From: Candidatus Stoquefichus sp.
Lineage (GTDB): Bacteria > Bacillota_I > Bacilli_A > Erysipelotrichales > Coprobacillaceae
Length of the DNA stretch: 64,000 nucleotides
Direction: 5' to 3'
Assembly: GCA_021768625.1 (NCBI GenBank)
Contig: JAETUM010000004.1
Coordinates: forward strand, 11,738-75,737
This document shows, one piece after another, positions 1 to 64,000 of this stretch. Below the pieces are notes generated by a model. That model saw only the letters and a list, made by a program, of their open reading frames with translations, had not been told where the DNA came from and searched no databases. The position numbers and the translations under genes are program-made. Numbering within the stretch: the first letter of the stretch is position 1; each line of letters opens with the position of its first letter.

Positions 1-1
1 A

Positions 2-763
2 ATGAAATATCTTGATGAATTAAGAAGGCTTTTAGATGATAAAGGATTAGATTATATATTTTACACAAATGGAAATTTTTTAGATAATAATACATTAATG
101 TACTTTGCTAAAGAATATCATATTCCATCAAATAAGATTTTCATTCCTAATACAACAAAAGAATTTGTTAATATTATTTTTCAATGTGAGAAAACAATAT
201 CTATAAGAATGCATTCTGCAATTGTTTCTTATGCATTCGATATTCCATCTGTTACTATTAAATGGAATGAGAAAGTAGGATTATTTTATAATAATATTGA
301 TCGTTCACAAGCGTGTCTTGATTTAACAGAATGGAATGTGACTAATATAATAAATAAATTATCTGAAGTGGAAAAAAGGCAGTATAAAAAAGATGAAAAT
401 TATTTAATGTCACTTTACATATATTTATATAATGTTTTTGTTCAATTGGGAATAGCACCAAAGTTAAAGCTTTATGATTTTAAAACAGTTAAAGATTTAT
501 TACATTTAGATAGTGTTTCTCAAAGAGAAGATACAGATGATATGTGTACTAGAATTAATAAAGGACAATATCATTATTTATGTAGATTTATTGAATTAAG
601 AAAAAAGAATGATGAGATTAGCGGTTTGAAGAAGAAAAATAAGGATTTATCAAATGATTTAATTGAAAAAGAAAAGAAAATTGAAGATTTAAATCAAGAG
701 ATTCAAAGATTGAATAATCTTAAGATTATGAAAATTTATAAGAAAATTCATGGTAAAAAATAA
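2..763 (+). CDS. polysaccharide pyruvyl transferase-like protein, C-terminal part (5' end outside window)
   Basis: ORF is open to the window edge. Segment IRMHSAIVSYAFDIPSVTIKW resembles the conserved C-terminal core of CsaB/WcaK-type pyruvyl transferases. K/E-rich coiled-coil tail. Sits in a teichoic-acid locus. Confidence 0.4.
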   Translation: MKYLDELRRLLDDKGLDYIFYTNGNFLDNNTLMYFAKEYHIPSNKIFIPNTTKEFVNIIFQCEKTISIRMHSAIVSYAFDIPSVTIKWNEKVGLFYNNIDRSQACLDLTEWNVTNIINKLSEVEKRQYKKDENYLMSLYIYLYNVFVQLGIAPKLKLYDFKTVKDLLHLDSVSQREDTDDMCTRINKGQYHYLCRFIELRKKNDEISGLKKKNKDLSNDLIEKEKKIEDLNQEIQRLNNLKIMKIYKKIHGKK

Positions 764-780
764 GTATTTATTATATAAAA

Positions 781-820
781 AATGCAAATTCAAAGGATAT
801 TTGAATTTGCATTTTCTTTT
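781..820. terminator. bidirectional intrinsic terminator between convergent genes
   Basis: 14-bp perfect stem AATGCAAATTCAAA / TTTGAATTTGCATT with loop GGATA, an A-run upstream and a T-run downstream. Lies between the stop at 763 (+) and the stop at 821 (-). Confidence 0.7.
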
Positions 821-2554
821 TTATTTATTTTTCAATAAAATATAATCAATGACTTTATCACTTGCATATTCCGCGGTGTTATCAAAATTCTCATTAACGA
901 ATTTATGTAATTTTTCCATTTGAAAGTCTTTGTTTTGTATCGTTTCAATAACTTCATCAAATGTTAAACAAACCTTACCTGGAGCATATTCATCTAATTT
1001 TCTATGAACACTTCTTAGAAGTTCATATTCATATTTATCAAATGCAAAGAATATAATTGGTTTTTCTTGTAAAGAGAATTCATAAATGTTTGATGAATAA
1101 TCTGTAATAAGAATATCTGTAACATAGAATAACTCATTGATATCAGGATATGAAGAAAAATCTATAATTCTATCGCTAAATTTTTCATCAATTTCTATTG
1201 GTTTTCTTATAAATGGATGCATTTTCACTAAGAAAAGATATTCGTCACCACACATCTGATAAACTTTTTCTAAATCTAATTGTTTATAAGGATAATGTGC
1301 TGAACGTTGTCCAGTTCCTCTAAATGTTGGTGCAAATAATATGATTTTTTTGTTTTTGAAATTTGGATATTGATGATAGAAACTATCTTTAAATTGATTT
1401 ATTTTTGAAGAGTCCATATAACCATCAATTCTCATTAATCCAAATGGTAAACAATTTTCTTTATCTATACCAAATGCTTCAGCATAAACTTCTTTTAATG
1501 CATTTCCACCAACAATAGTATAATCATATTTTCTATGAGGACAATCATCTGGATATGGTGAACCCTTTTCACCAAAACGAGCATATCCTACAGACTTGAA
1601 TCCTACACCTGCATGCCATACTTGAATGAGCTTTGTTTTCTTGTTAAGTGTTATATATTTAAAGAAAGGTGAAAAGTCATCAACAAAGATAAAATCTTGT
1701 TTAGCAGTTAAAAATGCCAATTTCAACCATATAAAGAAAATTTGCCAACGCTTATGTTCTAAAGTCTTTTTAAAATAATAAGAAATTTTAAACTCTTTAT
1801 CAAGTCCACGTTCTTTTAATCTTTCGTCTAAGACTTTAAGATTGCCACTAATAGGAACTCTTGTTTCAGACATAATCAATATTCTATGACCATTTTTAGG
1901 TGTTATATGTGAGACAATTGTATAAATAAAGTTATTTGTTTTCTCTAAGAAATAAATAAGTCTTTTCTTTAGTCTTTTCTTAATAGACTTTGTTTCTATT
2001 TTAAAGTGTCTTTTCTTATAGTCTCTATTTTTCATCATATATGCTGTATGGATAGAACAAATTATTTGTTGTCTTCTTTTAGATGGATGAATACTTACAA
2101 TATAAGCATATGAAGTTCCACCATATCTATAAATCTTATCCAAATCTTTCAGCTTATAAGCAACATCTAAAGAAATAGGAATGTTATTCCATTCTAGAGG
2201 AATTAGTGGTTTTTCAATAGAAAGATCAGAGTTGTCATTCATCAACATTTCATATTTTTCTAAATCAATTTCATATTGTTTCATTTCTTCTTCAAAATTT
2301 GGATTAAAACACTTAATATACCAAACCCCATTTGTTAGCATCTCTTTATGAGCTATGTTTGTGATATTTATGGTAATAGAGTGAGTATTTAAATCAAATT
2401 CTAAAGGATAAAGATAACGATTTTTATTTGTCGCAATAGCAAAGCGACATTGTTCTAACTCTTGACCTTCTAATTGAATATGTAAATAAATTCTATCCCA
2501 AAATATATCTGTTATTATCATTTCATTTTCCATTAAACATAAAATTCCTTTCAA
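821..2554 (-). CDS. CDP-glycerol/ribitol glycerophosphotransferase (TagB/TagF/TarF family)
   Basis: 577 aa. C-terminal catalytic signatures VWHAGVGFK, ILFAPTFRG, KMHPF and LITDYSSNIYEF are typical of TagF-family teichoic acid polymerases/primases. Confidence 0.85.
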   Translation of the reverse strand: MKGILCLMENEMIITDIFWDRIYLHIQLEGQELEQCRFAIATNKNRYLYPLEFDLNTHSITINITNIAHKEMLTNGVWYIKCFNPNFEEEMKQYEIDLEKYEMLMNDNSDLSIEKPLIPLEWNNIPISLDVAYKLKDLDKIYRYGGTSYAYIVSIHPSKRRQQIICSIHTAYMMKNRDYKKRHFKIETKSIKKRLKKRLIYFLEKTNNFIYTIVSHITPKNGHRILIMSETRVPISGNLKVLDERLKERGLDKEFKISYYFKKTLEHKRWQIFFIWLKLAFLTAKQDFIFVDDFSPFFKYITLNKKTKLIQVWHAGVGFKSVGYARFGEKGSPYPDDCPHRKYDYTIVGGNALKEVYAEAFGIDKENCLPFGLMRIDGYMDSSKINQFKDSFYHQYPNFKNKKIILFAPTFRGTGQRSAHYPYKQLDLEKVYQMCGDEYLFLVKMHPFIRKPIEIDEKFSDRIIDFSSYPDINELFYVTDILITDYSSNIYEFSLQEKPIIFFAFDKYEYELLRSVHRKLDEYAPGKVCLTFDEVIETIQNKDFQMEKLHKFVNENFDNTAEYASDKVIDYILLKNK

Positions 2555-2734
2555 TATAAAAACATTTATTCACAATAAGATTATCACAAAAAGGATATTT
2601 TTACAATTGCTTTATAAAATAGAGTATAACTTTTTATTCTTTTTTAATACATGAATGAATATAATATTATTTGAAGTCATGTGAGGAATGTGATATTCTT
2701 ATTAGAGATTATACATTATGAGGAGACTATAGTA

Positions 2735-3721
2735 ATGAATTGGAATTTGCTGAGTAAATATAGAAGTGAACTTATGGGGTTGGCGACTATAGCTGTTGTG
2801 CTTTTTCATTTCTTTGAAGAAGTTGGGCAACATGCATCAGAGGTTACTGATACTGTTTTGCACTTATATAATTTTGGACGTTATGGGTATATAGGTGTAG
2901 AAGTCTTTTTGATTGTATCAGGGATTGGATGTTATTATTCTATTCGAAAAAATTTTAATAAAAAGGAGTTCTATAAAAAGAGAGCAAAAAGAATTTTAAT
3001 TCCTTATTTGCTTATTGCAGTTCCTTTTTGGCTCTATATAGATGTGTTTTTAAATAAGAGTATAGAAGAGTTTATATATGATTTAACAGGAATAAGCTTT
3101 TTAATAGATACAAAAACATTTTGGTATGTCTTTTTTATTTTAATTATGTATTTTCTTTTTCCATTAATATATAAATTTCTTTTTGGTAAAGAAAAAGATA
3201 TTTTTTTAAAATTTATGTTTATTGAATTGTTAGTTGCTTTCTTGACAATAATTCTATATGTAGAAATGTATGATGTCTTTGATTTGATTGAAATTGCTTT
3301 AACAAGAGTACCTATTTTTATTTTTGGAGTATATACTGGACATAAAGTTTATAACAATGAAAAAGTAAGTTTTCCTATTTTGTTTTTTAGTATTTTCTCT
3401 ATTTTTCTCATAAATATTGATTTTGATAATCAGTTGGTTATGAGATACATAAATTCTGTTCAATCTATTGGATTTTCTTTGATTATGGTCAAGATATTTG
3501 ATATAGTTAATTTAAAGAATATAAATCGATTTTTAAGTTTTGTAGGTAAATATTCGTTTGAAATCTATTTGCTTCATATAGCTTTTAGAAGAGTATTTGA
3601 TAGTCTAGATATTAGACCATATGAATGGAATAACTATTTGATGATTATCTTATTAACAGTATTGTTTACATGGTTAGTTCAATTGGTTACAAATACAAAA
3701 AGTAAAAAAGTTTATAAATAG
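2735..3721 (+). CDS. acyltransferase family 3 membrane O-acyltransferase
   Basis: Multi-TM protein with N-terminal motif LMGLATIAVVLFHF and about 10 hydrophobic segments. Start moved to ATG 2735, which has AGGAG 9 nt upstream; the track start at 2681 lacks an SD. Confidence 0.65.
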   Translation: MNWNLLSKYRSELMGLATIAVVLFHFFEEVGQHASEVTDTVLHLYNFGRYGYIGVEVFLIVSGIGCYYSIRKNFNKKEFYKKRAKRILIPYLLIAVPFWLYIDVFLNKSIEEFIYDLTGISFLIDTKTFWYVFFILIMYFLFPLIYKFLFGKEKDIFLKFMFIELLVAFLTIILYVEMYDVFDLIEIALTRVPIFIFGVYTGHKVYNNEKVSFPILFFSIFSIFLINIDFDNQLVMRYINSVQSIGFSLIMVKIFDIVNLKNINRFLSFVGKYSFEIYLLHIAFRRVFDSLDIRPYEWNNYLMIILLTVLFTWLVQLVTNTKSKKVYK

Positions 3722-3739
3722 CATAAGGAGGTAATTATA

Positions 3740-4465
3740 ATGAGTAATATTGCTATTATTTTTGCAGGTGGAACAGGAACAAGAATGGGAGCAGGTCTTC
3801 CAAAACAATTTCTACAAATTAATGGGAAACCTATTTTAATTCATACTTTAGATAATTTTCAAAATTCACCAAGTATTGATAAAATATATATATCTTGTAA
3901 AGAAGATTATATTCAACAAACTGAAAAGGAAATTGAAAAATATCAAATTACAAAAGTTAAGGGAATTGTTGCGGGAGGAGCGACGAGCCAAGATTCAATC
4001 TTTAATGCTCTATCTAAAGCAAGAGAGGAAAATGATGATGAATCTGTGGTACTTATTCATGATGGAGTTCGTCCATTTTTAACAGAAGATGTTATTAGAG
4101 CTAATATTGAGAGTGTTCAAAAACACGGTTCAGCTATTACTTGTACATCATGTTATGAAACAGTTATTTTAAGTGAAAATGGTGAAAAAATAGAACAAGT
4201 TCCTTCTAGAGATATTGCATATACTGCTCAAGCACCTCAAAGTTTTCATTTAGGAGATATTTTGAATGCACATTTGAAGATAAGAGAAACAAATCCTGGT
4301 TATATAGATATTGTTGATTCATGTTCTCTTTTAAGAAAACTAGGAAAAGATATTTATATTGTTAAGGGAAATAGAGGCAATATCAAAGTGACAACACCAG
4401 AAGATTTTTATATTTTAAGAGCGTTATTACAATATAAAGAAAATGAACAAATTTTAGGTTTATAG
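3740..4465 (+). CDS. IspD/TarI-family sugar-phosphate cytidylyltransferase
   Basis: N-terminal AIIFAGGTGTRMGAGLPKQFL (GxGxRM...PKQ nucleotide-binding loop), HDGVRPF and KVTTPEDF motifs of the IspD/TarI family. SD GGAGG upstream. Confidence 0.85.
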   Translation: MSNIAIIFAGGTGTRMGAGLPKQFLQINGKPILIHTLDNFQNSPSIDKIYISCKEDYIQQTEKEIEKYQITKVKGIVAGGATSQDSIFNALSKAREENDDESVVLIHDGVRPFLTEDVIRANIESVQKHGSAITCTSCYETVILSENGEKIEQVPSRDIAYTAQAPQSFHLGDILNAHLKIRETNPGYIDIVDSCSLLRKLGKDIYIVKGNRGNIKVTTPEDFYILRALLQYKENEQILGL

Positions 4466-4475
4466 GAGATTGATT

Positions 4476-5522
4476 ATGAATTGTATTATCAAAGAAGATA
4501 TTGAAAATATATTAAATGAAGATATTTCTTGGGAAAAACTAAGAAATACGACAGTATTGGTTACAGGATTTAAAGGAATGATTGGTTCTTATATTACAAA
4601 AACATGTTTGTATCTTAATGATACACAAGATTATCGTATTCATGTTATAGGATTAGAGAGAGATGACAGAAATGTTGATCCATACATATTAAATCATCCA
4701 GCAATGGAATTTGTCTATCAAGATGTATCACAACCATTGAATATACAAAAGAAGGTTGACTGGATTGTTCATGCTGCTTCACCAGCATCACCTTTAATTA
4801 TGAAGAATGATCCTGTAGGAACAATCGCTGCTAATGCATTAGGAACATGGAATGCATTACAGATTGCTTACCAAAGTCAAGCACAAGGTTTTATGTTTAT
4901 TTCATCAAGAGAAATTTATGGTCAACCTTATGATAATCAAGAAGAATTTTATGAAAATACATATGGATTGGTGGATCCATTAGAAGCAAGATCATGTTAT
5001 CCTGAAGGAAAAAAATGTGCAGAAACAATGTGTGTATGTTATAAAGAACAATATGGATTGAATACTAAAATTGCACGTTTAGCTCATACTTATGGTCCTG
5101 GAATGTCTATTTATGATGGAAGAGTTCAAGCTGACTTTTTGAAGAATGCTTTAAATAAGGAAAATATTATTATGAAAAGTACAGGTGCAGCAATAAGAAC
5201 ATATACTTATATTGCTGATGCAGTAGCTGCATTATTCCGTATTTTATTAGATTCAGATGATATTGTTTATAATATTGGTGATTCTGATAATCGTGTTTCT
5301 ATACGTGAATTAGCAGAAACAATTACTCAAATTAATCCTGATGATCATTTAAAGGTTATTATGGATATTCCTAGTGATGCTCTTAAAGGAGTATCACCAT
5401 ATACATTAGGAATTTTAAATAATGATAAACTTTGTTCAATTGGATGGAAACCTAGATATTCTGTTTTAGAAGGTTTTTCAAGAACATTAAAGTATTTGGA
5501 AATTGAAGAAAGCAAAAAATAG
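4476..5522 (+). CDS. NAD-dependent epimerase/dehydratase (extended SDR, UDP-glucuronate decarboxylase-like)
   Basis: Rossmann motif VTGFKGMIGSY and catalytic YPEGK (YxxxK). Start at ATG 4476 with AGGAG 7 nt upstream. Confidence 0.8.
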   Translation: MNCIIKEDIENILNEDISWEKLRNTTVLVTGFKGMIGSYITKTCLYLNDTQDYRIHVIGLERDDRNVDPYILNHPAMEFVYQDVSQPLNIQKKVDWIVHAASPASPLIMKNDPVGTIAANALGTWNALQIAYQSQAQGFMFISSREIYGQPYDNQEEFYENTYGLVDPLEARSCYPEGKKCAETMCVCYKEQYGLNTKIARLAHTYGPGMSIYDGRVQADFLKNALNKENIIMKSTGAAIRTYTYIADAVAALFRILLDSDDIVYNIGDSDNRVSIRELAETITQINPDDHLKVIMDIPSDALKGVSPYTLGILNNDKLCSIGWKPRYSVLEGFSRTLKYLEIEESKK

Positions 5523-5587
5523 GGTTGAAATGCTTAGTCTTGATTGCTAAGCATTTATTTGTGAAAAAAGTAAAGGAGAAGTATCAT

Positions 5588-6298
5588 ATGATTTATGCAG
5601 AAATTTTAGCTGGTGGAAAAGGAACAAGGATGGGAAATACTGAAATGCCTAAACAATTTTTAATGCTAGGAAAAAAGCCTATCTTTATTCATACAGTAGA
5701 ACAATTTTTAATGAATAAAAGAATAGATAAGATATTTATTTGTTGTCCAGAACAATGGGTTTCTTATACAAAAGATACTTTAAGAAAGTATATTTCTGAT
5801 ACAGCAAAAGTTATCGTTGTAAAAGGTGGAGAAACACGTAATGATACAATATTAAACGGATGTCGTTTTATTGAAGAAAATTATGGCATTCAAGAAGATG
5901 ATATTATATTGACCCATGATGCAGTAAGACCATTTTTAACTCAAAGAATAATTGATGATAATATAGATGGTGCTTTAAAATATGGTGCAGTAGATACTGT
6001 AGTAGAAGCTTTTGACACAATTGTTCATTCAAAGGATGGACAAATTATCACAGATATTCCAGTCAGAAGTGAAATGTATCAAGGGCAGACACCTCAATCT
6101 TTTAATATTAAATTATTGATGAGCTTTTTTGCATCATTAACAGAAGATGAGAAAAGCATATTAACTGATGCATGCAAAGCATTGGTTATTAAGGGAACAG
6201 ATGTCCATCTTGTCAAAGGTGAGGTTTCTAATATTAAGATTACAACACAATATGATTTAAAAGTAGCAAATGGTTTAGTAGAGGAGAATAAGTCATGA
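5588..6298 (+). CDS. tarI: ribitol-5-phosphate cytidylyltransferase (IspD/TarI family)
   Basis: MIYAEILAGGKGTRMG...MPKQFL, HDAVRPF and KITTQYDL motifs. Overlaps by 4 nt the downstream TarJ-like reductase, the classical tarI-tarJ arrangement. Start moved to ATG 5588 with an AGGAG SD. Confidence 0.8.
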   Translation: MIYAEILAGGKGTRMGNTEMPKQFLMLGKKPIFIHTVEQFLMNKRIDKIFICCPEQWVSYTKDTLRKYISDTAKVIVVKGGETRNDTILNGCRFIEENYGIQEDDIILTHDAVRPFLTQRIIDDNIDGALKYGAVDTVVEAFDTIVHSKDGQIITDIPVRSEMYQGQTPQSFNIKLLMSFFASLTEDEKSILTDACKALVIKGTDVHLVKGEVSNIKITTQYDLKVANGLVEENKS

Positions 6299-7311
6299 TT
6301 AATCAAGTATATAGATTGATAGCTCCAAAACAGATTAGAGAAGATTTTGTTGATTTAAAAATAGATGATGAAAGTGTTATTGTAAGACCAACATATCTTT
6401 CTATTTGTGCAGCTGATCAAAGGTATTATACTGGAAGTAGAGGAAGAGTTGTGATGAAACAAAAACTTCCTATGGCATTGATTCATGAGGCAGTAGGAGA
6501 AGTTGTTTATGATCCTCAAGGTGAATACAAGGTTGGAACAAATGTAGTGATGATTCCTAATACTCCTATAGAAGAGGATGAAATTATAAAAGATAATTAC
6601 ATGCGTTCAAGTCGATTTAGAGCAAGTGGTTTTGATGGCTTTATGCAAAATGTTGTATGTATGCAAAGAAACTTAATTATTCCATTCTCTGTAGAACCAC
6701 GTGTTGCTGTTTTATTAGAGTTAACAAGTGTTGTTATGAACGCTGTAGAAAACTTTGAAAAAATGGCTCATTGTAGAAGAAACACAATTGGTATTTGGGG
6801 AAATGGAAATCTAGGATTTATTGTAGCTTTGACTTTACGAAAGAAATATCCAGATAGTCAAATTATTGTGTTTGGTGTAGAAGAGCATAAGATGGCATAC
6901 TTTTCATTTGTTGATAATACATATCTTATAGATGATATACCATCTGATTTAAGAGTTGATCATGCATTTGAATGTGTTGGTGGACGAGCAAGTGGAACCG
7001 CTATTAATCAAATTATAGATTACATTCAACCACAAGGTACAATTAGTTTGATGGGTGTGAGTGAAAATAATGTACCTATTAATACAAGAATGGTTCTTGA
7101 AAAGGGGCTAACTTTATTAGGTAATAGTAGAAGTAATTATGATGATTTTAAGCATTCTGTACAGTTAATGGAGATGTATGATGATGTATGTGAGTATTTA
7201 TCAACAATTATTTCAGAAGAAGTTGTTGTTCAATCTATTGATGATATACATAGAGCTTTTGATGATGATTTAAATAATGATTTTAAAACAATTATGAAGT
7301 GGGAAATTTAA
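6295..7311 (+). CDS. tarJ: ribulose-5-phosphate reductase / ribitol-5-phosphate dehydrogenase (MDR zinc-ADH family)
   Basis: MINQVYRL...RPTYLSICAADQRYYTG N-terminus and GxGxxG-like IWGNGNLG Rossmann motif, typical of TarJ. Translationally coupled to the TarI gene. Confidence 0.75.
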   Translation: MINQVYRLIAPKQIREDFVDLKIDDESVIVRPTYLSICAADQRYYTGSRGRVVMKQKLPMALIHEAVGEVVYDPQGEYKVGTNVVMIPNTPIEEDEIIKDNYMRSSRFRASGFDGFMQNVVCMQRNLIIPFSVEPRVAVLLELTSVVMNAVENFEKMAHCRRNTIGIWGNGNLGFIVALTLRKKYPDSQIIVFGVEEHKMAYFSFVDNTYLIDDIPSDLRVDHAFECVGGRASGTAINQIIDYIQPQGTISLMGVSENNVPINTRMVLEKGLTLLGNSRSNYDDFKHSVQLMEMYDDVCEYLSTIISEEVVVQSIDDIHRAFDDDLNNDFKTIMKWEI

Positions 7312-7386
7312 TGAAGAAAGAGTGTTAATATTTTTAGCACTTTTTTGTTTATATGAAGGAATTAAATAATGCAAATGTTTAATGAC

Positions 7387-7416
7387 TTGACAATAATAAG
7401 AGGAATGGAGTATAAT
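7387..7416 (+). promoter_or_regulatory. sigma-A-type promoter for the surface protein gene
   Basis: Consensus TTGACA (7387-7392), 18-nt spacer, consensus TATAAT (7411-7416), about 145 nt upstream of ATG 7562. Confidence 0.5.
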
Positions 7417-7561
7417 AAAATTGATTTTTGTAAGCGTTTTTTTACAAAAAATGAAGTATTGAAATATTTTTCTCGATGATAGTTGTTTTGCTGCTAAAAA
7501 ATGCAACTTATTTCTTTTTATTGAGAAAATAAAAAAGTAAAAAATATATGGAGGGAAAAAA

Positions 7562-10500
7562 ATGAAAAAAGTAAAGAGTATGAAACAAATAACTGTCATT
7601 TTCTTATGTTTTGCACTGATTATGGGGTTATTAGTATTGGCCAATCAATCGGTTCACGCTGAAGGAACTGTTGTTGGTAGTACTGGATTTACAGTACAAG
7701 GCGGTGTAGAAGGTGTCGATTATCAAATTGATGAAGATACAAAGATGGTTATTGTTATGACAGGGAAAAGATTAACTTTTTCTGGAACATCTAGTGCTTA
7801 TGGAATTAGAGTAAAACCAGGGACAAAGGCAGATATTACATTAGATAATGTAACAATCACAGCACCGTTGCCTTTGGATGTTGCAACAAATTTAACAGGA
7901 ACAGCTGATGGATCAGTTGCAACACAAGGAGAAGATATACTTCCTGAAAATAGGACTTCTCTTCATCTAACATTAGCAGATGGAAGTACAAACAGATTAG
8001 AAGCAGGAGATTTATTTCCAGCTATCCACTGTGGTGAAGGATCTCTTTTAGTTATTGATGATGGAGTACGCAATGTTGACTCAAACGGTAATGCATTAAC
8101 TCCAGTACAAGGACGTGTACCAAAAACTTGTGTTTTAGAAAATGGAACAAAAGTCAATGAAGGTGATCCATTGTATGTTATGGAAAGCAATAATCCAGGT
8201 AAGTTATATGCATATGGTGGAAAATCTTGTGCAGGTATTGGAAGTGGTATTTGGGAAAATGCTGGTGATATGACTTTTAATGGAGGTTATATTGAGGCTT
8301 ATGCTTATGATAAGGCTGAAACAAGTACAAGTAGAGACTACCATGGAACAGGTGCAGGTATTGGAAGTTCTATGGCTGGTGGATGTACTGTAATGACTTT
8401 TAATGGCGGAACAATTGTTGCTACTGGATCTTACCATGGTGCAGGAGTTGGAACTGGCTTAAGTTCATCATGGGGTGCAAATTGGGATAGACCTCAAATG
8501 GAAGGAACAATAAAATCTAGAGAAACATATCGAGATACAATTCCTAGAGATATATATATTAATGGCGGAAATTTAACTGCTAAAGGTTTTGAGCATGGAA
8601 ATGCTTTTGGAGCAGGGTGTGCACCAGGAACAAATACAGGACATAAATTTGTTATTACAGGTGGAAACTTAACGCCAATTACTAGTCAAACAAGTGATAT
8701 TGGTGGCTTAGGAACAGATATAATTGTAACAGGTGGTTCTTTTAATACATCTAAGTTTTCTGGAACAGTTACAGATGGTAAAGGAACAACATTAACTATG
8801 GTTAAAATTGATATGAGTGTTTATCCAGAGTTTAAAGATAAACGTATCAAATGTCTTAATGTATTAATTGATGGAAAGCCAATTACACCAGAATATGGTC
8901 TTCCTAATAATATTGATGAAAATAACATGGTATATTTTTGGCTTCCTTCAAGTGTACAAGGAAAAGATATCGAAATTGAAAATTTAGTTGTTATTGATAA
9001 TGATGGTAAAGAATGGAATAGTGAATATAGTTATACTCTTCCTGATTTTAGTCCAACTCAACCACTTGCTAAACAATATATAGACTTTGTTTTACCAAGA
9101 GAAGAAATGAGTGATCAACTTGCAAAACTTTTAGTAAAACAATATGATGGATTAGATATTGGTGGAGAACAGATGAAGAAGGAATTTGCTGAATTACGAA
9201 TTTCAGCTCGTAAGCCAGATGGTAAATTCCTTAATGATGTAAATCACTTAACTGTTTCTCATCAAAAGTTGTTGGATAAAAATGGTGAGGCAGTTAATGA
9301 AGAGGTTGTTAATGGTTCTGTCACTGAAGCAGGAAGTTATCAAATTATTTTGACATCGGATGAATATGCTAATGAGCCAACTTTCCAAGTCCAATATTGG
9401 GGACATAAGGTTCGTATGGATGCACGTATTGATCCAGCTGATAGTATTATTAAGGATTTTACATATAAACTTAATGAAGGTGAAGGAAAGGTAAAAAGTG
9501 TTACATTTAATGCTATAGTAAGACCTACTGATGAGATGGCAAAAACATGTGCTTCACCAGATGGAAAAATTCAATTTTATGCTAATGGAGTTCCAGTTGG
9601 GGAACCTGTAGAGTTAACTCCTCAAGCTGATACAAAGGATGGTTATCATTATAGTTCTGTTGCTTATAATTGGGTGGTAGAAGGAATACAAATTCCGTAT
9701 ATCGAAGGAGATAAAATTCAATTTACTGCAAAGTATACAGAAGGTTCTAATTATAATGATAGTGAAGCTAAAGGAGCTACTTTTGATAATCCAGTACCTG
9801 GATTACCAACGGCGAGACCACCAAAGGTTGAAATTATTCCTACTGACCCTACAAAGCCAGTAAAACCTTTGGAACCAAATAAGCCTATAGAAAACAAACC
9901 TGGAGAGAATCCTGGTGATATTAATACACTTCATCAAAATGCTGATGATTTTGTAATGGTAACAGTTTCAGATGATGTTTTGGATAAAGATGCAATAGAA
10001 CAATTTATTAAGGAAAGATATCAAATTACAAGTCAAGTAGCAGGAACTGACGTTAAATTTGAATCTATACAATTGAAGGATAAAGATGGAAAAGTCATTG
10101 ATAAATTAGATTGTACACAGGCAGGAGAATTCCATATTATAACAGTTGTTAAAGATACTTTAGGAAATACAACAACTATAGATTTAGATTATATAGTTGT
10201 TCAACCACCACAAATTTCAGTAAAACCTGAGGGCTCTGGTAACCCAATACCTTTAAATCCAGAATATCCTCCTACAGTAGATGAGGAAACTGGTACATAT
10301 CATAATGTGGTAAAGGATAAATATAGCCAAGCTACTGAAAATCGTAAATTAAATCAAAAAGAGGTAGAAAAATGGATTGATTCTCATTATCAATTTGATA
10401 ATGGTTCGACTTCTTCTATAGTTATAAAGAATGAAACTGGTAATAAAGTTTCAGAAATTGACTTGTCTCAAGCAGGAAAGTATACAGTTGAAACTGTGGT

Positions 10501-11386
10501 AACAGATAAATATGGAAATACAACAACTGTTATCACAGATTATGAAATCAAATCTGCTCCAAATATTTCTATAAAACCAGAGGAACCTGGAGATATTCCA
10601 ATAACTCCATTGCTTCCAGATGGTCCAGATGTTATGGATAAAGATGGTCATGTACAACGTAAATATACTGATAGTATTGTTGAAAATACTGAAGATAAGA
10701 AATTGAATTCAAGTGAAATAGAAGAAATGTTCTTGAGCCGATATGAAATTCCAGAAGGTTCAAAGACAATAGTTAAAGTGTTTGATAAAGATGGAAAAAT
10801 AGTAACACAATTAGATAAAAGTGTACCTAATAAGTATTATATTGATGTTGTTGTAGAGGATGAAGATGGAAATACTTCAACAGTTCATTTGACTTATGAA
10901 TTGAAAGATAATTCGAACATTAATATTGATACAGATGGAGACGGAAAACCAGATCTTAATATTGACACAGACGGCGATGAAAAACCAGATCTTAATATTG
11001 ACACAGATGGCGATGGAAAACCAGATCTTAATATTGACACAAATGGAGATGGAAGACCAGATCTTAATATTGATACAGATGGAGATGGAAAGCCAGATCT
11101 TAATATTGATACAAATGGTGATGGAAAAGCAGAACTTAATGTTGATATAGATGGAGATGGAGAGCCAGATCTTAATATTGATACAAATGGAGATGGCATA
11201 GCTGATTTAAATATTGATAAAGATGGTGATGGAAAAATTGATGTTGATCTTCAAGGTGAAGAAACTCATAAAAATGGAGATAAAGTGAAAACAAGTGATG
11301 ATGCATTAGTTGTTGAATTTACAGCATTGGCATTTGTATCATTAGCTATTATGATTCTAATTTCATATAAGAAAAAACTAGGATAG
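7562..11386 (+). CDS. large cell-wall-anchored surface protein (beta-helix-like N-terminal region, three Ig-like repeats, DxDxDG repeat array)
   Basis: Signal peptide (MKKVKSMKQITVIFLCFALIMGLLVLANQSVHA). Recurring GxGAGIGS/TFNGG motifs. Three ~95-aa repeats (…QAGEFHIITVVKDTLGNTTT…). Nine 12-aa NIDTDGDGKPDL repeats. C-terminal KTSDD + TM + KKKLG sorting-signal-like tail. Confidence 0.8.
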   Translation: MKKVKSMKQITVIFLCFALIMGLLVLANQSVHAEGTVVGSTGFTVQGGVEGVDYQIDEDTKMVIVMTGKRLTFSGTSSAYGIRVKPGTKADITLDNVTITAPLPLDVATNLTGTADGSVATQGEDILPENRTSLHLTLADGSTNRLEAGDLFPAIHCGEGSLLVIDDGVRNVDSNGNALTPVQGRVPKTCVLENGTKVNEGDPLYVMESNNPGKLYAYGGKSCAGIGSGIWENAGDMTFNGGYIEAYAYDKAETSTSRDYHGTGAGIGSSMAGGCTVMTFNGGTIVATGSYHGAGVGTGLSSSWGANWDRPQMEGTIKSRETYRDTIPRDIYINGGNLTAKGFEHGNAFGAGCAPGTNTGHKFVITGGNLTPITSQTSDIGGLGTDIIVTGGSFNTSKFSGTVTDGKGTTLTMVKIDMSVYPEFKDKRIKCLNVLIDGKPITPEYGLPNNIDENNMVYFWLPSSVQGKDIEIENLVVIDNDGKEWNSEYSYTLPDFSPTQPLAKQYIDFVLPREEMSDQLAKLLVKQYDGLDIGGEQMKKEFAELRISARKPDGKFLNDVNHLTVSHQKLLDKNGEAVNEEVVNGSVTEAGSYQIILTSDEYANEPTFQVQYWGHKVRMDARIDPADSIIKDFTYKLNEGEGKVKSVTFNAIVRPTDEMAKTCASPDGKIQFYANGVPVGEPVELTPQADTKDGYHYSSVAYNWVVEGIQIPYIEGDKIQFTAKYTEGSNYNDSEAKGATFDNPVPGLPTARPPKVEIIPTDPTKPVKPLEPNKPIENKPGENPGDINTLHQNADDFVMVTVSDDVLDKDAIEQFIKERYQITSQVAGTDVKFESIQLKDKDGKVIDKLDCTQAGEFHIITVVKDTLGNTTTIDLDYIVVQPPQISVKPEGSGNPIPLNPEYPPTVDEETGTYHNVVKDKYSQATENRKLNQKEVEKWIDSHYQFDNGSTSSIVIKNETGNKVSEIDLSQAGKYTVETVVTDKYGNTTTVITDYEIKSAPNISIKPEEPGDIPITPLLPDGPDVMDKDGHVQRKYTDSIVENTEDKKLNSSEIEEMFLSRYEIPEGSKTIVKVFDKDGKIVTQLDKSVPNKYYIDVVVEDEDGNTSTVHLTYELKDNSNINIDTDGDGKPDLNIDTDGDEKPDLNIDTDGDGKPDLNIDTNGDGRPDLNIDTDGDGKPDLNIDTNGDGKAELNVDIDGDGEPDLNIDTNGDGIADLNIDKDGDGKIDVDLQGEETHKNGDKVKTSDDALVVEFTALAFVSLAIMILISYKKKLG
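10922..11245 (+). repeat. 9 tandem 36-bp repeats encoding NIDTDGDGKPDL (DxDxDG calcium-binding-like)
   Basis: Directly visible 36-nt periodicity. Spurious ORFs on both strands (10894-11199 minus, 10926-11150 plus) are by-products. Confidence 0.9.
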
Positions 11387-11409
11387 TTTAAGTAATTAAT
11401 TGAAAATGG

Positions 11410-11440
11410 TAGACTCAATAATTTTGTTGAGTCTCTTTTC
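11410..11440 (+). terminator. intrinsic terminator after surface protein gene
   Basis: Stem AGACTCAA / TTGAGTCT with an 8-nt loop, followed by CTTTTCT. Confidence 0.65.
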
Positions 11441-11592
11441 TATTTATAAAATTACAATAAAAAATAGTTAGAGTAAGTTTATACATATATCATTTTATTT
11501 CTACATAATTAGATAATCTTTACCGTTATTTATATTTTTGTTATAATGTTTGAAAGACTTTTAATATTTATAATGCATTAGGAGGATAATGA

Positions 11593-12774
11593 ATGAGTAT
11601 TATAAGAAAAATAAAGAGATGGATAAGATTTAGTATTTTCTATTTATTGAGCTGGATTTATTCTTTAGTATGTCCAATGAAAGATAATAGAGTTTGCTTT
11701 TTATCAGATGTAAGAACGGTCATGGGTGGAAACCTAAAATGTGTGTATGATTATTTAGAAGATAAAGATTTTGAACGAATTATAGAATTTAAGGCTGATA
11801 GACGAGTAAGAAGAACGTTTAAACAAAAGTTAGAGCTTATTTATAATTTAGCGACTTCACGATATATTATTCTTGATGATTTTACAAATGCAATTACTTT
11901 TATGAAAGTAAGAAAAGGTCAAGAAATTGTACAATTATGGCATGGACCAGGAGCGTTTAAAAAGTTTGGATGGTCAAGAGCAACGAATGGCGAAAATATT
12001 GGAAGCATTCACAGAGGATATAAAAAATATACAAAAGCAAGTGTAAGTGGACAAGGAATTAGATGGTGTTATGCTGAAGCTTTTTCTATTTCTGAAGATA
12101 AAGTGAAGGCTACAGGTTTTCCTAGAACTGATAGTTTTTTTGATAAAGAATTTATTCAAAAAACAAAGAATGATTTTTATGAAGCATATCCTGAATTAAA
12201 AAATAAAAAAATTATCTTATTTGCTCCTACATATCGTAGTACTAAAGTTAACGATGCATCATATGACTTTTCAAAGATTGATTTTCAAGCTATATATGAT
12301 CAATTTCACGACCAAGATTATGTTTTCATAATCAAGTGGCATCCTGCAATTTATAATAATATGGTTATGAATGTTATAGAAAGTCCAGATTTAAGTTTAT
12401 ATCAAGATTTTTATCGTGATTTTTCAGAATATAGAGACATTAATGATTTGCTTATTGTTTGTGATGTTTTAATCACTGATTATTCTTCTGTTATTTTTGA
12501 TTATGTTTTATTAGATAAACCTATTATTTATTTTACATATGATTTGGATGAATATACAGGATATGGTGGGAGAGGTTTGTATTTTGATTTTGATGAGTAT
12601 GTTTTTGGGCAAGTTGTTGATACATGTGATGATTTAATTCAAGCTATATATCATAATGATTTAATGGAAGAAAAGAGGAAAGTTTTCTTTGATAAGTTTA
12701 TGGGTGAATGTGATGGTCACTCAACACAAAAAACTTGTCAATGGATTTTTGAGAATAACCCACATATAAAATAA
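11593..12774 (+). CDS. CDP-glycerol glycerophosphotransferase (TagB/TagF family)
   Basis: VQLWHGPGAFKKFG, ILFAPTYR, KWHP and LITDYSSVIFDY catalytic-domain motifs. GGAGG SD. Confidence 0.85.
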   Translation: MSIIRKIKRWIRFSIFYLLSWIYSLVCPMKDNRVCFLSDVRTVMGGNLKCVYDYLEDKDFERIIEFKADRRVRRTFKQKLELIYNLATSRYIILDDFTNAITFMKVRKGQEIVQLWHGPGAFKKFGWSRATNGENIGSIHRGYKKYTKASVSGQGIRWCYAEAFSISEDKVKATGFPRTDSFFDKEFIQKTKNDFYEAYPELKNKKIILFAPTYRSTKVNDASYDFSKIDFQAIYDQFHDQDYVFIIKWHPAIYNNMVMNVIESPDLSLYQDFYRDFSEYRDINDLLIVCDVLITDYSSVIFDYVLLDKPIIYFTYDLDEYTGYGGRGLYFDFDEYVFGQVVDTCDDLIQAIYHNDLMEEKRKVFFDKFMGECDGHSTQKTCQWIFENNPHIK

Positions 12775-12776
12775 TT

Positions 12777-12800
12777 AGGAAAGTGATAACTTTCCTTTTA
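12777..12800 (+). terminator. intrinsic terminator
   Basis: Stem AGGAAAGT / ACTTTCCT, loop GATA, then TTT. Confidence 0.6.
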
Positions 12801-12900
12801 TCTTATTAAATAAGTATAGAATAGAGTGTTATTTAGAAAATATGTTAACACTAATAGTAGAAGTAATGCTATAATAGAAAACAAGAAATGTGGTGATAAG

Positions 12901-14016
12901 ATGAAAAGCTTTATAAAAATGATACTACAAGTTATAAGACGTATAGACTATATTGTTTTGTATTGTTTATGTCGTATTGTTTATCCAATAAATAATCAAC
13001 AAGTCTTATTTTTATCGGATTCACGAGAAGATATGACTGGTAATTTTTATTTTATATATGAAAAAATAAAGTATGATTATGTTGTGAAAAAATATTTAGG
13101 AAATCATAAGCATTATTCAAAATTTCTCATATGCAAAGATATGGCAACATCTCATTATATTTTGGTTGATGATTTTTATCCTTTAATTTATCCTATTCCA
13201 TTAAGAAAAAAAACGAGATTAATTCAAGTGTGGCATGCAGTAGGGGCATTTAAGACAGTGGGATTTGCAAGAAAACATAATCAAGATCATTTTTCTATGA
13301 CACATCGCAATTATACAGATGCTATTGTGAGTTCGTCATCTATACGTAAGGATTATGCACAAGCATTTCGTATGAACGAAGAAGATATACATAGTACAGG
13401 AATTCCGCGTACAGATATATTCTTTGATAAAAGTTATATTGAGAAGAAAAAAGAAGAGCTTTATAAAAAATATCCTTTATTAAAAGATAAAACGGTTATT
13501 TTGTTTGCTCCAACATTTCGTGGAAATAATATTCATCAAGCATATTATGATTTTGATAAGATTGATTTTGAACAATTACAATCACAGTTATCTAATGACT
13601 ATATTTTTATTATTAAAATGCATCCATTTATTCAAAATACATATTCTCAACAACTTGATTCTTCATTTTATTTAGATTTAACAAGTGAAAGAGAAATTAA
13701 TGATTTATTATTGATTACTGATATTTTAATTACAGATTATTCTTCAGTTATATTTGAAGCATCTTTATTAAATATTTATACGATTTTTTATGCTTATGAT
13801 TTAGAAGAATATATTTCATTAAGAGATTTTTTCTATTCTTACGAAAAGTATACTTTTGGACCAATTGTTAAAAATCAAGAACAATTACAAGATGCAATTC
13901 TTCATCCACAAAAAGATGATAATAAGTTAAAAGATTTTCATGATTATTTTATGAGCAGTTGTGATGGGCATGCTTCAGAACGTTTTGTAGAGACTTTATT
14001 AAAGGAGAAAATATAA
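12901..14016 (+). CDS. CDP-glycerol glycerophosphotransferase (TagB/TagF family)
   Basis: VWHAVGAFKTVG, ILFAPTFRG, KMHPF and LITDYSSVIFE motifs. Start moved to ATG 12901 (MKSFIK...), since the upstream extension in the track has no SD. Confidence 0.8.
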   Translation: MKSFIKMILQVIRRIDYIVLYCLCRIVYPINNQQVLFLSDSREDMTGNFYFIYEKIKYDYVVKKYLGNHKHYSKFLICKDMATSHYILVDDFYPLIYPIPLRKKTRLIQVWHAVGAFKTVGFARKHNQDHFSMTHRNYTDAIVSSSSIRKDYAQAFRMNEEDIHSTGIPRTDIFFDKSYIEKKKEELYKKYPLLKDKTVILFAPTFRGNNIHQAYYDFDKIDFEQLQSQLSNDYIFIIKMHPFIQNTYSQQLDSSFYLDLTSEREINDLLLITDILITDYSSVIFEASLLNIYTIFYAYDLEEYISLRDFFYSYEKYTFGPIVKNQEQLQDAILHPQKDDNKLKDFHDYFMSSCDGHASERFVETLLKEKI

Positions 14017-15149
14017 TGAGCGTAATTATAAAGATAGGTTCATGGTTTCTTAATTTTATTTATATGTTGATGAAACTTTTACCTGTGCAAAAAAAGATAA
14101 CCTATATATCTAGACAAATGAACACAACTCCAAAAGATTTTCAAATGGTTATTGATAACTTTAAAGAAAAAGATAATACTTATAAACATGTTGTTTTATC
14201 TAAAATGATACCAAAGGGAATTGTGGGGAAAGTAGAATATTGTTTTCATATGTTAAAACAAATGTATCATATTGTAACTTCTCAAGCTGTTTTATTAGAT
14301 ACATATTGTATACCTATTAGTTTATTAAAACAAAGGAAGCGTTTAATAGTTATTCAAATGTGGCATGCATTGGGTGCTTTTAAAAAATTTGGATATAGTA
14401 TTTTAGATCAAGAAGAGGGCTCTTCATCCAAAATTGCATATCTTATGAAAATGCATCATAATTATACATATGTATTATCAAGTAGCCAATACGCTTCACA
14501 GTTTTTTGCTGAAGCTTTTCATGTTGAAAATGATAAAATGAAAGTATTTCCATTACCTAAAACAGATTTATTAATTGATAAAGAATTGAAAAAGGAAACA
14601 ATACATCGTATTTATCAAAAGTATCCACAATTAAAGAATACACAAAAGAAGGTGATTGTGTATGCTCCAACATTTAGAAAAAATAATGATCAAGAACTTT
14701 ATCATGCGATAATGAAATTTATTCAACAAATAGATTTTCATCAATATGAATTTGTTTTGAAAATACATCCTTTGACACAATTTCATATTGATCATCCAAA
14801 TATTATAGAAGATCATAATTTTACTTCTTTGGAATTTTTTCATTTAGCTGATTATATTGTTACAGATTATTCGGCTATATTGTTTGAGGCTGTTATATTA
14901 GATAAACCTGTTTACTTTTATGCATTTGATTATCAAGAATACATGGGAAATAGATCTTTCTATATTGATTACCAAACGCAAATACCAGGACCGATTTTTA
15001 AGGATTCAAAAGAATTAATGGATGCTATTGCAAAAGGAAAAGTTGATAAGCAGAAAATCCAAGACTTTAAAAGACTCATGATAGCACCATGTCAAAAAAG
15101 TTATACAGATGATTTTACAGATTTTTTGATGAAAGAGATAGACCAATAA
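14016..15149 (+). CDS. CDP-glycerol glycerophosphotransferase (TagB/TagF family)
   Basis: [23 protein letters not shown] and [10 protein letters not shown] motifs. ATG overlaps the stop of the upstream paralog (TAATG). Confidence 0.8.
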
Positions 15150-15163
15150 AGGTCTATTTTTTT
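15138..15163 (+). terminator. intrinsic terminator ending the tag operon
   Basis: Stem ATAGACC / GGTCTAT, loop AATAAA, T7 run. Overlaps the stop codon at 15147-15149. Confidence 0.7.
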
Positions 15164-15205
15164 GATTTTCTTCATACATTGTTATATGGATGTAGGAGGA
15201 GAATT

Positions 15206-15538
15206 ATGAATAGAGGAGAAATATATTATGCAGATTTATCTCCAGTTATAGGGAGTGAACAAGGTGGCTATAGACCAGTTCTTATTTTACAAAATAATAA
15301 AGGGAATAAATATTCGACAACAGTTATTGTGGCACCTATATCATCACGCCTTACAAAAAATGCATTACCAACACATGTATTTATTGAACCGTATTTTCTA
15401 GAAAAGAAATCTGTAATTCTTTTAGAACAAATACGTACAATAGATAAAAAAAGAATTGATGAAAAATTGGGTACTTTATCTATTGGGATTATGGAGAAAG
15501 TTAATCAGGCAATTAAAACAAGTTTAGACATTAAATAA
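15206..15538 (+). CDS. mazF: MazF/EndoA (PemK family) endoribonuclease toxin
   Basis: [31 protein letters not shown]...VIVAPISS...[11 protein letters not shown] closely follows the MazF/NdoA consensus. AGGAGG SD. No antitoxin ORF fits in the 56 nt upstream. Confidence 0.85.
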
Positions 15539-15579
15539 TTGTTATGCTATAATTATACTCATATACAAGGAGTGATAAT

Positions 15580-16461
15580 ATGAATATAAGAAGTATAAAA
15601 AGTAGAGCGAATGAGTTATTGGTTTATTCTAAACCACAATTTATACGTATTTTAATTATTATGTTATTAGTAGGATTGGTTCCCTCTCTTTTTAATAATA
15701 GTCGTGGATTGATGGCACTCATATCATTGATTGTTTCAATTATCTTTCTTCCATTTGATCATGGATATATTGTTTCATCTTTGAAAATAGTAAGAAATAA
15801 TTATACTGCCTTAAAAGATGAAGATGCTTGGGTAGGGTTTTCAAGATTTAAAGAGCTATTTCCTACATACCTTATAGTAGGACTTATAAGGTTTGCTATA
15901 GTATTTTGTATCACATTTGTTTTGTTATTTTTATTAACTATTTTTAATGGAGCAACACTTTCTCATATGTCTAGTATGACTTATAATGCTAATGTGGATA
16001 CATTAGTTCGTGTTTTGATGGCTTCACCAGCTTTTTTAATGCAAACGATGATTGTTCTTTTGATTATTGTTATTGTTAATTATATTTTATCTATTTATTT
16101 ATTTGCAGTTCCTTATTTATTAGAACAATATCATATGGAAACAATGACAGCTATTAGAGAGTCAATTCAGTTTATTGATGGTTATGCTTTTGATTTATTT
16201 AAGTTAGACCTTTCATATTTTGGATGGTTTTTTCTAATAGGGATTGTTGATAGTTTGCTTGCTGAATTTTTAGGATCTATTCCTTTTGTTGGAACACTTG
16301 TTGTAGCAATACTTTGTGGATTGTTGAAAATATATGTTTTTTTACCACAATATTATTTATCTCGAACTATATTTTTTGAAGAAATTGCATATCAACGTTA
16401 TGAAGTTCATCAACAACAACCGTTTGATAATGTAAATGATTATAATCGAGAGGGAGAGTAA
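15580..16461 (+). CDS. DUF975-like integral membrane protein
   Basis: 293 aa with about 6 TM segments. N-terminal organisation (short basic head, then paired TM hairpins) resembles DUF975. Call made by pattern only. Confidence 0.4.
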   Translation: MNIRSIKSRANELLVYSKPQFIRILIIMLLVGLVPSLFNNSRGLMALISLIVSIIFLPFDHGYIVSSLKIVRNNYTALKDEDAWVGFSRFKELFPTYLIVGLIRFAIVFCITFVLLFLLTIFNGATLSHMSSMTYNANVDTLVRVLMASPAFLMQTMIVLLIIVIVNYILSIYLFAVPYLLEQYHMETMTAIRESIQFIDGYAFDLFKLDLSYFGWFFLIGIVDSLLAEFLGSIPFVGTLVVAILCGLLKIYVFLPQYYLSRTIFFEEIAYQRYEVHQQQPFDNVNDYNREGE

Positions 16462-16462
16462 A

Positions 16463-17179
16463 ATGTTTACAAGGAAAATTTCTAATCAAACAAAATTAAT
16501 GATGCTGTTAGTGTTTATTCCTTTTTATTTCTTTTGTGGTTCGATTATAGCTTCAGCAATTATTAAGTTTTGTATTATACAATTTTCTTTAGTTCTTGAT
16601 GAAACAACGGTTGTTGCATATCTTAACTTATTATTGGATCTTGTTTTTGCATTAATCATCTTGCTGATTTTTAAAGATTCATTAATAGAACAATGGAAAG
16701 ATTTTTTTAAAGAAAAAAAGGAAAATATATTGTATGGTTTTGTTATAGGGTTTGTCATGCTTTTTGTTGCAAGTATTGTGGGTGGATTACTTTCAATGGC
16801 TTTTGAAGCACAGACAGATAGCCAAAATCAAGCTGTGATAGAAAATCTTGCACAGGCACATCCTGTTATTATTGTGATTACATCAGTTATTTTAGCACCA
16901 ATTGTAGAAGAACTCCTTTTTAGAGGAACTATTTTTGGTTGGTTATATGAATTGCATCCAATGATAGCTCATCTAGGGTCAGCATTTTTGTTTGGATTTG
17001 TGCATATTATGGATGCTGTTTTATCTGGTAATTACCAAGAATGGTTTCAAATTTTTGCTTATTTCCTAATGGGAGCAGTTCTTAGTTTTCTGTATGAAAA
17101 AAGGAACAATATTTATGTTCCTATATTAAGTCATATGATGAATAATTTGATTTCTATTTTACTTGTTTTGTTTAATTAA
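16463..17179 (+). CDS. CPBP-family intramembrane glutamic endopeptidase (CAAX protease/Abi-like)
   Basis: All three CPBP motifs are present: EELLFRG, FGFVH and HMMNN. Multi-TM. Start moved to ATG 16463. Confidence 0.85.
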   Translation: MFTRKISNQTKLMMLLVFIPFYFFCGSIIASAIIKFCIIQFSLVLDETTVVAYLNLLLDLVFALIILLIFKDSLIEQWKDFFKEKKENILYGFVIGFVMLFVASIVGGLLSMAFEAQTDSQNQAVIENLAQAHPVIIVITSVILAPIVEELLFRGTIFGWLYELHPMIAHLGSAFLFGFVHIMDAVLSGNYQEWFQIFAYFLMGAVLSFLYEKRNNIYVPILSHMMNNLISILLVLFN

Positions 17180-17205
17180 GGTTTCATAATTATATGAGAT
17201 CTTTT

Positions 17206-17718
17206 TTATATAATATAAACGATTATACCTATTGTTATTCCTAATACCATTCCAAAAAGAATATCTGTAAGATAATGGACAAATAAATAAAGACGAGAGA
17301 TAGCAGTAAGTATTGCATAAAGAATACCTATACTTCCTAAAAATGGATTATACAAAAACATAACAGTGCTACATGCAAAAGAAGATGTTGTGTGCCCTGA
17401 TGGAAAAGATAAATCATTTGGTATAGGGACAAGAATTTTAATATCTTTATAAATATGGCAAGGTCTCTTTCTTTTGACTATAGATTTAATTGTTATTTGT
17501 CCAACTAAAGTTGCACTAATAAGGGCTATAAGCATATCTATAGACATTGCACGTGTTGGTTCAAAAAGGTTTGTCACTAGAATAATAATTAACCAGGTCA
17601 TACCAAAATCACCACAAGAACTAATTGTTTTCATTATTTCGTTAAGAAAGTGGTGATGATAAAATGATGTCATAAAGAATGCTATTTTTTTATCGTATTC
17701 TTTGATTTTATTCAGCAT
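17206..17718 (-). CDS. PAP2-family phosphatase (undecaprenyl-diphosphate/phosphatidate phosphatase-like)
   Basis: KRKRP, PSGHTT and SRLYLFVHYLTD form the KxxxxxxRP / PSGH / SRxxxxxHxxxD acid phosphatase signature. 4-5 TM segments. Confidence 0.85.
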   Translation of the reverse strand: MLNKIKEYDKKIAFFMTSFYHHHFLNEIMKTISSCGDFGMTWLIIILVTNLFEPTRAMSIDMLIALISATLVGQITIKSIVKRKRPCHIYKDIKILVPIPNDLSFPSGHTTSSFACSTVMFLYNPFLGSIGILYAILTAISRLYLFVHYLTDILFGMVLGITIGIIVYII

Positions 17719-19264
17719 CTTCTTGGAAAAATCTCCTTTTTATTAATGAATAGATATACTTTATAAAAATAATTGCTAGAGTATTAAATATAAAAATATG
17801 TAATAGTTGTTTTCCTTGAACAGAAAAAACTGAAACAGTTTGATAATATTGCTCATATGATGGAATGAAAGGTATAACAGTATGTAATAAATTGAAAAGC
17901 ATTTTAAATAAACTTTCGATTATTGAATAATAACTTTCAAAAAGAATACTTATAATTCCAAAAATTCCAGATTTTGCATTAAATTGATGAATAAATGCAA
18001 TTTCAAAAATAATACTAATAAATAAAATAAAAAATGAAACTGATAAAGTATATAATAAATTAATTGTTAAATTTAACACAGAAAAAGAATCGTCTTCATT
18101 TTCTAAAATACTATTCTTCATTAAAGGATTTTGTGTTTCTTGAATCATTTCTTTATCAAGAGTCTTATCTTTTTCTTTATTTTCTCTTTCTTTAATTTGT
18201 TGTAAAAGAAGTGAAAGCTCTTTTTCTTCTTTGTCATCAAGAGAACGTATAGTAGGAGAATCTTGTTTGCTTTTTTCCTCAACAACATTATCTATGTTTT
18301 CATTATGCTTTATCTTCTCTTGTGTTTGTTCTTGTGAAACGGTTTCTTCTTTTTCATCATCAAAAGAAAAACGTTGTAAATGTTTGGTTTGTGATTGTTG
18401 ATTGTTTTTTTCGGCTTTTACTTTATGAGATTCCTCATTAAGTAATGAAATATGATATTGATATGTTTGTTCAACAACATTAAGTACTTCATGGTCATCA
18501 CGATAAGTTTCAACAAGTTTTTGATGGACATTATCAATTTCTTCTTTTGTCATATGATCATTCATACCTAATATTGGTGAATATATTTGCATATCTTCAT
18601 ATCTTTCAAAAAGCAATATATTTAAAACTTCAAATAAATTATTGACAGTTTTGTAAGAAACCATTTTCTCTTCATTTCCAGCTTTAACAAGATCTTCACA
18701 GTAAATAGTATTCATTTGAAGCTTAGAAGCGGCTTTAGATAATGATAGAAACGAAGAAATAACAAGTGTTTCTTTATTAGTAATTTTAAAATAATCACGA
18801 ATTGTTTCCAGCATTTGTGTAGATGGAAGTGGATGACTCGCTGTATCACTTCCAATAATAAAGTGGAATTTATTATATATTTTTGCTAATTTTAGATATT
18901 CTACAGCATCTTTAGTACGATGAGTAGAAAGAACAGCTATTTTAACTTTTTTTTGCTGAGCATACTCAATGAGCTCTAGTAAACCATCTTTGGGTTTTAA
19001 ACCTTTATAATGAAGATATTGTGATAACTCTCTTTCTATTTTTGCGTTGAATGGTCCTATATCTATATTTTGGCTTAAGGGTAAACCTTTATACATGTCA
19101 TACATATTTGATAAGTGAGAATAGAATTCTTTTTTATCCAAATGAATATTTTTGCTATGACAATAATGTTTATAATAATTATAACGATATCTGTTTAAAT
19201 CAAAGATAACTCCGTCAAGAGGTATAATGATTAATTTTATATTTTGAATTGTTTGATTATACAT
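17708..19264 (-). CDS. HAD-like domain protein with K/E-rich linker and C-terminal membrane domain
   Basis: N-terminal IIPLDGVIFDL is a degenerate HAD motif I (first Asp missing). Also has a Rossmann-like core, a charged low-complexity linker and about 4 C-terminal TM segments. Overlaps the PAP2 gene by 11 nt. Confidence 0.5.
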   Translation of the reverse strand: MYNQTIQNIKLIIIPLDGVIFDLNRYRYNYYKHYCHSKNIHLDKKEFYSHLSNMYDMYKGLPLSQNIDIGPFNAKIERELSQYLHYKGLKPKDGLLELIEYAQQKKVKIAVLSTHRTKDAVEYLKLAKIYNKFHFIIGSDTASHPLPSTQMLETIRDYFKITNKETLVISSFLSLSKAASKLQMNTIYCEDLVKAGNEEKMVSYKTVNNLFEVLNILLFERYEDMQIYSPILGMNDHMTKEEIDNVHQKLVETYRDDHEVLNVVEQTYQYHISLLNEESHKVKAEKNNQQSQTKHLQRFSFDDEKEETVSQEQTQEKIKHNENIDNVVEEKSKQDSPTIRSLDDKEEKELSLLLQQIKERENKEKDKTLDKEMIQETQNPLMKNSILENEDDSFSVLNLTINLLYTLSVSFFILFISIIFEIAFIHQFNAKSGIFGIISILFESYYSIIESLFKMLFNLLHTVIPFIPSYEQYYQTVSVFSVQGKQLLHIFIFNTLAIIFIKYIYSLIKRRFFQEDAE

Positions 19265-19366
19265 ATTCTCACCACCTTTTTCATTATATCAAATATTCTA
19301 CAATTATTCCATTTAAAATGACTTGATTTTATAACTAAGATAGTGTATTATATATTCGTTGGCAAT

Positions 19367-19442
19367 CTCTCCTTAGCTCAGCTGGCAGAGCATCTGACTC
19401 TTAATCAGAGGGTCCACGGTTCGAACCCGTGAGGGGAGACCA
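19367..19442 (+). tRNA. tRNA-Lys (anticodon CTT)
   Basis: Hand-folded cloverleaf. Acceptor CTCTCCT/AGGGGAG (one G-U), D arm GCTC-AGCTGGCA-GAGC, anticodon stem TCTGA/TCAGA with loop CTCTTAA, T arm CACGG-TTCGAAC-CCGTG, encoded CCA. 76 nt. Confidence 0.85.
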
Positions 19443-19454
19443 ATTAAAAATTCG

Positions 19455-19490
19455 AAAAAGCATTGATTATATTGATGCTTTTTCTTTTTT
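19455..19490 (+). terminator. intrinsic terminator after tRNA-Lys
   Basis: 9-bp stem AAAAAGCAT / ATGCTTTTT with an 11-nt loop, followed by a long T-rich run. Confidence 0.65.
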
Positions 19491-20183
19491 TATATATTAT
19501 TTATTTATTTTATGAAGAAAGAGGTCTTAAAACTTATTTGTTTGACCTCTTTATTTAATAAAAACCTGAATGCGTCAGTTAGATAATACAAAATAGAGAT
19601 TGTAAAAATATTTGGAATCCTAGTCTTTTTTTGAACGTTTCATTTTTATGTATATATTTGATGTGGTAATCTTTCAGTTTCCAGGGGATAGTCTTTTTAA
19701 TATTGTTATAAGTAATATGATGTATTCTACCATTATTTGGAGAGGTGTCTAAGGAAATCAAGAAATAAGGGCAAAAGTTTCCTTTGTTTTATGTTTTGCA
19801 TTCTAGAAGTAGTTATAAAGAGGAAGAGTATTAGTAGGAGTAACTAAATCAATCATAAAAATATTGCAAATAGTTATTATATAAAAGGAAAAAAAACAAT
19901 AATCATTAATAATAATTAATCACTCTATGAATGAAATTTATTTTATCTTTTTTTTGTTATAATGATAAAAAGTAATATAATATCATGTTTAAAATAAATT
20001 AAAATCTAAAATTATTTATTTGATGATAATAAAAAATTGATATAAACTATGATGTACAATATAATTATATTATAAAAGGAATTTTAAAGTTTATAATAGT
20101 ATGAAAAATATAATAAGAGGGATAGCATATAAAAGAAAAATGTTAATGATTGCTTAAAGGATCAAGGAAGGGAGAGCACAATT

Positions 20184-20366
20184 ATGGTAAAGAAAATTGT
20201 TTTAAGTGTTATTATTTCTATAATTTCAGTTATAATTATTAATGAATTTATACTTCTTTCAAGATATAGAGAATCATCACTAGTTTTAAGTATCAATATT
20301 GTTACATTGATTGCTGTTATTGTTATAGGTATCTTTATACTTGATAATCTTAAAAAGTTAAAGTAA
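20184..20366 (+). CDS. small hydrophobic peptide (2 TM), unknown function
   Basis: 60 aa, two hydrophobic helices. GGAG 9 nt upstream of the ATG. Isolated in an AT-rich inter-tRNA spacer. Confidence 0.35.
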   Translation: MVKKIVLSVIISIISVIIINEFILLSRYRESSLVLSINIVTLIAVIVIGIFILDNLKKLK

Positions 20367-20627
20367 TTTAAAATTCATAGATATACTATCCATCTTTTAT
20401 AATAATTGTTTTCAAATAATGTAAGGGTAAATAAAAAAATATAAATATTGGTAGGCTTATTTTAGATCCTACTTTTTATAGATAAAAAACTAATTTTTAA
20501 TTGGTACTTTTTTTATTATGACCGTATTAGTCATTATATAAGATGAATAAGAAATTATGATTGTAAAATTATTTTATTTGGTTATTGAAATTGAAAAAAA
20601 TATATGCTATTATATTAGGGCAATGCT

Positions 20628-20718
20628 GGAGACATACTCAAGAGGCTGAAGAGGCGCCCCTGCTAAGGGTGTAGGTCGGGAAACTGGCGCGAGGGTTCAA
20701 ATCCCTCTGTCTCCGCCA
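20628..20718 (+). tRNA. tRNA-Ser (anticodon GCT), type II with long variable arm
   Basis: Acceptor GGAGACA/TGTCTCC. Anticodon stem CGCCC/GGGTG with loop CTGCTAA. Long variable arm (TAGGTCGGGAAACTGGCGC). T arm GAGGG-TTCAAAT-CCCTC. Encoded GCCA end. 91 nt. Confidence 0.9.
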
Positions 20719-20770
20719 ATTTTTCGATTTTTAAAACTATATTTAGAAATTAATAAATGAGCGGATATTG

Positions 20771-20795
20771 AGCGGAGGATTACCTTCGCTTTTTA
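20771..20795 (+). terminator. intrinsic terminator after tRNA-Ser
   Basis: Stem AGCGGAGG / CCTTCGCT (one G-U), loop ATTA, then TTTT. Confidence 0.6.
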
Positions 20796-20824
20796 TATTT
20801 TAGAAAATTAAACACACTTTATGT

Positions 20825-20855
20825 AGTGGATATCACATTGATATCCACTTTTTTG
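20825..20855 (+). terminator. second hairpin/terminator at the left edge of the element
   Basis: 11-bp perfect stem AGTGGATATCA / TGATATCCACT, loop CAT, T6 run. Confidence 0.65.
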
Positions 20856-20878
20856 CGTTTAGAGGAAGAGAGGCAAAT

Positions 20879-21811
20879 ATGCTATCAGATAATCAATATT
20901 TGCATTTTGAAACGATTGATTCGTATGAAGATGCAAAGGAATTTATAAAAGACAAGAATATATATTCCCCACATAAAAATTATGAAAGGGAAATGGAAAA
21001 TATACTGAGCTATAAGAAGACTCACATGAAGAAATATAAAAAAAGAAAGAATGGAAAATCAGCTTATAGAAATATCTTTGCATATTATCTTCAGGTGATG
21101 ATTCCTTATGAAATAGATGAAAAAAACTATCACGAATTTACAAATAGATTCATGATATCTATTTCAAAAAAATTTAAACGATTGTTGTATCTTTATTATT
21201 TCGAAAAGAAAGGTAAAGGGACATATGTCAATATTATGTGTTTTACCAGGTATGCCTATAAGAGAGATCATACCTTTACAAAACTGTATAGAAGAGACTT
21301 TTGTTATAACAAAGATACAAAAAAATTGTGTTCAAAAGATGATCCAAATGCAGTTATTGTACATAAAGCTAAAACACCAGTATTTGATGAGAGTGGTAAG
21401 AAGATAAGAGTAAAACGAAAGGTCCAGATGGTTGAAGAAGAAATATTTAAATATTCTTCTTTCAAAAAATTTGTTCAGAAGCTGAAGGATAAATTGAAGA
21501 AAGTTATCCAGGGTATGACAGTGAATTGGTTTTCTAGAGTAGTTATAGCCAAGATGACTGTTAAGCAAGAAGATACAGATGAAGTAAGATTTACAAAATA
21601 TAAAAGGAACCAATACATTAGCTCCATAAATTCAATAATCCAGGAATACCAGGAGAAACTATTGAGTAAATATTCAAACACAGATCAGATCTATGAGGAT
21701 TTTTTAGAAATGATTAATGAAGTGGATGAAATGGTATATACAAATGCAATTGCATTTAAAAAGATTAAAGATTACATGAATGAATGGTGGTTAAAAGCTG
21801 ATATTGATTAA
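20879..21811 (+). CDS. hypothetical protein, possibly replication/mobilisation-associated
   Basis: 310-aa basic protein, first gene of the element, upstream of a structured non-coding region and parA. No catalytic motif (no HUH or His triad) recognised. Confidence 0.5.
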   Translation: MLSDNQYLHFETIDSYEDAKEFIKDKNIYSPHKNYEREMENILSYKKTHMKKYKKRKNGKSAYRNIFAYYLQVMIPYEIDEKNYHEFTNRFMISISKKFKRLLYLYYFEKKGKGTYVNIMCFTRYAYKRDHTFTKLYRRDFCYNKDTKKLCSKDDPNAVIVHKAKTPVFDESGKKIRVKRKVQMVEEEIFKYSSFKKFVQKLKDKLKKVIQGMTVNWFSRVVIAKMTVKQEDTDEVRFTKYKRNQYISSINSIIQEYQEKLLSKYSNTDQIYEDFLEMINEVDEMVYTNAIAFKKIKDYMNEWWLKADID

Positions 21812-22208
21812 TTTCAGCCTATTTAAGGACATTATAGTTTCTATCTTTTAATAGGCTGAAATAGCCTGAGAACATTGAAAACTGAATAGTATGGTGAGTA
21901 CGAAAACTAACTAATTGGAGCTGGATATACTTATACGCCATGACATTCATCTATATGCAGAAAAATGCACTTAAGTGAGATGAATAGAGCGATCAGAAAA
22001 AAATATAAGATATATCGTTATTCTATCGAAATAATAGCCATGATAATTAGGATAATAATGATACATGCATGACGGTTTCAGCAAAGCTGATGTAATACGT
22101 GGTGACAGCTATAGCATAGCTGAAGCGAACTTTTACAATGGACTGTATACCTTGTAACAGTGCTTTTGGACAGAACGATAAACTGTCGCTCATCATACAT
22201 TATATTTA
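21812..22208 (+). other. ~400-bp ORF-free, hairpin-rich, relatively GC-richer region (candidate origin or ncRNA)
   Basis: No ORF of 60 codons or more on either strand. 11-bp arms TTCAGCCTATT / AATAGGCTGAA (21813-21860), with a competing AGGCT-GAAAT-AGCCT hairpin. Several more 5-8-bp stem-loops. Contains CAATGGAC-TGTATACC at 22136-22151. Confidence 0.4.
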
Positions 22209-22254
22209 TTAAATTACTTATAAATTAAAATGAAACGATTTATAAGTAATTTAA
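22209..22254. promoter_or_regulatory. 16-bp perfect inverted repeat directly upstream of the parA SD (candidate operator)
   Basis: TTAAATTACTTATAAA (22209-22224), 14-nt spacer, TTTATAAGTAATTTAA (22239-22254). The SD GGGGAGG starts 2 nt later. Confidence 0.5.
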
Positions 22255-22270
22255 TGGGGAGGAACAAACT

Positions 22271-23128
22271 ATGGAAGTAATAAGTATAATAAGTGAAAAA
22301 GGTGGTATGGGAAAAACTACCACTTCCGTTAATTTAGGAGTTGGACTTTCAAGAAAAGGAAAAAGAGTATTAATCGTGGATGGAGATCCACAAGGAAATA
22401 GTACAAGCTATTTCTCAAAGGTTTATCATAAGTTAGATTTAAAAGAGTTCAATACATTGTCTATTCCAGATTCACCAACTCCAAGACAAGCAACTACTTT
22501 TTTGAAGAATTACATTAAGGATAGTTCTTCAAATCTTAAAGATATTAATAATGTATTATTAGAAAACAAGGAAGTTATTCATGAATGTATATATTCAACG
22601 GAATATCCTAATGTAGACATTATTCCGTCGTTTGGAACAGAGCTAATTAAAACAGATAAATTAATTGCCTCATCAACAAGATTGGCTCATAAGAAGCTTA
22701 AAAACGCTTTAAGAGAGGTCAGAAAAGAATATGATGTCGTTGTTATAGACAATGCTCCAACATTTAACAATATAACTGTAAATAGCTTATTTGCAAGCAG
22801 TAAGATAATTATTCCATTAAAGCCAGGACTCTTTGAACTGGATGGATTTATCAACACATTAAATGAATTGTATGATTTTGAGGATGATTATGAGTGTAAC
22901 TATGAAATAAAGATTTTGATGAACATGATTCCTAGAGGAAATAGACCAGATTATCAACGTTTTATAGCAAAAATCAAGGAATTGTACCCTGATTATGTTT
23001 TTAATACAACAATAGGCTATCAGGATGCCGTTGCATCACGTAGTAGTATGAAAACTAAGCTATTAATTGATTCAAAATCTAAACTAAGTGAGGATTATCT
23101 CAATTTAATTGAAGAGATTGAGATATAA
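22271..23128 (+). CDS. parA: ParA/Soj-family partition ATPase
   Basis: Deviant Walker A SEKGGMGKTTT at residues 9-19, DGDPQGN, and a VVIDNAP Walker B-like motif. Confidence 0.85.
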   Translation: MEVISIISEKGGMGKTTTSVNLGVGLSRKGKRVLIVDGDPQGNSTSYFSKVYHKLDLKEFNTLSIPDSPTPRQATTFLKNYIKDSSSNLKDINNVLLENKEVIHECIYSTEYPNVDIIPSFGTELIKTDKLIASSTRLAHKKLKNALREVRKEYDVVVIDNAPTFNNITVNSLFASSKIIIPLKPGLFELDGFINTLNELYDFEDDYECNYEIKILMNMIPRGNRPDYQRFIAKIKELYPDYVFNTTIGYQDAVASRSSMKTKLLIDSKSKLSEDYLNLIEEIEI

Positions 23129-23283
23129 AAAACATTAAAGAAAGTCTTTAATGTCAATTTAAAATCAAATCAATTACATCCTTACTAAAAACATTAAAGG
23201 TCTCCTTTAATGTCAATTTAAAATCAAATCAATTACATCCTTACTAAAAACATTAAAGGTCTCCTTTAATGTCAATTTAAAAT
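23129..23283. repeat. 2.5 tandem copies of a 59-bp repeat, each with an internal 8-9-bp inverted repeat
   Basis: CATTAAAG begins at 23133, 23192 and 23251 (period 59). Unit core CATTAAAGG-TCT-CCTTTAATG, followed by TCAATTTAAAATCAAATCAATTACATCCTTACTAAAAA. Lies between parA and the parB-like gene. Confidence 0.85.
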
Positions 23284-23321
23284 AAAGATTAGCAATTAAT
23301 AAGAAAAGAGGTAGATAAGCT

Positions 23322-24008
23322 ATGCTTAAAGAAATAATAAAGCAAGAGAGAAAGATGAATACTAGACCAGTATATAAGACGATTGATATTGATGATATCA
23401 TTGCCAATGAATTAAATAATAAAAATCGAATAAGAAATATTGATTATTTAAAAGAAAATATAAAGTGTTGTGGACTTTTAAAACCATTAGAAGTATATGA
23501 TAACTATGATGGAACTTTCACTTTGATTGGTGGAGAAAGACGTTACACAGCATTAAGAAGTTTAGTGGATGAAGATGAATATGATCCAGAAATTCCTTGT
23601 TTGGTTCATGGTGTTAAAGATAAAGCTGAAGAACTGATAAAATTACATATGTCAAATGCTCAGGAGGAAATGAGTGAGGAAGATAAAATAATCATTACAA
23701 AAGATTTGATAAATGTATTGAAAACAAAACCAGAGTTAAAACCTTCAGGAACTGATCTAAGAGATTGGATAGCTACCTTTCTAGGTTGCAAAGGAAGAAC
23801 AGCACAAAAATATATTAACATTGTTAAAGGTGTGGAGCCAAAGAAAAAAGAAAAGGATACAACAGATTATAGTTATGCTACAACGTTATTAAGAGATAGA
23901 CTTAGAACTAAAGTTAAAATCAACAATGGCAAAGTTGCCATCTATTTCAATAACATTGATGATTTAAATAATATACTTAATGAAATGGGTATGATGGAAG
24001 ATGTTTAA
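23322..24008 (+). CDS. parB: ParB/KorB/Spo0J-like protein (ParB N-terminal domain)
   Basis: LKPLEVYD...FTLIGGERRYTALRSL matches the ParB GERR (CTP-binding) box. C-terminal ...NNGKVAIYFNNIDDLNNILNEMG resembles Spo0J/Noc C-termini. An alternative start at M12 (23355) is possible. Confidence 0.75.
   Translation: MLKEIIKQERKMNTRPVYKTIDIDDIIANELNNKNRIRNIDYLKENIKCCGLLKPLEVYDNYDGTFTLIGGERRYTALRSLVDEDEYDPEIPCLVHGVKDKAEELIKLHMSNAQEEMSEEDKIIITKDLINVLKTKPELKPSGTDLRDWIATFLGCKGRTAQKYINIVKGVEPKKKEKDTTDYSYATTLLRDRLRTKVKINNGKVAIYFNNIDDLNNILNEMGMMEDV
23926..23941. repeat. element palindrome copy (ATGGCAAAGTTGCCAT) inside the parB-like CDS
   Basis: Perfect 7+2+7 palindrome encoding NGKVAI near the 3' end of the parB-like gene. 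Confidence 0.9.
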
Positions 24009-24029
24009 TAAATAAAATGTGAAAGTAAA

Positions 24030-24215
24030 ATGAAAGAAATCAAAAAGGAAATATCGAAAATGAAAAAAATGAAAATATATGGGACTTATAAAAACAAAAA
24101 AGTAAGTAGAAATGTTTATAGTAAGGTTCAAGCGTATGCGACCATTAATCAAATGATCCAAGATGGTGTTACAGATATAAGTTGTAACTTTGATGAATTG
24201 GAGAAGTTATCATAA
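24030..24215 (+). CDS. small basic hypothetical protein
   Basis: 61-aa ORF directly downstream of parB. No motif recognised. Confidence 0.4.
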   Translation: MKEIKKEISKMKKMKIYGTYKNKKVSRNVYSKVQAYATINQMIQDGVTDISCNFDELEKLS

Positions 24216-24350
24216 GCTTAAAGAGGAGTGGGAAGCCGAACCTAACAAATTATATTATGTTTTAAAGATATTGAATATTTTAGGGGTTAAAAATATTGTA
24301 CTAGGTACGTATTAATTAAGCTATTCTTATAAGAAAGGAGTATGCAAAGT

Positions 24351-24452
24351 ATGAGTTATTTAAATGCTATTAATAAAATAATAAGATATGAATGCGGATG
24401 CCCTAAATGTGGATATAAATTTATAATTGATGAAGTGGATTGGGAGGGATGA
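24351..24452 (+). CDS. 33-aa zinc-ribbon-like micro-protein
   Basis: AAAGGAG SD 10 nt upstream. Sequence MSYLNAINKIIRYECGCPKCGYKFIIDEVDWEG (CxC-x2-C). Below the ORF-track length cutoff. Confidence 0.35.
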   Translation: MSYLNAINKIIRYECGCPKCGYKFIIDEVDWEG

Positions 24453-24455
24453 AGA

Positions 24456-24701
24456 ATGACAGAAGAAGCAAAAATGCAGTATATGGCAAATGGAATTATA
24501 TTAGCATGTGAGATATTAATAATGAACTCGTTTTATGCTGATAGCTATAAAACTATTAATAATGTGTCTAAAATAATTAGTGAATCAGACGTAACAAAGG
24601 AAGAGTGGAATAATTGTGAGGATGATTTTGCAAAAGAAAAAATTATTGAATTGTTTGAAAATGAAGAAGAATTTTATCAGAAGGTTGGTTGGATTAAATG
24701 A
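24456..24701 (+). CDS. hypothetical acidic protein
   Basis: 81-aa ORF with GGGAGGG SD. No motif recognised. Confidence 0.5.
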   Translation: MTEEAKMQYMANGIILACEILIMNSFYADSYKTINNVSKIISESDVTKEEWNNCEDDFAKEKIIELFENEEEFYQKVGWIK

Positions 24702-24799
24702 GTTTAGAAAGGAATATGATATTAAAAATATCAGTTAATGAACATGGGAACTTAGAGGGTGAAACTATTGCAGTAAAAAATATGGAACCAAAATTATAA
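24698..24799 (+). CDS. 33-aa hypothetical protein, translationally coupled
   Basis: ATGA start/stop overlap with the upstream gene. MSLERNMILKISVNEHGNLEGETIAVKNMEPKL. Confidence 0.3.
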   Translation: MSLERNMILKISVNEHGNLEGETIAVKNMEPKL

Positions 24800-24802
24800 A
24801 TA

Positions 24803-24865
24803 GGCTGCCGTTCCATTCAATGGACAAATACACAAAAAGGCAAACTTGCCGACGGTATCCTTCCC
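24803..24865 (+). promoter_or_regulatory. conserved ~60-nt leader motif, copy A (upstream of the SSB operon)
   Basis: GCTGCCGTTCCATTCAATGGACAAATACACAAAAAGGCAAACTTGCCGACGGTATCCTTCCC. Shares the blocks CCGTT, CAATGGACAA, ACAAAAAGG, CCGACGG and TAYCCYTT with copy B. Outer helix TGCCGT/ACGGTA. Inner hairpin GGCAA-AC-TTGCC (24839-24850) is a core copy of the element palindrome. Confidence 0.5.
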
Positions 24866-24890
24866 AATTTTATTTAGGAGGTGTAATCAA

Positions 24891-25562
24891 GTGTATGTGA
24901 TAGAGATTGATGGACATAAATTCAAAGAATATGATGCAGCTAAAGAATATTATCTATATATCATACATAAAAATAAATCTATGCATTTTAAACTTTATCG
25001 TAAAGATGAAGTAATCATAGATGAAGAATTTGCTTTAGAAGAAAGCAATCATAACTTTTTTGGTTTTGTATTTACAGCAATTCAAAAAAATATTTTCAAA
25101 AAAATTCTAGGTGGAAAAGACTCCTATGAGGATAGTGAAAAACTTACAGAACTTGAAAAAATGTATGTTCATTATTTTCAAATAAAAAATGATATAAATG
25201 ATTTAAGTATAGATTATAGCAGTAATGAAGATTACATTAACTACATATCACAAGATGAAATTAATATCATGGCTGATATGTGTGCATTATATGATATTGA
25301 AAATGGAGAACTAAAAAATAAAGATGAATTAGCGTTGGAATATATGGCTATTCCTGTAGAAGAACTAGTGTTTCAGTTTGAACAAAAATATGGTTATGAT
25401 TATCATGTACAATATTATAATGATTTGTCAAAAAGTGATAATAACTTAAAACATATATTGGATAAACATATAAAACATTATTTAGCTGTTAAAAATGATT
25501 TAAATATTTCAAAGGAAAATAAAAATACGCTTATTTTAGAGAGGAAAAAGAAAAATGTTTGA
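24891..25562 (+). CDS. hypothetical protein
   Basis: Start moved to GTG 24891 with AGGAGG 9 nt upstream; the track TTG start at 24846 lies inside leader motif A. Overlaps the SSB start by 8 nt. Confidence 0.55.
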   Translation: MYVIEIDGHKFKEYDAAKEYYLYIIHKNKSMHFKLYRKDEVIIDEEFALEESNHNFFGFVFTAIQKNIFKKILGGKDSYEDSEKLTELEKMYVHYFQIKNDINDLSIDYSSNEDYINYISQDEINIMADMCALYDIENGELKNKDELALEYMAIPVEELVFQFEQKYGYDYHVQYYNDLSKSDNNLKHILDKHIKHYLAVKNDLNISKENKNTLILERKKKNV

Positions 25563-25905
25563 TGTAGTAGTAAGTGGGAAGTTAACAAAAGATCCAGAGA
25601 TCAAGGAATTAGAAAATGGTACAGTTATTTGTAATTTTGTCATATCAAATTATGACTATCATAGGGAGAAAACAAATTTTGTTAGATGTACAGCATATGG
25701 TAAAATTGCTGAAAACTTAAAAAAGAACAAGGGTAAAGGAGATACCTTAGTTGTATCTGGTAAAGGAAGATTAGAAGAGGAGGAATATAAAGAAAAAAGA
25801 ATATATTACTTTAGTGTGACGGTCAATGAAATTGTCTATTTAAAATCATCTCAAGAAAAGAAAGATGATTTAAATGATCAATTTGAAGAAGTTAATGAAA
25901 TATAG
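25555..25905 (+). CDS. ssb: single-stranded DNA-binding protein (OB fold, short plasmid-type SSB)
   Basis: MFDVVVSGKLTKDPEIKELENGTVICNFVI...FVRCTAYGKIAENLKKNKGKGDTLVVSGKGRLEEEEY follows the SSB OB-fold pattern and has an acidic C-terminal tail. Confidence 0.75.
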   Translation: MFDVVVSGKLTKDPEIKELENGTVICNFVISNYDYHREKTNFVRCTAYGKIAENLKKNKGKGDTLVVSGKGRLEEEEYKEKRIYYFSVTVNEIVYLKSSQEKKDDLNDQFEEVNEI

Positions 25906-25906
25906 T

Positions 25907-25934
25907 TTGAAAAATGCTTGAAAAAATATATAAT
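25907..25934 (+). promoter_or_regulatory. sigma-A-type promoter
   Basis: TTGAAA (25907-25912), 16-nt spacer, TATAAT (25929-25934), about 60 nt upstream of ATG 25994. Confidence 0.4.
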
Positions 25935-25993
25935 AGTCTTAAGAAGTAATAAAGAAGATTAATTATTTTTTAACAGTGAGGAAGGTGTAAGTC

Positions 25994-26203
25994 ATGGAAG
26001 ATAATTTTGATATTTCAAAATATCTTGGTAACAACAAGATTTATTCTAAAGACCATCCTAAAAAGTATAACGAGGATGAAGATATTTATGGACCAGCATT
26101 AGTTCCTGAAGATGTTTTATCAGGACAAAGAGAATGGAAATTAACAGGTGATATTAATGATCCTAGAAACAAAGAAGGTATTTTTTATTTAGAAGAGGAG
26201 TAA
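25994..26203 (+). CDS. hypothetical protein
   Basis: 69-aa ORF with GAGGAAGG SD. No motif recognised. Confidence 0.5.
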   Translation: MEDNFDISKYLGNNKIYSKDHPKKYNEDEDIYGPALVPEDVLSGQREWKLTGDINDPRNKEGIFYLEEE

Positions 26204-26215
26204 TTCCTCTTTTTA
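26194..26215 (+). terminator. hairpin plus T-run overlapping the stop codon
   Basis: Stem AGAGGA / TCCTCT, 5-nt loop containing the TAA stop, then TTTTT. Confidence 0.45.
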
Positions 26216-26236
26216 TTATGTGGAGGAGTTTTTATA

Positions 26237-26674
26237 ATGTGTAAAATAGGAGATATTATATTAATTGAAAAATTTAAAAATGAGCATGGAAAGGATGTAG
26301 GAATGCATCCTTTTATTGTTTTGAGTACAAAGAAGGGTGTTATTGAGTCAATGCCTTTAGATATGATAGCAGTATTATTGAGTTCAATAAAAGATGAAAA
26401 GAACAGAAAAAGGAACTTATCATATGAAGTTAATTATGAAGTGAAAAAAGAAGCTGGCTTAAAAAAGGATAGTTTTGTAAAAGGAAATCAAGTATATTGT
26501 TTTGATAGTAATAAAAGCGATTATAGACGAGTAGGTAGTATTGATGTGGATATATTCATGGAAATAAGAGAACATGTAAAAATGATGTTATTACAAGGTA
26601 AAGCTCAAATTATTACAACAAATCTAGAATTGGAAGATGATTCCAAAGAATTAGAAAATGAAATGAGTTTATAG
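26237..26674 (+). CDS. PemK/MazF-fold (SH3-like barrel) toxin-like protein
   Basis: MCKIGDIILIEKF...G.HPFIVLS...IAVLLSS...GLKKDSFVKGNQVYCFD...RVGSIDVDIF parallels the MazF pattern GD(I/V)..V.F....G.E....RP.(L/V)VLS...(I/V)..P(I/L)(T/S)S...S.V...Q(I/V).T(I/V)D. The 40-aa acidic C-terminal tail is atypical. Confidence 0.5.
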   Translation: MCKIGDIILIEKFKNEHGKDVGMHPFIVLSTKKGVIESMPLDMIAVLLSSIKDEKNRKRNLSYEVNYEVKKEAGLKKDSFVKGNQVYCFDSNKSDYRRVGSIDVDIFMEIREHVKMMLLQGKAQIITTNLELEDDSKELENEMSL

Positions 26675-26675
26675 G

Positions 26676-26691
26676 ATGGCAAACTTGCCAT
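26676..26691. repeat. element palindrome copy (ATGGCAAACTTGCCAT)
   Basis: Perfect palindrome 2 nt after the stop at 26674, ending 28 nt upstream of GTG 26720. Confidence 0.9.
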
Positions 26692-26719
26692 TTATTTTAA
26701 AATAAGGAGATGATTTATT

Positions 26720-27214
26720 GTGGATGATATACGAAAGAAGGTTGAACAAAGAGCGTGGAAAGAAGGCGAAACAGTTTATCAAGTTGTAGGAGAAATGCTT
26801 GATGATTTATCTACGGAAGATTTATTAAAACACTATATTAATGAATATGGCGAATCAGGTATTAGAGAATATATTATTGAACAACTCACTATGGGTGAAA
26901 TAAATTCGTTGAAGCAAAATGAAAAAAAACAAATCCTTCAATATACTTTAGACAATCTTTTAGCTGTACCAGATTTATTTGATAATGAACATATATATGA
27001 ACTTTCTACTGAAGATATAAACAAATTTGTAAGTTTATGGACTGAAAAAAGAGATCTACCACATGTTCTTTTATTAAGTGATTGCGTTGCTTTTGATAAT
27101 ACTGATGGGAATTGTTGGGGAGAAAATTTTGAGACTAGGGAACAAGCTATTTCATATTTGCATGGTGAATCTTATGAAGAAATAATGGGATTAGAGGATG
27201 AGTTAGGAATATAA
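26720..27214 (+). CDS. acidic hypothetical protein
   Basis: 164 aa, strongly acidic (D/E-rich). AAGGAG SD. GTG start. No motif recognised. Confidence 0.55.
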   Translation: MDDIRKKVEQRAWKEGETVYQVVGEMLDDLSTEDLLKHYINEYGESGIREYIIEQLTMGEINSLKQNEKKQILQYTLDNLLAVPDLFDNEHIYELSTEDINKFVSLWTEKRDLPHVLLLSDCVAFDNTDGNCWGENFETREQAISYLHGESYEEIMGLEDELGI

Positions 27215-27216
27215 AA

Positions 27217-28182
27217 ATGGGAAACACTTTAACAAAAGAAGAAATATCAGAACGTAGAAAAAAAGTAGCAGCATATCCTATATCTACATTAGCATGTGAC
27301 TTGGGATATTCTTTAAAACCTGCAGGTAAAAATTATATTACTCTTAAAGAACATGATTCGGTTATGATAAAAAAGAGTGATAATACATATCGTCGTTTTA
27401 GTGATGGATCCTGGGGAGATACCCTTTCTTTTTTGATGTGCTTTGGAGAAGAGGCAACAAATAACAAGAAATTTAAAAGTATTAGTTATTCCTTGTTTTA
27501 TCTAGAAAAGAAATTGGGTAAATCAAACAATAATGTTTTTAAACCCCCTGTTAAAAGTCAGCAGCTAAAATCAAAGAAACTTATTTTACCTAAAGCTGAT
27601 GAGGATAATAATCAAGTTATTGATTATCTTACTGAAAGAGGAATATCTAAAAACATAATTGATATGTTTATTGAAAAAAAGCTTCTGTATCAAGAGAAGG
27701 ATTGGAAAAAGAATTGTATATTTGTTTCTTATGAAAATGATAAACCAGTATTTGCGATGAGAAGATCTAGCAATTTTAAATATAAATTTGTACAAGATAT
27801 TGAAGGGTCTGATTATAGTCGAGGTTTTTTTATAAATAACAATAGTGATACTTTAGTTGTAACTGAAGCGTGCATTGAAACTATGTCATTGATGACTTTA
27901 AAAGAAAGTGATTTTGGAGAGTTTAACAGATCATCTTTTTTCTGTATGAACAGTATATATAAAAGTGATGGGCTTATTAATACATTAAAATCTTATAAAA
28001 AAATAAATCTTGTTATTTTAGCTTTAAATAATGATGAGATGGGAAGAAAGGCTACAGAAAGAATAAAGCAACTTATTCATGAAAAGGTAAAAAATATAAC
28101 GGTTTGGATTAAACTTCCAAAAGAAGAAGGATTTGATTGGAATGACACACTATGTAAATTAAAGAAGGAGATAAAAGTATGA
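27217..28182 (+). CDS. DUF3991 + Toprim domain protein (conjugative primase/topoisomerase-like)
   Basis: N-terminal ...GKNYITLKEHDSVMIKKSDNTYRRFSDGSWGDTLSFLM matches the DUF3991 pattern. The Toprim acidic residues are in VVTEACIETMSL and ALNNDEMGRKA. Confidence 0.7.
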   Translation: MGNTLTKEEISERRKKVAAYPISTLACDLGYSLKPAGKNYITLKEHDSVMIKKSDNTYRRFSDGSWGDTLSFLMCFGEEATNNKKFKSISYSLFYLEKKLGKSNNNVFKPPVKSQQLKSKKLILPKADEDNNQVIDYLTERGISKNIIDMFIEKKLLYQEKDWKKNCIFVSYENDKPVFAMRRSSNFKYKFVQDIEGSDYSRGFFINNNSDTLVVTEACIETMSLMTLKESDFGEFNRSSFFCMNSIYKSDGLINTLKSYKKINLVILALNNDEMGRKATERIKQLIHEKVKNITVWIKLPKEEGFDWNDTLCKLKKEIKV

Positions 28183-28529
28183 AAATTGCTATGATAAAGA
28201 TAAAAAATGGTATAAGAAAAAATATACGAAAAAATCAAAAAGAATATACGTTTATTTGTCCTCTTAATGGAATTTCTGTTGGTGATTATGTAGTGTGTGA
28301 TGTTAATGCTAATAGTAAGGATATTAGAGAACTCAATTTTAAAGTTGGAAGAGTTGAAAGTCTTATTGAAGACAAGAATGAAATCAAGAAAATATTAGAA
28401 CAACAAAAACCATATTCTTATATTGTATGTAAAGTAGGAGTTAAAGACTTTGAAAAAAGGTGTAATCAAATTCAAGAGTTAAAGTCTGCAAGAATGAATA
28501 AATATCATTTGATGGCTCAAAAAAAATAG
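28179..28529 (+). CDS. hypothetical protein
   Basis: 116-aa ORF with a 4-nt overlap (ATGA) with the Toprim gene. Confidence 0.55.
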   Translation: MKIAMIKIKNGIRKNIRKNQKEYTFICPLNGISVGDYVVCDVNANSKDIRELNFKVGRVESLIEDKNEIKKILEQQKPYSYIVCKVGVKDFEKRCNQIQELKSARMNKYHLMAQKK

Positions 28530-28532
28530 AAA

Positions 28533-28548
28533 ATGGCAACCTTGCCAT
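28533..28548. repeat. element palindrome copy (ATGGCAACCTTGCCAT)
   Basis: Perfect 7+2+7 palindrome with AAA/TTTT flanks, 4 nt after the stop at 28529. Confidence 0.9.
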
Positions 28549-28565
28549 TTTTAATTTATTTGTAT

Positions 28566-28624
28566 GCTGACCGTTCAATGGACAATGATAACAAAAAGGT
28601 GAAAACCGACGGGTACCCTTTCTC
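28566..28624 (+). promoter_or_regulatory. conserved ~60-nt leader motif, copy B
   Basis: GCTGACCGTTCAATGGACAATGATAACAAAAAGGTGAAAACCGACGGGTACCCTTTCTC. Same conserved blocks as copy A. The inner hairpin is replaced by GGT-GAAA-ACC (helix kept, sequence changed). Ends 28 nt upstream of ATG 28653. Confidence 0.5.
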
Positions 28625-28652
28625 TTAAGAAGAAATAAGAAAGGAAAAAGAA

Positions 28653-28835
28653 ATGAAAAGATTAATAATTAATGAAAATAAAAGTGCATTTGAATTTAGA
28701 CGAATAGTCAATTTTAGAGCAAATGAATTAATTAAAAATGGTTATATTCTTATTAGAATTAGATATAAATTAGATAAAAAAACAAATAGATACAAACACG
28801 CTGTTATTGAGTATAAAGCTAGGACAGTCTATTAA
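28653..28835 (+). CDS. small basic hypothetical protein
   Basis: 60-aa ORF with AAAGGAAAAAG SD-like stretch. No motif recognised. Confidence 0.4.
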   Translation: MKRLIINENKSAFEFRRIVNFRANELIKNGYILIRIRYKLDKKTNRYKHAVIEYKARTVY

Positions 28836-29254
28836 AAAGGATGAGTAAATTGAAAAAATGGATTATAACTGATAACCAAAAATATATGACAGTAGTTTTT
28901 GCTGATAATATATTTCATTATGAATATTTGTATGTTAGAAAAAATTTTGAAGTGTATCTGTAAGAAGTGCCTTTAAAAGAAGTGTTAAAAATACATAGAA
29001 ATACATTATTAAATATTATCTATGCTCCTATAACTTTGTTTAATTATTATTTTCATTGTGAAGTAGTCATTATCAGTGTTGATGAGGAAAAAATTAAAAG
29101 ATTTTATAAAGAACACAAATTGATTAAACCTACATATGTTTTTAACTGAACTAATTTGCATTAAAATGATATGAAGAGAGAATGAATAAGCAAAATATTT
29201 TTTAAGTAAAATCAATAAAAAAGAAATTTTATTAAAGGATAGAGGATGATTAAA

Positions 29255-29437
29255 TCATCCTCTAAAAATTTTGCTATCAACAAGTCTTTTTAAGTATTCT
29301 TTTGCTTCTTGTTCTGATGAAAATTCTAAATTGTAATTGTAGTATTTTCCATTTTTATCAATTACTGTGCCATTACTAACAGTTCCATCTGTGTTTAAAG
29401 TATAATTAAGAAGCCAAGAATTATAAGTTATCATCAT
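29255..29437 (-). CDS. small hypothetical protein (only convincing minus-strand gene in the element)
   Basis: 60 aa. Strong AAGGAGG SD on the minus strand about 10 nt before the ATG. Divergent from the lipoprotein gene. Confidence 0.55.
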   Translation of the reverse strand: MMITYNSWLLNYTLNTDGTVSNGTVIDKNGKYYNYNLEFSSEQEAKEYLKRLVDSKIFRG

Positions 29438-29542
29438 ATATATGTATACCTCCTTGGTATAAATTATACATCATTATATAAAATTATAAATAATTAAGTA
29501 TTATAATTTTGTAATACATATTATAGAAAGGAGACTTTAATA

Positions 29543-30181
29543 ATGAAAAAAATAGTATTAATAGTCATTTGTTTATTTTTAATAAGCTGCAATCACAACG
29601 AAAATTCTACTAGTGAACAAGAAATCAAACAACAAAATAGCATTGAAAAAACAATGATTTTGGAGGATGAATTTATAATGAGTTCTAATATTGGTTTAGA
29701 TTTCAATTATCCATCTCCTTCATTAAAATATTGGAATATGAATGGTCCAGACAATAATGACTGTACTTGTTTTACAAATAAGAAAAATGGTTCAAGAATT
29801 TATGTTTTAAAAAACATAGATTCTCAATTAAGTAGTAATAAAAATTTTAAATATAATCTTAATGGAAAAGATATACCTAAATATTTAGATCAGCAATTAA
29901 AAAAATATGCTGGATTTGAATATACGGATATAGAGATTGATAAAGACTACACTAAATATGAAACAAATATAAAATTTTATAACTGTTTTGGTGCAGTAAA
30001 GGATAAAGGAAAAGTATCTTATGTTTCAATGGCTTTTTTTCAAAGTCAATTCTATATCCCTGAAGTATATGGAATAGAAGCACCTTGTGTAATATTAATA
30101 TTATATGAAGATGAGAATTTGAAAGATGAAGTTAATGAAATGTTGAAAAAATTGAAAAATGGAATTTATTATCCAAAATGA
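29543..30181 (+). CDS. lipoprotein, unknown function (entry-exclusion candidate)
   Basis: Lipobox LFLISC at residues 11-16 after a basic n-region. AAGGAG SD. Confidence 0.6.
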   Translation: MKKIVLIVICLFLISCNHNENSTSEQEIKQQNSIEKTMILEDEFIMSSNIGLDFNYPSPSLKYWNMNGPDNNDCTCFTNKKNGSRIYVLKNIDSQLSSNKNFKYNLNGKDIPKYLDQQLKKYAGFEYTDIEIDKDYTKYETNIKFYNCFGAVKDKGKVSYVSMAFFQSQFYIPEVYGIEAPCVILILYEDENLKDEVNEMLKKLKNGIYYPK

Positions 30182-30196
30182 AATTAAATTTTTAAA

Positions 30197-30212
30197 ATGG
30201 CAAACTTGCCAT
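30197..30212. repeat. element palindrome copy (ATGGCAAACTTGCCAT)
   Basis: Perfect palindrome with AAAA/TTTTTT flanks, ending 30 nt upstream of the micro-ORF ATG at 30243. Confidence 0.9.
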
Positions 30213-30242
30213 TTTTTGTTTTTTTAGAAAGGAGACGGGAAT

Positions 30243-30292
30243 ATGAAACAATGGAGCAGGAGTGTTTTTTTATGACACCTCTTTGAGGTGTC
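30243..30292 (+). promoter_or_regulatory. leader L1: 10-codon micro-ORF whose TGA stop opens a hairpin GACACC-TCTTTGA-GGTGTC
   Basis: AAAGGAGA SD. ATG 30243, MKQWSRSVFL, TGA 30273-30275. Hairpin at 30274-30292. Same architecture as leader L2 at 38275-38330. Confidence 0.45.
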
Positions 30293-30342
30293 GATATAGA
30301 AAAGTGAAATAAGAATAGAAAATTGAAAGGGAGTAGAAAATA

Positions 30343-31527
30343 ATGAAAAGAATATTGAAAAAAATAAATGATATTGTATTAAGTTTAGAGATTATAGTGC
30401 TTATCGCAATTGTTATTTTAAATGTTTTTCTATGGTTCATAAATATGGAACATTATGTTGTGTTGAGTGGCAGCATGGAGCCTGAAATTCATGTAGGAGC
30501 AATGGTCTATGTTGATAAAAATATTTCTATTGAAGAAATCGAAACTGGAGATATCATTGCATTTCAAACCAATTCAGCATTAGTAACGCATAGAGTTGTT
30601 GAAAAAGATGATAAAACTAAAACTTTCATGACAAAAGGAGATGCAAATGAAGTTAATGACTTTGCTCCAGTAGATTATGATATGTATGTAGGAAAGACAG
30701 TATTTTCTATCCCATATTTAGGATATTTAATGAGCTATATTAATACTACAAGAGGAAAGATTATTATAGTTACAATAGTTTTGGCTATGTTTCTTTCTCA
30801 TTATCTATTAGATGATAATGAGGAAAATGAAGAAAATGAAAAAATGAAAAATAAAAAAACAGAGGAGAAAAGAAAAATGGAAAAGAAAAATTTAAAAAAA
30901 GGAATTGCTAGTTTATTATTATTAGGATGCGTTGCTGTTGGAGGAATTTCAGCTTATTTGACAGATATCGAAAATGCGAATAATGAATTTACAGTTGGTA
31001 AAATTAATATTGAATTAAAAGAAGATAACTGGAATCCTGAAGAAGGAAAAGATATCACACCAAATAAAGAGATCGCAAAAGATCCAACAGTTACAAACAT
31101 TGGAAAAAATGGAGCATATGTATTTGTGGAAGTAGAAGTTCCATATGCAAATATCGTTGTTGCAAATGATGATGGAACAAAGAAAGCAGCTGCTGATACT
31201 GAATTATTTAGCTATACAGTAAATAGTGGTTGGGTTGAATTAGGAACAGGAACAAAAGATACTGAAAAAGGTATTATTACGCATGTATATGCATATGCAA
31301 CAGATTTAAATACATTAACTGCTCTTTCTAAAGAAGCAACTACACCTTCAGTATTTGATAGTGTAAAAGTAGCTAACTTTGTAGAAAATCAAGGATTAGA
31401 AGAAACAGAAACAAGTATCAATGTCATTGCTAAAGCGATCCAAACAACTGATATTAACGGAGGAAAAACAGACGCAGCATCTGTATATGAAGTATTAAAT
31501 AATCAAGTTCCTACAAATGTAAAATAG
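30343..31527 (+). CDS. SipW-type signal peptidase I fused in frame to a TasA/camelysin-like SipW-substrate domain
   Basis: Residues 1-157: TM, SGSMEP (catalytic Ser), THRV (His), TKGDAN and a second TM, i.e. archaeal/SipW-type S26B peptidase. Residues 179-394 begin at internal ATG 30877 (AGAGGAG SD 9 nt upstream): MEKKNLKKGIASLLLLGCVAVGGISAYLTDIENANNEFTVG, a SipW-cognate signal. No stop codon separates the two parts. Confidence 0.7.
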   Translation: MKRILKKINDIVLSLEIIVLIAIVILNVFLWFINMEHYVVLSGSMEPEIHVGAMVYVDKNISIEEIETGDIIAFQTNSALVTHRVVEKDDKTKTFMTKGDANEVNDFAPVDYDMYVGKTVFSIPYLGYLMSYINTTRGKIIIVTIVLAMFLSHYLLDDNEENEENEKMKNKKTEEKRKMEKKNLKKGIASLLLLGCVAVGGISAYLTDIENANNEFTVGKINIELKEDNWNPEEGKDITPNKEIAKDPTVTNIGKNGAYVFVEVEVPYANIVVANDDGTKKAAADTELFSYTVNSGWVELGTGTKDTEKGIITHVYAYATDLNTLTALSKEATTPSVFDSVKVANFVENQGLEETETSINVIAKAIQTTDINGGKTDAASVYEVLNNQVPTNVK

Positions 31528-31546
31528 TTTTATAATTTTTTTATTG

Positions 31547-31584
31547 AGGTGTTTTCAAAAAGCTAAAAATGAAAACACCTTTTT
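31547..31584 (+). terminator. intrinsic terminator
   Basis: 10-bp stem AGGTGTTTTC / GAAAACACCT, 14-nt loop, then TTTT. Confidence 0.7.
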
Positions 31585-31611
31585 AATATTTATATAGAAA
31601 GGAAGATTATT

Positions 31612-32208
31612 ATGAAAACGAAAATAATGAAATATAAGATATGTTATATTTTAATTTTAATTGTTATCATGTTTTTTATATCTGGAATATTAGCAAATAT
31701 TACAGATATGTTAAGTGTGGTTAATAATCTTGCTGTAGATACGGTTGATATAGAATTAACTCAAAAGATGATAAGAAATAACAACCTGGTTGATTTTGAA
31801 AATAATGACGTTGTTTTACCTGGACAGAGTATTTCTTTTATTCCTAATATTTCTAATGCTGGAGTAGATTGTTATGTTCGAGTTAAACTGGAAACTGATG
31901 TATTATCTTATGATGATTTTCAAAGTTTCAATGAAAAATGGAAATATAATCCTTTAGATGATTATTTTTATTATACAGAAGTATTAAATGAAGAAAAAAC
32001 AATTGAAGTTTTTCAATCATTTACGATTCCTGATAGCTGGAGTAATGAAATGGCAGATGAAAGTTTTATTGTGAATATGACAGCCGAAGCAATTCAGTCT
32101 AGAAATTTCTATCCTAACTTTGATTCCAATGATCCGTGGAATGGCGAAAAGGCAGAAAAGACAGTTCGATCTAGGCTTGATAGAAAGCTGGTGAAGTCAG
32201 ATGTTTAA
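31612..32208 (+). CDS. TasA/camelysin-like protein with SipW-type signal
   Basis: N-terminal TM followed by ANITDMLSVVNNLAVDTVDIEL, then PGQSISFIPNISNAGVDCYVRVKL, typical of the TasA/CalY fold family. Confidence 0.6.
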   Translation: MKTKIMKYKICYILILIVIMFFISGILANITDMLSVVNNLAVDTVDIELTQKMIRNNNLVDFENNDVVLPGQSISFIPNISNAGVDCYVRVKLETDVLSYDDFQSFNEKWKYNPLDDYFYYTEVLNEEKTIEVFQSFTIPDSWSNEMADESFIVNMTAEAIQSRNFYPNFDSNDPWNGEKAEKTVRSRLDRKLVKSDV

Positions 32209-32902
32209 GAAATTAATTCTAACATTGTTTATTTCTGTTGCAACATTAATGAGTTCTACATTTGCATATGAAAATATGAATGTCGAATATATAGGAGATA
32301 CAGAAAAATTATTTAAAACAAGTGATGATTTCTTTGTTAATATTCCTACATTGTTACCAGGGGATACATATGAAGATAAAGCGGTTTTATTTAACAACTC
32401 AGATTTTAATATCAATCTTTATTTTAAAACAGAGCCTTTAGAAAAAGAAAAATATGAATTAGAAGAAGATTATAAACTTCTTGAGAAAATCAAATTATCT
32501 ATTTCAGTTAAAAAAGGCAAAGAAATAGTTAATGTTTATGATGGCTTTTTAGCTTCAAAGAATTTTGTGGATTTCAAAAAAATTGGATCTTACATTCCAA
32601 AAGAAAAAGCAGATTTCATTTTTAGATTGGAAGTTCCTACAGAATTAAAAAATGAATTTGATATGACTCGTACAAAAGTCAAATGGATTTTTGGAGTAGA
32701 ACCTGAAGAAATAGAAAAAGAAGTTTTAGGAGATGATTTTGAAAATCAATCGAATGTCAATATAGAAAAACAAACAATTCATTCATATATCAAAACTGGT
32801 GATAATATGGCCCCAGTATTATATGGAATGTTAGGAGCATGTGCTATATTGCTGATTCTTATTTTTAGAAAGGGAAAAGAAAATGATAAAAAAGATATTT
32901 AA
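32201..32902 (+). CDS. secreted protein with C-terminal sorting-signal-like anchor (IKTGDN + TM + RKGKEN)
   Basis: Signal peptide. LLPGDTYEDKAVLFNNSD beta-sandwich-like motif. C-terminal KTGD motif, hydrophobic helix and basic tail. Overlaps the upstream gene by 8 nt. Confidence 0.55.
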   Translation: MFKKLILTLFISVATLMSSTFAYENMNVEYIGDTEKLFKTSDDFFVNIPTLLPGDTYEDKAVLFNNSDFNINLYFKTEPLEKEKYELEEDYKLLEKIKLSISVKKGKEIVNVYDGFLASKNFVDFKKIGSYIPKEKADFIFRLEVPTELKNEFDMTRTKVKWIFGVEPEEIEKEVLGDDFENQSNVNIEKQTIHSYIKTGDNMAPVLYGMLGACAILLILIFRKGKENDKKDI

Positions 32903-33419
32903 CATACAGAAAGTCAAATACTTCGTTATTCTTTTTATTGTGATGTCAGCCTTTCTAACAATATTTGCATATTTAGCTGATATTGATAATGCTGGTAATG
33001 AATTTACAATTGCAAAACAAACAGTTGAAATCGTAGAGGAATTTGATCCACCAGAAAAATTGATACCTGGTATTTCTTTCACTAAAAAAGTAAATGTTAA
33101 AAATACAGGAACTATTCCCTGTTATGTTCGAGTCTTTGCACAAATCAATGACAGTACGATAGGGGATTATGTAGATATTGATTATGACATGATCAATTGG
33201 ACTATAAAAGATGATGGATATTACTATTACAATAAAATCCTTAATTCTAATGAATTGACAAGTCCATTATTTACAACTGTTAGTATTTCTAATGATATAG
33301 AACAGGATGCATTGAATGATTTTGATATTATTGTTTATACTGAATCTGTACAGGAAGAGGGATACTCAAATATAGATGATGCTTTTAGACTTGATAGAAA
33401 GGAGAATCGCAATGAATAA
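32883..33419 (+). CDS. TasA/camelysin-like protein with SipW-type signal
   Basis: FAYLADIDNAGNEFTIAKQTVEIVEEF...PGISFTKKVNVKNTGTIPCYVRVF matches the SipW-cognate signal and TasA core pattern. Confidence 0.65.
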   Translation: MIKKIFNIQKVKYFVILFIVMSAFLTIFAYLADIDNAGNEFTIAKQTVEIVEEFDPPEKLIPGISFTKKVNVKNTGTIPCYVRVFAQINDSTIGDYVDIDYDMINWTIKDDGYYYYNKILNSNELTSPLFTTVSISNDIEQDALNDFDIIVYTESVQEEGYSNIDDAFRLDRKENRNE

Positions 33420-36400
33420 GAAATTGAATAAGAAATTGAAAAGAATATTTCTGATGATGATGACTTTTTTAATAACTATCACGACATTTTATAATCATGA
33501 TGTTGTTAAAGCTGAAGATTCTTCTTTGAACGATTGGAGTATAAAGATCAATTGGGGAGATCCAAGTGAAAATATTCCAGATAACTGGAAACCTGTATAT
33601 AGTGATGAGGATACAGTTTCCGTTAAAACTCAATTGACGATTCAATATAAAGGTGATGGAACAAAAACATATGAACCAGGAGATGTCAAGATCTCAATGA
33701 ATGATATTGCTGATATATTTGATACTGAACTTGCTAAACAAGGCTGGGGATTTTGTCCATCTATAAATTCAATAATTGAAATAACTTCATCGGCTGATAA
33801 AAAAGGAGTGGCTGGTGTTGAAGATTGGGAATATACAACAACTGGAAGTTTTGATAATCATCAGATTCTTCTAAGTAATAAAAGCGAAATTTCTGGTTCG
33901 TTCACTTCAACTGTACAGTTCGTATTTAAGTTTAATAAATATTCATCAGTAAAAGCAATTAGGCTTTTTAAACCTCGTTATTCTAAGGATATTCAAGCAA
34001 CACTGACAGTTGATAATTCGATAAGAGAGTCGAATATAATCAACTACACATTTGATGGAGTACAGGATCAATACGAGATTAAATGGAATACAATGAAAAA
34101 TATAACTGAAGCAAGTGAGATTTTATCTAAGATACCACAAGATAAATGGAAAGATTATTATTTTTATAATACAAGTGTGCAAGGAGTCATCACAAGAAAT
34201 ACATTCAGTTTGAAAAATGGTTGGAGACTGGAATTTGATTATCCAGCTGATTTTATTTTAGGTGATCTTTCAAGTAACAACACAAATAAATCACATTCGA
34301 TTTTTACTAAAGGAGTTGGGGAAGATAAACTTAATTCTAATAACTTCTTTGGAACAGCTTTTCATTATTATCAGTATGGGACGTATTCCTATTTAAATAG
34401 ATATATAGCGATTCCTAAAGAATATTTAGACAAGAATAATGGTTATATTGATTTAAATGTAAAGATGTATGGAACATATACTAATGAAGATACTGAAAAA
34501 TTGATAAGCAGTGATACGACAAGGATCAATTTGAATGATGCTAAAGTTTCTTTTGAAGGAGATTTATATGCAACAGAAAAAGATAGTTTATCTATGAATG
34601 AAAACATTCCCTATATTAATATTATGAGGAAAAATTTCGATAAGGATAAAAATGAGTTGGATTATGAAAATGAGCAAGTCTTCATGTTAAAAGCAACAGC
34701 TGTTTACTATGGAAAAAAATATAATCTGATATTGGGTGATGATTTGCAGTATTTTGTATATGATGATAATTCTTTTCGAAGGCTTGAAAATAATGAAAGA
34801 TTAGTCAATAAAGTTTCTTTAAATAAAATCGGAAGCAAAAAAACATATGCTTATGAAATTTATGGAAAGAAGTTAAATGGTGATGGAACTTACGAAAAAA
34901 TAAAAGAGGGTTCTATAACAGGAAATACAAAGATAACTTTCGATGACTGGTATTATGATATCAAGGTAAAATATCTCAATTTGGAGGAGACGATTAATAA
35001 TGGAAGGCTTGTATATCTTTATTACAAAATTTTAGATAATGAAAGTCTTGATGACAATAAAAGACCAGCTAAATTATACAACTCTTCTTACCTTCAGATT
35101 GAAATGGCAGATGAAAATGGAGAGAATAATTATATTCATCTTGATTATGATGTTAATACTAATATAGAATCATTAAAAAGTGATCTAGAGGAATATTCTT
35201 TATCCAATTATGGAGAAACTGTGCTAAGAGGAATAAATATTTTAAATATTAGGTCGAAATATGTCATGTTAAGTTCAAATAAGAATAGTTGTACATTAGA
35301 CTATAGTGATGATGAATTGTATAAAAAGGATGTCATAAGCAGTGATTATATTCAAAATTATTCGTTAGGAAATACAGAATTAAAAGAATTTAAAATCAAA
35401 TTAACTGTACCTGATTATTTGGAAATTAATCATAATGATGTGAAATTATATATCAATGATCAAGCTTATAGAATCGAAGAGTTAGAAGCAAAGGGAATTA
35501 TTGTTTCATATGAAAAAAATAATTTAGATGGACAATATGAAATGATATACTCTATAGATGCAAATAAATCTCCAATCAAGCTCAAAGAGAATAACATCAA
35601 TAATGATTTTAATATTCAATATGATGTTCATTTATCATATGATGATTATGTCATGTATGGATTGCAGGGTAAAACAAGTTCGATTCAACATGAGCTATAT
35701 GATGTTGTATTAGTTGATGGAGACAATCAAGAGAAGATTGATTGTTTTAATTCATTTACAAGAGTGAATGATAGTATTGTTATTCCTAATGTTCCATTAG
35801 GTTCATTTCAAGGTATTCAAAAAGAAGTGAAAACAGATAGCAATAGCTATACAAAGCAACAGGCTGTAACAAATGCTGGAGAAGATTATTCATATAAGTT
35901 AAAAATTTCTTCAGGACAGACAAGAATGGCTAATATCATCTTATATGATAATTTAGAGAATAATGAGCTAGATACCTGGAAAGGTGAATTTAAGGGTATA
36001 GATATGTCTGTTTTAGAAGGTTTAAATGTGGATGTGTCGAAGTTCAAGATTTACTATTCAATAAATAGAAATCAATCTAGAGACTTAGAAACTAATGGTT
36101 GGATACTTTCTTCTGATTACAGTGGAGATATATCCGAAGTTAAGTCTATTGCAATTGATATGCAGGATTATGTGTTAACTCCTAATCAGATAGGATATAT
36201 AGAAGTGTTAATGAAAGCTCCTGAAGATAATGTTAAATTAGGATCAATAACGAAGAATCAATATTTTTCTTCTTATAAAGAATATGATGAGAAAGATGAA
36301 TCTCAGTCAAATCCTCTAAAAGAAACGATAGATCTTCCTTCAAATATTACATCTTTGTCATTTGGAAAGATCATTCCTACAAAAGAGCTGACAATAACAA

Positions 36401-36813
36401 AAACTATTTATAAGGAAGATATTAATTTTGCTTATGGTAATCCAGTTGCAATCTTTAAAATTGATGGTACAGATATAGAAGGTAATTCTATTATTAAATA
36501 TGTGAGTGCTGAGTTTACAGAGGAATTTGTTAATAATGAAACAGGAATCGAAGAAAATGGATTAACAAGAATTGACATGAGTCAAAAGGTCGCATTACCT
36601 TTGGGAACTTATACTGTTACAGAAGTCGATAATCTAAGATATAAATTAATAGAAATTGACACTATAAATGCAGAATCTAAGACTACAAATAGTGTCACAT
36701 TTGACTTAGAAAAAGATGATGATGAAAGTGTAAGATTTACAAATAGATGTACAAATTACAATGACTTATCAGATAGTGATATTGTCATAAATGAAATTAA
36801 GAAAGGAAATTAA
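33412..36813 (+). CDS. large (1133 aa) secreted protein, putative fibre tip/adhesin with C-terminal Cna-B-like beta-sandwich
   Basis: Start moved to ATG 33412 (GGAG SD): MNKKLNKKLKRIFLMMMTFLITITTFYNHDVVKA signal peptide. C-terminal ...LTITKTIYKED...LPLGTYTVTEVDNLRYKL resembles Cna-B/SpaA-type domains. No anchor motif. Confidence 0.6.
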   Translation: MNKKLNKKLKRIFLMMMTFLITITTFYNHDVVKAEDSSLNDWSIKINWGDPSENIPDNWKPVYSDEDTVSVKTQLTIQYKGDGTKTYEPGDVKISMNDIADIFDTELAKQGWGFCPSINSIIEITSSADKKGVAGVEDWEYTTTGSFDNHQILLSNKSEISGSFTSTVQFVFKFNKYSSVKAIRLFKPRYSKDIQATLTVDNSIRESNIINYTFDGVQDQYEIKWNTMKNITEASEILSKIPQDKWKDYYFYNTSVQGVITRNTFSLKNGWRLEFDYPADFILGDLSSNNTNKSHSIFTKGVGEDKLNSNNFFGTAFHYYQYGTYSYLNRYIAIPKEYLDKNNGYIDLNVKMYGTYTNEDTEKLISSDTTRINLNDAKVSFEGDLYATEKDSLSMNENIPYINIMRKNFDKDKNELDYENEQVFMLKATAVYYGKKYNLILGDDLQYFVYDDNSFRRLENNERLVNKVSLNKIGSKKTYAYEIYGKKLNGDGTYEKIKEGSITGNTKITFDDWYYDIKVKYLNLEETINNGRLVYLYYKILDNESLDDNKRPAKLYNSSYLQIEMADENGENNYIHLDYDVNTNIESLKSDLEEYSLSNYGETVLRGINILNIRSKYVMLSSNKNSCTLDYSDDELYKKDVISSDYIQNYSLGNTELKEFKIKLTVPDYLEINHNDVKLYINDQAYRIEELEAKGIIVSYEKNNLDGQYEMIYSIDANKSPIKLKENNINNDFNIQYDVHLSYDDYVMYGLQGKTSSIQHELYDVVLVDGDNQEKIDCFNSFTRVNDSIVIPNVPLGSFQGIQKEVKTDSNSYTKQQAVTNAGEDYSYKLKISSGQTRMANIILYDNLENNELDTWKGEFKGIDMSVLEGLNVDVSKFKIYYSINRNQSRDLETNGWILSSDYSGDISEVKSIAIDMQDYVLTPNQIGYIEVLMKAPEDNVKLGSITKNQYFSSYKEYDEKDESQSNPLKETIDLPSNITSLSFGKIIPTKELTITKTIYKEDINFAYGNPVAIFKIDGTDIEGNSIIKYVSAEFTEEFVNNETGIEENGLTRIDMSQKVALPLGTYTVTEVDNLRYKLIEIDTINAESKTTNSVTFDLEKDDDESVRFTNRCTNYNDLSDSDIVINEIKKGN

Positions 36814-36857
36814 TAATCCTTTCTTTTTTCTTAAATAAAACAGGGAGGAAGATATAA

Positions 36858-37427
36858 ATGAAACGGAAAATATTCATGGTTGGAATAATGGCAGCAGTCA
36901 TGATTGGAACAATTAGCTTACCTTGCAATTCGGTAACAGGTATTCAAGCTGCCGTTATAAAAGCACAACCCAAGGTTAGAAATTTGAATTCTGCTGAAAT
37001 AGAAGTTTTTAGAAGCAAACTATATAGCAGTATCAATGCGTATAGAAAGTCAAATAAAAGAAAGACACTTTCTAAAAATACTACATTACAGAAATCAGCA
37101 ACACTGCGTGCAAAAGAAGTTGTAAAAAAATGGTCCCATACAAGACCAAATGGGTTGAGATGTTTTACAGCATTTGCGACTTATAGAAAGACTGGTGTTA
37201 CAAATGGAGAAAATTTAGCTAAAGTTACATTTTCTGCAAAAAAATCATATAATAAAGATTATCTCAACAGAGCGGTTCAAGGTATGATGAAAAAACTAAA
37301 ATCCTCACAGACTCATAGAAATGTCATGTTGAATAATGTATATAGTAAATATGGAATTGGCATTACCGTCAAAAAGAGTGGTAATACAATCACCGTGTAC
37401 TCTGTTCAACACTATTCTAGCAAGTAG
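36858..37427 (+). CDS. CAP/SCP (YkwD-like) domain secreted protein
   Basis: Signal peptide. INAYRKSNKRKTLSKNTTLQKSATLRAKE...WSHTRPNG...GENLA...H..NVM...Y...G matches the CAP-domain pattern. Confidence 0.65.
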   Translation: MKRKIFMVGIMAAVMIGTISLPCNSVTGIQAAVIKAQPKVRNLNSAEIEVFRSKLYSSINAYRKSNKRKTLSKNTTLQKSATLRAKEVVKKWSHTRPNGLRCFTAFATYRKTGVTNGENLAKVTFSAKKSYNKDYLNRAVQGMMKKLKSSQTHRNVMLNNVYSKYGIGITVKKSGNTITVYSVQHYSSK

Positions 37428-37442
37428 AAGGGAGGGGTAAAA

Positions 37443-37607
37443 TTGTCTGATCACAAAACAGAAGAATATCATCAGGAAAAACACTTTCCTGATGATTCAC
37501 ATTTATTTCTTAATCGTTTATCTGTAATTGTTATTGGTAGAGAAGATAGCAGTAACATACATTATATAGAACAGAGTATTAAGAATTTAAAAGAAAAGTA
37601 TAAATAG
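37443..37607 (+). CDS. 54-aa hypothetical protein (TTG start)
   Basis: Strong GGGAGGGG SD 7 nt upstream of TTG 37443. Below the ORF-track cutoff. Confidence 0.35.
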   Translation: MSDHKTEEYHQEKHFPDDSHLFLNRLSVIVIGREDSSNIHYIEQSIKNLKEKYK

Positions 37608-37646
37608 TTATTTTTATACAAAAAATGCAATATACAAGAAAAGTTT

Positions 37647-37674
37647 TTTGATTTGTTAGTATTATATAGTATAA
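37647..37674 (+). promoter_or_regulatory. sigma-A-type promoter
   Basis: TTGATT (37647-37652), 16-nt spacer, TATAAT (37669-37674), upstream of ATG 37703. Confidence 0.4.
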
Positions 37675-37702
37675 TATTATTAGAAGAGGAAAGGATGATA
37701 TT

Positions 37703-38212
37703 ATGAAAAAATTACTTATAATTATTATGTGTAGTATGTTAATAGCTGGATGTTCATCAACTGATAATAAAACAGCAGAATCTCATTCAAAACCTGTGCA
37801 ACAAGAAATAGTTAAAAAAGATCAAACAGAACAGGAAAAGACTGTTGATAAGAAAGAAGAAACAAAAACAGAAAATAAGAATAAAACTGAAACAGTCAAA
37901 AAAGAAGAAAAGAAAGAAAATCAAAAGAAAACAACTAAAAAGACAACAGATTCTACAAGTAAAAAAACATCTACGAAAAAGAAAACAAACACAACTAAAA
38001 AGTCAACCACAAAGAAAAAAACAACTCCAAAAAAGAAAAAAACAGATAGTATTACTGGAAAAGCCATTGATTATGGATGTATTGATTGTGGAAAACATTT
38101 TAAAACAGAGAAAGAAATTAAAAAACATCTAAAGGAATCTGGACATGGACAATATAGTATTGCATATGAAACTGATGAAGAATGGCCGGAAGATTGGGTT
38201 AGTATAGAATAG
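37703..38212 (+). CDS. lipoprotein with K/T-rich low-complexity linker and C2H2-zinc-finger-like C-terminus
   Basis: Lipobox LIAGCS. About 90 aa of KKT/KKE low complexity. C-terminal CIDCGKHFKTEKEIKKHLKESGH fits C-x2-C-x3-F-x5-hydrophobic-x2-H-x5-H. Confidence 0.6.
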   Translation: MKKLLIIIMCSMLIAGCSSTDNKTAESHSKPVQQEIVKKDQTEQEKTVDKKEETKTENKNKTETVKKEEKKENQKKTTKKTTDSTSKKTSTKKKTNTTKKSTTKKKTTPKKKKTDSITGKAIDYGCIDCGKHFKTEKEIKKHLKESGHGQYSIAYETDEEWPEDWVSIE

Positions 38213-38274
38213 TTATTTAAAGTAAGGTTTTAAAATCCTTGCTTTTTTTATTTATTTGAAAGGAGAAAAGAAAA

Positions 38275-38330
38275 ATGGATTGGTTTTATATATATCAAAG
38301 CAAATATGGCTGACAACCTTTGAGTTGTCA
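38275..38330 (+). promoter_or_regulatory. leader L2: 12-codon micro-ORF whose TGA stop opens a hairpin TGACAAC-CTTTGA-GTTGTCA
   Basis: AAAGGAGA SD. ATG 38275, MDWFYIYQSKYG, TGA 38311-38313. Hairpin at 38311-38330. Parallels leader L1. Confidence 0.45.
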
Positions 38331-38362
38331 ACATGGAATATATTTATTTCATAAATTAATAG

Positions 38363-38389
38363 GTAGGTCATTTGACCTACTTTTCTTTT
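38363..38389 (+). terminator. terminator/attenuator hairpin in the adhesin leader
   Basis: Stem GTAGGTC / GACCTAC followed by TTTTCTTTT, located 45 nt upstream of the adhesin ATG. Confidence 0.55.
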
Positions 38390-38434
38390 ATGAAAATATA
38401 TAGTTTTAAAATCAATATGAAAGGATTTGAGAAA

Positions 38435-41400
38435 ATGAAATATTTTGAAAAATTAAAAGGGATTTTAGATAAATCATGGAAAATATTATTGATTTTTACT
38501 ATGGTCATATCAATGTTAGCTCTAAAAGGAAATAACAGTATTAAAGACGTTATAGCTTATAGTGGCTATCCTAAAAGTATAAATGTCAAGTATCATGGAA
38601 AATTGACTTATAGTGGAAGCACAGTAGGAGATTTTACTGTGAATGGCAAGCAAGCATTTTGCATGGCTCATGAACTGCCTACTCCTGGCAATGATACAAA
38701 AATGACAGCGGAGATATATGATAATGTAACTATTAGAAAAGTTCTTTATTATGGCTGGAGTGGTCCAAAACAATGGAGTGGATTTAAAAGCAGGGCACAA
38801 GGTGTTGTTGTAACTTCACTAACATTATCACATTATTATTATGGTACAAAGGAACGTACAATTCAAAAAGATTTTATGGATTACATAAAAAACAAAACTG
38901 TACCAAATTATAAAGTTAAATTTTCCACATCATCGGTCAATGCCTATATGAGTGGAACTATTCAAAGAACACCTAGTGTTACATTAAACAGTGGAATGAC
39001 TGATAATAGTGTGAGTGTTACATTACAGAATGATGTAACATATGTAGATGAAACACATAATAAAAGGCAAAAGGGTGGAACAGTCAAGATTTATGGAAAG
39101 ACAAAATTTCACTTAGAAGCACCGTTAACTAAGAACTTAGGGACATGGTCTACTGGTAATAAATCACAGGGAGCAATTTTTGCACCTGTTCTCAGTCAAA
39201 CAAAAATAGGCAAAGTTCAGCCCATTGGTTATCCAGATTGGGCAGTTGATCCAATGGATATTACTTCATTAAAAGTCAAATGGGTTGATTTAGGAAACTT
39301 GAAACTTGGTAAACAGGAAAAAGAAACTGGTAAAATGGTTGCTGATACTTATTTTAAAGTTTCTTATAATAGTGATATGTCCAACTACAAAGGAATATGG
39401 AAAACAGGAAAAGATGGATATGTAACTATCAATAACCTTAAAGCAGGAGCAGTCTATGTTCAAGAGATAAAAGTTCCAGATCATTTGATATTGGATAAGA
39501 CAATTCGTAAGGTTACAATTGAAAAAGGAAAAACTGTATCTTTTACAAACAAAAATAATCTTAAACCAACCAGTTTAAAGCTTGGAAAACAAGAACTAGA
39601 AACTGGTAAGATGGTTGCAGGAGCATTATTTAAAGTTTCTAAAAATTCAGATATGTCAAATTATAGAGGTATCTATAAAACAGGAAGTGATGGTTATGTC
39701 ACTTTATCTAACCTCTTGCCAGGTACATATTATATACAGGAGGTTGGTGTTCCAGCACATTTAATCTTGGATAAGACTATTCATAAAGTAACTGTAACTT
39801 ATGATAAACCGGGAGTATTTATAAAGAAAAACAACTTAAGAAAAGGTAATCTGAAACTTGGAAAACAAGACGAAAAGAATAGAATGGTTCCTAATACTTT
39901 ATTCAAAGTTTCACAAAAATCAGATATGTCAAATTATAGAGGTATCTATAAAACAGGAAGTGATGGTTATGTGACTTTATCTAATCTTTTGCCAGGTACT
40001 TATTATGTTCAAGAGGTTGGTGTTCCAAATCATTTGATCTTAGATAAGACTATTCATAAAGTTGTTGTTAATTATGATAAGACAACAACATTTATGAAAA
40101 CAAATAGGGTTAAACCTGCAAGATTAGATATTATTAAAACTGGTGAGGTTTTGACAGATTATAAAGATGGAAATTTCGTTTTTGAAGAAAAAGGACTTCC
40201 AGATATGGAAGTACAGATTTTTGCAGAAGAAAAGATTTTTGATTATATGACTGGTAAGACTTATCAAAAAGGAGACCTTGTCAAAACTGTGAGAACAGGA
40301 AAAGACGGAAAGATTAGTGTTAATCTTCCATTAGGTAAATATCGTATACATGAGTATAAAGCTCCTTTAGGCTTTGTTTTATCAAGTGTTGATCAATATG
40401 TTACTTTATCAAGTAGCAGTCCAACACAAACTTTAGTGACTGCTAGTAAGAGCTTCTATAATGAAAGACAAAAGGTTAAAATCAATGCTATTAAAGTTGA
40501 TGGAATGACACAAGAAAGACTTCAAAATGCAGTTATCGGATTGTATGCAAATGAAGACATTTATAATTATCAAGGAAAGAAATTAGTTGATAAAGGAACA
40601 CTTCTTTTATCAAAAGAGACGGATAAAAATGGAAATATTGTCTTTGATATAGATTTACCATTAGTTGATGTATATCTTGAAGAAATACAACCACCAGAAG
40701 GCTATGTAAAAATTGATAAAAAATATTATATAGATATTAAGTCAACAGACCAAACAACACAGATATACAACTTTTCAAGAACAATCGTTAATAACCCTAA
40801 ACCAGTTGAAATATCTAAGAAAGCTATTACAGGTAGTGAAGAATTAGAAGGAGCAAAATTACAGATTATAGATGTTCTAACAAAAGAGGTTGTTGAAGAA
40901 TGGATTTCTACTGATAAACCACACATGACAAATGAGTTGCTGGTAGGAAGAAGATATATATTAAGGGAAATTTTATCTCCTGATGGATATACAATAGCAA
41001 ATGATATAGAGTTTACAGTTAATGGAGATAAAAGTGTTCAAAAAGTTACAATGATTGATGAATTAACAAAGGTTGATATTTCAAAACAAGATGCAACAAA
41101 TGGAAAAGAACTTCCAGATGCTAAATTAGAAATTATAGATCCAATAACAAATAAAGTTGTTAGAGAACATATTTCCACAAATGAGCCTTGGATTATCGAA
41201 GGTTTGATTTGGAATAAAGAATATATATTAAGAGAAACCCTTGCTCCTGATGGGTATGAAACAGCAAATGAAATTCGTTTTACGGTTGGCAAAGATAACA
41301 AAGTTGTAATGAAAGATGAGCCTCTAGAACCTGAAGAATTAGGAGAAGAACCTGTATTTACAAATATTCAAGTCAATAAAATTGACAGTCAGACAAAAGA

Positions 41401-41776
41401 ATTAATTAAATCAAAAGATTTTGAATTTACTTTATATTCTGATTCTGAATGTACTCAAGTCTTAAAAATTGTACATGCTGATAAAAAGAACGGTACAGCA
41501 ACATTTAAGGCATTAAAATTTGGAACTTACTACATCAAAGAGACTAATGCTCCAAAAGGATACAGTTTAAGTGATGAAGTGAAAAAAGTTGTTATCAATG
41601 AAAAATTGAATGGTGTTGGAGGTACTTATTCATTTGAGTATGCCAATACATTGTTACCTACAAAGTTTGCTAAAACAAGTGATAATACACAAATGATTCC
41701 GTATATGATTATTACTGGAGTATCTGGGTTATTATCAGTTTATTTCTATCGTTCAAGAAGAAAGGAAGAAATCTAA
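38435..41776 (+). CDS. Cna-B/SpaA-repeat surface adhesin with C-terminal anchor
   Basis: Start moved to ATG 38435 (MKYFEKLK..., signal-anchor helix); ATG 38417 is an alternative, and the track TTG start at 38372 lies inside the leader terminator. At least 8 prealbumin-like Cna-B/SpaA repeats (…LPGTYYIQEVGVPAHLILD…, …APDGYETANEIRFTV…). C-terminal AKTSDN + TM + RSRRKEEI. Confidence 0.8.
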   Translation: MKYFEKLKGILDKSWKILLIFTMVISMLALKGNNSIKDVIAYSGYPKSINVKYHGKLTYSGSTVGDFTVNGKQAFCMAHELPTPGNDTKMTAEIYDNVTIRKVLYYGWSGPKQWSGFKSRAQGVVVTSLTLSHYYYGTKERTIQKDFMDYIKNKTVPNYKVKFSTSSVNAYMSGTIQRTPSVTLNSGMTDNSVSVTLQNDVTYVDETHNKRQKGGTVKIYGKTKFHLEAPLTKNLGTWSTGNKSQGAIFAPVLSQTKIGKVQPIGYPDWAVDPMDITSLKVKWVDLGNLKLGKQEKETGKMVADTYFKVSYNSDMSNYKGIWKTGKDGYVTINNLKAGAVYVQEIKVPDHLILDKTIRKVTIEKGKTVSFTNKNNLKPTSLKLGKQELETGKMVAGALFKVSKNSDMSNYRGIYKTGSDGYVTLSNLLPGTYYIQEVGVPAHLILDKTIHKVTVTYDKPGVFIKKNNLRKGNLKLGKQDEKNRMVPNTLFKVSQKSDMSNYRGIYKTGSDGYVTLSNLLPGTYYVQEVGVPNHLILDKTIHKVVVNYDKTTTFMKTNRVKPARLDIIKTGEVLTDYKDGNFVFEEKGLPDMEVQIFAEEKIFDYMTGKTYQKGDLVKTVRTGKDGKISVNLPLGKYRIHEYKAPLGFVLSSVDQYVTLSSSSPTQTLVTASKSFYNERQKVKINAIKVDGMTQERLQNAVIGLYANEDIYNYQGKKLVDKGTLLLSKETDKNGNIVFDIDLPLVDVYLEEIQPPEGYVKIDKKYYIDIKSTDQTTQIYNFSRTIVNNPKPVEISKKAITGSEELEGAKLQIIDVLTKEVVEEWISTDKPHMTNELLVGRRYILREILSPDGYTIANDIEFTVNGDKSVQKVTMIDELTKVDISKQDATNGKELPDAKLEIIDPITNKVVREHISTNEPWIIEGLIWNKEYILRETLAPDGYETANEIRFTVGKDNKVVMKDEPLEPEELGEEPVFTNIQVNKIDSQTKELIKSKDFEFTLYSDSECTQVLKIVHADKKNGTATFKALKFGTYYIKETNAPKGYSLSDEVKKVVINEKLNGVGGTYSFEYANTLLPTKFAKTSDNTQMIPYMIITGVSGLLSVYFYRSRRKEEI
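39299..40123 (+). repeat. three tandem ~275-bp coding repeats (copies 2 and 3 nearly identical over long stretches)
   Basis: Repeats begin LKLGKQE(K/L)ETGKMV... Copies 2 and 3 share ...SDMSNYRGIYKTGSDGYVTLSNLLPGTYY(I/V)QEVGVP.HLILDKTIHKV... with near-identical DNA. Confidence 0.85.
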
Positions 41777-41777
41777 G

Positions 41778-41810
41778 AGGGTGAAAATATTTCACCTTCT
41801 TTTCTTTTTG
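41778..41810 (+). terminator. intrinsic terminator after adhesin gene
   Basis: Stem GGTGAAA / TTTCACC with a short loop, followed by TTCTTTTCTTTTT. Confidence 0.65.
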
Positions 41811-41812
41811 TT

Positions 41813-42067
41813 ATGAAGAAAGCACTTATTATAGGTAATATATTCATTTTTACATTATTAACTTTTATTTTATTATATTATATCGGTTATGAATATATTG
41901 GTGTTTTGCTTTATTGTTTCATTTTGTTCTTGAGTTTAGTTATTATGGTGCTTTTTTTAGGTTGGATATTCATGCGCTTTTTTTATCCAGGTATTAAAAG
42001 GAATAATGATAAAATAAAAGATCAACTTGAAATCTTAACCGAAATGAAGAAAGGAAAGGAAAAATGA
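41813..42067 (+). CDS. small membrane protein (2 TM)
   Basis: 84 aa with two hydrophobic helices. 4-nt overlap with the next gene. Confidence 0.5.
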   Translation: MKKALIIGNIFIFTLLTFILLYYIGYEYIGVLLYCFILFLSLVIMVLFLGWIFMRFFYPGIKRNNDKIKDQLEILTEMKKGKEK

Positions 42068-42405
42068 AAAAGAAAATAAAAAATGGATTTATAAAAGTAA
42101 TGACATTCATGACAATCATGCTTGCAAATATGAATATGAATGTTGCTCATGCAGATTCTAAATTCGATTTAGATGGTGCAAAAAAACTTACAAAAGGATA
42201 TTCAGAACCAATTTTATCGTATCTAATGTGGATACTTCCAACAGCATGTGCTATTGCTTGTTTAGTAGTTGGTATAAAATGGTATATTAAAGATGAAGAT
42301 GAAAAAGAAAGACATAAACCAGGAAAAACAATAAAAAATATTATTATTTTGGGTATTGTCTGTGAGTGTATTGTCATTATTTTATCAATTGTTGGTATTA
42401 AGTAA
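42064..42405 (+). CDS. small secreted/membrane protein, possible T4SS component (VirB2/TrbC-like topology)
   Basis: Signal peptide ending AHA, followed by two TM helices. Sits immediately upstream of the VirB6-like gene. Call rests on topology only. Confidence 0.35.
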   Translation: MKKKIKNGFIKVMTFMTIMLANMNMNVAHADSKFDLDGAKKLTKGYSEPILSYLMWILPTACAIACLVVGIKWYIKDEDEKERHKPGKTIKNIIILGIVCECIVIILSIVGIK

Positions 42406-42419
42406 GTAGGTGATTTTAA

Positions 42420-44165
42420 ATGTTTGATGGAGTCATCACTGCTATTAATGATTTTTTTAGAGATATCTTATGGGGAATTACTTCAGTTTTTTTGTTTATA
42501 TTGGATTTTTTATGGGAATGTGTATTAAAAATTGCAACTTTGGATATAGGCAGTTTTACTTTTTTAAAACAATGGTTCTTGCTTATTTCAACAACCCTAA
42601 CTATGTTTATTATTTTTAGAGTAGTAAAAATGGCAATTAAAAATCTAATTGATGAAGATTATAGAGAAAAGTATGATTTTTCAAATGTTGTTATTAAGCT
42701 TGTTATTGCGAGCGTAACAATAACACTTATGCCTATATTTTATAATTACGCTTGCTCTATCTCAAGTGATGCAATTAAAAATATAAATTATTTCATACCT
42801 GTAGAGACTGAAGAAATGACAATGTCTGATGTCTTAATCCAAGCAGGGCGATTGAACATTGAAGATATCAATGCAGATTTAGGCAAAGAGATTACAAGAG
42901 ATGAAGAATTTAATATTAATATGAAAAATAGTAATGATGAATATATGTATTTTCCAACTTATGCATCATTATTTTTAATTATTATTGTTTCTGTTTTAGG
43001 TGTATTTATATTTTTTGCTACAGCTCTGCAAATTGGTCAAAGATTTTATATGCTAATTCTAAAATATCTTATTAGTCCTTATGTTGTATCAGGGCTTATA
43101 GATCCTGAAGATCAGTCGTTTACTACATGGGGAAAGCTAGTGGTTGGAGATTTACTCATGAATTTTATTCAAGTGTATGCAACATATCTCATATTATTTC
43201 TTTGTACTAACAATACGATCTTAGCCACTTTTGGAGAAGGTGCTATAGCATTATGCTGTCAAATTATTTTCTTCTTATCTGGACTTTCAGCGGTGCAAAA
43301 TATTCCAACAACTATTGCTAGAATCATAGGAGGAAGTAATGCAGGAAGTATGCAGGCACTACAGGATATTAGGACAATAGCTGCAAGTGGTAAGGCAGTT
43401 TCTCTTGGTGCTGCAGGAGCTACCATAGGAACAGCTATGGGAGCTATTGGTGGTGCAATGCATGGGAAAGCACAAGATGGAAGTGTTGGCTCTGCTGTTA
43501 AAGAAGGAGTTAAAAGTGGGGCTTCAACCTTAAGTTCAACATTTACTGGTGGAAGAATAGGTGGAGGTGTCACTGAAGGGAAGCAGAGAATGGCTACAGG
43601 ATTCAATCAGCTTAAACATCCAGGACAAAGTCAGGAATCACAAGGTGTAGGAAAGGGTTCAAAAGGAGATATTTTTAGTACACCAGTATTTGGTTCAGCG
43701 AGTGGAGTTGGATCAAGCCCACAATCATCTAGTACTTATAATGCTCCACCTACAGAAAAGCAATTAGCTGCAGCAGAAAAATTAGGAATCTCAGGTGCTG
43801 AAAATATGAACCGTGGAGATTTATCACATGCCTTGGAAGCAGCGGGTATGGATGATTCGTGGTTTGCTGATCAACATGACTATAGTGGTACGTTTGATGA
43901 TTATGGTGATTCATATGGTGGATCAAGCTATATTCCTGCTGATGATTCAGCTCCTACGTCAGAACAACTTATTATGGCGGAAAATTTTGGTATCGAAGAT
44001 GCTGATACAATGAGCAGAAAACAACTCGATAAGGCACTTAGTAAAGCAGGAGCGAGTTTTTCAGAAGGATTTAATCCTTCGATTAAAAGTAAAAATAAGG
44101 AAATTATTTCTTCAGGAGGATCTAAATTTTATCAGGATACTTTAGCAAGAAGAAGGAAAAAATAA
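42420..44165 (+). CDS. VirB6/TrbL-like polytopic T4SS membrane protein with Gly-rich, repeat-containing C-terminal tail
   Basis: At least 6 TM segments in the first ~330 aa, then a G/A/S-rich region and two copies of a ~33-aa motif (PPTEKQLAAAEKLGISGAENMNRGDLSHALEAAG / APTSEQLIMAENFGIEDADTMSRKQLDKALSKAG). Confidence 0.6.
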   Translation: MFDGVITAINDFFRDILWGITSVFLFILDFLWECVLKIATLDIGSFTFLKQWFLLISTTLTMFIIFRVVKMAIKNLIDEDYREKYDFSNVVIKLVIASVTITLMPIFYNYACSISSDAIKNINYFIPVETEEMTMSDVLIQAGRLNIEDINADLGKEITRDEEFNINMKNSNDEYMYFPTYASLFLIIIVSVLGVFIFFATALQIGQRFYMLILKYLISPYVVSGLIDPEDQSFTTWGKLVVGDLLMNFIQVYATYLILFLCTNNTILATFGEGAIALCCQIIFFLSGLSAVQNIPTTIARIIGGSNAGSMQALQDIRTIAASGKAVSLGAAGATIGTAMGAIGGAMHGKAQDGSVGSAVKEGVKSGASTLSSTFTGGRIGGGVTEGKQRMATGFNQLKHPGQSQESQGVGKGSKGDIFSTPVFGSASGVGSSPQSSSTYNAPPTEKQLAAAEKLGISGAENMNRGDLSHALEAAGMDDSWFADQHDYSGTFDDYGDSYGGSSYIPADDSAPTSEQLIMAENFGIEDADTMSRKQLDKALSKAGASFSEGFNPSIKSKNKEIISSGGSKFYQDTLARRRKK

Positions 44166-44176
44166 ATTTATTAAAA

Positions 44177-44192
44177 ATGGCAAACTTGCCAT
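44177..44192. repeat. element palindrome copy (ATGGCAAACTTGCCAT)
   Basis: Perfect palindrome with AAAA/TT flanks, ending 17 nt upstream of ATG 44210. Confidence 0.9.
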
Positions 44193-44209
44193 TTAGAGAG
44201 GAGATAAAA

Positions 44210-44353
44210 ATGTTTGATGAATTAGATGAATTAGGAATGGATTTTAGTGAAGTTGATGGTTTACCAGATGAAACACATATATATACGTTTAATGAGGTAG
44301 TAGAGGAGATGAAATACTATGAAACTCACAAAGACAAGAGAAATGATAGCTAA
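44210..44353 (+). CDS. 47-aa acidic micro-protein
   Basis: AGAGGAG SD 6 nt upstream. The same GAGGAGATAAAAATG context precedes the gene at 47550. MFDELDELGMDFSEVDGLPDETHIYTFNEVVEEMKYYETHKDKRNDS. Overlaps the ArdC start by 35 nt. Confidence 0.45.
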   Translation: MFDELDELGMDFSEVDGLPDETHIYTFNEVVEEMKYYETHKDKRNDS

Positions 44354-45512
44354 TGAATTTCTATCATGTCTAGAACAGGAGCAGCTTCCATGGAAAAAGG
44401 GATGGAAGACTTTGGATAACTTTAACCCTATTACTAAAACTAAGTACAGAGGAGTTAATTTAGTTGCACTTATGATTGCTGCAGAAATAAAGGGATATAA
44501 TGATCCAAGATGGCTTACATTTGATCAAATAAAAAAAGATGAAAATTTACATCTTCAAAAAGGATCTAAAGGTGTGCCTATAGAATTTTGGAGTCATTAT
44601 GATAAAAAATATAAGAAAATTCTTTCTAGAAAAGAAGCAATGGAATTATATAAAGATGAAAATAGAAAGGATGACTTATCTTTTGTGTGTAAAACATATT
44701 ATGTTTTTAATGGATCTTGTATTGATGGATTAGAACCTTATTTTTCAAAGGAAAATCAAATTTCTAATTCTTTGGCTAATAGTGTTATACAAGATTTTTT
44801 ATCTAACTGTCAAATTTCACTTGAACATAAAGGAAGTGGGGCTTATTATTCCCTAAACAGAGATACTGTTGTTATGCCTTCGATTGAACTATTTGATAAT
44901 GAGGAAAGATATCTTTCTGTACTGCTTCATGAGTGCAGTCATGCAACTGGACATAAAAAAAGATTAAATCGTCCTATCATTAATAGCTTTGGAACTCCAG
45001 AATATGCAAAAGAAGAATTGAGAGCAGAGATATCTTCATCATTTTTGTATAATAAATTAAATTTAGATTATTCAGATGCTATGTTAAGTAACAATAAAGC
45101 ATATATTCAATCATGGATAAGTATAATCAAGGACAAACCTCAAGAACTTTTTAAAGCTATTACAGAAGCAGATAAGATTTATGATTATGTTTTGGAAAAG
45201 GGAAATTATGAGAAACATTTAGAGCAAGGTATAAACATGGAACAAGATAAAACAATTGATTTCCTTCAAAATATGAAAATAGAAGATAAATTGAATTTAA
45301 TTGCTGAAATTTCTAAGAGTACTAATGAAGATATTTTTAATAAATTGACAGTTTCTCATTTAGGTTGTTTATTTAATGATAAATATTATACAGATGTAAA
45401 ATATGCTATTGAAAGTGATGAATTTAATCATTATTTAGCTGATTTTATGAGTACAAAGCAAATAGGTATAGAGATGTTTAGCACAAAACCAAGCATGGAG
45501 CTGGCTTTGTAG
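44319..45512 (+). CDS. ardC: ArdC-like antirestriction protein (ssDNA-binding N-domain + zincin metalloprotease)
   Basis: N-terminal ...LPWKKGW...YRGVNLVALM (DUF1738/ArdC-N pattern). HExxH-type LLHECSHATGH...R motif in the C-domain. Confidence 0.75.
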   Translation: MKLTKTREMIANEFLSCLEQEQLPWKKGWKTLDNFNPITKTKYRGVNLVALMIAAEIKGYNDPRWLTFDQIKKDENLHLQKGSKGVPIEFWSHYDKKYKKILSRKEAMELYKDENRKDDLSFVCKTYYVFNGSCIDGLEPYFSKENQISNSLANSVIQDFLSNCQISLEHKGSGAYYSLNRDTVVMPSIELFDNEERYLSVLLHECSHATGHKKRLNRPIINSFGTPEYAKEELRAEISSSFLYNKLNLDYSDAMLSNNKAYIQSWISIIKDKPQELFKAITEADKIYDYVLEKGNYEKHLEQGINMEQDKTIDFLQNMKIEDKLNLIAEISKSTNEDIFNKLTVSHLGCLFNDKYYTDVKYAIESDEFNHYLADFMSTKQIGIEMFSTKPSMELAL

Positions 45513-45519
45513 AAAGGAG

Positions 45520-46314
45520 TTGTTTAATTTGGAAGATGTGTTATTATATTTTTCGTTAAAGTATAAAGGGGATTTTAAAAAAATTTATCAAGCAATAATT
45601 GATAAGGAAGAAATTGATCAAAAAAAATTAGAAGAAGATAAAGAAAGAATGAAATGTAAATATACTACTATTGTAAGTGAAGATTACCCTCAATTATTAA
45701 AACATATTGCATGTCCACCATTTGTCCTTTATTATTATGGAGATTTAAATTTAGTAAACCAAAAGACACTGGGAGTTGTAGGTACAGTACAGCCAAGTCA
45801 GTATGGAATAGATATGACACGTACATTTGTAAAAGACTTAGTAGAAAATGATCGTGTTATAGTCAATGGACTAGCATTAGGAATTGATGCTGTTACAACT
45901 CAACAGGTCATTGATTCTGGTGGAAAAAATATTGCAATTTTACCATGTGGGATAGATTATTGCTATCCAAAAGCACATCAGGAGCTGTATGAGGAATTAA
46001 AGAAAAATCATTTAGTGGTAAGTGAATATCCATTCGAGTTAAAACCTGAAAAATGGTATTCTCCTGCTAGAAATCGTCTGGTTGCGGGTTTATCTCCAGC
46101 ATTGCTTGTAACAGAAACAAAGATTAAAAGTTCAAATATGATTACTGTAGGATATGCTTTGGAACAAGGTAAGGATGTTATGTGTGTACCATCTAATATT
46201 TCTTCACAGAGTGGATGTAATGTGCTAATAAAACAAGGAGCTATGTTAGTTGAAGATGCTAATGAAGTACTTGAATATTTAGGTGATAGCTGCTCTATGG
46301 GATTAGGAATGTAA
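45520..46314 (+). CDS. dprA: DprA/Smf-like DNA-processing protein
   Basis: LGVVGTVQPSQYG...VNGLALGIDAV...GGKNIAILPCGIDYCYP...SEYP...ARNRLVAGLS...VTE...SSNMITVGYALEQGKDVMCVP...GCNVLIKQGA follows the DprA Rossmann-domain consensus throughout. The true start may be TTG 45529, because the SD abuts 45520. Confidence 0.8.
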   Translation: MFNLEDVLLYFSLKYKGDFKKIYQAIIDKEEIDQKKLEEDKERMKCKYTTIVSEDYPQLLKHIACPPFVLYYYGDLNLVNQKTLGVVGTVQPSQYGIDMTRTFVKDLVENDRVIVNGLALGIDAVTTQQVIDSGGKNIAILPCGIDYCYPKAHQELYEELKKNHLVVSEYPFELKPEKWYSPARNRLVAGLSPALLVTETKIKSSNMITVGYALEQGKDVMCVPSNISSQSGCNVLIKQGAMLVEDANEVLEYLGDSCSMGLGM

Positions 46315-46336
46315 ATATTTTAATATGATTTGATAA

Positions 46337-46368
46337 GGGAATAAGATGAAAAGTTTTATTCCCTTTTT
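46337..46368 (+). terminator. intrinsic terminator after dprA-like gene
   Basis: 8-bp stem GGGAATAA / TTATTCCC, 11-nt loop, T5. Confidence 0.7.
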
Positions 46369-46389
46369 ATTAGGAGGAGCTGAAGAACA

Positions 46390-47499
46390 TTGACTGAAAT
46401 AAAGAAGGAAAAATCAATACAGATGAGTCTGTTTGATTATTTTATTGATTCTGGAGCATTTACTTTACAACAGGCCAATGAGTGTGTTTTAGAACACTAT
46501 CAAAGAGATGTTAAAATTCCAAGTATAAGAGCAAGAATTTATGAGGGGATTGATAAAGGACTATTCAAAAGATTAGAAAAAGGTGTTTTTATTGCTAATA
46601 CTGAGAAAAATGCTTGTTTGCTTGTACAAGGTAATGGTAGAGATTTAAGTATGCTTGATGATGATAGTGTTGATGCAATTATATGTGACCATCCATATGA
46701 TTTGAGAAAATCACACGTTGGTGGTAACAGACAATTGATTGATTATGATTGTTTTAAGTATGATGTGAGTGATTTTGAACAGAAGTACAGAGTATTGAAA
46801 CCTGGTGGTTTTTTGATTGAAATGCTTCCAGAAAGAAATGCAGATAACATTGAATATTTAAATGAAATATTGAATATAGCAAAGAAATGCAATAGAGCAG
46901 ATAAGATGAAAGGTTTTGAGCTGTATGCAATTGTGCCATGGAAAAAAGGAGACTTTGTCATTAACCAGGGAAGAAAGAGTAAGAATACAGAAGATATGTA
47001 TTTTTTTACAAAAGGTAAAGCTAGAAATTTAAAGTTGGATAACAAAAAGAATTTGTCAATTGCTAAAAATTTAAATTTAAAGATTCCATCTACAAAGTCT
47101 GAAGATGTCGCTAATGCTTTAATTAAAGCTGGTATAGAACCATTTTATATGAGTGGTACAAATGGTATGTTGCCAACAGAATTTGATTATCAGCCAGCTT
47201 CAACTAAAGAAAAAATACATAAAGCAGAAAAACCAGTAGAATTATTTGAAGACATTATAAAATATGTATCTCTTGAAAATGAGTTGATTTTAGATCAATA
47301 TGCAGGCTCTGGGAATTTGGGTAAGGCAGCTTTAAATACAAATAGAAATGCTATACTTATAGAGCAAGATAAACAGACATTTGAGAAAATCATAAGTTCA
47401 TATGAAGAATTTGATACACTTGTAGATATTGCTGAAGATTGTATTTTTCTAAATAAAGATGTTCAGGATGAAGATGAAATGATAATGGGAATAAATTGA
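46390..47499 (+). CDS. orphan beta-class (motif IV before motif I) N6-adenine/N4-cytosine DNA methyltransferase
   Basis: Motif IV variant AIICDHPYD (DPPY-like) is N-terminal. Motif I LDQYAGSGNLGKAAL, preceded by EKPVEL, is C-terminal. No cognate restriction gene is adjacent. TTG start; ATG 46423 is an alternative. Confidence 0.75.
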   Translation: MTEIKKEKSIQMSLFDYFIDSGAFTLQQANECVLEHYQRDVKIPSIRARIYEGIDKGLFKRLEKGVFIANTEKNACLLVQGNGRDLSMLDDDSVDAIICDHPYDLRKSHVGGNRQLIDYDCFKYDVSDFEQKYRVLKPGGFLIEMLPERNADNIEYLNEILNIAKKCNRADKMKGFELYAIVPWKKGDFVINQGRKSKNTEDMYFFTKGKARNLKLDNKKNLSIAKNLNLKIPSTKSEDVANALIKAGIEPFYMSGTNGMLPTEFDYQPASTKEKIHKAEKPVELFEDIIKYVSLENELILDQYAGSGNLGKAALNTNRNAILIEQDKQTFEKIISSYEEFDTLVDIAEDCIFLNKDVQDEDEMIMGIN

Positions 47500-47516
47500 T
47501 ATTCTCACAGTTTAAA

Positions 47517-47532
47517 ATGGCAAGTTTGCCAT
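47517..47532. repeat. element palindrome copy (ATGGCAAGTTTGCCAT)
   Basis: Perfect palindrome with AAA/TTT flanks, ending 17 nt upstream of ATG 47550. The centre GT is the reverse complement of the common AC. Confidence 0.9.
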
Positions 47533-47549
47533 TTTAGGAGGAGATAAAA

Positions 47550-48383
47550 ATGACAAAATACAAAATAAAGGTTACAGAAATTTTACAGAAGGAAATTGAG
47601 ATTGAAGCAGATAATCTTGATAAAGCTATAGAAAAGGTTGAAGAAATGTATGATAATTCTGAAATTGTTTTGGATTCAGAGGATTTTGTATCTGTTGATT
47701 TCAATAATGCACAAGAATTAGAGATAGAAAGAAGTCTAACAACTAATTCTATAGAATTTAATGATTTAAAAACAGCATTACAGGAATTTGATGAGAATGG
47801 GATAAGATCAGAGGTTGGTAAGTGGAGTATAGTTCGAGGAGCATATGATATGCAATTTGAAATACATTATGAAGGTATGACAATACTTCAATGTATTGAT
47901 AATCAATTAGAATGGGTATATAGACCTGAGTATTGGGATAGTGAAACTGAGAAATCACTGATAGATCTTGTTGCAAACACGTATGGTATTAAAATGCAAA
48001 AAACGATATCTACTATTAAAGATTTAAAACAGGCCATTGAAGATGTTGGCTGGTCTGTTTCTGAATCAGATATCTTTTCAAATGAGAAATGTTGGATCCT
48101 TTCAAAGTATTCACCTGAAGAAGAAAATTTTAGCTTTTCAATACATCATCATAATAATGTTGAAGAAATAATACATGAAATAAATGAATATGTTTTTATT
48201 TTTGATAAAGATGAATATTTTTTAACTCTTGATGCAAGGGATGAATATTGTGGAACGTGGATTGCTGAACATGCTAGAGATGTCGAAACAATGCTAAATA
48301 GATTATCAGATTATTGCAATAATTTGAATATTGTTACGACAACAAGCAAAGACAATGAAGATGAATTTGAAATGTCTTTGTAA
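47550..48383 (+). CDS. DpnD/PcfM-like N-terminal domain protein
   Basis: MTKYKIKVTEILQKEIEIEADNLDKAIEKVEEMYDNSEIVLDSEDFVSVDF matches the DpnD/PcfM domain pattern common on Gram-positive conjugative elements. The C-terminal 200 aa are unknown. Confidence 0.55.
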   Translation: MTKYKIKVTEILQKEIEIEADNLDKAIEKVEEMYDNSEIVLDSEDFVSVDFNNAQELEIERSLTTNSIEFNDLKTALQEFDENGIRSEVGKWSIVRGAYDMQFEIHYEGMTILQCIDNQLEWVYRPEYWDSETEKSLIDLVANTYGIKMQKTISTIKDLKQAIEDVGWSVSESDIFSNEKCWILSKYSPEEENFSFSIHHHNNVEEIIHEINEYVFIFDKDEYFLTLDARDEYCGTWIAEHARDVETMLNRLSDYCNNLNIVTTTSKDNEDEFEMSL

Positions 48384-48402
48384 AATAAGCAAAGGAAAAC
48401 CA

Positions 48403-48999
48403 ATGATGAAAAAAGAAGATATAAATGGTAGTGAGTTAATGGAGTATATTTATCTTTGGAGTCCGTCTATTGTCACTTTTATAATATTTTTATATAATAT
48501 TATTGATAAAGGAGTAATAGAAATGAAAGAATGGCTAACGCTTATTGGAGCAGTTGTAGCAGCAGTTATTGCAGCAGGAGTAGCTATATGGAAAGAAAAC
48601 AGAAATAGCAAAAGAATAGTAGAGAAAGTAGAAGAAAGACATACTAAAGAAAGAGCAGAACGCTATCATGAAAATGAACTTAAACAGGCTGAAAATAATT
48701 ATAAGCTTGAACTTGATTCAAATAAAAAAATTGCTAAAAATCATGATTGTTTGATTAGAATTGATACATTATTGTCTATGCAACAAGAGAAAATCAGAAA
48801 TTCTGATACATCTACAAAAGGTGTGGAAGCAGCAATGAATATCATTAATAAGATTGTACAGGATAATGCCGATATTTCAGGTATGAATAGTAAGTTGATT
48901 CAAGAAAACCTGGAGTTAAAAGGAAAGATTTCTGATATGGAGAAGAGAATTAATATTATAGCTGCAGAAAACAAAAAGCTTACAGAAAAAAATGGTTAA
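48403..48999 (+). CDS. membrane-anchored coiled-coil protein
   Basis: Start moved to ATG 48403 (AAAGGA SD). Two hydrophobic helices followed by a heptad-rich K/E region. Confidence 0.5.
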   Translation: MMKKEDINGSELMEYIYLWSPSIVTFIIFLYNIIDKGVIEMKEWLTLIGAVVAAVIAAGVAIWKENRNSKRIVEKVEERHTKERAERYHENELKQAENNYKLELDSNKKIAKNHDCLIRIDTLLSMQQEKIRNSDTSTKGVEAAMNIINKIVQDNADISGMNSKLIQENLELKGKISDMEKRINIIAAENKKLTEKNG

Positions 49000-49132
49000 T
49001 TATGAATTGCTTGAAACTGAGTATCAGGCTCTAAAAGATAAATATGAAAAAGTATTAAAAGAAAATAAAGAATTATCAAAAGAACTTCATCATGAAAAAG
49101 ATGATTTTGAAATGATGATGTAAAGAGTAATG

Positions 49133-49166
49133 AAACAGGTTGGAATAACGACCTGTTTTCTTTTTG
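49133..49166 (+). terminator. intrinsic terminator upstream of the T4SS core operon
   Basis: Stem AAACAGGT / ACCTGTTT, 10-nt loop, TTCTTTTT. Confidence 0.75.
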
Positions 49167-49184
49167 TGTGAATAGATGTCAAAA

Positions 49185-49200
49185 ATGGCAAACTTGCCAT
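49185..49200. repeat. element palindrome copy (ATGGCAAACTTGCCAT)
   Basis: Perfect palindrome with AAAA/TTTT flanks. It follows a separate, unrelated terminator by 19 nt and ends 19 nt upstream of ATG 49220. Confidence 0.9.
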
Positions 49201-49219
49201 TTTTGAGAAAGGAGAGTTT

Positions 49220-49615
49220 ATGACTTTTATCATTCCAAAAGATTTTAAAAAAGGGAAATATATTTTAAATAGATATAGAATCAAAGATTTAATTATACTT
49301 GCGAGTGGGTGTATATCAGGATGTGTAACCATTCTTTCAATGGTAATGATGACCTTAAATACATCTAAAATCATATATGCAGTTATTGGGATTATTGTTG
49401 GAATATTGATTATTGGAACTGTATTTCTTCTTACAACGAATGTAAGTTATTACTTTAATCTTTTAGAATATTACATTTCTATAATTGATTTTTATAAAAA
49501 TAATCATGAGTATATATGGACTGGTTTTGATTATACCTATGAAGAGGAGGAAAGAAAAATAAATGAGTTGGAAAGAAAAGAGGAAAAAAGAAAGAAGAGC
49601 CAAAAAAATTCATAA
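49220..49615 (+). CDS. PrgI/VirB3-like small T4SS membrane protein
   Basis: 131 aa. FIIPKDFKKGKYILNRYRIKDL followed by two TM helices. Sits directly upstream of the VirB4-like genes, as for PrgI/TcpE-type proteins. Confidence 0.5.
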   Translation: MTFIIPKDFKKGKYILNRYRIKDLIILASGCISGCVTILSMVMMTLNTSKIIYAVIGIIVGILIIGTVFLLTTNVSYYFNLLEYYISIIDFYKNNHEYIWTGFDYTYEEEERKINELERKEEKRKKSQKNS

Positions 49616-50156
49616 GATATTGGAATGGATGGACATTCAAAAAATAAACCATAAAGGTATTTATCTTCAAAGAGGAAGTCAAACTAGAGTCGTTAAAGGA
49701 ATACAAATTGAACCTATTAATATATATCTTCTTCCTCTTGAGGAGAGGGTTAATAGAATTTATGCTCTTGCTAATGCTTATGATAAATTAAAGTTTGATC
49801 TTTATTTAAAATGTGTTAGAAAGCCACCTGATTTAGATAGATATTTTGATCAGTATCAGAATTATATTTCAAAAGAGGATAATCCAGCTATAAAAAAACT
49901 CATACAAATTCAGTTTGATGGATTAGATTGGTTTTATGAAAACCAAAGAGAGGTTTCTTTTTATATGCTTATTCAAGAAACAGAAGATCTAATTGAAAAA
50001 AGATTTGATATGCTAGTTCAAGAATTTTTAAAGGCAGGATTTAACATCAAGGTAATGAGTGCAAGTGATTATGAACAAATCGTATCAAATGAATTTGAAA
50101 ATGAAACAGTCAATGAATATATGTTTACACATTTATTGTTGCCAGAGGATTTGTAG
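49563..50156 (+). CDS. conjugation protein, VirB4 N-terminal-domain-like
   Basis: 197 aa. GAGGAGG SD. Overlaps the upstream gene by 53 nt. Pattern ...GIQIEPINIYLLPLEE...ALANAYDKL resembles the N-terminal region of Gram-positive VirB4/PrgJ-type proteins. Weak call. Confidence 0.4.
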   Translation: MSWKEKRKKERRAKKIHKILEWMDIQKINHKGIYLQRGSQTRVVKGIQIEPINIYLLPLEERVNRIYALANAYDKLKFDLYLKCVRKPPDLDRYFDQYQNYISKEDNPAIKKLIQIQFDGLDWFYENQREVSFYMLIQETEDLIEKRFDMLVQEFLKAGFNIKVMSASDYEQIVSNEFENETVNEYMFTHLLLPEDL

Positions 50157-50166
50157 GAGGTAGATC

Positions 50167-52035
50167 ATGATTAAATTAACTAGAAAAGAAAAAGCTCGAA
50201 GAACAACCATTGTTCCAGCTGGTTTTAAAGCAAAAGAAGACTGTATTGTGATAGGTGAGAAATACAAACAAGTTCTAACCTTTTTTAAATATCCTGATGA
50301 ATTTGTAGAGGGTTTTTTAGCAAGTATGGTAACTTCACCCCACTATGCATTGGATTTGAAAATTTCACATGCTGATGATTTAGATGAAGCAAGTGCCTTA
50401 AAGTCACAGTTGTCAGAGAAAAAAGATAAATATAAGAATTCTAAAGATGATGTAGAAAAACAAACACTATATAATGAGATTATGTCACTTGAAAACTATA
50501 TAAATATGCTTGTAGGAAGTCATCGTTCAACATTAAATGTATCAACCCAAGCCTATGTTACAAATGTTTCAAAAAGCGAATTAGAAAAGAAAGTACAAGA
50601 TATTAAAAATGATTTCTCTAAAGGATCTACAGCGATTACACTTAGAAATATTAAATATATTCAAGAGGGGCTTTATAAAAATAATTCTCCTCTTTTTATT
50701 AAACCAGGATTAAGAAAAGAAGTGGCTTATTCCAATGGACAAATCATGTCGAGCTTGTCATGTGCAGGACTATGGCCATTTATATATAATACGCTTGAAG
50801 ATCCTGAAGGAAAATTAATTGGTAGAGAATTAACAAATGGAGGAAAGATTATCTTTAATCAATTTTTGTATAAGAATTATAAAGAATTAGCACAAATACA
50901 AGGAAGACCCAATGGTAATATGATTGTTGTTGGTCGTTCTGGAATGGGAAAAACAACAATTATGGTTTTGTTGCTAATAGACCACATCATACATCATAGA
51001 TATATTATATGGATAGATCCGGAAAATAAAAACCGTAATCTATGTAATGCTATTGGTGGAAATTATATTGAAATAGGGATTGGTGGACAATTAATTAATA
51101 TTTTTGATCTTAAGCCAATTACTACTGAAGAGAATGAAATAGAAGCAAAAGATATTATGTATGATACACAAACAGCTATATTTAATGTTGTTGAGGAAAT
51201 AAAAACGACATTTGAAACATTATGGCCAAAAATAAGCGAAAATGAATTAGCAATGATAGGAGAAATAACAGTAGAGACATATAAATCGGTTGGTATAGAT
51301 GGTTATGAGAGTTTTGAACATTATAGTCCTGAAGATTATCCTACGTTTACTAATTTTACTGCAACTATTAAACAGAAAATAGAAATGTATTCAAAAGAAG
51401 CAGAAATATATAAGTTAGAGATTTCTGCTTTAAAAAAATTAGAGTTGAAAATGAGACAAATTACTGGATACGCAGATGTGCCTGGTGAATGGGGAAGGTA
51501 CTTTAATGGAATTACTACAATAAAGAAAGAAACCTTAGAGAAAACAAGGATGATAGCTATAGGAACTAAACATTTATTTCATGCTCATCCAAGGCTTAAA
51601 AATGCTTTATTAAGACAGATATTTAAATTTTCAGAATCAATGTGCCTAGATGAAAACGAAGAAAGTGTATTGTGCATTGATGAAGAGCATATGTTCATTT
51701 CAGAAGAAATTTTAGCAGATGTTCTAGGGACACTTCAGAGAAGGGTTAGAAAATATAATACAGTTACTTTAACAGGAACACAACAAGTTATTGATTATGC
51801 TTCTCCGAAAATCTTAACACATGGGAAGGCTATTTTTGATAATGCGATATATCAATTCTATATGAATCTAACAAAAGATGGAGTTACAGATTTAAGCAAA
51901 TTAGTAACATTGACAGATGAAGAAAAATTGAGATTGCAATCATTGAGTCCTCATACAGGACTGTTCTTTTGTGGGCAAAAAAGAATACCACTTGAAGTCC
52001 TTGCGACAGATGCTGAGCTTAGTTTAATGCTTTAG
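50167..52035 (+). CDS. VirB4/TrsE/PrgJ-like T4SS ATPase
   Basis: Walker A VVGRSGMGKTT, Walker B VLCIDEEH. 622 aa. N-terminal FKYPDEFVEGFLA motif is typical of the family. Confidence 0.85.
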   Translation: MIKLTRKEKARRTTIVPAGFKAKEDCIVIGEKYKQVLTFFKYPDEFVEGFLASMVTSPHYALDLKISHADDLDEASALKSQLSEKKDKYKNSKDDVEKQTLYNEIMSLENYINMLVGSHRSTLNVSTQAYVTNVSKSELEKKVQDIKNDFSKGSTAITLRNIKYIQEGLYKNNSPLFIKPGLRKEVAYSNGQIMSSLSCAGLWPFIYNTLEDPEGKLIGRELTNGGKIIFNQFLYKNYKELAQIQGRPNGNMIVVGRSGMGKTTIMVLLLIDHIIHHRYIIWIDPENKNRNLCNAIGGNYIEIGIGGQLINIFDLKPITTEENEIEAKDIMYDTQTAIFNVVEEIKTTFETLWPKISENELAMIGEITVETYKSVGIDGYESFEHYSPEDYPTFTNFTATIKQKIEMYSKEAEIYKLEISALKKLELKMRQITGYADVPGEWGRYFNGITTIKKETLEKTRMIAIGTKHLFHAHPRLKNALLRQIFKFSESMCLDENEESVLCIDEEHMFISEEILADVLGTLQRRVRKYNTVTLTGTQQVIDYASPKILTHGKAIFDNAIYQFYMNLTKDGVTDLSKLVTLTDEEKLRLQSLSPHTGLFFCGQKRIPLEVLATDAELSLML

Positions 52036-52059
52036 ACTAAGTTTTATTATGAGGAAAAT

Positions 52060-53079
52060 ATGAAAAAGTTAGTGTCGATATTTATAGGAACTATTCTTAC
52101 AATTGCTATTTTATTATCTTCGTTGATTGGTGGAATATGTGGTAGTGATCAAGAATCAGTTGATCCAGGTAATGATACATTAAGCACTGAAGTTCTTAAT
52201 TATGGACCAACGATTATATTGTATGCTCAAGAATATGAAATGAGTGATTATGTAAATTTAATTCAAGCAGTCATGATGCAAGAATCAGGTGGAAGAGGAA
52301 TGGATCCTATGCAGTCCTCAGAGGGTCCATTTAATAAAAAATATCCCAAGGTTCATAATGGGATTACTGATCCTAATTATTCAATTGAATGTGGAATCCA
52401 GGAATTAAAAAGCTGTCTAAATGCTGCAAAGGTAAGAAGTGCTTCGGACTTAGAAAGGATCTCATTAGCATTACAAGGTTATAATTTTGGAAATGGCTAT
52501 ATTAAATGGGCTGTTAAAAATTATGGTGGCTATTCTAAAAGTAATGCTAAAACATTTTCAAATATGTATAAAGCAAAATTAAATGTTAAAGTGTATGGAG
52601 ATCCTAATTATGTCCCACACGTAATGAGATATTATTCAGTGTTCGGAGAAACAGATATTTCCAAATTAACAGAAGTATCACAAAAAATTCTTGCAATTGC
52701 AAAATCTAAATTAAACTGTCCATATCATTGGGGAAAAAGTGGCCCAGATCAATTTGATTGTTCTGGATTGGTATATTATTGTTTGAGCCACGCTGGAGTT
52801 AAAGGTTCGAGATCAACAGCAAGTGGTTATTCAAAACAGTTTAAGACCATTTCCTATTCTTCATTACAACCAGGAGATTTAATTACAATTTCCTATGATG
52901 GAAAAACAGTTTCGCATATTGGTATTTATGCAGGTGATGGAAAAATGATACATGCTTCAGGAGAAGGTTCAACATGTTTAGGAAATCATGTTGAAAGAGG
53001 TCATGTTGTAAAATATGGTGATGTGAGTAAAGGCAGTTTCTTTTTTAAACATATTTATAACTGTAAAAGAGTTCAATAA
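52060..53079 (+). CDS. bifunctional cell-wall hydrolase (lysozyme/SLT-like + NlpC/P60)
   Basis: N-terminal TM. LIQAVMMQESGGRGMDPMQSSEG (lytic transglycosylase-like). C-terminal CPYHWGKSGPDQFDCSGLVYY...HIGIY...IHAS (NlpC/P60 Cys-His). Typical of conjugative peptidoglycan hydrolases (TcpG/PrgK/Orf14 class). Confidence 0.85.
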   Translation: MKKLVSIFIGTILTIAILLSSLIGGICGSDQESVDPGNDTLSTEVLNYGPTIILYAQEYEMSDYVNLIQAVMMQESGGRGMDPMQSSEGPFNKKYPKVHNGITDPNYSIECGIQELKSCLNAAKVRSASDLERISLALQGYNFGNGYIKWAVKNYGGYSKSNAKTFSNMYKAKLNVKVYGDPNYVPHVMRYYSVFGETDISKLTEVSQKILAIAKSKLNCPYHWGKSGPDQFDCSGLVYYCLSHAGVKGSRSTASGYSKQFKTISYSSLQPGDLITISYDGKTVSHIGIYAGDGKMIHASGEGSTCLGNHVERGHVVKYGDVSKGSFFFKHIYNCKRVQ

Positions 53080-53082
53080 AAC

Positions 53083-53253
53083 GGTATACTTTTCGGTATA
53101 CCTGTGTATTACAGTTTGGTATACCTCTTTAATTACCTCTAAACCCTTGAAAATCAACGTTGTTGATTTGTCCAAATGGATTTTGGTATACCGAGGTGTA
53201 TGACAAAATCCCTTATCCTGCTACAGACAAAACGGTATACCTTTTGGTATACC
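53083..53253. repeat. array of six GGTATAC(C) palindromic boxes plus a 7-bp inverted repeat (candidate oriT / RHH operator region)
   Basis: Boxes at 53083, 53095, 53118, 53185, 53234 and 53246. Two 25-bp modules, AAAACGGTATACTTTTCGGTATACC and AAAACGGTATACCTTTTGGTATACC, lie 151 bp apart. Inverted repeat AATCAAC-GTT-GTTGATT at 53152-53168. Confidence 0.6.
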
Positions 53254-53303
53254 ATTTTGCGGTTTTATGGAATTTATGTTAAAAATGGGAGGAGTGAATT
53301 TTC

Positions 53304-53663
53304 TTGAAAAAGGTATTACAAATTAAAATTGATCATGAAGTATATGAAATGTTTGAATATGTTTATCAAACAGAAAGAGTAAAAGAATCGAAATTAACGA
53401 AGAAAGAAGTTATGGAAAAAATAATTAAATTTTATGTGCAAAATCACTTTATAGAAAGTGGTGATTCAACAGCTCCTTCTAACGCAAGTGTCACTGATGA
53501 AATTTTACTTAAACTATATGAATATGTCTTATTGCTGGTGAAAGCAAATACAAATCTTCCACCAAAAGATGAAGTGGCTAAAATGAAAAAATATGTAGAA
53601 TCTCCATCAAGGTTTGATAAATTCATTAATGAGAAAATTGCAAAAGAAATGAAGAATCAATAA
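53304..53663 (+). CDS. ribbon-helix-helix-like protein (candidate relaxosome accessory factor/regulator)
   Basis: TTG start with GGGAGGAG SD. N-terminal KVLQIKIDHEVYEMFEYVYQTE...LTKKEVMEKIIKFY fits a beta-strand/helix/helix RHH layout. Confidence 0.45.
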   Translation: MKKVLQIKIDHEVYEMFEYVYQTERVKESKLTKKEVMEKIIKFYVQNHFIESGDSTAPSNASVTDEILLKLYEYVLLLVKANTNLPPKDEVAKMKKYVESPSRFDKFINEKIAKEMKNQ

Positions 53664-53727
53664 AGAAGGTGATAGTATTTCTAAGACGAACAAAAGTTAT
53701 AGAGTAACTGATAACTTCATAAAAAAA

Positions 53728-53949
53728 ATGAAGTTGATTGAAGATTGGTACAAGGAATCAGGAGTACAAAAAAATAAGGCTGAGTTGTTGGATGAGATGA
53801 TTGATTTATATTATGTTCATTTATTTTCTAATGAAGATGTTTTAGCAGCACAAGTTCATGTGTTATGTGTTAATCTATTAAAACAAGTTAATGAACAAAA
53901 TGCAATTTTTTATAATTCGATTTTAGAAGAAATAAAAAAATCTCTCTAA
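53728..53949 (+). CDS. small hypothetical protein (possible second RHH-like accessory factor)
   Basis: 73-aa ORF. The frame is open upstream to 53669 (…KSYRVTDNFIKKMKLIEDWY…) but has no canonical start there. Confidence 0.4.
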   Translation: MKLIEDWYKESGVQKNKAELLDEMIDLYYVHLFSNEDVLAAQVHVLCVNLLKQVNEQNAIFYNSILEEIKKSL

Positions 53950-53976
53950 TCTATCTGGCAGAATTGCCAGATAGAT
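53949..53976. repeat. variant palindrome (ATCTATCTGGCA-GAAT-TGCCAGATAGAT) sharing the TGGCA...TGCCA core
   Basis: 12-bp perfect arms. Starts at the last base of the stop codon at 53947-53949. Confidence 0.8.
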
Positions 53977-54006
53977 ACATGAAAAAAATAGGAGGTGTTT
54001 AAGAAG

Positions 54007-55041
54007 GTGGGAATTGAAGAATTTTTTAAATATATTACGCAAGTACCTTTATCAAATATTGATTTTCCTATAACAATAAATAATGTTAAGCCAAATGAAA
54101 GTTTGAATTATTCTTTGTCTATAACTTCATTGTTTTCTTTTTTACTGTTGAAAGATTATATGTTTTATCCTAAAATAATGTATAATGGTGATATATTAAT
54201 AACAGGAGAGAATGATATGAAAGAAAAATTATATTATTTTAGAATTCCTTATAATTCAAGAGAAAAGTATATTGATATTGTTTATGATGTTAATAACATG
54301 ATTTCTCATTCTGGATATTGTGAATTAAATGTTAATAACATTCCAGGTCATTTAGACTCAATACTTGCTTTTATTGATGGTGAAAATAACGTGAGTAAAA
54401 TCAGACAATATTTAATATCTAATGGTATTTATTTATGTGAAGATATGACATTCAAAGATTTAATGATTGCTAAATCAAAAAAACAATGGTCAGGAACTAC
54501 TCTTGTTCCTAATATGCCTAAAAATGAGATAGAAGAAATTTTTGGATACTTATATTTTTTTAAAAGTGATGAACAATTACAACAAGATGGTTATTCTTTC
54601 GAAAAAGAATATAAGCCTAAAGTTTTTATTTCTTATTCATGGAAGGACGATAATTATGTTAAAGAGTTTGCAGATATATTAATGGCTTCAGATATTAATA
54701 TCTGGATAGATAAGAAAGATATAGAGGGTGGAAATCATATTTTGCAAAGCATTATGGAAGGAATAGAAGAATGCGATATGGCAATCTTTTTTATAAGTAA
54801 TGCTTTTAAAAACTCTATTATTGGGAAACGTGAACTAGTAACATTCTTCACTAATGTTACTTTGGGTAAAAAACAGTGGAGAATATGTAAAATTGATGAT
54901 GTTGATCCTGATGATATCTTTCCTTCTTTAAGTCAATATAAGTATATTGAATGGCAGAATAGGGAAGAATTGTTAGAAAGTGTATATAGAGGAATAGATA
55001 AAATAAAGGAACAACACAAAATAAAAAAACACAATTTCTAA
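54007..55041 (+). CDS. TIR-domain protein with ~200-aa unknown N-terminal domain
   Basis: C-terminal KVFISYSWKDDNYVKEFADILMASDINIWIDKKDIEGGNHILQSIMEGIEECDMAIFFISNAFKNSIIGKRELVTFF follows the bacterial TIR pattern (FISYS, W.D, the conserved Glu in ...RE(L)...). GTG 54007 is preferred over the track GTG 53995, which overlaps the AGGAGG SD. Confidence 0.7.
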   Translation: MGIEEFFKYITQVPLSNIDFPITINNVKPNESLNYSLSITSLFSFLLLKDYMFYPKIMYNGDILITGENDMKEKLYYFRIPYNSREKYIDIVYDVNNMISHSGYCELNVNNIPGHLDSILAFIDGENNVSKIRQYLISNGIYLCEDMTFKDLMIAKSKKQWSGTTLVPNMPKNEIEEIFGYLYFFKSDEQLQQDGYSFEKEYKPKVFISYSWKDDNYVKEFADILMASDINIWIDKKDIEGGNHILQSIMEGIEECDMAIFFISNAFKNSIIGKRELVTFFTNVTLGKKQWRICKIDDVDPDDIFPSLSQYKYIEWQNREELLESVYRGIDKIKEQHKIKKHNF

Positions 55042-55051
55042 TTTATATAAA

Positions 55052-55067
55052 ATGGCAATATTGCCAT
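55052..55067. repeat. element palindrome copy (ATGGCAATATTGCCAT)
   Basis: Perfect 16-bp palindrome with AAA/TTTT flanks, 11 nt after the TIR gene stop. Confidence 0.9.
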
Positions 55068-55147
55068 TTTTGCTTTAACCAATAGCAAGTAAAATAAAAT
55101 TGGCAGGTTCTATAAGTTGTAATAACGTCAACTAAAAACTGTTTTGA

Positions 55148-55173
55148 GGATCTCATTAAAGAGATCCTTTTTT
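55148..55173 (+). terminator. intrinsic terminator immediately upstream of the SD of the ToxN-like gene
   Basis: Stem GGATCTC / GAGATCC, loop ATTAAA, T6. AAGGAGG SD follows directly. Confidence 0.65.
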
Positions 55174-55184
55174 AAGGAGGAAAT

Positions 55185-56000
55185 ATGAAACAGTTAGAAC
55201 TATTAGATGTTCCAGAATCTGCTATGGAAATTTTACAATCAAAAGGTTTTTGTATAAGTAGTAAAGAAGATAAGTTTATTGTTACTTATAATTGCTCTAA
55301 AGAAACATTGAAATTTAAAAATAAAAAAGAAATTTCATTTTGGGTTAATAATTACTTATATTATTATTTCACTTATGAAAAATATAATTTATTTATAAAT
55401 AATAAATTAAACCTGGATGATTGTTTAAAGTATTATAAAAATGTTGTTGATTTTAATCGATATGTTAATAATGATGAATTAAATCATCTTATAGATGAGA
55501 TAGAAGTATATATATCTAAAATAATAAATGATTATCAAAAAGAAATTAATAAGCGTATAAGAATTGAACCATTTTATTTTTATTTATTAGATGAAGAAAT
55601 TTATAACAAAGATTATCCAAAATTGTATCCTAAGAAAAGTACAAGGCCTTTTCTTTTGTATAAAAAAGAATTGGACAGTAATATTCTTTGGTTGATACCA
55701 ATATCTAGAGCACCAAACAAGAAGTATGAAAAACTTCTTAGCAATGAGAAAAAAGCTATTATAAAATATTCAATTGTGAAAACAAGTTGTTATATTTTAA
55801 TTCAAAATATAATTCCTATAAATGAAAAGTATATTAAATCAAGGTTTTTATATAATGGTATTCACATACATATTAAGAATAAAGAAGTAATGAGAAATAT
55901 TCATAAGAAAGCAGAGAGAACTCTTGCTATGATTAAATACGATAAATATTATTTTTCTAGCGAGATAAAAAAGATGTATTTATCTCAAAGTGAAAAGTAA
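55185..56000 (+). CDS. protein with C-terminal ToxN/AbiQ-like (type III toxin endoribonuclease-like) domain and ~130-aa N-terminal extension
   Basis: Residues ~130-270 (FYFYLLDEEIYNKDYPKLYPKKSTRPFLLYKKELDSNILWLIPISRAPNKKYEKLL...CYILIQNIIPINEKYI) parallel the remembered ToxN/AbiQ layout (FYTIS.KYI.YL...KAFIGIVLEI....YLAPLTSPKK...LINLKFMIPI.E). Pattern match by eye only. Confidence 0.4.
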   Translation: MKQLELLDVPESAMEILQSKGFCISSKEDKFIVTYNCSKETLKFKNKKEISFWVNNYLYYYFTYEKYNLFINNKLNLDDCLKYYKNVVDFNRYVNNDELNHLIDEIEVYISKIINDYQKEINKRIRIEPFYFYLLDEEIYNKDYPKLYPKKSTRPFLLYKKELDSNILWLIPISRAPNKKYEKLLSNEKKAIIKYSIVKTSCYILIQNIIPINEKYIKSRFLYNGIHIHIKNKEVMRNIHKKAERTLAMIKYDKYYFSSEIKKMYLSQSEK

Positions 56001-56009
56001 ATTATAGAA

Positions 56010-56025
56010 ATGGCAAAGTTGCCAT
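56010..56025. repeat. element palindrome copy (ATGGCAAAGTTGCCAT)
   Basis: Perfect palindrome ending 24 nt upstream of ATG 56050. Confidence 0.9.
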
Positions 56026-56049
56026 TTTTTATATAAGGAGAAATTTAAA

Positions 56050-57213
56050 ATGAAAATTGGAACATTTAGATTTGCAGAATACGGAAAACAAGCTCCTAAA
56101 AATTCACGTTTTAAAGGAACTATAGATACAGAATCTTTACTAGGGTGGAGTGAATATACTGATAGAGAGGAAGCTAAGGATCATGAGAAGGAATTGAATA
56201 AGAGAGATGATGGTTTTTTTGGGTATACTCAATCTCATACTCTAGAAAAAACAATGAGTTCAATTGGATTTATAGAACATGGTGAAAACGAAAAAAGAAA
56301 AGAGTTTAGAAAAATGATTGCAGCATCATTTCATAAGAAAGGAAATCTCTTTTTTGATACTGTTATTAGTGTTGAGAATTTTGCGGAATTAGAAGAGTGT
56401 GGAATTCGTTCTGTAGAAGATTGGAATATTATTGTCAATAATGCAATGAAGAAATTTATTAAAACATTGGATTTGGATTATCAAAATATTATCTGGTGGG
56501 CTGACTCACATAATAATACAGAAAATCCACATATACATCTTACATTCTTAGAAAAAGAACAAACAAGAACTAGAGGGAAAATAACACCAGAACAATTAGC
56601 AGCGTTCAAAAGATATTTCTTTACAGAAATATCTGCACGAAAAAAATTAGAGAAAGAATTTAAGAAACCATATCAAGAGGTTTTTAAAGATAAAGATATC
56701 CAATTTAAGGAAATCCTTAATAATGCAGATAATGTTTTATCAAAGAATAAAGTAACTCTTAACAATTTATATAGATATTTACCAAAACAAGGAAGATTAC
56801 AATATAACTCATATAACTTTAAACCTTATAGACATTATATTGATGATATTATTAATGATATTATTTTAAAAGATAAAGATGTACAAAAATCACTTGATAA
56901 ATGGATGAATACATTAGAAATGTTTGAACAGATTATTAATGACAATGCTCATGATATAGCTACAATCAAAGAAGCTGAAATGAAAAAGTTGTATGAACAG
57001 ATTGGAAATAAAATATTAAAGTATTACAAAAAATCAAATTATATTGAGGTAATTAAAAAGGGAAAGAATGGTAAGACATATCATAAGCTCATTAAAAAAA
57101 GAAAAATCACAAGAAATAGTCTTGCTTATGATATAAGTAGATCAGCTGAAAATGAAAGTTATAGATTAGAATTAGAGATAGAGGAGTTTTTAAGAGCATA
57201 TCACTTAAGTTAA
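56050..57213 (+). CDS. conjugative relaxase (MobL-like, His-triad relaxase domain)
   Basis: N-terminal relaxase fold with the HxDxxxPHxH-type metal motif WWADSHNNTENPHIHLTF. Size and basic helical C-terminus are consistent with Firmicutes MobL (pLS20 Rel-type) relaxases. The family assignment is tentative. Confidence 0.7.
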   Translation: MKIGTFRFAEYGKQAPKNSRFKGTIDTESLLGWSEYTDREEAKDHEKELNKRDDGFFGYTQSHTLEKTMSSIGFIEHGENEKRKEFRKMIAASFHKKGNLFFDTVISVENFAELEECGIRSVEDWNIIVNNAMKKFIKTLDLDYQNIIWWADSHNNTENPHIHLTFLEKEQTRTRGKITPEQLAAFKRYFFTEISARKKLEKEFKKPYQEVFKDKDIQFKEILNNADNVLSKNKVTLNNLYRYLPKQGRLQYNSYNFKPYRHYIDDIINDIILKDKDVQKSLDKWMNTLEMFEQIINDNAHDIATIKEAEMKKLYEQIGNKILKYYKKSNYIEVIKKGKNGKTYHKLIKKRKITRNSLAYDISRSAENESYRLELEIEEFLRAYHLS

Positions 57214-57217
57214 TTAT

Positions 57218-57233
57218 ATGGCAAGTTTGCCAT
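57218..57233. repeat. element palindrome copy (ATGGCAAGTTTGCCAT)
   Basis: Perfect palindrome 5 nt after the relaxase stop, ending 24 nt upstream of ATG 57258. Confidence 0.9.
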
Positions 57234-57257
57234 TTTTAGAGATAAGGAGGATAAACT

Positions 57258-58061
57258 ATGAGAAAAAGTAATATTGAATTTGGATATTTTCAAATTAAAA
57301 ATGATGAACATTTATATTTATTGGAAAGTCAAGGTAGCAAAAATATAACTATCTCAAAAACATATGATCAGGTTTCTAATGAAAAAAATGATAAATATGA
57401 ATGGAATGGTCAGTACGATATTGATTATGATGGAATAACAGATATTTATTGTTATATAGATTATGTTGATGATAAAGTAAGTATTGAATTTGTTGAAGGT
57501 TATTCCATTCATGGTTCATCAAGTTCGTATGAGTTGGATTTTGAAAATGACAAATCAACTATAGATTGGATAATTAACAAGGTTACAAAAAATGAAGAAT
57601 TTATTTCTTTTTGTGACACAATAGATAAAATCAACAAGTTGGAAGAAAAGTTATTATTAGAATCTTCTGGAGAAGAGTCAAAATTAAAGTTTTTAGAATA
57701 CACTGAAGGCAAAATAGAACCACTTGGGAAAATCATGATTAATGATGATAATAAGCTAGTTAATGATGCTAAAGAAGAACATACTGATTATAATGTGATA
57801 ATGACAGGAAGAATTCGAGATTATGGCTTATGTAAAATATTAGATAATTCTATAAATGGTGGGGAATCACTGTTATTGGTTACAGAGGAAAATAACATAT
57901 TAGATAACCCAATGATAGATGCCACAATATATACTGCAAGAATGGAATTTGATAAAATTGATCCAGCTTATGTTCAACTGGTTTTAGAATATTGGAATGA
58001 ATGTGGTATGGAATCATTAATACAAGAAGAAAATGAATTAGAAAATTCATTGATTTTATAA
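57258..58061 (+). CDS. acidic hypothetical protein
   Basis: 267 aa, D/E-rich. AAGGAGG SD. Lies between the relaxase and coupling protein genes. Confidence 0.6.
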   Translation: MRKSNIEFGYFQIKNDEHLYLLESQGSKNITISKTYDQVSNEKNDKYEWNGQYDIDYDGITDIYCYIDYVDDKVSIEFVEGYSIHGSSSSYELDFENDKSTIDWIINKVTKNEEFISFCDTIDKINKLEEKLLLESSGEESKLKFLEYTEGKIEPLGKIMINDDNKLVNDAKEEHTDYNVIMTGRIRDYGLCKILDNSINGGESLLLVTEENNILDNPMIDATIYTARMEFDKIDPAYVQLVLEYWNECGMESLIQEENELENSLIL

Positions 58062-58083
58062 CAAACTATCTATATTAAACAAC

Positions 58084-58099
58084 ATGGCAAACTTGCCAT
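58084..58099. repeat. element palindrome copy (ATGGCAAACTTGCCAT; arms extend to 14 bp, 58077-58106)
   Basis: AAACAACATGGCAA-AC-TTGCCATGTTGTTT. Confidence 0.9.
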
Positions 58100-58128
58100 G
58101 TTGTTTTATTTAAAGAATGGAGAAATTT

Positions 58129-60147
58129 ATGAAGAAGTTAACACAGATTATTATTGCTACTATTATATCAATGGTTTTGATATATTTTCTTGGAATTCAA
58201 TTTATAAATATGTGGGTTTATAAAAAATTTAATATAAGTTATGACTATTCATTGTTATTTTTTAGGGGAAATTTATATTTCTTAATATTAACCTTTCTTT
58301 CTACTATACCAGCATGGTGTATATTTTTTAATGATATTTTTAGAAAGAAAATAAAATATAACAATTCTTACAGTACAATGCAAAGTCAGAGGGATATAAA
58401 AAAGAATCTAATTCTTATTCATTTTAATAGAAATGGACTTTATATAACTCCTTTAGATAAAATAAAAATACTAAAAAATGAGATGAAATTGAATTTGGAA
58501 AAAAGTTTTTATAATTTTTATTTAAATAATGAATCCTTATATTGGTTGCATTTACAAGATATAAAATTTAAAAAAATGAAAAAATATAAGGTCGGAGATG
58601 AAGAAACCTATTTTAGAACAGGATTACCAATAATTACTAAGACAGGAAAAATATGGTGTGATCCAACAGACAGTCATTCTTTGATTGTTGGAACAACTAA
58701 TTCTGGTAAAACATTTAGTATTATACTTATACTTATTCAATTAACACGTTTAGCAAAGCAATCCGCTGTTATAGTTGATGTTAAAGGGGAGTTATCAAGG
58801 ATGACTGCTCAAGATTTTATAAATGATGGCTATACAACATATTTTATTGACTTTATAACACCTGAAAGTAGTGATTGTTGGAATCCATTACATTTAGCAG
58901 CCATTGAATGGAAAAAAGAGAATGAAAGAATTGAAAAAGAAAAAGCGAGAATAGTGGAATTACTAAATGAGAAAGAAAAGATACATCATTTACATTATGG
59001 TGATAGTATACCATTTGATCCATATAAAGCTATAGGAAACAATGAGAATGGCGATCCTTTAATTAACCCAGTAACTGGAGAAATTTTAACATATCCAGAT
59101 TATTCAAAAGCAAGTGAATATATTATAGATGTATGTAATTCGATTTGCGATGATCCAACCGCAAAGGAAAAGGTATGGAATAATATGGCTAGTAGGTTAA
59201 TGAGAGGTATTATCTACTTATTAATGGAAGAGGGAAATGAAGAATTTATCAATTTTGAATCAGTAAAAAGGATTTTGGATTTAGGAGATTTGCCTATTCC
59301 TGGTACTAAAAGTACTTACTTAAAAGAATATGTATATAAATACAGAAAAGCAGGTGATTTATCTTATGAAACACTAAGTGAATATTTAGAAGCTCCAGCG
59401 ACAACTAAAAACTCTATTAAGAGTGTTTTTGGTGAAAGGATTGATGCAATAATTTTATCTCAACAGATTAAGAATATGACAGCTAAAAATGATATAGACT
59501 TTGAAAATATTGGCAATAAAAAAACAGTTATATTTTTAAAGGTACATGATGAAAAATCAACATATTATCCTTTGGTTAATTTATTTATGAGACAATTTTG
59601 TGAGGTGCAGATAAAATTAGCAAGAAAAAATCCTAAAGAAAGATTAAGAGTACCAATCGATATTATTTGGGATGAGTTTGGAAATTCACCAACATATGAA
59701 GGAATAAAAAACCTTTTGACAGCAGGAAGATCAAGAGGTATTAGAGTGACAATGGTTATACAAGGATATGACCAATTAAATGAAAAGTATGGGGATAATG
59801 GAGCTAAAACAATAAAAAACAACTGTATGAATACAGTTTATCTATTAAGTGGAGACAATATGACATTGAAAGAGATAAGTGATAGATGTGGTACCAAGAA
59901 AGTTTATAGAAATGGAAAAGAAGAAAATGAACCAGTTTTTACAATTGACAGATTGTCTCACTTTAAATTAGGAGAAGCATTGTTTTTAAGACAGAGGGAA
60001 AATCCTTTTTTCACAAAACTAAAAGCCTATGATAAATATAGAATTTATAAAAGAGAAGCAAATTATGTAGGACAGCCAAAACCTAAGCCTATAGCAAAAG
60101 GCTGGGATATAAAAAAAGCATATGCTTTTAAACAATTTAAAAAGTAA
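58129..60147 (+). CDS. type IV coupling protein (VirD4/TraG/PcfC-like)
   Basis: Two N-terminal TM helices. Walker A VGTTNSGKT, Walker B IIWDEFGN. ATG 58129 is preferred (GGAGA SD 5 nt upstream) over 58117. Confidence 0.85.
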   Translation: MKKLTQIIIATIISMVLIYFLGIQFINMWVYKKFNISYDYSLLFFRGNLYFLILTFLSTIPAWCIFFNDIFRKKIKYNNSYSTMQSQRDIKKNLILIHFNRNGLYITPLDKIKILKNEMKLNLEKSFYNFYLNNESLYWLHLQDIKFKKMKKYKVGDEETYFRTGLPIITKTGKIWCDPTDSHSLIVGTTNSGKTFSIILILIQLTRLAKQSAVIVDVKGELSRMTAQDFINDGYTTYFIDFITPESSDCWNPLHLAAIEWKKENERIEKEKARIVELLNEKEKIHHLHYGDSIPFDPYKAIGNNENGDPLINPVTGEILTYPDYSKASEYIIDVCNSICDDPTAKEKVWNNMASRLMRGIIYLLMEEGNEEFINFESVKRILDLGDLPIPGTKSTYLKEYVYKYRKAGDLSYETLSEYLEAPATTKNSIKSVFGERIDAIILSQQIKNMTAKNDIDFENIGNKKTVIFLKVHDEKSTYYPLVNLFMRQFCEVQIKLARKNPKERLRVPIDIIWDEFGNSPTYEGIKNLLTAGRSRGIRVTMVIQGYDQLNEKYGDNGAKTIKNNCMNTVYLLSGDNMTLKEISDRCGTKKVYRNGKEENEPVFTIDRLSHFKLGEALFLRQRENPFFTKLKAYDKYRIYKREANYVGQPKPKPIAKGWDIKKAYAFKQFKK

Positions 60148-60165
60148 CGATATGGAGGAAAAAAC

Positions 60166-61323
60166 ATGATAGAAGAGTTATTGGAGCAGTATAATATAAC
60201 CTATTTAGGTTATCAAAACTTAGATGAGTCAATATTAAAGAAATTAGACAGAACAAAAATACATAGACTAACAAAAGAAAGCAATTGTTTAATTATGGAG
60301 AATTACAGTGAAGAGAAGGATTCTCTTTTTCTTAAAGATTCAATCTTAAAGTCAATGAAGATAAGTAATACTCGAATTAAACAAGCTATATTTATAAATT
60401 GTAAATTTGATGATACTGTTATAGCAGAATCGTCATTTGCGAATGGTATATTTATAAATTGCTATTTTAAATACATTATGTTTGATAAGGTTAATTTAGA
60501 ACACGCAAAAATGGTATATTGCCATTTTGAATCGTGTAGTATGACTAGATGTAAATTAAATTACTCTCATTTTTTTAAGAGTGACTTTGAAAAAATAGAA
60601 ATTGAAAAGGACCATAATCATCCGAAGTTCAGTGAAACAAAGGATATGATTATAGAAAATAGTGTAGATAAAGAAAATATAGAAAAAAAAGAGGTAGAAA
60701 ACATGAAGGCAGATAAAAAAACTAATATTATAGAAAATAAAATTTTTGAAAGTGACTATCAAATTGAAAGTGATATGATTTATAATCATTGTACATTCAA
60801 TGAAACAAATATTGAAAAAATAAATGTGAGTACAGATTTCCAAGATTGTGTCTTTAATAATACAACTTTTAATGGTGAATTTTATAAAGTTGCATTTTCA
60901 TTAAGTAAATTTAATGATTGCATATTTTCGGGCTATTTTTCAAAATGTTTTTTTGATAATTGTAAATTTAATGATACAAATAAGTTTGAAAAAATACATT
61001 TTTTACAATGTGATTTTTCTCGAGCTGATATACCAAATCAAATTATGGATGTTATTAAAGAAAAGTCGTCTTACTCAATCTTTGATGTTGCACCTCATAA
61101 AAAAGAGGATAATGAATTTGAAAATATGATTAAGCCTATATTTGAAAAATTCCAAAAATATAAAATGGAAATTGATGAGTTACAAAATAAAATAATAGAG
61201 AAAAAGGATATTATTGATTATATATCAAAATTAAGTTCTGATGAAAAACTTCAAATTGTTGTTTCTTCTTTAGCTGTTTCTTCTAATAATACTAATACTA
61301 ATAGTAATGATAATGAGATATAA
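60166..61323 (+). CDS. pentapeptide-repeat protein (two repeat blocks) with coiled-coil and N/T/S-rich tail
   Basis: Runs such as FINCKFDDTVIAESSFANGIFINCYFKYIMFDKVNLEHAKMVYCHFESCSMTRCKLNYSHFFKSDF and CTFNETNIEKINVSTDFQDCVFNNTTFNG... follow the A(D/N)LXX-type quadrilateral beta-helix periodicity. Confidence 0.7.
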   Translation: MIEELLEQYNITYLGYQNLDESILKKLDRTKIHRLTKESNCLIMENYSEEKDSLFLKDSILKSMKISNTRIKQAIFINCKFDDTVIAESSFANGIFINCYFKYIMFDKVNLEHAKMVYCHFESCSMTRCKLNYSHFFKSDFEKIEIEKDHNHPKFSETKDMIIENSVDKENIEKKEVENMKADKKTNIIENKIFESDYQIESDMIYNHCTFNETNIEKINVSTDFQDCVFNNTTFNGEFYKVAFSLSKFNDCIFSGYFSKCFFDNCKFNDTNKFEKIHFLQCDFSRADIPNQIMDVIKEKSSYSIFDVAPHKKEDNEFENMIKPIFEKFQKYKMEIDELQNKIIEKKDIIDYISKLSSDEKLQIVVSSLAVSSNNTNTNSNDNEI

Positions 61324-61331
61324 TTGATAGA

Positions 61332-61907
61332 ATGAATTATTTTATAGAAGTGATGGATGGATCTAATTTAACATATTATTTTAGATCCTATTTATTTTCA
61401 AAAGGTTTTAGGTTTAGAAAGAAACAAAAGATATGGCTTTATCAAACACATGACTTAGACTTCATTGGTCAAATTAAATCTTATTGCAAGTCAAATGGAC
61501 TTGTTTGTATTGTTTATACTAGAAATCAGATAAGGAATAGAACATACAGGGAAAACTTTTTTGAGAAAAATCAACCTTTAATAAAGGATTACTATCTATG
61601 TGCATACTGTCTAAAGCCAGTACATAAAAAAAAGATAACTGTAGATCATGTTATTTCTGTAAAAAAAGCAAAAACTAATAAATTGTACCAAAAAATAATG
61701 AAAAAAATGAAAATTAGTAATGTGAATGATGAAAAAAATTTAGTGGCTTGTTGTAGTAGATGTAATCAAAGAAAAGGAAAGAAAGGTGGCTTGTGGGTTG
61801 TAAGAGGTTTTTTAGGCAAACATAAGATATGGCTGTTGTCATGTTATATTTTAATGATATTCTTAATATTTTTAATGATTGTCGTTTTATTCCCAAAAAG
61901 TCATTAA
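61332..61907 (+). CDS. HNH endonuclease with C-terminal transmembrane helix
   Basis: CAYCLKPV...ITVDHVISV...NLVACCSRCNQRKG is an HNH/Cys-box motif. C-terminal IWLLSCYILMIFLIFLMIVVLF is a hydrophobic anchor. Confidence 0.7.
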   Translation: MNYFIEVMDGSNLTYYFRSYLFSKGFRFRKKQKIWLYQTHDLDFIGQIKSYCKSNGLVCIVYTRNQIRNRTYRENFFEKNQPLIKDYYLCAYCLKPVHKKKITVDHVISVKKAKTNKLYQKIMKKMKISNVNDEKNLVACCSRCNQRKGKKGGLWVVRGFLGKHKIWLLSCYILMIFLIFLMIVVLFPKSH

Positions 61908-61948
61908 CATAAAAGTAGATGATAGGATTATGAAGAAAGGGAGTAAAT

Positions 61949-62131
61949 ATGGAATTAACTGAAGAACAAGAGTTTCAAGATGATGTACATGATATTCTCA
62001 GGCATCTTGAAGAAGAAGCGATTTTTATATGTGATAATTCATCAGATAAAATTAATAGACATGTGGAATTAATGCGTATAGGATACTATAAATTATTTAA
62101 TATGCTGAAGTATAATTTAGAAAAGGAGTAA
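61949..62131 (+). CDS. small acidic hypothetical protein
   Basis: 60-aa ORF with AAAGGGAG SD. Confidence 0.45.
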   Translation: MELTEEQEFQDDVHDILRHLEEEAIFICDNSSDKINRHVELMRIGYYKLFNMLKYNLEKE

Positions 62132-62147
62132 ATGGCAATTTTGCCAT
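62132..62147. repeat. element palindrome copy (ATGGCAATTTTGCCAT)
   Basis: Begins immediately after the stop codon at 62129-62131 and ends 31 nt upstream of ATG 62179. Last copy in the window. Confidence 0.9.
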
Positions 62148-62178
62148 TTTTTATATAGAAAGAAGGTGAGGATAAAAT

Positions 62179-63279
62179 ATGAGTAAAAAACTAGATGAAT
62201 TATTTCAAAAATATGCGTATTCAACTCAACAAAAATATCAATTAAGATTGGCTGATGAAAAAAGACTTGATTTGGATATAATTAAAAACCCAAAATATGA
62301 TTGGGAACAAATGCGAGAAATAAGATTGTGTATGGAATACAATATTGATCCTTCTGCATTATGTGATTATAATATTCCATCTGATTCTATGGAAAAGATT
62401 AGAATTCATTTGTTTGAAAAAGCAGGTATTTATAAGGAAAATAATGAAATTATTCAAAGGAAAAGATTAAAACGATTTATATTATGTTTTTTATTGTTAA
62501 TTATGATAAGTGGAACAGCTGCTATTATGTATGTTAATAGAGATTATATTATGTTATATTTTGAAAACATTAATTTTGAACTCAATTGTCAAAAAGTTGA
62601 TATAGGTATTTCTAAAATTAAAAATATTGACTATACTGCTTATATCAAAAATTATGATAAAAAAAACAAACTTATATTACCAAATACTAAAATCAATGAT
62701 ATAGGAAATTATACTGTTACATATAAGATAAAAAATGGAGTAAAAACAAAAGAAGAACATCTTATTGTACACGTATATGATGATATTAAACCAATTATTA
62801 ATTTATCTACAACTTCTCTTGTTATCCAGGAGGGGACAAATATATCTCCTTCAAAATATATTGTTTCTGCTATAGACAATATAGACGGAGATTTAAGAAA
62901 AGATATAAAGATTGAAAGTAATGTAAAGGTGAATGTTCCTGGTAATTATAAAATAGTATATCGAGTAAGGGATACAGAAAAAAATGAAGAAAAAAAGCAA
63001 ATAGTTGTTACTGTTAAAAAGAATGAATCAAGTACAATAAATAATGATTTTCCTGGTTCTTCAAATAAAAAAGATACAAAACAACAAAATAGGCCAATAA
63101 GAAAGACAGCTAAAGATAAAATATTTTATTTTAAAACCATTGGTGATGCTGATAAGATATATAAGCAGGCAGAAAAATATGCTAAATCTATGATTATTTT
63201 AAAGAAAGCAAGAGGGTATGAAATTAAACCTTTTAAAAAGGATAGTATAAATGTCGGATGGAAGGTGTCATTTGAATAG
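62179..63279 (+). CDS. single-pass membrane protein with extracellular Ig-like (DUF5011-type) repeats
   Basis: Cytoplasmic ~95 aa, then TM (FILCFLLLIMISGTAAIMYV), then repeats ...IGNYTVTYKIKNG...HVYDDIKP and ...PGNYKIVYRVRDTEKNEE...VTVKK. Confidence 0.55.
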   Translation: MSKKLDELFQKYAYSTQQKYQLRLADEKRLDLDIIKNPKYDWEQMREIRLCMEYNIDPSALCDYNIPSDSMEKIRIHLFEKAGIYKENNEIIQRKRLKRFILCFLLLIMISGTAAIMYVNRDYIMLYFENINFELNCQKVDIGISKIKNIDYTAYIKNYDKKNKLILPNTKINDIGNYTVTYKIKNGVKTKEEHLIVHVYDDIKPIINLSTTSLVIQEGTNISPSKYIVSAIDNIDGDLRKDIKIESNVKVNVPGNYKIVYRVRDTEKNEEKKQIVVTVKKNESSTINNDFPGSSNKKDTKQQNRPIRKTAKDKIFYFKTIGDADKIYKQAEKYAKSMIILKKARGYEIKPFKKDSINVGWKVSFE

Positions 63280-63361
63280 TGTTTTATAATTGTCATAAAA
63301 AACACTTGCTTTTTTATGAGGTAGGGTGTATCATGTATATGATATTACTATTGATATGTTT

Positions 63362-63397
63362 AAGGAATCAATTTATTGTTGATTCCTTATTTCGTTT
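63362..63397 (+). terminator. intrinsic terminator
   Basis: 10-bp stem AAGGAATCAA / TTGATTCCTT, 7-nt loop, T-rich tail. Confidence 0.6.
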
Positions 63398-63425
63398 AGG
63401 CACTATTATATAGTGTCTTTTTTTA
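63398..63425 (+). terminator. intrinsic terminator
   Basis: Stem AGGCACTA / TAGTGTCT (one G-U), loop TTATA, T7. Confidence 0.65.
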
Positions 63426-63520
63426 TGAAATTACTTATTTTATTTATGTGATATTTACTTATCAATTAAATATTTCAAAATGGTATATGTTGAGCTTTAT
63501 CCTTCAAAAGGAGGAAATAT

Positions 63521-64000
63521 ATGAAATTAACTGAAGTATTTGATAAGTATATTGAAGAAATGAGACTGGAATTAAAAGAAAGTACAGTTGAAACACAGAT
63601 TTATCGATTTAATGTAATAGCTAAATATATGGAGGATTTAGATATAAATGATATTACTTATGATATGGTTAAAGAATTACAAAAAAATTTATTTATAAGA
63701 GATGGATTTAGCTCATCATATGTCAATCATATTATAAGTGTATTAAGAAAATTGTTTAAATATGCATATGCAAGAAAAATAATTGAATTTAATCCTATTA
63801 CAGAGATCAAAAATATTAAAGATAGTACTGTAAAAGAAAAAGTGATTTATGATTATAAAATGTATCAAGATTTTTCTGCGGTAATTTCAAATGAGAGTGA
63901 TAAATTAATGTTTGATTTTCTGTTTTTTCTTGGATTAAGAATAGGGGAACTTGTTGCTTTAAAGTGGAAAAATATTGATATGATAAATGGTATTATAGAC
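63521..64000 (+). CDS. int: tyrosine site-specific recombinase/integrase, N-terminal 160 aa (3' end outside window)
   Basis: AGGAGG SD. MKLTEVFDKYIEEMRLELKESTVETQIYRFNVI...SSSYVNHIISVLRKLFKYAYARKII is a SAM-like core-binding domain. ...FLFFLGLRIGELVALKWKNID contains the catalytic Arg (box I). Not in the ORF track because it has no stop inside the window. Confidence 0.8.
   Translation, partial: MKLTEVFDKYIEEMRLELKESTVETQIYRFNVIAKYMEDLDINDITYDMVKELQKNLFIRDGFSSSYVNHIISVLRKLFKYAYARKIIEFNPITEIKNIKDSTVKEKVIYDYKMYQDFSAVISNESDKLMFDFLFFLGLRIGELVALKWKNIDMINGIID

Follow-up and report, generated by a model that had tools for sequence, protein, structure and literature searches.

A Candidate Operon for a TasA/BsaA-Type Extracellular Fiber in the Transfer Region of an Integrative Conjugative Element

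A Fiber-Type Gene Set among DNA-Transfer Genes

Within the 64,000-nucleotide stretch of DNA analyzed here (hereafter the window), a mobile element of a gut-type Gram-positive bacterium holds, as judged from its gene families, a complete TasA/BsaA-type surface-fiber gene set among its DNA-transfer genes. We interpret positions 30343–36813 as an operon for such an extracellular fiber, carried by an integrative conjugative element (ICE) within its transfer region. Taken as a whole, the explanation that we favor, a wall-anchored, adhesin-bearing, donor-strand fiber carried by an ICE and aiding mating pairs, has a probability of roughly 0.5. This matters since conjugation in such bacteria is generally held not to involve pili. 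A current review likewise states that Gram-positive conjugation systems encode no pili, in agreement with the premise of an earlier sequence-only reading of this DNA. That reading knew of no such module described with a conjugation apparatus, and our literature search found no paper linking SipW/TasA-type modules to type IV secretion system (T4SS) loci.

The features are listed in table 1. The six proteins listed in the sequence-only reading are all encoded at its coordinates, on the + strand, by overlapping or abutting genes, and family matches bear out its description of a SipW plus TasA/BsaA-family operon with anchor-like and adhesin-like members. Its conjugative-element setting is equally clear: the element encodes ParA/ParB, a DUF3991-Toprim protein, a T4SS pilin-like protein, a VirB6-like protein, VirB4, a lysozyme plus NlpC/P60 hydrolase, a MobL relaxase, and VirD4. 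The pilin-like protein scores 24.2 bits with PF18895, under that model's cutoff of 26.6, and the VirB6/TrbL-like protein matches the TrbL_4 protein of locus L001 at 2e-22 (phmmer).

Downstream of the module, a CAP/YkwD-family gene lies immediately 3' of the large-protein gene in the closest modules (the window, L001, L002, and L014). The adhesin encoded at 38435, already recognized from the sequence, ends in FAKTSDN, a transmembrane segment, and a basic tail. Its domains identify it as a classical conjugation-type adhesin, in kind like TIE of plasmid pLS20, the precedent for such thioester adhesins (PMC8092201). Homologs of it border the module in L001, L002, L011, and L059.

Table 1. Features of the Putative Fiber Operon and of the Surrounding Transfer Region (Window Positions)
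Feature	Positions	Strand	Evidence
Terminator-like hairpin + T-run, directly upstream of sipW	30194..30215	+	Consensus scan
SipW-type signal peptidase + TasA-like 1, single 394-aa ORF	30343..31527	+	In-frame, no stop between parts
SipW part, ER/archaeal-type signal peptidase I	30343..30876	+	TIGR02228 101 bits; PF10502
TasA-like 1	30877..31527	+	PF12389 23.8 (cutoff 22.5); TIGR04088 24.5 (cutoff 19)
TasA-like 2	31612..32208	+	hhalign to TasA1 and TasA3 families; alignment
Anchor protein, 233 aa	32201..32902	+	AF2 model, Foldseek, sorting motif
TasA-like 3, BsaA-family member	32883..33419	+	TIGR04090 63.3 (cutoff 60); alignment; hhalign
Secreted multidomain beta protein, adhesin-like, 1133 aa (Big1133)	33412..36813	+	AF2 model; Foldseek
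CAP/YkwD-family secreted protein	36858..37427	+	PF00188 42 bits
Thioester-domain + 8x SpaA-domain adhesin	38435..41776	+	PF20610 32.8 (cutoff 27); PF17802 326 bits
T4SS pilin-like small protein + 581-aa VirB6/TrbL-like protein	42064..44165	+	PF18895; phmmer
VirB4-type ATPase + lysozyme-like + NlpC/P60 cell-wall hydrolase	50167..53079	+	Context
MobL relaxase + one further ORF + VirD4 coupling protein	56050..60147	+	Context

Distribution of the Module and Its Linkage to T4SS Genes

Operons of this kind are widespread in gut Clostridia and, in most sampled lineages, chromosomal. The set formed by SipW, TasA1, TasA2, the anchor, TasA3, and a large protein is shared by over 20 lineages, in which gene order varies. 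Of about 22 TasA1 lineages, 6, belonging to at least three clades, have T4SS genes no more than 10 kb away. In the linked loci (L001, L002, L011, L055, L058, L059, and relatives), the transfer region encloses the module; the co-occurrence that the sequence-only reading proposed to survey does recur. In the most abundant lineages, the module is found among housekeeping genes (PolA, MatE, acetate kinase, EF-G, YqfD, MiaB, and FtsH). It is not specific to conjugative elements, and of the earlier assignment to the conjugation machinery it is the recurrent T4SS linkage that stands. This distribution is best read as repeated recruitment of a fiber module by conjugative elements.

Because of these housekeeping surroundings, a role as cargo is a serious rival, although in our estimate the less likely reading: the same fiber would serve host colonization or biofilm formation (adhesion to gut mucus or particles) as an accessory trait and would take no part in transfer. 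Some loci have their own regulators: L003 and L038 encode ECF sigma factors, and L055 encodes a two-component system. The characterized relatives TasA and BsaA are biofilm matrix proteins. In the window, terminator-like hairpins lie on both sides of the module, the upstream one probably marking where its transcription unit is bounded on that side; cotranscription with the T4SS genes is therefore not required. However, in the window and the six linked loci named above, the module lies between transfer genes and not at the edge of the element. Furthermore, the T4SS linkage arose in the different clades with differing gene orders, and the module adjoins thioester adhesins of the type required for pLS20 mating.

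TasA-Like Proteins, Putative Anchor, and Large Secreted Protein

The SipW part of the first ORF, well above the TIGR02228 cutoff of 51.85 bits, also matches Peptidase_S26, and the SGSMEP, THR, and GDAN motifs can all be read in its translation. Against the Bacillus SipW equivalog model it scores 90.6, far under the cutoff of 190. TasA-like 1 begins with a SipW-type signal peptide (…GGISA/YLTD) and passes TIGR04088, the model of the SipW-cognate signal peptide. The majority of its 76 homolog clusters were already annotated with PF12389, and it is probably the major fiber subunit. N36, E49, and K68 are invariant across the family (alignment A1, 32 sequences). This Asn/Glu/Lys set appears to resemble the isopeptide triad of BsaA, a likeness of residues rather than of an alignment with BsaA. 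In TasA-like 3, conserved residues are likewise an Asn (NEF), a Glu (EIVEEF), and a Lys (FTKK).

TasA-like 2 gave only weak direct family matches, but the three families are mutually homologous in profile–profile comparison (hhalign probabilities of 99.1–99.7%), TasA-like 2 matching the TasA1 and TasA3 families at 99.1% and 99.7%, respectively. It keeps the donor-type Asn (VVNNL), and the acceptor Lys is absent. A TasA fold is predicted from family membership for TasA-like 1–3 and from a structural model for the anchor; TasA-family profile searches against solved structures gave no match by sequence.

The 233-aa anchor protein consists of a signal peptide (…STFA/YEN), a beta-sandwich (28–168), a spacer, the motif IKTGDN, a transmembrane helix (204–225), and a basic tail (RKGKENDKKDI). 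Its AF2 model is of medium confidence (pLDDT 68, core 73–89), and the sole Foldseek match in the PDB at E ≤ 1e-3 is the TasA fiber (8aur), with a low TM-score of 0.39; the predicted fold is TasA-like. In the anchor family, which comprises 478 representative clusters, the sorting signal x-[VPI]-[KQR]-T-G-D is conserved in 146 of 164 members, and some relatives match NCBIfam sortase-dependent and LPXTG models. Because the anchor carries this sortase-type signal, the term "sortase-independent," which had been applied to the whole fiber, fits only its predicted polymerization. We found no sortase motif in the window, and attachment to the wall would therefore need a host sortase.

Big1133 has an ordinary signal peptide, a CnaB-like C-terminal domain (model residues 991–1113), and an unstructured 19-residue tail; a sorting signal is absent from its sequence. 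The best Foldseek matches of its AF2 model (pLDDT 65.7) are PrgB Ig-like domains and AgI/II C-terminal domains, and no polymer-adhesin domain was detected. The tail (1116–1134) has a pLDDT below 50, yet S1121, D1124, I1125, N1128, and G1133 are invariant. This C-terminal domain and tail recur on the large proteins of many modules, which similarly have no sorting signal and carry differing adhesin domains (TED, SpaA, AgI/II-like, or LRR). In L011, the equivalent of the CnaB-like domain is internal. We also considered the tail as a mimic of a donor strand; this idea failed a PSSM test, in which control proteins outscored the tail.

These proteins might instead remain monomers or small oligomers after secretion (forming a surface coat, or being camelysin-like or spore associated), the large adhesin being free or otherwise retained. 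BsaB, the second TasA-like protein of Clostridium perfringens, is reported to form dimers only and no long oligomers, so TasA-like paralogs need not be shaft subunits, and the lack of profile matches to solved structures points the same way. We nevertheless consider this improbable: throughout the TasA1 family there is strict conservation of the N-terminal donor-type motif and of the Asn/Glu/Lys set, TasA3 passes the curated BsaA-family cutoff, and a TasA-fold anchor together with anchorless adhesins is hard to account for without assembly.

Gene Fusions and Splits

SipW and TasA-like 1, previously taken for two genes, are both present as domains but belong to one continuous ORF. The fusion is 100% identical in the independent Logan assemblies L014 and L015, and an ENA variant at 94% identity (P0256, 395 aa) has the same junction. 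In L001 and L002, sipW and TasA1 are separate genes in different frames. The internal ATG at 30877 retains a GGAG ribosome-binding site. TasA2 and the anchor are fused in 108 of the 150 best representatives, and fusions are present in L003, L004, L005, L008, and L009; the split form is common to a whole clade at 55–70% identity, in which the anchor has its signal peptide. One other lineage has TasA2-anchor fused to SipW. That the fusion and the split are lesions of a module dead in this element, as the separate genes of L001 and L002, the fused form of most relatives, and the missing acceptor Lys of TasA-like 2 could suggest, is very improbable, since every ORF is intact with overlaps as in coupled translation, the fusion makes topological sense (SipW ends in the cytoplasm, where the N-in signal peptide of TasA1 starts), keeps an internal ribosome-binding site and ATG, and is maintained in the 94%-identical variant, the split characterizes a clade, and another lineage joins the same parts to SipW.

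A Proposed Model for Fiber Assembly and Function

Assembly of a fiber by the operon products is likely. SipW, translated as one piece with its first substrate, would cleave the special signal peptides off the TasA-like proteins. Once freed, the N-terminal strand of a subunit would then enter the beta-sandwich of the next by donor-strand complementation, as for TasA and BsaA. In TasA-like 1 and 3, the Asn/Glu/Lys set could lock the inserted strand by an intermolecular isopeptide bond, like the Glu-catalyzed Asn–Lys lock of BsaA (PMC11580942). In the predicted order of anchor, shaft, and tip, TasA-like 2 and the 233-aa protein would form the cell-proximal end; in most relatives, they are one polypeptide. 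A host sortase may attach the [IV]KTGD signal to the wall, or else this signal may retain the fiber in the membrane. Big1133 could be displayed on the fiber via its conserved C-terminal domain and tail.

Such a fiber probably serves to hold cells together. It would stick donor cells to other cells or surfaces and stabilize mating pairs, alongside the 38435 thioester adhesin. A mating role is plausible as a prediction, and we rate the odds of an actual contribution to mating as slightly short of even. In Bacillus subtilis, the TasA and EPS matrix increases transfer of ICEBs1 (PMC6158512).

Comparison with Known Systems

The module is like the sipW-bsaABC(RSD) operon of C. perfringens (PMC7395162; PMC11580942), in which a SipW-type peptidase is followed by TasA-like paralogs and a large secreted protein. 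TasA3 meets the BsaA-family cutoff, and the Asn/Glu/Lys residues are conserved as in the donor-strand-and-lock model of BsaA. BsaA-family members often lie near LPxTG, SpaA, and sortase genes, with several paralogs, and an LPXTG-bearing BsaB homolog of some strains was proposed, speculatively, as an anchor (PMC7395162; PMC11580942). Unlike the C. perfringens operon, the module has three paralogs, a separate TasA-fold anchor, a CnaB-ended Ig-like stalk instead of the vWA protein BsaC, a sipW fused in-frame to the first subunit in the window, and no adjacent sortase gene. The C. perfringens work makes no mention of a location such as that of the module, among the T4SS genes of a mobile element.

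The B. subtilis tapA-sipW-tasA operon (PDB 8aur) also combines a dedicated SipW with a TasA-superfamily subunit bearing a SipW-type signal peptide, and structural comparison of the module's anchor ranks the TasA fiber first. The accessory for anchoring and initiation is TapA in B. subtilis and would be TasA2 plus the anchor in the module. TasA lacks the isopeptide triad (PMC11580942), and the B. subtilis operon, which is chromosomal and biofilm regulated, has neither a sorting-signal anchor nor a large adhesin. Archaeal bundling pili and cannulae form from TasA-superfamily subunits by chaperone-free donor-strand assembly, as predicted for the module, and likewise depend on an archaeal-type signal peptidase, a likeness drawn from family membership; unlike the module, they lack a wall anchor, and neither an adhesin nor a T4SS is linked to them.

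Sortase-assembled SpaA/Ebp-type pili follow a common logic of base, shaft, and adhesin, with a wall-sorting signal on the base subunit. As in these pili, the large protein has CnaB/SpaA-like domains, and covalent links between subunits are likely. In contrast, the shaft subunits of the module have neither sorting signal nor pilin motif, there is no pilus sortase gene, and the subunits are predicted to join by strand insertion with an Asn–Lys bond instead of by sortase transpeptidation. PrgB of pCF10 and TIE/p34 of pLS20 are encoded within T4SS operons and promote mating-pair formation. These are single polypeptides and not polymers; Big1133 lacks an anchor of its own. Like them, however, the module lies among T4SS genes; the best PDB match of the Big1133 model is the PrgB Ig-like stalk, and the neighboring 38435 gene encodes a thioester and SpaA adhesin of the TIE type.

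Genetic Context of the Module

The window, of about 27% G+C, is filled by teichoic-acid genes over its first stretch (1-19 kb), and two tRNA genes separate these from the first genes of the element, which encode a 310-aa ORF, ParA, and ParB. As the element genes are preceded by teichoic-acid genes and then by tRNAs, the tRNA-Lys/tRNA-Ser stretch probably marks where an integrated element begins on its left side, with tRNA-Ser as the likely neighbor of the insertion. No integrase was seen inside the 64-kb window. Besides ParA and ParB, the genes of a conjugative element that surround the module encode a DUF3991-Toprim protein, a VirB6-like protein, VirB4, a lysozyme+NlpC/P60 hydrolase, a MobL relaxase, and VirD4. 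The proposal of the sequence-only reading that a SipW/TasA-like gene set lies on a conjugative element is thus borne out, both by family-model matches and by the T4SS gene context.

Between positions 30343 and 36813, every long ORF is on the + strand and overlaps or abuts its neighbor. Terminator-like hairpins lie directly before sipW and after the thioester adhesin gene, with another hairpin around 37470, and from this layout the module may form its own transcription unit. The inverted repeat found in front of sipW may serve as an operator or act at the RNA level.

Features of the module and of the surrounding element
Feature	Position	Strand	Remarks
1274-aa ORF	7562-11386		No Pfam match; just upstream of three CDP-glycerol glycerophosphotransferase genes
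tRNA-Lys	19367-19442		Between teichoic-acid genes and first element genes
tRNA-Ser	20628-20718		Between teichoic-acid genes and first element genes
SSB and PemK-type toxin genes	25555-26674		Upstream of the DUF3991-Toprim gene; annotation from the identical contig L014
Terminator-like hairpin	30194-30215		Directly before sipW
Inverted repeat	30274-30292		Perfect, 8 bp (GACACCTC-TTT-GAGGTGTC); between upstream terminator and sipW start
SipW + TasA1 ORF	30343-31527	+	394 aa; no stop codon between the two parts
TasA-like 2 (TasA2)	31612-32208	+	
Anchor protein	32201-32902	+	233 aa; no family match
TasA-like 3 (TasA3)	32883-33419	+	
Large protein (Big1133)	33412-36813	+	ORF of 1133 aa, true start 33412; no family match
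CAP/YkwD-family secreted protein	36858-37427		Directly 3' of the Big1133 gene
Lipoprotein	37703-38212		Between CAP protein and thioester adhesin; long Lys/Thr-rich low-complexity linker, C2H2 zinc-finger-like motif at C-terminus
Thioester + 8x SpaA adhesin	38435-41776		PF20610 32.8 (cutoff 27); 8 SpaA stretches
Small T4SS pilin-like protein	42064-42405		PF18895 24.2 bits, under the model cutoff of 26.6
Establishment/anti-restriction block	44319-48383		Inside the transfer region; ArdC, DprA, N6/N4 DNA methylase, PcfM/DpnD-like protein
TIR-domain protein	53995-55041		Between T4SS cell-wall hydrolase and MobL relaxase
Pentapeptide-repeat protein and HNH endonuclease	60166-61907		Directly after VirD4

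The Signal Peptidase and the TasA-Like Proteins

The first ORF of the module encodes a signal peptidase and TasA1 in a single reading frame. Its first ~155 residues match the archaeal-type signal peptidase I model TIGR02228 (101.3, cutoff 51.85) as well as Peptidase_S26, and the catalytic Ser/His/Asp motifs are present in the translation (SGSMEP, THR, GDAN), which points to a member of the SipW/ER-type signal peptidase I family. It is not the Bacillus SipW equivalog, as its NF046067 score of 90.6 is below the cutoff of 190. The TasA/camelysin-family part begins at residue 179. The ATG at 30877, previously taken as the TasA1 start, does exist and has a GGAG 9 nt upstream, but it is internal to the 394-aa ORF. 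Over 14,010 bp, a Logan assembly of run SRR13008594 matches window positions 25058-39067 exactly, and the fused ORF is also found in the Logan assembly of run SRR13008615. A 395-aa ENA protein with the same junction is 94% identical to the fusion, all differences being within the first ~55 residues. In L001 and L002, two related loci carrying the module, sipW has its own stop and TasA1 begins in a different frame. The fusion appears workable in its topology: after its last membrane helix, at the C-terminus, SipW would be followed by a cytoplasmic charged linker and by the N-in signal peptide of TasA1, which would be cleaved by the fused peptidase domain. Peptidase-substrate fusions recur, since one anchor-family representative outside the window (P0161, 502 aa) is a TasA2-anchor protein with a SipW domain at its end, apparently a second, independent kind of such fusion. 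The SipW-TasA1 protein is a neat natural construct for work on SipW specificity.

TasA1 matches PF12389 (Peptidase_M73; 23.8, cutoff 22.5) and the SipW-cognate signal peptide model TIGR04088 (24.5, cutoff 19), and TasA3 the BsaA-family model TIGR04090 (63.3, cutoff 60). Direct family matches of TasA2 are weak and under the cutoffs; hhalign connects it to TasA1 and TasA3 at 99.1% and 99.7%. Profile-profile comparison of family alignments made from the related loci links the three TasA-like families with 99.1-99.7% probability. Motifs of the cleavage region (AYLTD, ANITD, AYLAD, and AYEN) can be read from the translations, and SipW is encoded in the same operon. The curated-model scores of TasA1 and TasA3, together with SipW-type signal peptides and an adjacent SipW gene, argue for membership of the TasA/BsaA superfamily. 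TasA1 has 76 homologue clusters in a collection of 5.8 billion proteins, most of them with PF12389 pre-annotated. The previous description of the three proteins as TasA/camelysin-like therefore stands for family membership, on model cutoffs and hhalign; as for the jellyroll fold, structure speaks to it only through the model of the anchor protein. No meaningful match emerged when solved structures were searched by sequence and by profile, using TasA1, Big1133, and the profiles of TasA1 and of the anchor family.

In a 32-sequence alignment of TasA1 homologues, the invariant residues include D30, N36, F38, E49, and K68, and an N-terminal strand motif, TNxFTVG, is conserved. The Asn, Glu, and Lys are kept in the corresponding motifs of the TasA1 and TasA3 families, and this set may be equivalent to N35/E56/K74 of BsaA. 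In TasA2 of the window, the Asn is kept and a Phe replaces the acceptor Lys. TasA2 and the anchor protein are separate genes in the window (split form) and one polypeptide in most relatives (fused form). The acceptor-position Lys is found in 41 of the 58 fused forms in which the motif could be located, and is absent from the split forms of the window clade.

A Candidate Fibre Anchor

The AlphaFold2 model of the 233-aa anchor protein (17 sequences; mean pLDDT 68, core 73-89) comprises a beta-sandwich (residues 28-168) and a transmembrane helix (204-225), with a disordered spacer between them. When the model was searched against the PDB, the sole match at E<=1e-3 was 8aur, a cryo-EM structure of the TasA fibre (E 3.3e-4, probability 1.0), with a TM-score of only 0.39. 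Profile-profile comparison linked neither the anchor family nor the C-terminal domain of Big1133 to the TasA families, so that the connection of the anchor with TasA comes from the fold search. With moderate confidence, the anchor protein can be considered as a fourth TasA-fold protein of the module.

Its tail is tripartite: IKTGDN, the helix 204-225, and RKGKENDKKDI. The pattern x-[VPI]-[KQR]-T-G-D, with a hydrophobic stretch and then basic residues after it, is present in 146/164 C-termini of the anchor family, and similar endings (FAKTSDN, IIKTED, EVKTGDN) are carried by thioester adhesins of the same elements. Among 62 anchor relatives, five match NF053819 (EF2685/EF0750 family sortase-dependent surface protein) and two the LPXTG anchor model TIGR01167; the anchor protein of the window matches none of the LPXTG or sortase-substrate models. 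The signal appears similar to (S/P)PxTG and NVQTG, motifs carried by substrates of clostridial sortase B (SrtB). The sortase TLxTC motif is absent from every frame of the window and of the first 13 related loci (L001-L013). Wall attachment is likely performed by a sortase of the host. The term "sortase-independent," applied to the whole fibre in the sequence-only reading, would then be limited to its predicted polymerization and would not extend to its anchoring. The anchor domain is widespread, with 478 relatives at E<=1e-3 among 1.84 billion representatives; the best 150 of these include 108 fused and 39 short forms.

A Large Secreted Protein with a Shared C-Terminal Domain

Big1133 has only six homologues. 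Its AlphaFold2 model, built from 8 sequences (mean pLDDT 65.7), shows beta domains strung one after another. The PDB structures that it matches best are Ig-like domains of PrgB, the aggregation substance of pCF10 (8beg, E 1e-12), followed by the C-terminal domains of antigen I/II (AgI/II C123) and then by the SpaA and SpaD pilins and Cna, all with the low TM-scores expected for a flexible multi-domain model. The resemblance to PrgB and AgI/II is one of Ig-like stalks only, and Big1133, in which no polymer-adhesin (PAD/V) domain was detected and which has neither a Pfam match nor a sorting signal, was not assigned to these families. A CnaB-like domain spans residues 991-1113 of the model, and its Lys, Glu, and Asn stand at the usual positions for an internal isopeptide bond (LTITK, YTVTE, RFTN). 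The final 19 residues lack structure in the model (pLDDT <50), though S1121, D1124, I1125, N1128, and G1133 are invariant.

The large proteins of many other modules close with this domain and this tail (F-x-N … [YW]D.[LYF]S[HD]..[VI].[VI]N.h), while their N-terminal parts vary: thioester domain and SpaA, AgI/II-like domains, or SpaA alone. No sorting signal was found on Big1133 or on these proteins. As adhesins without an anchor that are always encoded beside TasA-like genes and always have the same terminal domain, they are best explained as predicted fibre components joined through their C-terminal domain end. In L011, the equivalent domain is internal. We also considered the tail of Big1133 (…LSDSDIVINEIKKGN) as a mimic of the TasA donor strand (YLTDIENANNEFTVGK). 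A donor-region PSSM did not bear this out: the tail ranks highest for the window, L002, and L007 alone, its scores are low, and control proteins score higher.

Distribution of the Module and Linkage to T4SS Genes

L001 and L002, which encode two of the six Big1133 homologues, carry SipW, TasA1, TasA2, the anchor, TasA3, the large protein, and the CAP protein in synteny with the window, flanked by a thioester adhesin upstream and by a VirB6-like protein, VirB4, and a hydrolase downstream. The CAP/YkwD-family protein follows the large protein directly in L001, L002, and the Logan assembly L014 as well, and may be part of the module. Scans with the TasA1 alignment retrieved seven loci from species genomes (gut Lachnospiraceae, Eubacterium, Blautia, and Sellimonas) and 80 metagenome loci, many labelled human gut. 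Nearly all encode SipW, TasA1, TasA3, and TasA2/anchor, the last as a single 360-480-aa protein in many loci; a large secreted protein is usual and the gene order varies. Regulatory genes are adjacent in some loci: a histidine kinase and an AraC-type response regulator reminiscent of bsaRS in L055 (16877-20223), an ECF sigma factor with a DUF4367 protein in L003 (5872-7064), and ECF sigma factors in L038 (3346-9502).

No near-identical DNA to positions 28000-42000 was found in plasmid and phage collections. In tblastn searches of 72,556 plasmids, TasA1 had no match, TasA3 matched five records, mostly non-mobilisable Enterococcus megaplasmids, and SipW 24 records, 16 of them haloarchaeal by genus. 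As these plasmid searches came back nearly empty, the module is absent from the sequenced plasmids of cultured bacteria.

When TasA1 proteins were grouped at 85% identity, some 22 of the clusters had enough flanking DNA to judge their context; the contigs of two split-type anchor relatives, P0101 and P0102, were too short for this. Six of the 22, the window included, have T4SS genes no more than 10 kb away; this flank undercounts the linkage, as VirB4 of the window is 19 kb from TasA1. L001 and L002 are T4SS-linked and count as one cluster entry. T4SS pilin-like and VirB6-like genes directly follow the module in L011, and VirB4 follows it in L058. VirD4, VirB4, and a lysozyme-CHAP protein are encoded directly before it in L050, L054, and L055, and the order in L059, L077, L081, and L087 is ParA, thioester adhesin, module, and then VirD4. 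Genes for plasmid replication occur in two further clusters (L042, RepA_N; L013, Rep3). The largest clusters are chromosomal, with neighbors including DNA polymerase I, MatE, acetate kinase, EF-G, YqfD, MurJ, MiaB, and FtsH. In a rough neighbor-joining tree, the split-type modules (window, L001, L011, and L012) form one clade, and the remaining T4SS-linked modules fall in at least two other clades, beside chromosomal ones. The survey of SipW/TasA clusters called for by the sequence-only reading thus reveals a recurrent association with T4SS genes, with the module inside transfer regions, that is nevertheless not exclusive. Conjugative elements of gut Clostridia appear to have recruited the module repeatedly, each time into their transfer regions.

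A Putative Fibre and Its Possible Role in Mating

We interpret the region as a variant of the TasA/BsaA fibre operon, predicted to be heteromeric and to include an anchor with a sorting signal and an adhesin attached to the fibre, and estimate at roughly 80% the probability that the module builds a fibre. For such a fibre we infer a subunit order, an isopeptide lock, a sortase step, and a mode of adhesin attachment. Its subunits would be processed by SipW, assembled by donor-strand exchange, and possibly locked by isopeptide bonds; its base would be anchored in the wall and the large adhesin carried on it. Whether this fibre aids mating or is cargo is a close call, with a contribution to mating given slightly less than even odds. 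The broader proposal, that certain conjugative elements of gut Clostridia carry the genes for such a fibre as a pilus-like organelle of their own by which donors capture recipients, we regard as less likely than not.

If true, this organelle would be a functional analogue of conjugative pili, made from a wholly different protein family, in bacteria held to be pilus-less. A contribution to mating would change the adhesin-only picture for a large group of gut bacteria with elements that disseminate genes for resistance and fitness, and the recurrent module within T4SS loci would be a concrete target for deletion and mating assays. Conjugation aside, the locus would define an uncharacterised type of Gram-positive surface fibre, marked by multiple TasA-like paralogues, a sorting signal on a TasA-fold subunit, and anchorless adhesins with a common C-terminal domain and tail; public data contain about 480 representative clusters of the anchor subunit.

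Comparison with Known Systems

Two kinds of pili differ from the module. Sortase-assembled pili do so because the window has no sortase TLxTC motif and TasA1, TasA2, and TasA3 have no C-terminal sorting signals, and T4SS pili of the VirB2/TraA type because the module proteins are unrelated to VirB2-type pilins. According to a 2025 review, Gram-positive conjugation systems encode no conjugative pili and depend on single wall-anchored adhesins (PMC12857230). By its domain order and transfer-region context, the thioester adhesin of the window belongs to the TIE type of pLS20; the requirement of such an adhesin for efficient liquid mating is known for pLS20 only (PMC8092201). In Bacillus subtilis, the matrix of TasA and EPS strongly raises the transfer of ICEBs1 (PMC6158512). 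In a full-text literature search, we found no paper connecting SipW/TasA-type modules to T4SS loci.

The closest described system is the sipW-bsaABC operon of Clostridium perfringens, whose BsaA polymers are SipW-dependent and SDS-resistant and do not need the adjacent sortase (PMC7395162). A preprint models donor-strand exchange between BsaA subunits followed by an isopeptide lock, in which the donor strand is fixed onto the next subunit by an N35-K74 bond that requires E56 (PMC11580942). The same preprint, which makes no mention of conjugation or mobile elements, reports that BsaA-family members often occur as several paralogues beside LPxTG, SpaA, sortase, and signal-peptidase genes, and its authors speculate that an LPXTG-bearing BsaB homologue anchors the fibre (PMC11580942). 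The locus described here would extend this "exchange and lock" idea to heteropolymeric, adhesin-bearing structures.

Follow-up and report, generated by a model that had tools for sequence, protein, structure and literature searches.

A candidate origin of transfer with a MOBP-type nick motif and palindromic boxes in an integrated conjugative element of Candidatus Stoquefichus

The window, a 64,000-nucleotide stretch of Candidatus Stoquefichus sp. DNA, probably contains the origin of transfer (oriT) of an integrated conjugative element of this gut Gram-positive bacterium at positions 53078-53253. Judged from the sequence, the product of the first of two downstream small genes (RHH1) would occupy an array of palindromic boxes in this region, and a MobL relaxase would nick at the conserved core that the boxes surround. 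This reading is supported by the conserved core with its MOBP octamer, by the linkage of an RHH2 homologue and a MobL relaxase gene on the same strand, and by the single match of the core model in the window. The first-pass annotation had proposed a candidate oriT with relaxosome accessory factors here; the conserved core, the gene linkage and every comparative test support that proposal.

The box array and the two-hairpin core

The array is carried by a 224-bp spacer that separates the first small ORF (53304) from a cell-wall hydrolase gene (52060-53079). The features of the spacer are as follows.

53083..53102, no strand: boxes 1 and 2 (GGTATACT and GGTATACC), the left doublet, with a centre spacing of 12 bp, within the 25-nt module 53078-53102
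53118..53125, no strand: box 3 (GGTATACC), single, 23 bp after box 2 and ~99 bp 5' of the predicted nick, conserved in L063
53151..53169, + strand: hairpin 1, AAATCAAC-GTT-GTTGATTT, with an 8-bp stem, followed by the conserved spacer TTGTCCA; folds in 12 of 12 representatives
53178..53211, + strand: hairpin 2, GGATTTTGGTATAC...GTATGACAAAATCC, single-stranded DNA (ssDNA) fold z = -4.6; variable in sequence, with pairing kept
53185-53192, no strand: box 4, inside hairpin 2, near its tip
53211..53222, + strand: invariant core CCTTATCCTGCT, the columns of which are invariant in alignment A1
53234..53253, no strand: boxes 5 and 6 (GGTATACC twice), the right doublet, with a centre spacing of 12 bp, within the module 53229-53253
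53257..53285, + strand: weak promoter-like site (TTGCGG, 17 nt, TGT-TAAAAA), recognized by eye directly after box 6; low confidence

Six copies of GGTATAC start at positions 53083, 53095, 53118, 53185, 53234, and 53246 (53083-53253), of which the last five are the full palindrome GGTATACC and the first is GGTATACT. The six GGTATAC(C) boxes that had been reported in an intergenic region of ~220 bp were thus recovered at matching coordinates, and their number is far beyond chance. In the window, 16 strand-matches to GGTATAC were found against 2.3 expected, a count reached in 0 of 100 shuffles, and the six array sites contributed 11 of the 16. Genome-wide, there are 34 perfect GGTATACC sites in 2.92 Mb, five of them inside 159 bp at the array, where an arithmetic estimate gives ~0.002 sites per stretch of this length. 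No second cluster of GGTATACC was found across the whole 2.92-Mb genome. The two 25-bp modules described earlier as lying 151 bp apart were also confirmed; they are 92% identical, and the module pattern has no further occurrence in the genome. A terminator at boxes 1 and 2 was considered and rejected, as the stem consists of two adjoining palindromes and L063 has no T-run at this place.

The first-pass annotation had also placed a 7-bp inverted repeat between the modules. The repeat is present, but it is 8 bp long with a 3-nt loop and corresponds to hairpin 1. The larger hairpin, which holds box 4, and the nick-like motif at 53211-53222 were absent from that annotation.

Approximately 26 distinct versions of the core between boxes were collected from other genomes and metagenomes. 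A core pattern constructed from two anchors detected 13 stretches in genome contigs, two of which were chance matches in coding DNA, and a slightly looser pattern detected 42 stretches in metagenome contigs, again with two chance matches. The real core loci therefore number 11 genomic and ~40 metagenomic. All 12 representatives that were folded take the same ssDNA shape with two hairpins (z from -2.9 to -7.6), in the shared order hairpin 1, 7-9 unpaired bases, hairpin 2, 1-3 bases, and CTTATCCTGCT. Hairpin 2 varies in sequence and length between elements, and a first MAFFT alignment (A1) placed its short and long forms out of register; a covariance-model alignment was used instead. In this alignment, which was fitted to the covariance model and hence leans to structure, 84% of the cells were paired, and none of 500 shuffles was as high; the independent single-sequence folds concur. 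As a control, the partner was slid by 1-3 columns, and pairing was then only 36-56%.

Compensatory changes were observed in both hairpins. Across 25 sequences, pairing in hairpin 1 was 100%, one pair covarying as CG, AU, and GC, and in hairpin 2 both sides were changed across relatives in 10 of the 11 modelled pairs. Divergent cores have TGAGC-GTT-GCTCA as hairpin 1, with two pairs changed on both sides, and still keep CCTTATCCTG. In L005 and L006, loci of Erysipelotrichaceae metagenome-assembled genomes whose relaxase is 70% identical to that of the window, the two anchors of the pattern, GAAAATCAACGTTGTTGATTTGTCCAAA and CCTTATCCTGCTA, are retained, as is an imperfect hairpin. The covariance model matches the window at 53147-53229 only, and TTATCCTGC occurs in the window exactly once.

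The octamer TATCCTGC (53214-53221) is invariant in 25 relatives, identical to the nick octamer of RP4 and tfs4, and in agreement with the MOBP nick-region consensus, (C/T)ATCCTG(C/T), for which the canonical layout is an inverted repeat just 5' of the nick (PMC3772185). The same octamer is cleaved in the oriT of RP4 and in that of Helicobacter pylori tfs4 (PMC3772185). We predict a nick on the + strand between G53220 and C53221, 9 nt 3' of the end of hairpin 2 (53211), which places the inverted repeat as in a MOBP-type oriT. The strand and position of this nick are the least certain part of the explanation because the pLS20 oriT does not match the covariance model. An alternative oriT at 21.8-22.2 kb, which the first-pass annotation had named as a place where oriT might map instead, was rejected; that segment is the spacer from an unknown ORF to parA/parB and has no match to the covariance model.

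Relaxase, accessory genes and distribution of the core

Upstream of the array lie genes for a VirB4-like ATPase and for the lysozyme/NlpC-P60 hydrolase. The genes downstream of the array are as follows.

53304..53663, + strand: RHH1 gene, 119 aa from a TTG start; accessory protein predicted to bind the boxes
53677..53949, + strand: RHH2 gene, 90 aa from ATT 53677; putative second accessory protein with a long C-terminal helix
53995..55041, + strand: TIR-domain gene (PF13676, E 1.1e-16), cargo located after the accessory genes and before the relaxase gene
55185..56000, + strand: 271-aa CptIN-like gene (NCBIfam NF047359, E 1.5e-12, 47.6 bits, below the cut-off of 90)
56050..57213, + strand: MobL relaxase gene (PF18555, E 4.8e-19, 69.1 bits against a cut-off of 28.5)
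58117..60147, + strand: type IV coupling protein gene (PF02534, E 1e-40)

A further ORF of 267 aa lies between the relaxase and coupling protein genes on the + strand. The TIR gene is missing in L003, and L063 has a 35%-identical TIR gene in the same slot. The CptIN-like gene is kept between RHH2 and the relaxase gene in the sub-lineage of the window, with homologues in L003, L005, and L007. The element appears to begin after tRNA-Lys (19.4 kb) and tRNA-Ser (20.6 kb), followed by parA/parB at 22.3-24.0 kb; an exact-word search detected no att repeats linking the tRNA end with the right end.

The PF18555 match bears out the earlier report of a MobL-like relaxase gene downstream in the same orientation. 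The relaxase is 27% identical to RelLS20 of pLS20 (BLASTP E 8e-10), and its HNNTENPHIH motif aligns with HYNTDNIHVH. Its Tyr36 stands opposite Tyr26, the proposed catalytic residue of RelLS20 (PMC5313138). The scores against the NCBIfam models MobP3 (102.5 bits, cut-off 150) and MobP2 (74.6 bits, cut-off 200) were both below cut-off. On Bacillus plasmids, distant homologues of the relaxase carry MobP2 annotations, and pLS20 is typed as MOBP by MOB-suite.

The sub-threshold MobP2 and MobP3 scores leave some room for the reading that the region is an oriT in which the nick lies on the - strand, as in pLS20, or elsewhere, and CCTTATCCTGCT is a binding site rather than the cleavage site. However, the - strand has no conservation among the relatives outside the boxes, whereas an invariant, single-stranded-looking + strand segment directly 3' of a covarying hairpin has the known geometry of a nick region, and its octamer is the very one that is cleaved in RP4 and tfs4 (PMC3772185). 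We regard a nick elsewhere as quite improbable and retain the + strand prediction.

The first-pass annotation had stated that two genes for small proteins come next. Two small ORFs do follow the array, but the second most likely starts at ATT 53677 rather than at 53728. In ORF lists, RHH2 starts at ATG 53728 (73 aa). Its frame is open from 53653, and a strong ribosome-binding site, GAAGGTGAT, precedes ATT 53677. Alignment with the homologues extends over the 17 codons that precede the ATG (KSYRVTDNFIKK vs KSFRASENFIKK and others), where L003 departs from the window by a single synonymous change and an in-frame 3-nt indel. These results indicate that RHH2 most likely starts at ATT 53677 and is predicted to have 90 aa.

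AF2 models of both proteins as monomers have an extended N-terminus followed by helices. In RHH1 (pLDDT 65), the helices span residues 11-27 and 33-48, with further helices behind them; in RHH2 (pLDDT 81), they span residues 12-27, 34-51, and 53-89, the last being a C-terminal helix of 37 residues. The two family profiles align with each other over the first 55 residues (hhalign 83%, E 8e-6). Five of 10 RHH1 family members match PF01402 (RHH_1) at residues 6-42, almost the whole model, with scores below the cut-off of 20.5 (14-18 bits where shown; best E 1.5e-4). No Pfam match was obtained for RHH1 or RHH2 of the window, PF01402 included in the case of RHH1. Profile searches with both families against PDB sequences gave nothing, and Foldseek with both models gave nothing significant, the TraM DNA-binding domain (1dp3) appearing only at E ~4. 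Both small proteins are thus likely, although not proven, to be RHH-like at the N-terminus. A word-based protein search with RHH1 reached only one relative (90% identity), and the remainder of the family was reached via synteny.

No homology of either profile to pLS20 Aux1 or Aux2 was detected by hhalign (probability ≤1%), a comparison of low power as the pLS20 side consisted of single sequences. Given these negative comparisons with both proteins, predicted membership of RHH1 and RHH2 in the Aux1/Aux2 family is not supported, although the layout and the presumed role match.

Among 301 genomes of the host's order, representing 101 genera, the covariance model detected the core in 23 genomes and 15 genera. 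There was no real core match in PLSDB, and no close DNA relatives were found on plasmids, where weak matches were obtained for the hydrolase gene only. Local tblastn searches covered all loci, and nearly every locus with enough flank has a MobL relaxase gene (+0.67 to +3.4 kb from the core) and an RHH2 homologue (+0.34 to +1.6 kb), each on the same strand as the core. The pair of RHH1 and RHH2 genes also comes after the core in relatives, and L011 has the bare order of core, RHH1, RHH2, relaxase, and coupling protein. Two exceptions were observed: in L007, the core is placed after the RHH2 homologue, and in L077, the relaxase gene is divergent. Six cores (L008, L012, L015, L022, L034, and L048) are orphans, with no accessory or relaxase genes within 3-5 kb. 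That some cores are without nearby accessory genes was counted against the reading of oriT plus accessory genes.

Arrays of repeats in front of their own genes are targets of RHH proteins, ParG, omega, and many antitoxins among them. By this general precedent, the array could be a centromere-like partition site or a toxin-antitoxin operator for an RHH protein, unrelated to transfer. However, there is no partition ATPase or toxin gene next to the array, parA/parB lying at the coordinates given above, and the array always surrounds a nick-like core linked to a MobL relaxase gene. We consider a role in partition or as an antitoxin operator very unlikely, and an oriT remains the preferred reading.

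The boxes across lineages and their predicted reader

The nearest relatives, L003 and L004 (RHH1 90% identical), retain all boxes. L063, Thomasclavelia saccharogumia DSM 17460, is distant, with a relaxase 52% and a hydrolase 28% identical to those of the window, and its spacer also contains six GTATACC boxes. Their spacing is 13, 23, 68, 48, and 12 bp, compared with 12, 23, 67, 49, and 12 bp in the window. When the window and L063 were aligned, the islands of identity were the boxes, hairpin 1, and the nick core, and the bases between them were diverged. The position of boxes 1 and 2 is unchanged in both L003 and L063, with divergent flanking bases. Hairpin 2 of L063 has its outer stem flipped (GGAAAATG/CATTTTCC, vs GGATTTTG/CAAAATCC in the window) but keeps GTATACC of box 4. 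This identity footprint shows selection on the boxes. As box 4 lies in hairpin 2, it could be conserved for the sake of the relaxase and not of RHH1.

Other lineages have other repeats. No GGTATACC boxes were found in L005 or L006, and L005 has GTCGC/GTGACA repeats instead. The core is flanked by GTATAC(A/G) palindromic repeats in L010 and L020, by TGTATACA palindromic repeats in L012, and by GTGGTAC palindromic repeats in L007 and L018. On these alignments, the boxes are lineage-specific around a shared core.

The identities of the proteins to those of the window were compared in two relatives as follows.

L005, box type different: relaxase 70%, coupling protein 68%, VirB4 79%, RHH2 58%, RHH1 30-32%
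L063, box type same: relaxase 52%, coupling protein 38%, VirB4 54%, RHH2 38-40%, RHH1 36-38%

RHH1 is the outlier in identity exactly where the boxes change (L005); its identity tracks the box type and not the relaxase phylogeny, which the divergence of RHH2 does track. The predicted strand of RHH1 is LQIKID in the window and LQIRCE in L063, and CQVRMN, ITIRCQ, or INFRSD in lineages with other boxes. Since RHH1 alone is strongly diverged where the boxes are replaced and RHH2 follows the relaxase, RHH1 is the likely box binder, a prediction held with moderate confidence as it draws on few independent lineages.

In the mechanism that we propose, the relaxase substrate would be the + strand segment comprising hairpin 1, the short spacer, hairpin 2, and CCTTATCCTGCT. 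The MobL relaxase, probably with Tyr36 as the catalytic residue, would cut after TATCCTG (53220/53221), remaining on the 5' end. Transfer of the + strand would follow, led by the accessory and relaxase genes, and the hairpins would enter the recipient last, where they could serve termination. RHH1 dimers are expected to occupy the six GGTATACC palindromes that frame the core, and the 12-bp doublets would give room for side-by-side dimer pairs. The resulting nucleoprotein complex of ~170 bp may give the element its own oriT specificity and help the relaxase to the nick site. RHH2, which is more conserved than RHH1, would be a second accessory factor, perhaps on a conserved part of the core. RHH1 on boxes 5 and 6 may in addition repress its own weak promoter. 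The sequence features, with their conservation and covariation, and the gene linkage are shown, whereas binding, the position and strand of cleavage, and the direction of transfer are all inferred.

Such repression could also be the only function of the boxes, which would then be operators through which RHH1 or another repressor controls the relaxosome genes, with the core alone serving as oriT. Palindromes just upstream of a small RHH-like gene are the usual layout of an autorepressor. Boxes 5 and 6 abut the promoter-like TTGCGG-17-TGTTAAAAA, which is retained in L003, and one box in L010 and L011 overlaps the translation start of RHH1, both its ribosome-binding site and its start codon. However, a consensus scan reported no + strand promoter in the spacer, and neither L063 nor L011 shows an evident counterpart of the promoter-like site. 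On the 5' side of the nick there are four of the six boxes, at distances of up to 134 bp and remote from any start site, one of them within hairpin 2. The orphan core L012 is boxed on both sides and has no small gene next to it, and Aux1 of pLS20, which is essential for transfer, binds a similar palindrome (PMC5675868). An operator function alone is therefore unlikely in our estimate. Dual use is common, and boxes 5 and 6 may plausibly serve autoregulation as well; this would be more an addition to the oriT reading than an alternative to it.

On the oriT reading, the nick core may tentatively be seen as a "socket" shared by elements of gut Erysipelotrichales, each RHH1/box pair as an exchangeable private key to the use of the oriT, and boxed orphan cores such as L012 as minimal hitchhikers tuned to a helper; we offer this as a doubtful but possible extension. 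If true, it would provide a natural system for the evolution of oriT specificity, in which the accessory module is swapped and the catalytic site is fixed. The analysis places a predicted transfer origin for a family of conjugative elements present in ~8% of the sampled genomes of the host's order, predicts its nick at single-base resolution, and points to candidate determinants of specificity. The core pattern is usable for annotating oriTs, orphans included, in gut metagenomes, and thereby for judging which islands are mobilisable. The locus is a well-formed but ordinary kind of transfer system; its main points are the base-level prediction of a MOBP-type nick for MobL, the apparent swapping of accessory protein and boxes around a fixed core, and the orphan cores.

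Comparison with known relaxosomes

The first-pass annotation had likened the locus to pLS20 of Bacillus subtilis (MOBL), in which oriT precedes two RHH auxiliary genes and the MobL relaxase gene. The layout is as described: in both, an oriT (putative here), two small genes for proteins with RHH-type N-termini (likely here), and a MobL relaxase gene follow one another within a transfer cluster. Aux1 of pLS20, whose tetramer is essential for transfer, binds a 25-bp stretch with TGGTACCA ~100 bp from nic (PMC5675868). The half-sites are identical in the box of the window, TGGTATACCA, which has two more bases at its centre. By contrast, pLS20 has one Aux1 site and three TGTGCAT repeats where the window has six boxes. 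The nick of pLS20 is GC-rich and on the template strand (PMC5313138), whereas the nick predicted here is of the MOBP type, with ATCCTG on the coding strand, and the core covariance model has no match at the pLS20 oriT locus (L065), the sequence of which differs. In addition, cargo genes precede the relaxase gene here, unlike in pLS20, and the element is chromosomal, while pLS20 is a plasmid. Taken at the level of sequence, the comparison suggests that in part of the MobL family the nick site is a classical MOBP-type ATCCTG motif and sits on the other strand than in pLS20. Few MobL oriTs beyond pLS20 are known.

RP4 (IncP, MOBP) shares with the window the nick octamer TATCCTGC and an inverted repeat ending 8-9 nt 5' of the nick. 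Its accessory proteins bind both sides of nic, and traK lies just downstream of nic on the nicked strand. However, RP4 is a Gram-negative plasmid with a relaxase (TraI) of another Pfam family, its accessory proteins TraJ and TraK are unrelated in sequence to those of the window, and its oriT has one hairpin rather than two. The VirD2 oriT of H. pylori tfs4 resembles the window: it is chromosomal, it precedes the relaxase gene, and an inverted repeat adjoins TATCCTGC on the 5' side. Its cleavage depends on ATCCTG, and its relaxase stands outside the classical MOBP family (PMC3772185). Unlike the window, tfs4 lacks a box array, its relaxase is of another family, and it has a partner of the VirC1 type in place of RHH proteins.

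TraM and TraY of the F plasmid and PcfF of pCF10 are small proteins with an N-terminal RHH that act on repeated oriT sites, as proposed here for RHH1, although neither a sequence match nor a significant fold match to the small proteins of the window was obtained. PcfF is described as an RHH relaxosome accessory factor (PMC6514445). TraM has a C-terminal helical tetramerisation domain, and a similar one is predicted by the model of RHH2; Aux2 of pLS20 is described as a TraM analogue (PMC8829557).

Core placement and orphan cores

Placement of the core relative to its own genes varies between loci, as illustrated by two of them.

Core placement in two loci carrying the core
L007 1-924: core preceded by the RHH2 homologue and followed downstream by an XRE-type gene
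L077: core with the relaxase gene divergent from it

Furthermore, cores consisting of the two hairpins and CTTATCCTGCT were detected in L008, L012, L015, L022, L034, and L048 with RHH and relaxase genes absent within 3-5 kb. In L012, this orphan core retains TGTATACA boxes on each flank. Such orphan cores could represent mobilisable islands that carry only an oriT, or else relics.

The core was also compared with the pLS20 oriT (L065 13680-13830). On the coding strand, the pLS20 region contains the Aux1 box TGGTACCA, two short hairpins, and CCCCTTATGCTC in this order, an arrangement that bears a faint likeness to the window core and is situated upstream of the nick mapped on the template strand. 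Because a covariance model of the core gave no match at L065 13680-13830, this likeness may be a coincidence.

RHH2 start and genes preceding the relaxase gene

ORF callers place the start of the second small gene, RHH2, which encodes a predicted accessory protein, wrongly within its reading frame (window 53653-53949). The start is most likely the rare codon ATT at 53677, which is preceded by GAAGGTGAT and gives a product of 90 aa. The N-terminus read from this codon (KSYRVTDNF...) is kept in relatives.

After RHH2, the window carries a TIR-domain gene (53995-55041) that is missing in the closest relative (L003 4649-4867). In the distantly related Thomasclavelia saccharogumia DSM 17460 locus, a TIR gene 35% identical to that of the window occupies the same slot (L063 4763-5791). 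The slot looks like a cargo hotspot and is predicted to lie in the DNA that would enter the recipient first. The following gene (window 55185-56000) encodes a 271-aa protein that matched the type III toxin CptIN model with an E value of 1.5e-12, under the cut-off. In L003, L005, and L007 as well, a conserved copy of this gene separates RHH2 from the relaxase gene, so it is a stable part of the sub-lineage rather than recent cargo.

Element ends and a dispersed palindrome family

The right end of the element lies at 63.3-63.5 kb, adjoining an integrase gene. An exact-word search for a direct repeat joining the tRNA-side end to this right end found none.

Features at the tRNA-side end of the element and example palindrome sites (window coordinates)
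19367-19442: tRNA-Lys, preceding the element
20628-20718: tRNA-Ser, preceding the element
20879-24008: first element genes, a 310-aa ORF followed by parA and parB
53953, 55050, 56008, and 57216: sites of the palindrome AAATGGCAAnnTTGCCATTT

The palindrome family AAATGGCAAnnTTGCCATTT comprises 14 sites across the element (window 23924-62147), which are mostly intergenic; the site at 23924 is inside the parB ORF (listed 23322-24008). These palindromes are possibly terminators or a protein site. GGCA-N4-TGCC palindromes resembling this family were also found in related loci, beside orphan cores, and in the interval that separates the boxes from the RHH1 gene in L063.

Follow-up and report, generated by a model that had tools for sequence, protein, structure and literature searches.

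Tandem RNA repeats and stand-alone toxins of approximately 150-170 amino acids define the type III toxin-antitoxin systems. The described cptIN loci carry 1.9-3.4 tandem repeats of 40-48 nt and toxins of 45-213 aa. A short palindromic terminator immediately upstream of the toxin gene is a criterion for type III loci, and the 33 cptIN loci reported in 2012 were all called chromosomal (PMC3401426). In the CptIN system of Eubacterium rectale one CptI repeat suffices for antitoxicity, and the locus stabilises plasmids (PMC4627078). Among TIR-domain proteins, SpbK (YddK) of ICEBs1 from Bacillus subtilis is an anti-phage NADase composed of an N-terminal domain and TIR, and the life cycle of the ICE does not need it (PMC11984713). 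Relaxosomes of the pLS20 type require aux1, aux2 and the relaxase only (PMC5675868).

Here we compare with these systems two adjacent genes from a stretch of 64,000 nt of Candidatus Stoquefichus sp. (the window). An earlier note on this DNA held that their arrangement matches no described system known to its author. This claim is not supported: the second gene appears to belong to a reduced, N-extended CptIN type III locus and the first has the architecture of SpbK (PMC11984713). We consider it probable, at approximately 0.6, that an optional SpbK-like TIR module and a reduced CptIN-family type III toxin-antitoxin module, unrelated to each other, reside in one conjugative operon.

The relaxase operon and its features

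The operon lies on a conjugative element of approximately 40 kb from a low-GC Firmicute, with relatives in Erysipelotrichaceae MAGs. A plasmid DNA search with a 5.1 kb query gave zero matches. The features are listed below, with positions counted from the first letter of the window; L002 and L009 are loci of two relatives.

53083-53260, no strand assigned: likely oriT region upstream of aux1, with four TTTyGGTATACC repeats
53304-53663, + strand: aux1-like gene, 119 aa, which heads the relaxase operon; position conserved in L002 and L009
53728-53949, + strand: aux2-like gene, 73 aa, conserved in L002 and L009
53949-53976, + strand: element hairpin, long-stem variant of 12 bp with a TGGCA-GAAT-TGCCA core and no T-run behind it (-18.8 kcal/mol, z -4.9)
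53990-55041, + strand: TIR gene with its own RBS, AGGAGG, at 53990-53995 and likely start GTG 54007 (344 aa, P0003)
55049-55070, + strand: element hairpin, AAAATGGCA-ATAT-TGCCATTTT and then T's (-9.6 kcal/mol), directly 5' of the RNA unit
55066-55116, + strand: candidate single CptI-like antitoxin RNA unit, an H-type pseudoknot with the A-rich loop TAAAATAAA and a tail ending in TATAAG
55146-55175, + strand: intrinsic-terminator-like hairpin of 9 bp, GAGGATCTC/GAGATCCTC, with a T-run (-13.5 kcal/mol, z -3.85)
55185-55568, + strand: N-terminal domain of the CptN-like protein (residues 1-128), predicted as a small sheet and three long helices
55569-56000, + strand: CptN endoribonuclease-fold domain (residues 129-271) and stop codon, assigned by NCBIfam CptIN and by the sequence and fold of 4RMO
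56008-56027, + strand: element hairpin between the CptN-like and relaxase genes (-10.8 kcal/mol)
56050-57213, + strand: MobL/MobP3-type relaxase gene (Pfam MobL E 4.8e-19; NCBIfam MobP3 E 3.3e-29)

The oriT assignment is a likely one and was made from position, by analogy with the pLS20-type order oriT-aux1-aux2-rel (PMC5675868). The core of this region, 53148-53177 (inverted repeat TCAAC-GTT-GTTGA) together with 53203-53224, was kept in a relative with proteins approximately 45-55% identical (alignment with L009 and L002). An aux-aux-relaxase context had been proposed before, and we found the MobL relaxase gene behind two small genes in an order that is kept in relatives. Pfam and NCBIfam scans gave no RHH family match for the aux proteins; dN/dS of the aux2-like gene against L002 was 0.24. 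Both accessory genes had been described as interrupting this arrangement. This applies to the TIR gene, whereas the CptN-like gene itself stands within the arrangement in relatives.

The TIR gene

The open reading frame has two possible starts (53995/54007-55041), and GTG 54007 was taken as the likely one. The proposed C-terminal TIR domain with its conserved Glu was confirmed. Pfam TIR_2 matched residues 210-322 (E 1.1e-16), a fold search (Foldseek) returned TIR structures only, and the Glu of GKRELV aligned with the conserved alpha-C Glu and was invariant in 6 lineages. The earlier note could not place the N-terminal part of approximately 200 aa, and likewise neither profile searches nor fold searches of PDB and viral structures gave a match. 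The model of this domain is of low confidence (pLDDT < 50 for residues 1-73). A word-indexed search with the TIR protein returned 4 homologues, and a profile of the N-domain found none beyond these 4.

At least 6 Gram-positive conjugation clusters contain TIR homologues that share this N-domain. The gene typically stands there between that of the T4SS cell-wall hydrolase and the relaxosome genes, for example in the order VirB4-lysozyme-hyp-TIR-SSB...RHH-MobP2. In every context seen, the gene and its homologues were on conjugative elements.

Neither a PADLOC scan of 10 neighbouring ORFs nor Pfam scans gave a partner of the ThsA, SIR2 or SLOG type, in line with what had been noted for ThsA-like genes, and no cyclase, SAVED or Argonaute partner was detected among the neighbours (Pfam, PADLOC). 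PADLOC ThsB models matched the TIR protein weakly (E 3e-5 or worse). Thoeris (ThsA + ThsB) does not fit, as Pfam and PADLOC showed no ThsA domain in the neighbours.

The architecture of the gene resembles that of SpbK of ICEBs1. If it works as SpbK does, the N-domain would sense an invader protein, the TIR domains would then oligomerise and destroy NAD+, and infection would be aborted; the protein may accordingly act as an NADase. Since the N-domain has a low-confidence model and no match, its role as a sensor is only an analogy.

The CptN-like protein

The second open reading frame (55185-56000, + strand) encodes 271 aa. Its C-terminal region had been compared with ToxN/AbiQ endoribonucleases, and it can be placed more precisely as a CptN domain of the ToxN superfamily, whose fold is Kid/MazF-like. 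NCBIfam CptIN matched the C-terminal 140 aa (E 1.5e-12, profile positions 3-147 of 150) with 47.6 bits, under the 90-bit equivalog cut-off. The CptN structure 4RMO from PDB matched in sequence (E 8.8e-9) and in fold (Foldseek TM 0.72, rmsd 2.4), and fold searches of PDB and viral structures gave CptN, MazF and CcdB matches for this part of the protein.

Across 16 sequences the invariant or near-invariant positions were R154, P155, W169, P172, K180, Y181, L205, P211 and I239. The motif IPISRAP corresponds to IPLSSRI in CptN, and the Ser-Ser/Thr-Arg triad becomes Ile-Ser-Arg or Ser-Arg-Ala. A Ser-Arg/Lys dyad is kept within the CptN-like clade and the second Ser is absent. At the active-site positions of E. 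rectale CptN the protein has a gap for Asp81, Cys for Ser85 and Phe for Tyr104; Phe at the last position is common among canonical members. Judging from homology, the protein would be an RNase and toxic.

The extension of approximately 130 aa at the N-terminus, remarked on before, is real and continuous in 3 lineages. It had no match among family profiles or in fold searches of PDB and viral structures. Annotation by structure and profile, which the earlier note had recommended for both N-domains, placed neither of them, as the note had said for the TIR protein, and did not reject the C-terminal TIR and CptN assignments. The extension evolves fast: it is 75% identical to that of L002 (dN/dS 0.51), and the CptN domain is 98% identical (dN/dS 0.034). 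Of 1.84 billion representative clusters only 3 contain it, with P0008 (the nonsense-interrupted copy of L015) as a fourth, and each time it is fused to the present CptN clade. The word-indexed search with the CptN-like protein gave 2 homologues.

The RNA unit and the terminator

Upstream tandem RNA repeats had been reported as lacking. Literally this is true. Tandem Repeats Finder gave no tandem array upstream of the toxin gene (53000-57000), and a second repeat at 55117-55150 was rejected as no better than shuffles (422/2000). However, the spacer of 143 nt between the TIR stop and the CptN-like start holds one CptI-like unit and a terminator, and the view that the locus lacks an RNA antitoxin therefore does not seem to stand.

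In the candidate unit S1 is formed by 55069-55073 (TTTGC) with 55085-55089 (GCAAG), and S2 by 55079-55083 (CCAAT) with 55099-55103 (ATTGG). All pairs of the family S1/S2 plan form (10/10); they were counted by script because MAFFT had shifted the window unit by one column. CM R1 and a pseudoknot-aware profile were built solely from other loci. In seed units of five other loci the pseudoknot covaries strongly (pairing in 95% of cells, 7/10 pairs changed on both sides, 0/500 shuffles as high). With the pseudoknot-aware profile the window unit ranked first in 128 kb (23.7 bits vs 15.5 for the next match), and genuine units of the L017 locus reached 16.5-21.1 bits when left out one at a time. Restricted to the spacer, CM R1 gave E 0.0052; window-wide this nested model ranked the unit second with E 2.3, which is not significant, and a chance match scored higher. 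The nested fold of the unit is weak (-3.7 kcal/mol, z +0.8). The unit core (55069-55116) is identical in L002, bar one T fewer in the preceding T-run, at dS of approximately 0.24. Since this only other copy is identical, it adds no covariation.

An Rfam scan with a cut-off of E 10 returned no relevant match, and the pseudoknot-aware profile found no other CptI-like unit in the element. A consensus scan of the + strand at 54374-55375 gave no sigma-70-like promoter, hence none upstream of the RNA unit. A greedy pseudoknot scanner was non-specific in AT-rich DNA; it was dropped and replaced by the CM and the profile.

The terminator stem spans 55146-55169 and is maintained in L002 via G-U pairs. 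The hairpin follows the RNA unit and precedes the toxin RBS, where type III loci have their attenuator (layout criterion, PMC3401426). As read from sequence, the order of unit, terminator hairpin and toxin gene is a reduced type III layout.

The element hairpin

The palindrome TGGCA-N4-TGCCA was present in 13 copies, from 23927 to 62146, with 0.01 expected by chance. Just past stop codons lie 12 of the 13, also after the relaxase gene and the gene next to it; the exception, 23927, falls within the listed ORF 23322-24008, at its 3' end. At least 10 genes besides the TIR and CptN-like genes carry the element hairpin 3' of them. Palindromes at 53949, 55052 and 56010 had been interpreted as brackets of two cassettes. 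The hairpins are there, at 53949-53976, 55049-55070 and 56008-56027, but they do not bracket these two genes specifically; because the palindrome occurs in 13 copies and after many genes, it is not a cassette bracket.

In an integron-like cassette the recombination site is part of the cassette, and a presence/absence polymorphism takes one site with the gene. L002, where the TIR gene is missing, retains hairpin 53949-53976 and the next one, and the breakpoints lie between them and not at them. We therefore rejected a hairpin-bounded integron-like cassette. The palindrome was also inspected as a sigma-54 promoter and rejected (GG-to-GC spacing of 7 nt, not 10). Hairpin 55049-55070 is a weak terminator-like site.

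Relatives and independence of the two genes

The sibling loci L001/L002, with a CptN-like protein 87% identical, have the order aux1-aux2-[37 nt]-CptN-like-MobL. In place of 53990-55041 of the window the sibling has these 37 nt, with breakpoints 13 nt behind the first hairpin and 7 nt short of the second. In L009-L014 (CptN-like 44% identical) the slot between aux2 and the CptN-like gene holds an HTH gene pair and no TIR gene. The slot is therefore variable: TIR, 37 nt or HTH pair. Eight loci with TIR homologues are without CptN, and homologues without it occur in L006-L008 and in 6 Enterococcus/Lactococcus plasmids.

A survey of the pair in other genomes, one of the checks suggested beforehand, found both genes together only in the lineage of the window. 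Of the options put forward in the earlier note, a two-gene abortive-infection or addiction unit did not agree with these loci; two independent cargo defences did, their independence resting on the comparative loci and the defence role being presumed. On this comparison, the genes are two independent and apparently unrelated accessory modules within a DNA-transfer operon.

The five closest CptN lineages are all within MobL relaxase or coupling-protein modules, and in the lineages at 87%, 58% and 44% identity the N-extended form immediately precedes the relaxase gene. L017 (P0009, the closest canonical-length relative among representative clusters) has a textbook locus with two repeats, set between the genes of MobL and of the coupling protein. 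In L015/L016 a nonsense codon interrupts the CptN-like gene in frame, and the adjacent relaxase is intact, with an ORF of 389 aa; the CptN-like gene is thus dispensable. The RNA unit of L015 is shortened in addition, as expected for co-decay of a TA pair. The split N-domain gene of L015 was considered as a two-protein system and rejected, since both ORFs are in one frame with a single TAA between them. In the intact L009/L014 no RNA unit was detected, with 12 nt upstream only, and in L009 a small HTH gene lies 12 nt upstream of the CptN-like gene. The clade as a whole therefore cannot depend on the RNA for its control.

Proposed working and alternative explanations

In the reading we prefer, transcription from upstream would read through and yield one CptI-like pseudoknot RNA of approximately 50 nt, and the terminator hairpin would limit read-through into the gene of the CptN-fold endoribonuclease. 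The RNA would bind and silence the enzyme. Loss or disturbance of the element or of its transcription would free the RNase, and this may result in addiction to the element and/or abortive infection.

The relaxase neighbourhood of the CptN-like gene could also mean that the protein was domesticated there, as an RNA-processing or RNA-binding factor acting on the hairpin-punctuated conjugation transcript or as a regulator of relaxase expression, with the CptI-like unit of the leader as an autoregulatory site. The MobL or coupling-protein setting of the five closest lineages and the fixed place of the N-extended form 5' of the relaxase agree with this, as do the intact L009 lineage without the unit, the altered triad, the position of unit and terminator in the 5' leader upstream of the relaxase gene, and the 13 conserved intergenic hairpins. 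We regard it as unlikely, as L015/L016 lost the CptN-like frame and kept the relaxase, the clade includes the textbook TA locus L017, nothing ties the protein to the hairpins (the profile found no further unit in the element), and pLS20-type relaxosomes manage with aux1, aux2 and relaxase (PMC5675868). It could also be the N-domain that really controls the RNase, either as a protein antitoxin fused to it (a cis-inhibitor) or as a sensor of a trigger; the RNA unit would then be a remnant of a type III ancestor that is being lost. The proposed trajectory runs from two repeats in L017 through one in the window to none in L009, which is intact and has the N-domain. The domain occurs only fused to the CptN clade, and its dN/dS is far above that of the RNase domain; sensor or immunity interfaces often evolve fast. 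Against this, the window and L002 have the same RNA unit, without a change, at 24% synonymous divergence, which speaks for a function at present. For the N-domain there is no match in fold or family that would back any role, and the small HTH gene of L009 could equally be a protein antitoxin. We find this explanation quite improbable.

For the TIR protein, a service to conjugation is rather doubtful. It would be an establishment or anti-defence factor in the recipient, or a weapon against competing elements, and not phage defence. Its same-N-domain homologues lie in conjugation clusters, typically between hydrolase and relaxosome genes, one of them adjoins ssb, a classic establishment gene, and the present gene is just downstream of the likely oriT. 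The sibling operon is otherwise identical and has no TIR gene, so the gene is not needed for transfer, and SpbK, the sole characterised ICE-borne protein with N-domain and TIR, is an anti-phage NADase of which the ICE life cycle is independent (PMC11984713). One reading of the earlier note combines the TIR and CptN-like genes in a single unit of abortive infection or addiction, each gene being a mobile cassette between palindromes. The genes are adjacent and co-oriented, hairpins flank each of them, and the slot is indeed variable. Their co-occurrence is confined to the lineage of the window, hairpins follow at least 10 other genes, and both hairpins remain where the TIR gene is missing, with breakpoints 13 nt and 7 nt away from them. 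The comparative data largely refute this reading, and we consider it most improbable.

Significance

The CptN-like locus seems to be a new variant of CptIN, unlike the described ones in its fast-evolving N-domain of 128 aa and its fixed MobL relaxase neighbour. We tentatively propose, as a possibility that may well prove wrong, that a small CptN clade resident in MobL relaxase operons is caught between control modes: two covarying repeats in L017; one repeat and a fused fast-evolving N-domain in the window and L002; the N-domain or an adjacent HTH protein and zero RNA in L009. If true, a type III toxin, with an RNA as its antitoxin, would here have passed naturally to control by a protein or in cis, and RNase activity might be coupled to conjugative transfer or element maintenance. 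A CptN toxin with an extra domain and a single repeat (none in a relative), fixed beside a relaxase gene, would widen the definition of type III; screens that search for repeats miss such single-unit loci. The locus offers a tractable case of how an RNA antitoxin gets reduced or replaced.

The TIR family is small, uncharacterised and recurrent in Gram-positive conjugation clusters, including conjugative plasmids of Enterococcus faecalis. A defence or counter-defence role in those clusters, if there is one, would bear on plasmid spread. The accepted working of the TIR and CptN families is unaltered; the value lies in the variants and in an evolutionary series that can be tested.

Comparison with known systems

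The module of the pLS20-type relaxosome, oriT-aux1-aux2-relLS20 (PMC5675868, PMC5313138), is similar to the present one in a MobL-family relaxase that follows two small genes and a repeat-rich non-coding region, the whole within one long co-directional conjugation operon. Here, in contrast, the interval between aux2 and relaxase contains a variable slot and an additional conserved CptN-like gene, and the aux proteins are without an RHH family match.

Thoeris ThsB, PDC-S66, bSEFIR and the TIR effectors of CBASS and Pycsar are similar to the first protein at the level of the TIR domain (E 6e-13 to 1e-4). The protein differs in that the matches are confined to the TIR part and that Pfam and PADLOC gave no ThsA, cyclase, SAVED or Argonaute partner among the neighbours. 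SpbK (PMC11984713) is likewise a single gene on a conjugative element, with an N-terminal non-TIR domain and a C-terminal TIR in which the catalytic Glu is conserved; it, too, stands without a partner gene, and the element can do without it. The likeness is one of architecture, sequence homology aside, and the N-domain has approximately 200 aa here vs 94 aa in SpbK.

The second module shares with CptIN of E. rectale (4RMO; PMC3401426, PMC4627078) a toxin domain homologous in sequence and fold, a candidate RNA unit predicted to follow the S1/S2 plan of an H-type pseudoknot with an A-rich loop and similar length (48-51 nt here vs 40-48), and a terminator hairpin that separates the RNA from the toxin gene. 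It differs in having one unit vs 1.9-3.4 tandem repeats, in the altered Ser-Ser/Thr-Arg triad, and in a scan for sigma-70-like consensus that found no promoter of its own. The toxin has 271 aa, with a 128-aa N-terminal domain, vs 45-213 aa described, and the locus is sited in the relaxase operon of a conjugative element, unlike the 33 chromosomal loci of 2012.

Gene order of the conjugative element

We observed that the TIR gene and the CptN-like gene lie within a long co-directional gene block, and that a tyrosine integrase is encoded on a 100%-identical contig which extends this block. The block is a conjugative element, with the following features in the window:

~22-24 kb, ParA/ParB genes, start of the block
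between ParA/ParB and VirB4, thioester/SpaA adhesin gene and methyltransferase gene
50167-52035, VirB4 gene
52060-53079, lysozyme/NlpC-P60 hydrolase gene
53083-53260, likely oriT
53990-55041, RBS and ORF of the TIR gene
55066-55116, single CptI-like RNA unit
55146-55175, terminator hairpin
55185-56000, CptN-like gene
56050-57213, MobL/MobP3 relaxase gene
58117-60147, VirD4-type coupling protein gene

Locally, a non-coding region rich in repeats is followed by aux1 (119 aa), aux2 (73 aa), the TIR gene, a spacer of 143 nt, the CptN-like gene and the relaxase gene. Related elements were found in Erysipelotrichaceae MAGs. The likely oriT contains four TTTyGGTATACC repeats, specific to the lineage of the window, on either side of a core (GAAAATCAACGTTGTTGATTTGTCCAAA and ACAAAAyyCCTTATCCTGCTA). 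L009, a distant relative, has almost the same core sequence at 8340-8420.

An orphan type II DNA methyltransferase gene is located in the element at 46390-47499. Downstream of the coupling-protein gene there are genes for a pentapeptide-repeat protein (60166-61323) and a small HNH-like protein (61332-61907, weak PtuB match), and this pair was kept in all relatives seen. The G+C content of the CptN-like gene is 0.21, that of its neighbours 0.26-0.27 and that of the whole element 0.28. A 57-kb Logan contig, L003, is 100% identical to 53392-64000. In its positions 1-8207, upstream of a breakpoint inside aux1, phage baseplate and tail, D12 methyltransferase and HTH genes replace the T4SS genes and oriT; L003 is either a recombinant element or an assembly chimera.

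The palindromic hairpin

The palindrome TGGCA-N4-TGCCA was detected in 13 copies in 23927-62146, with 0.01 expected (23927, 26677, 28534, 30198, 44178, 47518, 49186, 53956, 55053, 56011, 57219, 58085 and 62133, all +). Twelve of them follow a stop codon and precede the ribosome-binding site of the next gene, usually with a T-run; the exception, at 23927, falls within the listed ORF 23322-24008, at its 3' end. The consensus AAAATGGCAAAsTTGCCATTTT is nearly invariant and usually stands 5-20 nt 5' of the next RBS. Copies also follow the relaxase gene and the gene after it, and L009 has the hairpin at 7258, 12185, 14106 and 16202. The core is retained in 44%-diverged relatives, with protein identities of only about 45-55%. 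Because of this number and position of copies, and the retained core, the hairpin is an element-wide intergenic feature and does not bracket the two genes, which the earlier note had described as palindrome-bracketed cassettes. Since it is conserved in sequence beyond what a terminator needs, it seems possible that it is a recognition site for protein or RNA (antitermination, processing).

The TIR and CptN-like genes occur separately

In L001 and L002, contigs whose CptN-like protein is 87% identical to that of the window, the order is aux1-aux2-CptN-like-MobL. There, 37 unrelated bases stand in place of exactly the RBS and ORF of the TIR gene, and both hairpins are kept. In L009-L014 (44% identity) the TIR slot is occupied by a divergent HTH gene pair. 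This pair (9126-9988 in L009) is of Xre type, and operator-like ATGTACA repeats form an array between the two genes. The small HTH gene of L009 stops 12 nt 5' of the CptN-like gene, and it could act either as a protein antitoxin or as a switch of the operon.

Full-length TIR homologues were identified in two further metagenomic conjugative elements, and homologues are also present on six Enterococcus or Lactococcus plasmids. The CptN-like gene was absent from all these loci. Thus, as siblings lack the TIR gene and TIR homologues lack the CptN-like gene, the TIR gene is optional cargo in a variable slot. The earlier note had considered a two-gene unit and proposed a survey of co-occurrence; outside the window's own lineage no such pair was found among the TIR-homologue loci or the CptN-like relatives examined, and two independent modules are the best reading.

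On the plasmids, the TIR-homologue genes are typically located directly 3' of the T4SS cell-wall hydrolase gene and 5' of relaxosome genes:

L101 6602-7801, E. faecalis pGTC3, within the conjugation cluster, after the cell-wall hydrolase gene
L102 6776-7831, Lactococcus allomyrinae plasmid, beside ssb, upstream of RHH-MobP2, after the cell-wall hydrolase gene

In four more E. faecalis plasmids the homologues are inside conjugation clusters, 3' of the cell-wall hydrolase gene. The TIR family favours conjugation clusters. The plasmid proteins, annotated as 'TIR domain-containing protein' only, match part of the N-domain (query residues about 65-200).

The C-terminal TIR domain with its conserved Glu, as read from the sequence previously, was confirmed. 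Pfam TIR_2 covers residues 210-322 (E 1.1e-16), and TIR structures were the sole fold-search matches of the AlphaFold model (pLDDT 67). In the TLR15 alignment, the Glu of GKRELV corresponds to the conserved alpha-C Glu; it is invariant across six lineages. PADLOC and NCBIfam matches were confined to the TIR part. The N-terminal ~200 aa gave neither family nor fold matches, and a profile search with this domain found no additional relatives. The start is likely GTG 54007, 11 nt 3' of AGGAGG, which yields a 344-aa protein, as present in public collections.

The second gene belongs to the CptN family

Residues 132-265 of the second protein align with nearly the full length of the NCBIfam CptIN toxin model (E 1.5e-12, with a score below the equivalog cut-off) and match the sequence of the CptN crystal structure 4RMO. 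The confident model (pLDDT 86) superposes on 4RMO with TM 0.72, with MazF and CcdB next. The family is CptN; the previous 'ToxN/AbiQ-like' assignment was therefore correct at the level of superfamily. Among 1.84 billion representatives, scanned exhaustively with HMMER, 51 relatives were found. A 128-aa N-terminal domain was present in three clusters only, the remaining relatives having the ordinary length of about 150-170 aa. This domain is a small sheet with three long helices, without a match in PDB or BFVD. The catalytic triad is altered. All five closest lineages are in MobL modules (5/5):

Window, MobL module
L002, 87% identity, MobL module
L015/L016, 58%, CptN-like gene overlaps the start of the relaxase gene
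L009-L014, 44%, CptN-like gene ends 14 nt 5' of the relaxase gene
L017, canonical length, between relaxase gene and coupling-protein gene

A single CptI-like RNA unit precedes the CptN-like gene

At 7790-8000, L017 has a textbook cptIN locus, flanked by the genes for a 556-aa MobL relaxase and the coupling protein. It comprises a TTGAAA-17-TATAAT promoter, two imperfect 41-nt repeats and a terminator, and the gene for a 164-aa toxin comes next. The repeats have compensatory differences in two interleaved helices (both pseudoknot stems), and the same plan was found at loci of other close canonical relatives. Ten seed units from five other loci, in a nearly gap-free alignment, provide support for an H-type pseudoknot (paired bases in 95% of cells, 7/10 pairs changed on both sides, no shuffle as high).

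The spacer contains a unit of this plan, ATT-TTTGC-TTTAA-CCAAT-A-GCAAG-TAAAATAAA-ATTGG-CAGGTTCTATAAG (10/10 pairs formed). With a covariance model, which accommodates only one of the two helices, it was the second-best hit of the window (11.5 bits, E 2.3) and the best in a spacer-only search (E 0.0052). In a custom profile which scores both helices and was trained solely on other loci, it was top of about 128,000 positions with 23.7 bits, the next two having 15.5 and 10.8. In leave-out of L017 from training, the genuine L017 units obtained 16.5 and 21.1 bits. The scores of the window unit were 19.8-25.6 bits. The best off-target matches, 7487-7533 (+) and about 2451 (-) (covariance model 15.9 bits without S2 pairs, profile 15.5 bits), were taken as chance, since neither lies within the element or near a CptN gene.

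The core 55069-55116 is identical in L002, with one T fewer in the preceding T-run, at about 0.24 synonymous divergence of the adjacent gene. Between the unit and the RBS there is a 9-bp hairpin with a T-run (-13.5 kcal/mol). The tandem repeats reported missing are indeed absent, as no second unit was found in the spacer; one CptI-like unit and the terminator had been overlooked. A consensus scan (+ strand) revealed no recognisable promoter upstream of the unit; its transcription must come from upstream.

Selection, decay and possible function

In comparison with L002, the CptN-like protein of the window shares 98% identity in the RNase domain (dN/dS 0.034) and 75% in the N-domain (dN/dS 0.51). 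In L015 (1243-2097; also L016) one in-frame stop (TAA, codon 94) interrupts the CptN-like gene. The L015 RNA unit is without its 5' half, replaced by an unrelated strong hairpin, and the adjoining relaxase gene is intact (389-aa ORF). The nonsense codon and truncated unit are what is expected if toxin and antitoxin decay together.

Module 2 (RNA unit, terminator and CptN-like gene) is best read as a CptIN locus in reduced form. Addiction and/or abortive infection would result from the one RNA unit, the attenuator and the N-extended toxin; we infer all activities of both modules. The intact CptN-like genes of L009/L014 have no RNA unit, with only 12 nt upstream, and this, together with the altered triad, counts against a simple type III picture. 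Given the fixed link to the relaxase gene, the fast-evolving extra domain and this RNA-less relative, the protein may have been domesticated for a role in the transfer operon, or control of the RNase may have moved from RNA to protein.

In summary, both protein families and both mechanisms are already known; what is new is a relaxase-linked form of CptIN with an N-terminal extension and a single repeat, and a TIR family of conjugation clusters. Module 2, as a reduced CptIN locus, shares the layout that defines type III loci, namely RNA unit, terminator hairpin and toxin gene (PMC3401426). In the CptIN system of E. rectale one CptI repeat suffices for antitoxicity, and the locus stabilises plasmids (PMC4627078). 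Ordinary CptIN toxins have ~150-170 aa, whereas the window protein has the additional 128-aa domain and the altered triad. The TIR protein, on best reading, would most resemble SpbK of ICEBs1, a single-gene, ICE-borne protein that combines a sensor domain at its N-terminus with a TIR NADase domain and is activated by a phage portal protein (PMC11984713). Both are single genes on a conjugative element with an N-terminal domain and a C-terminal TIR domain.
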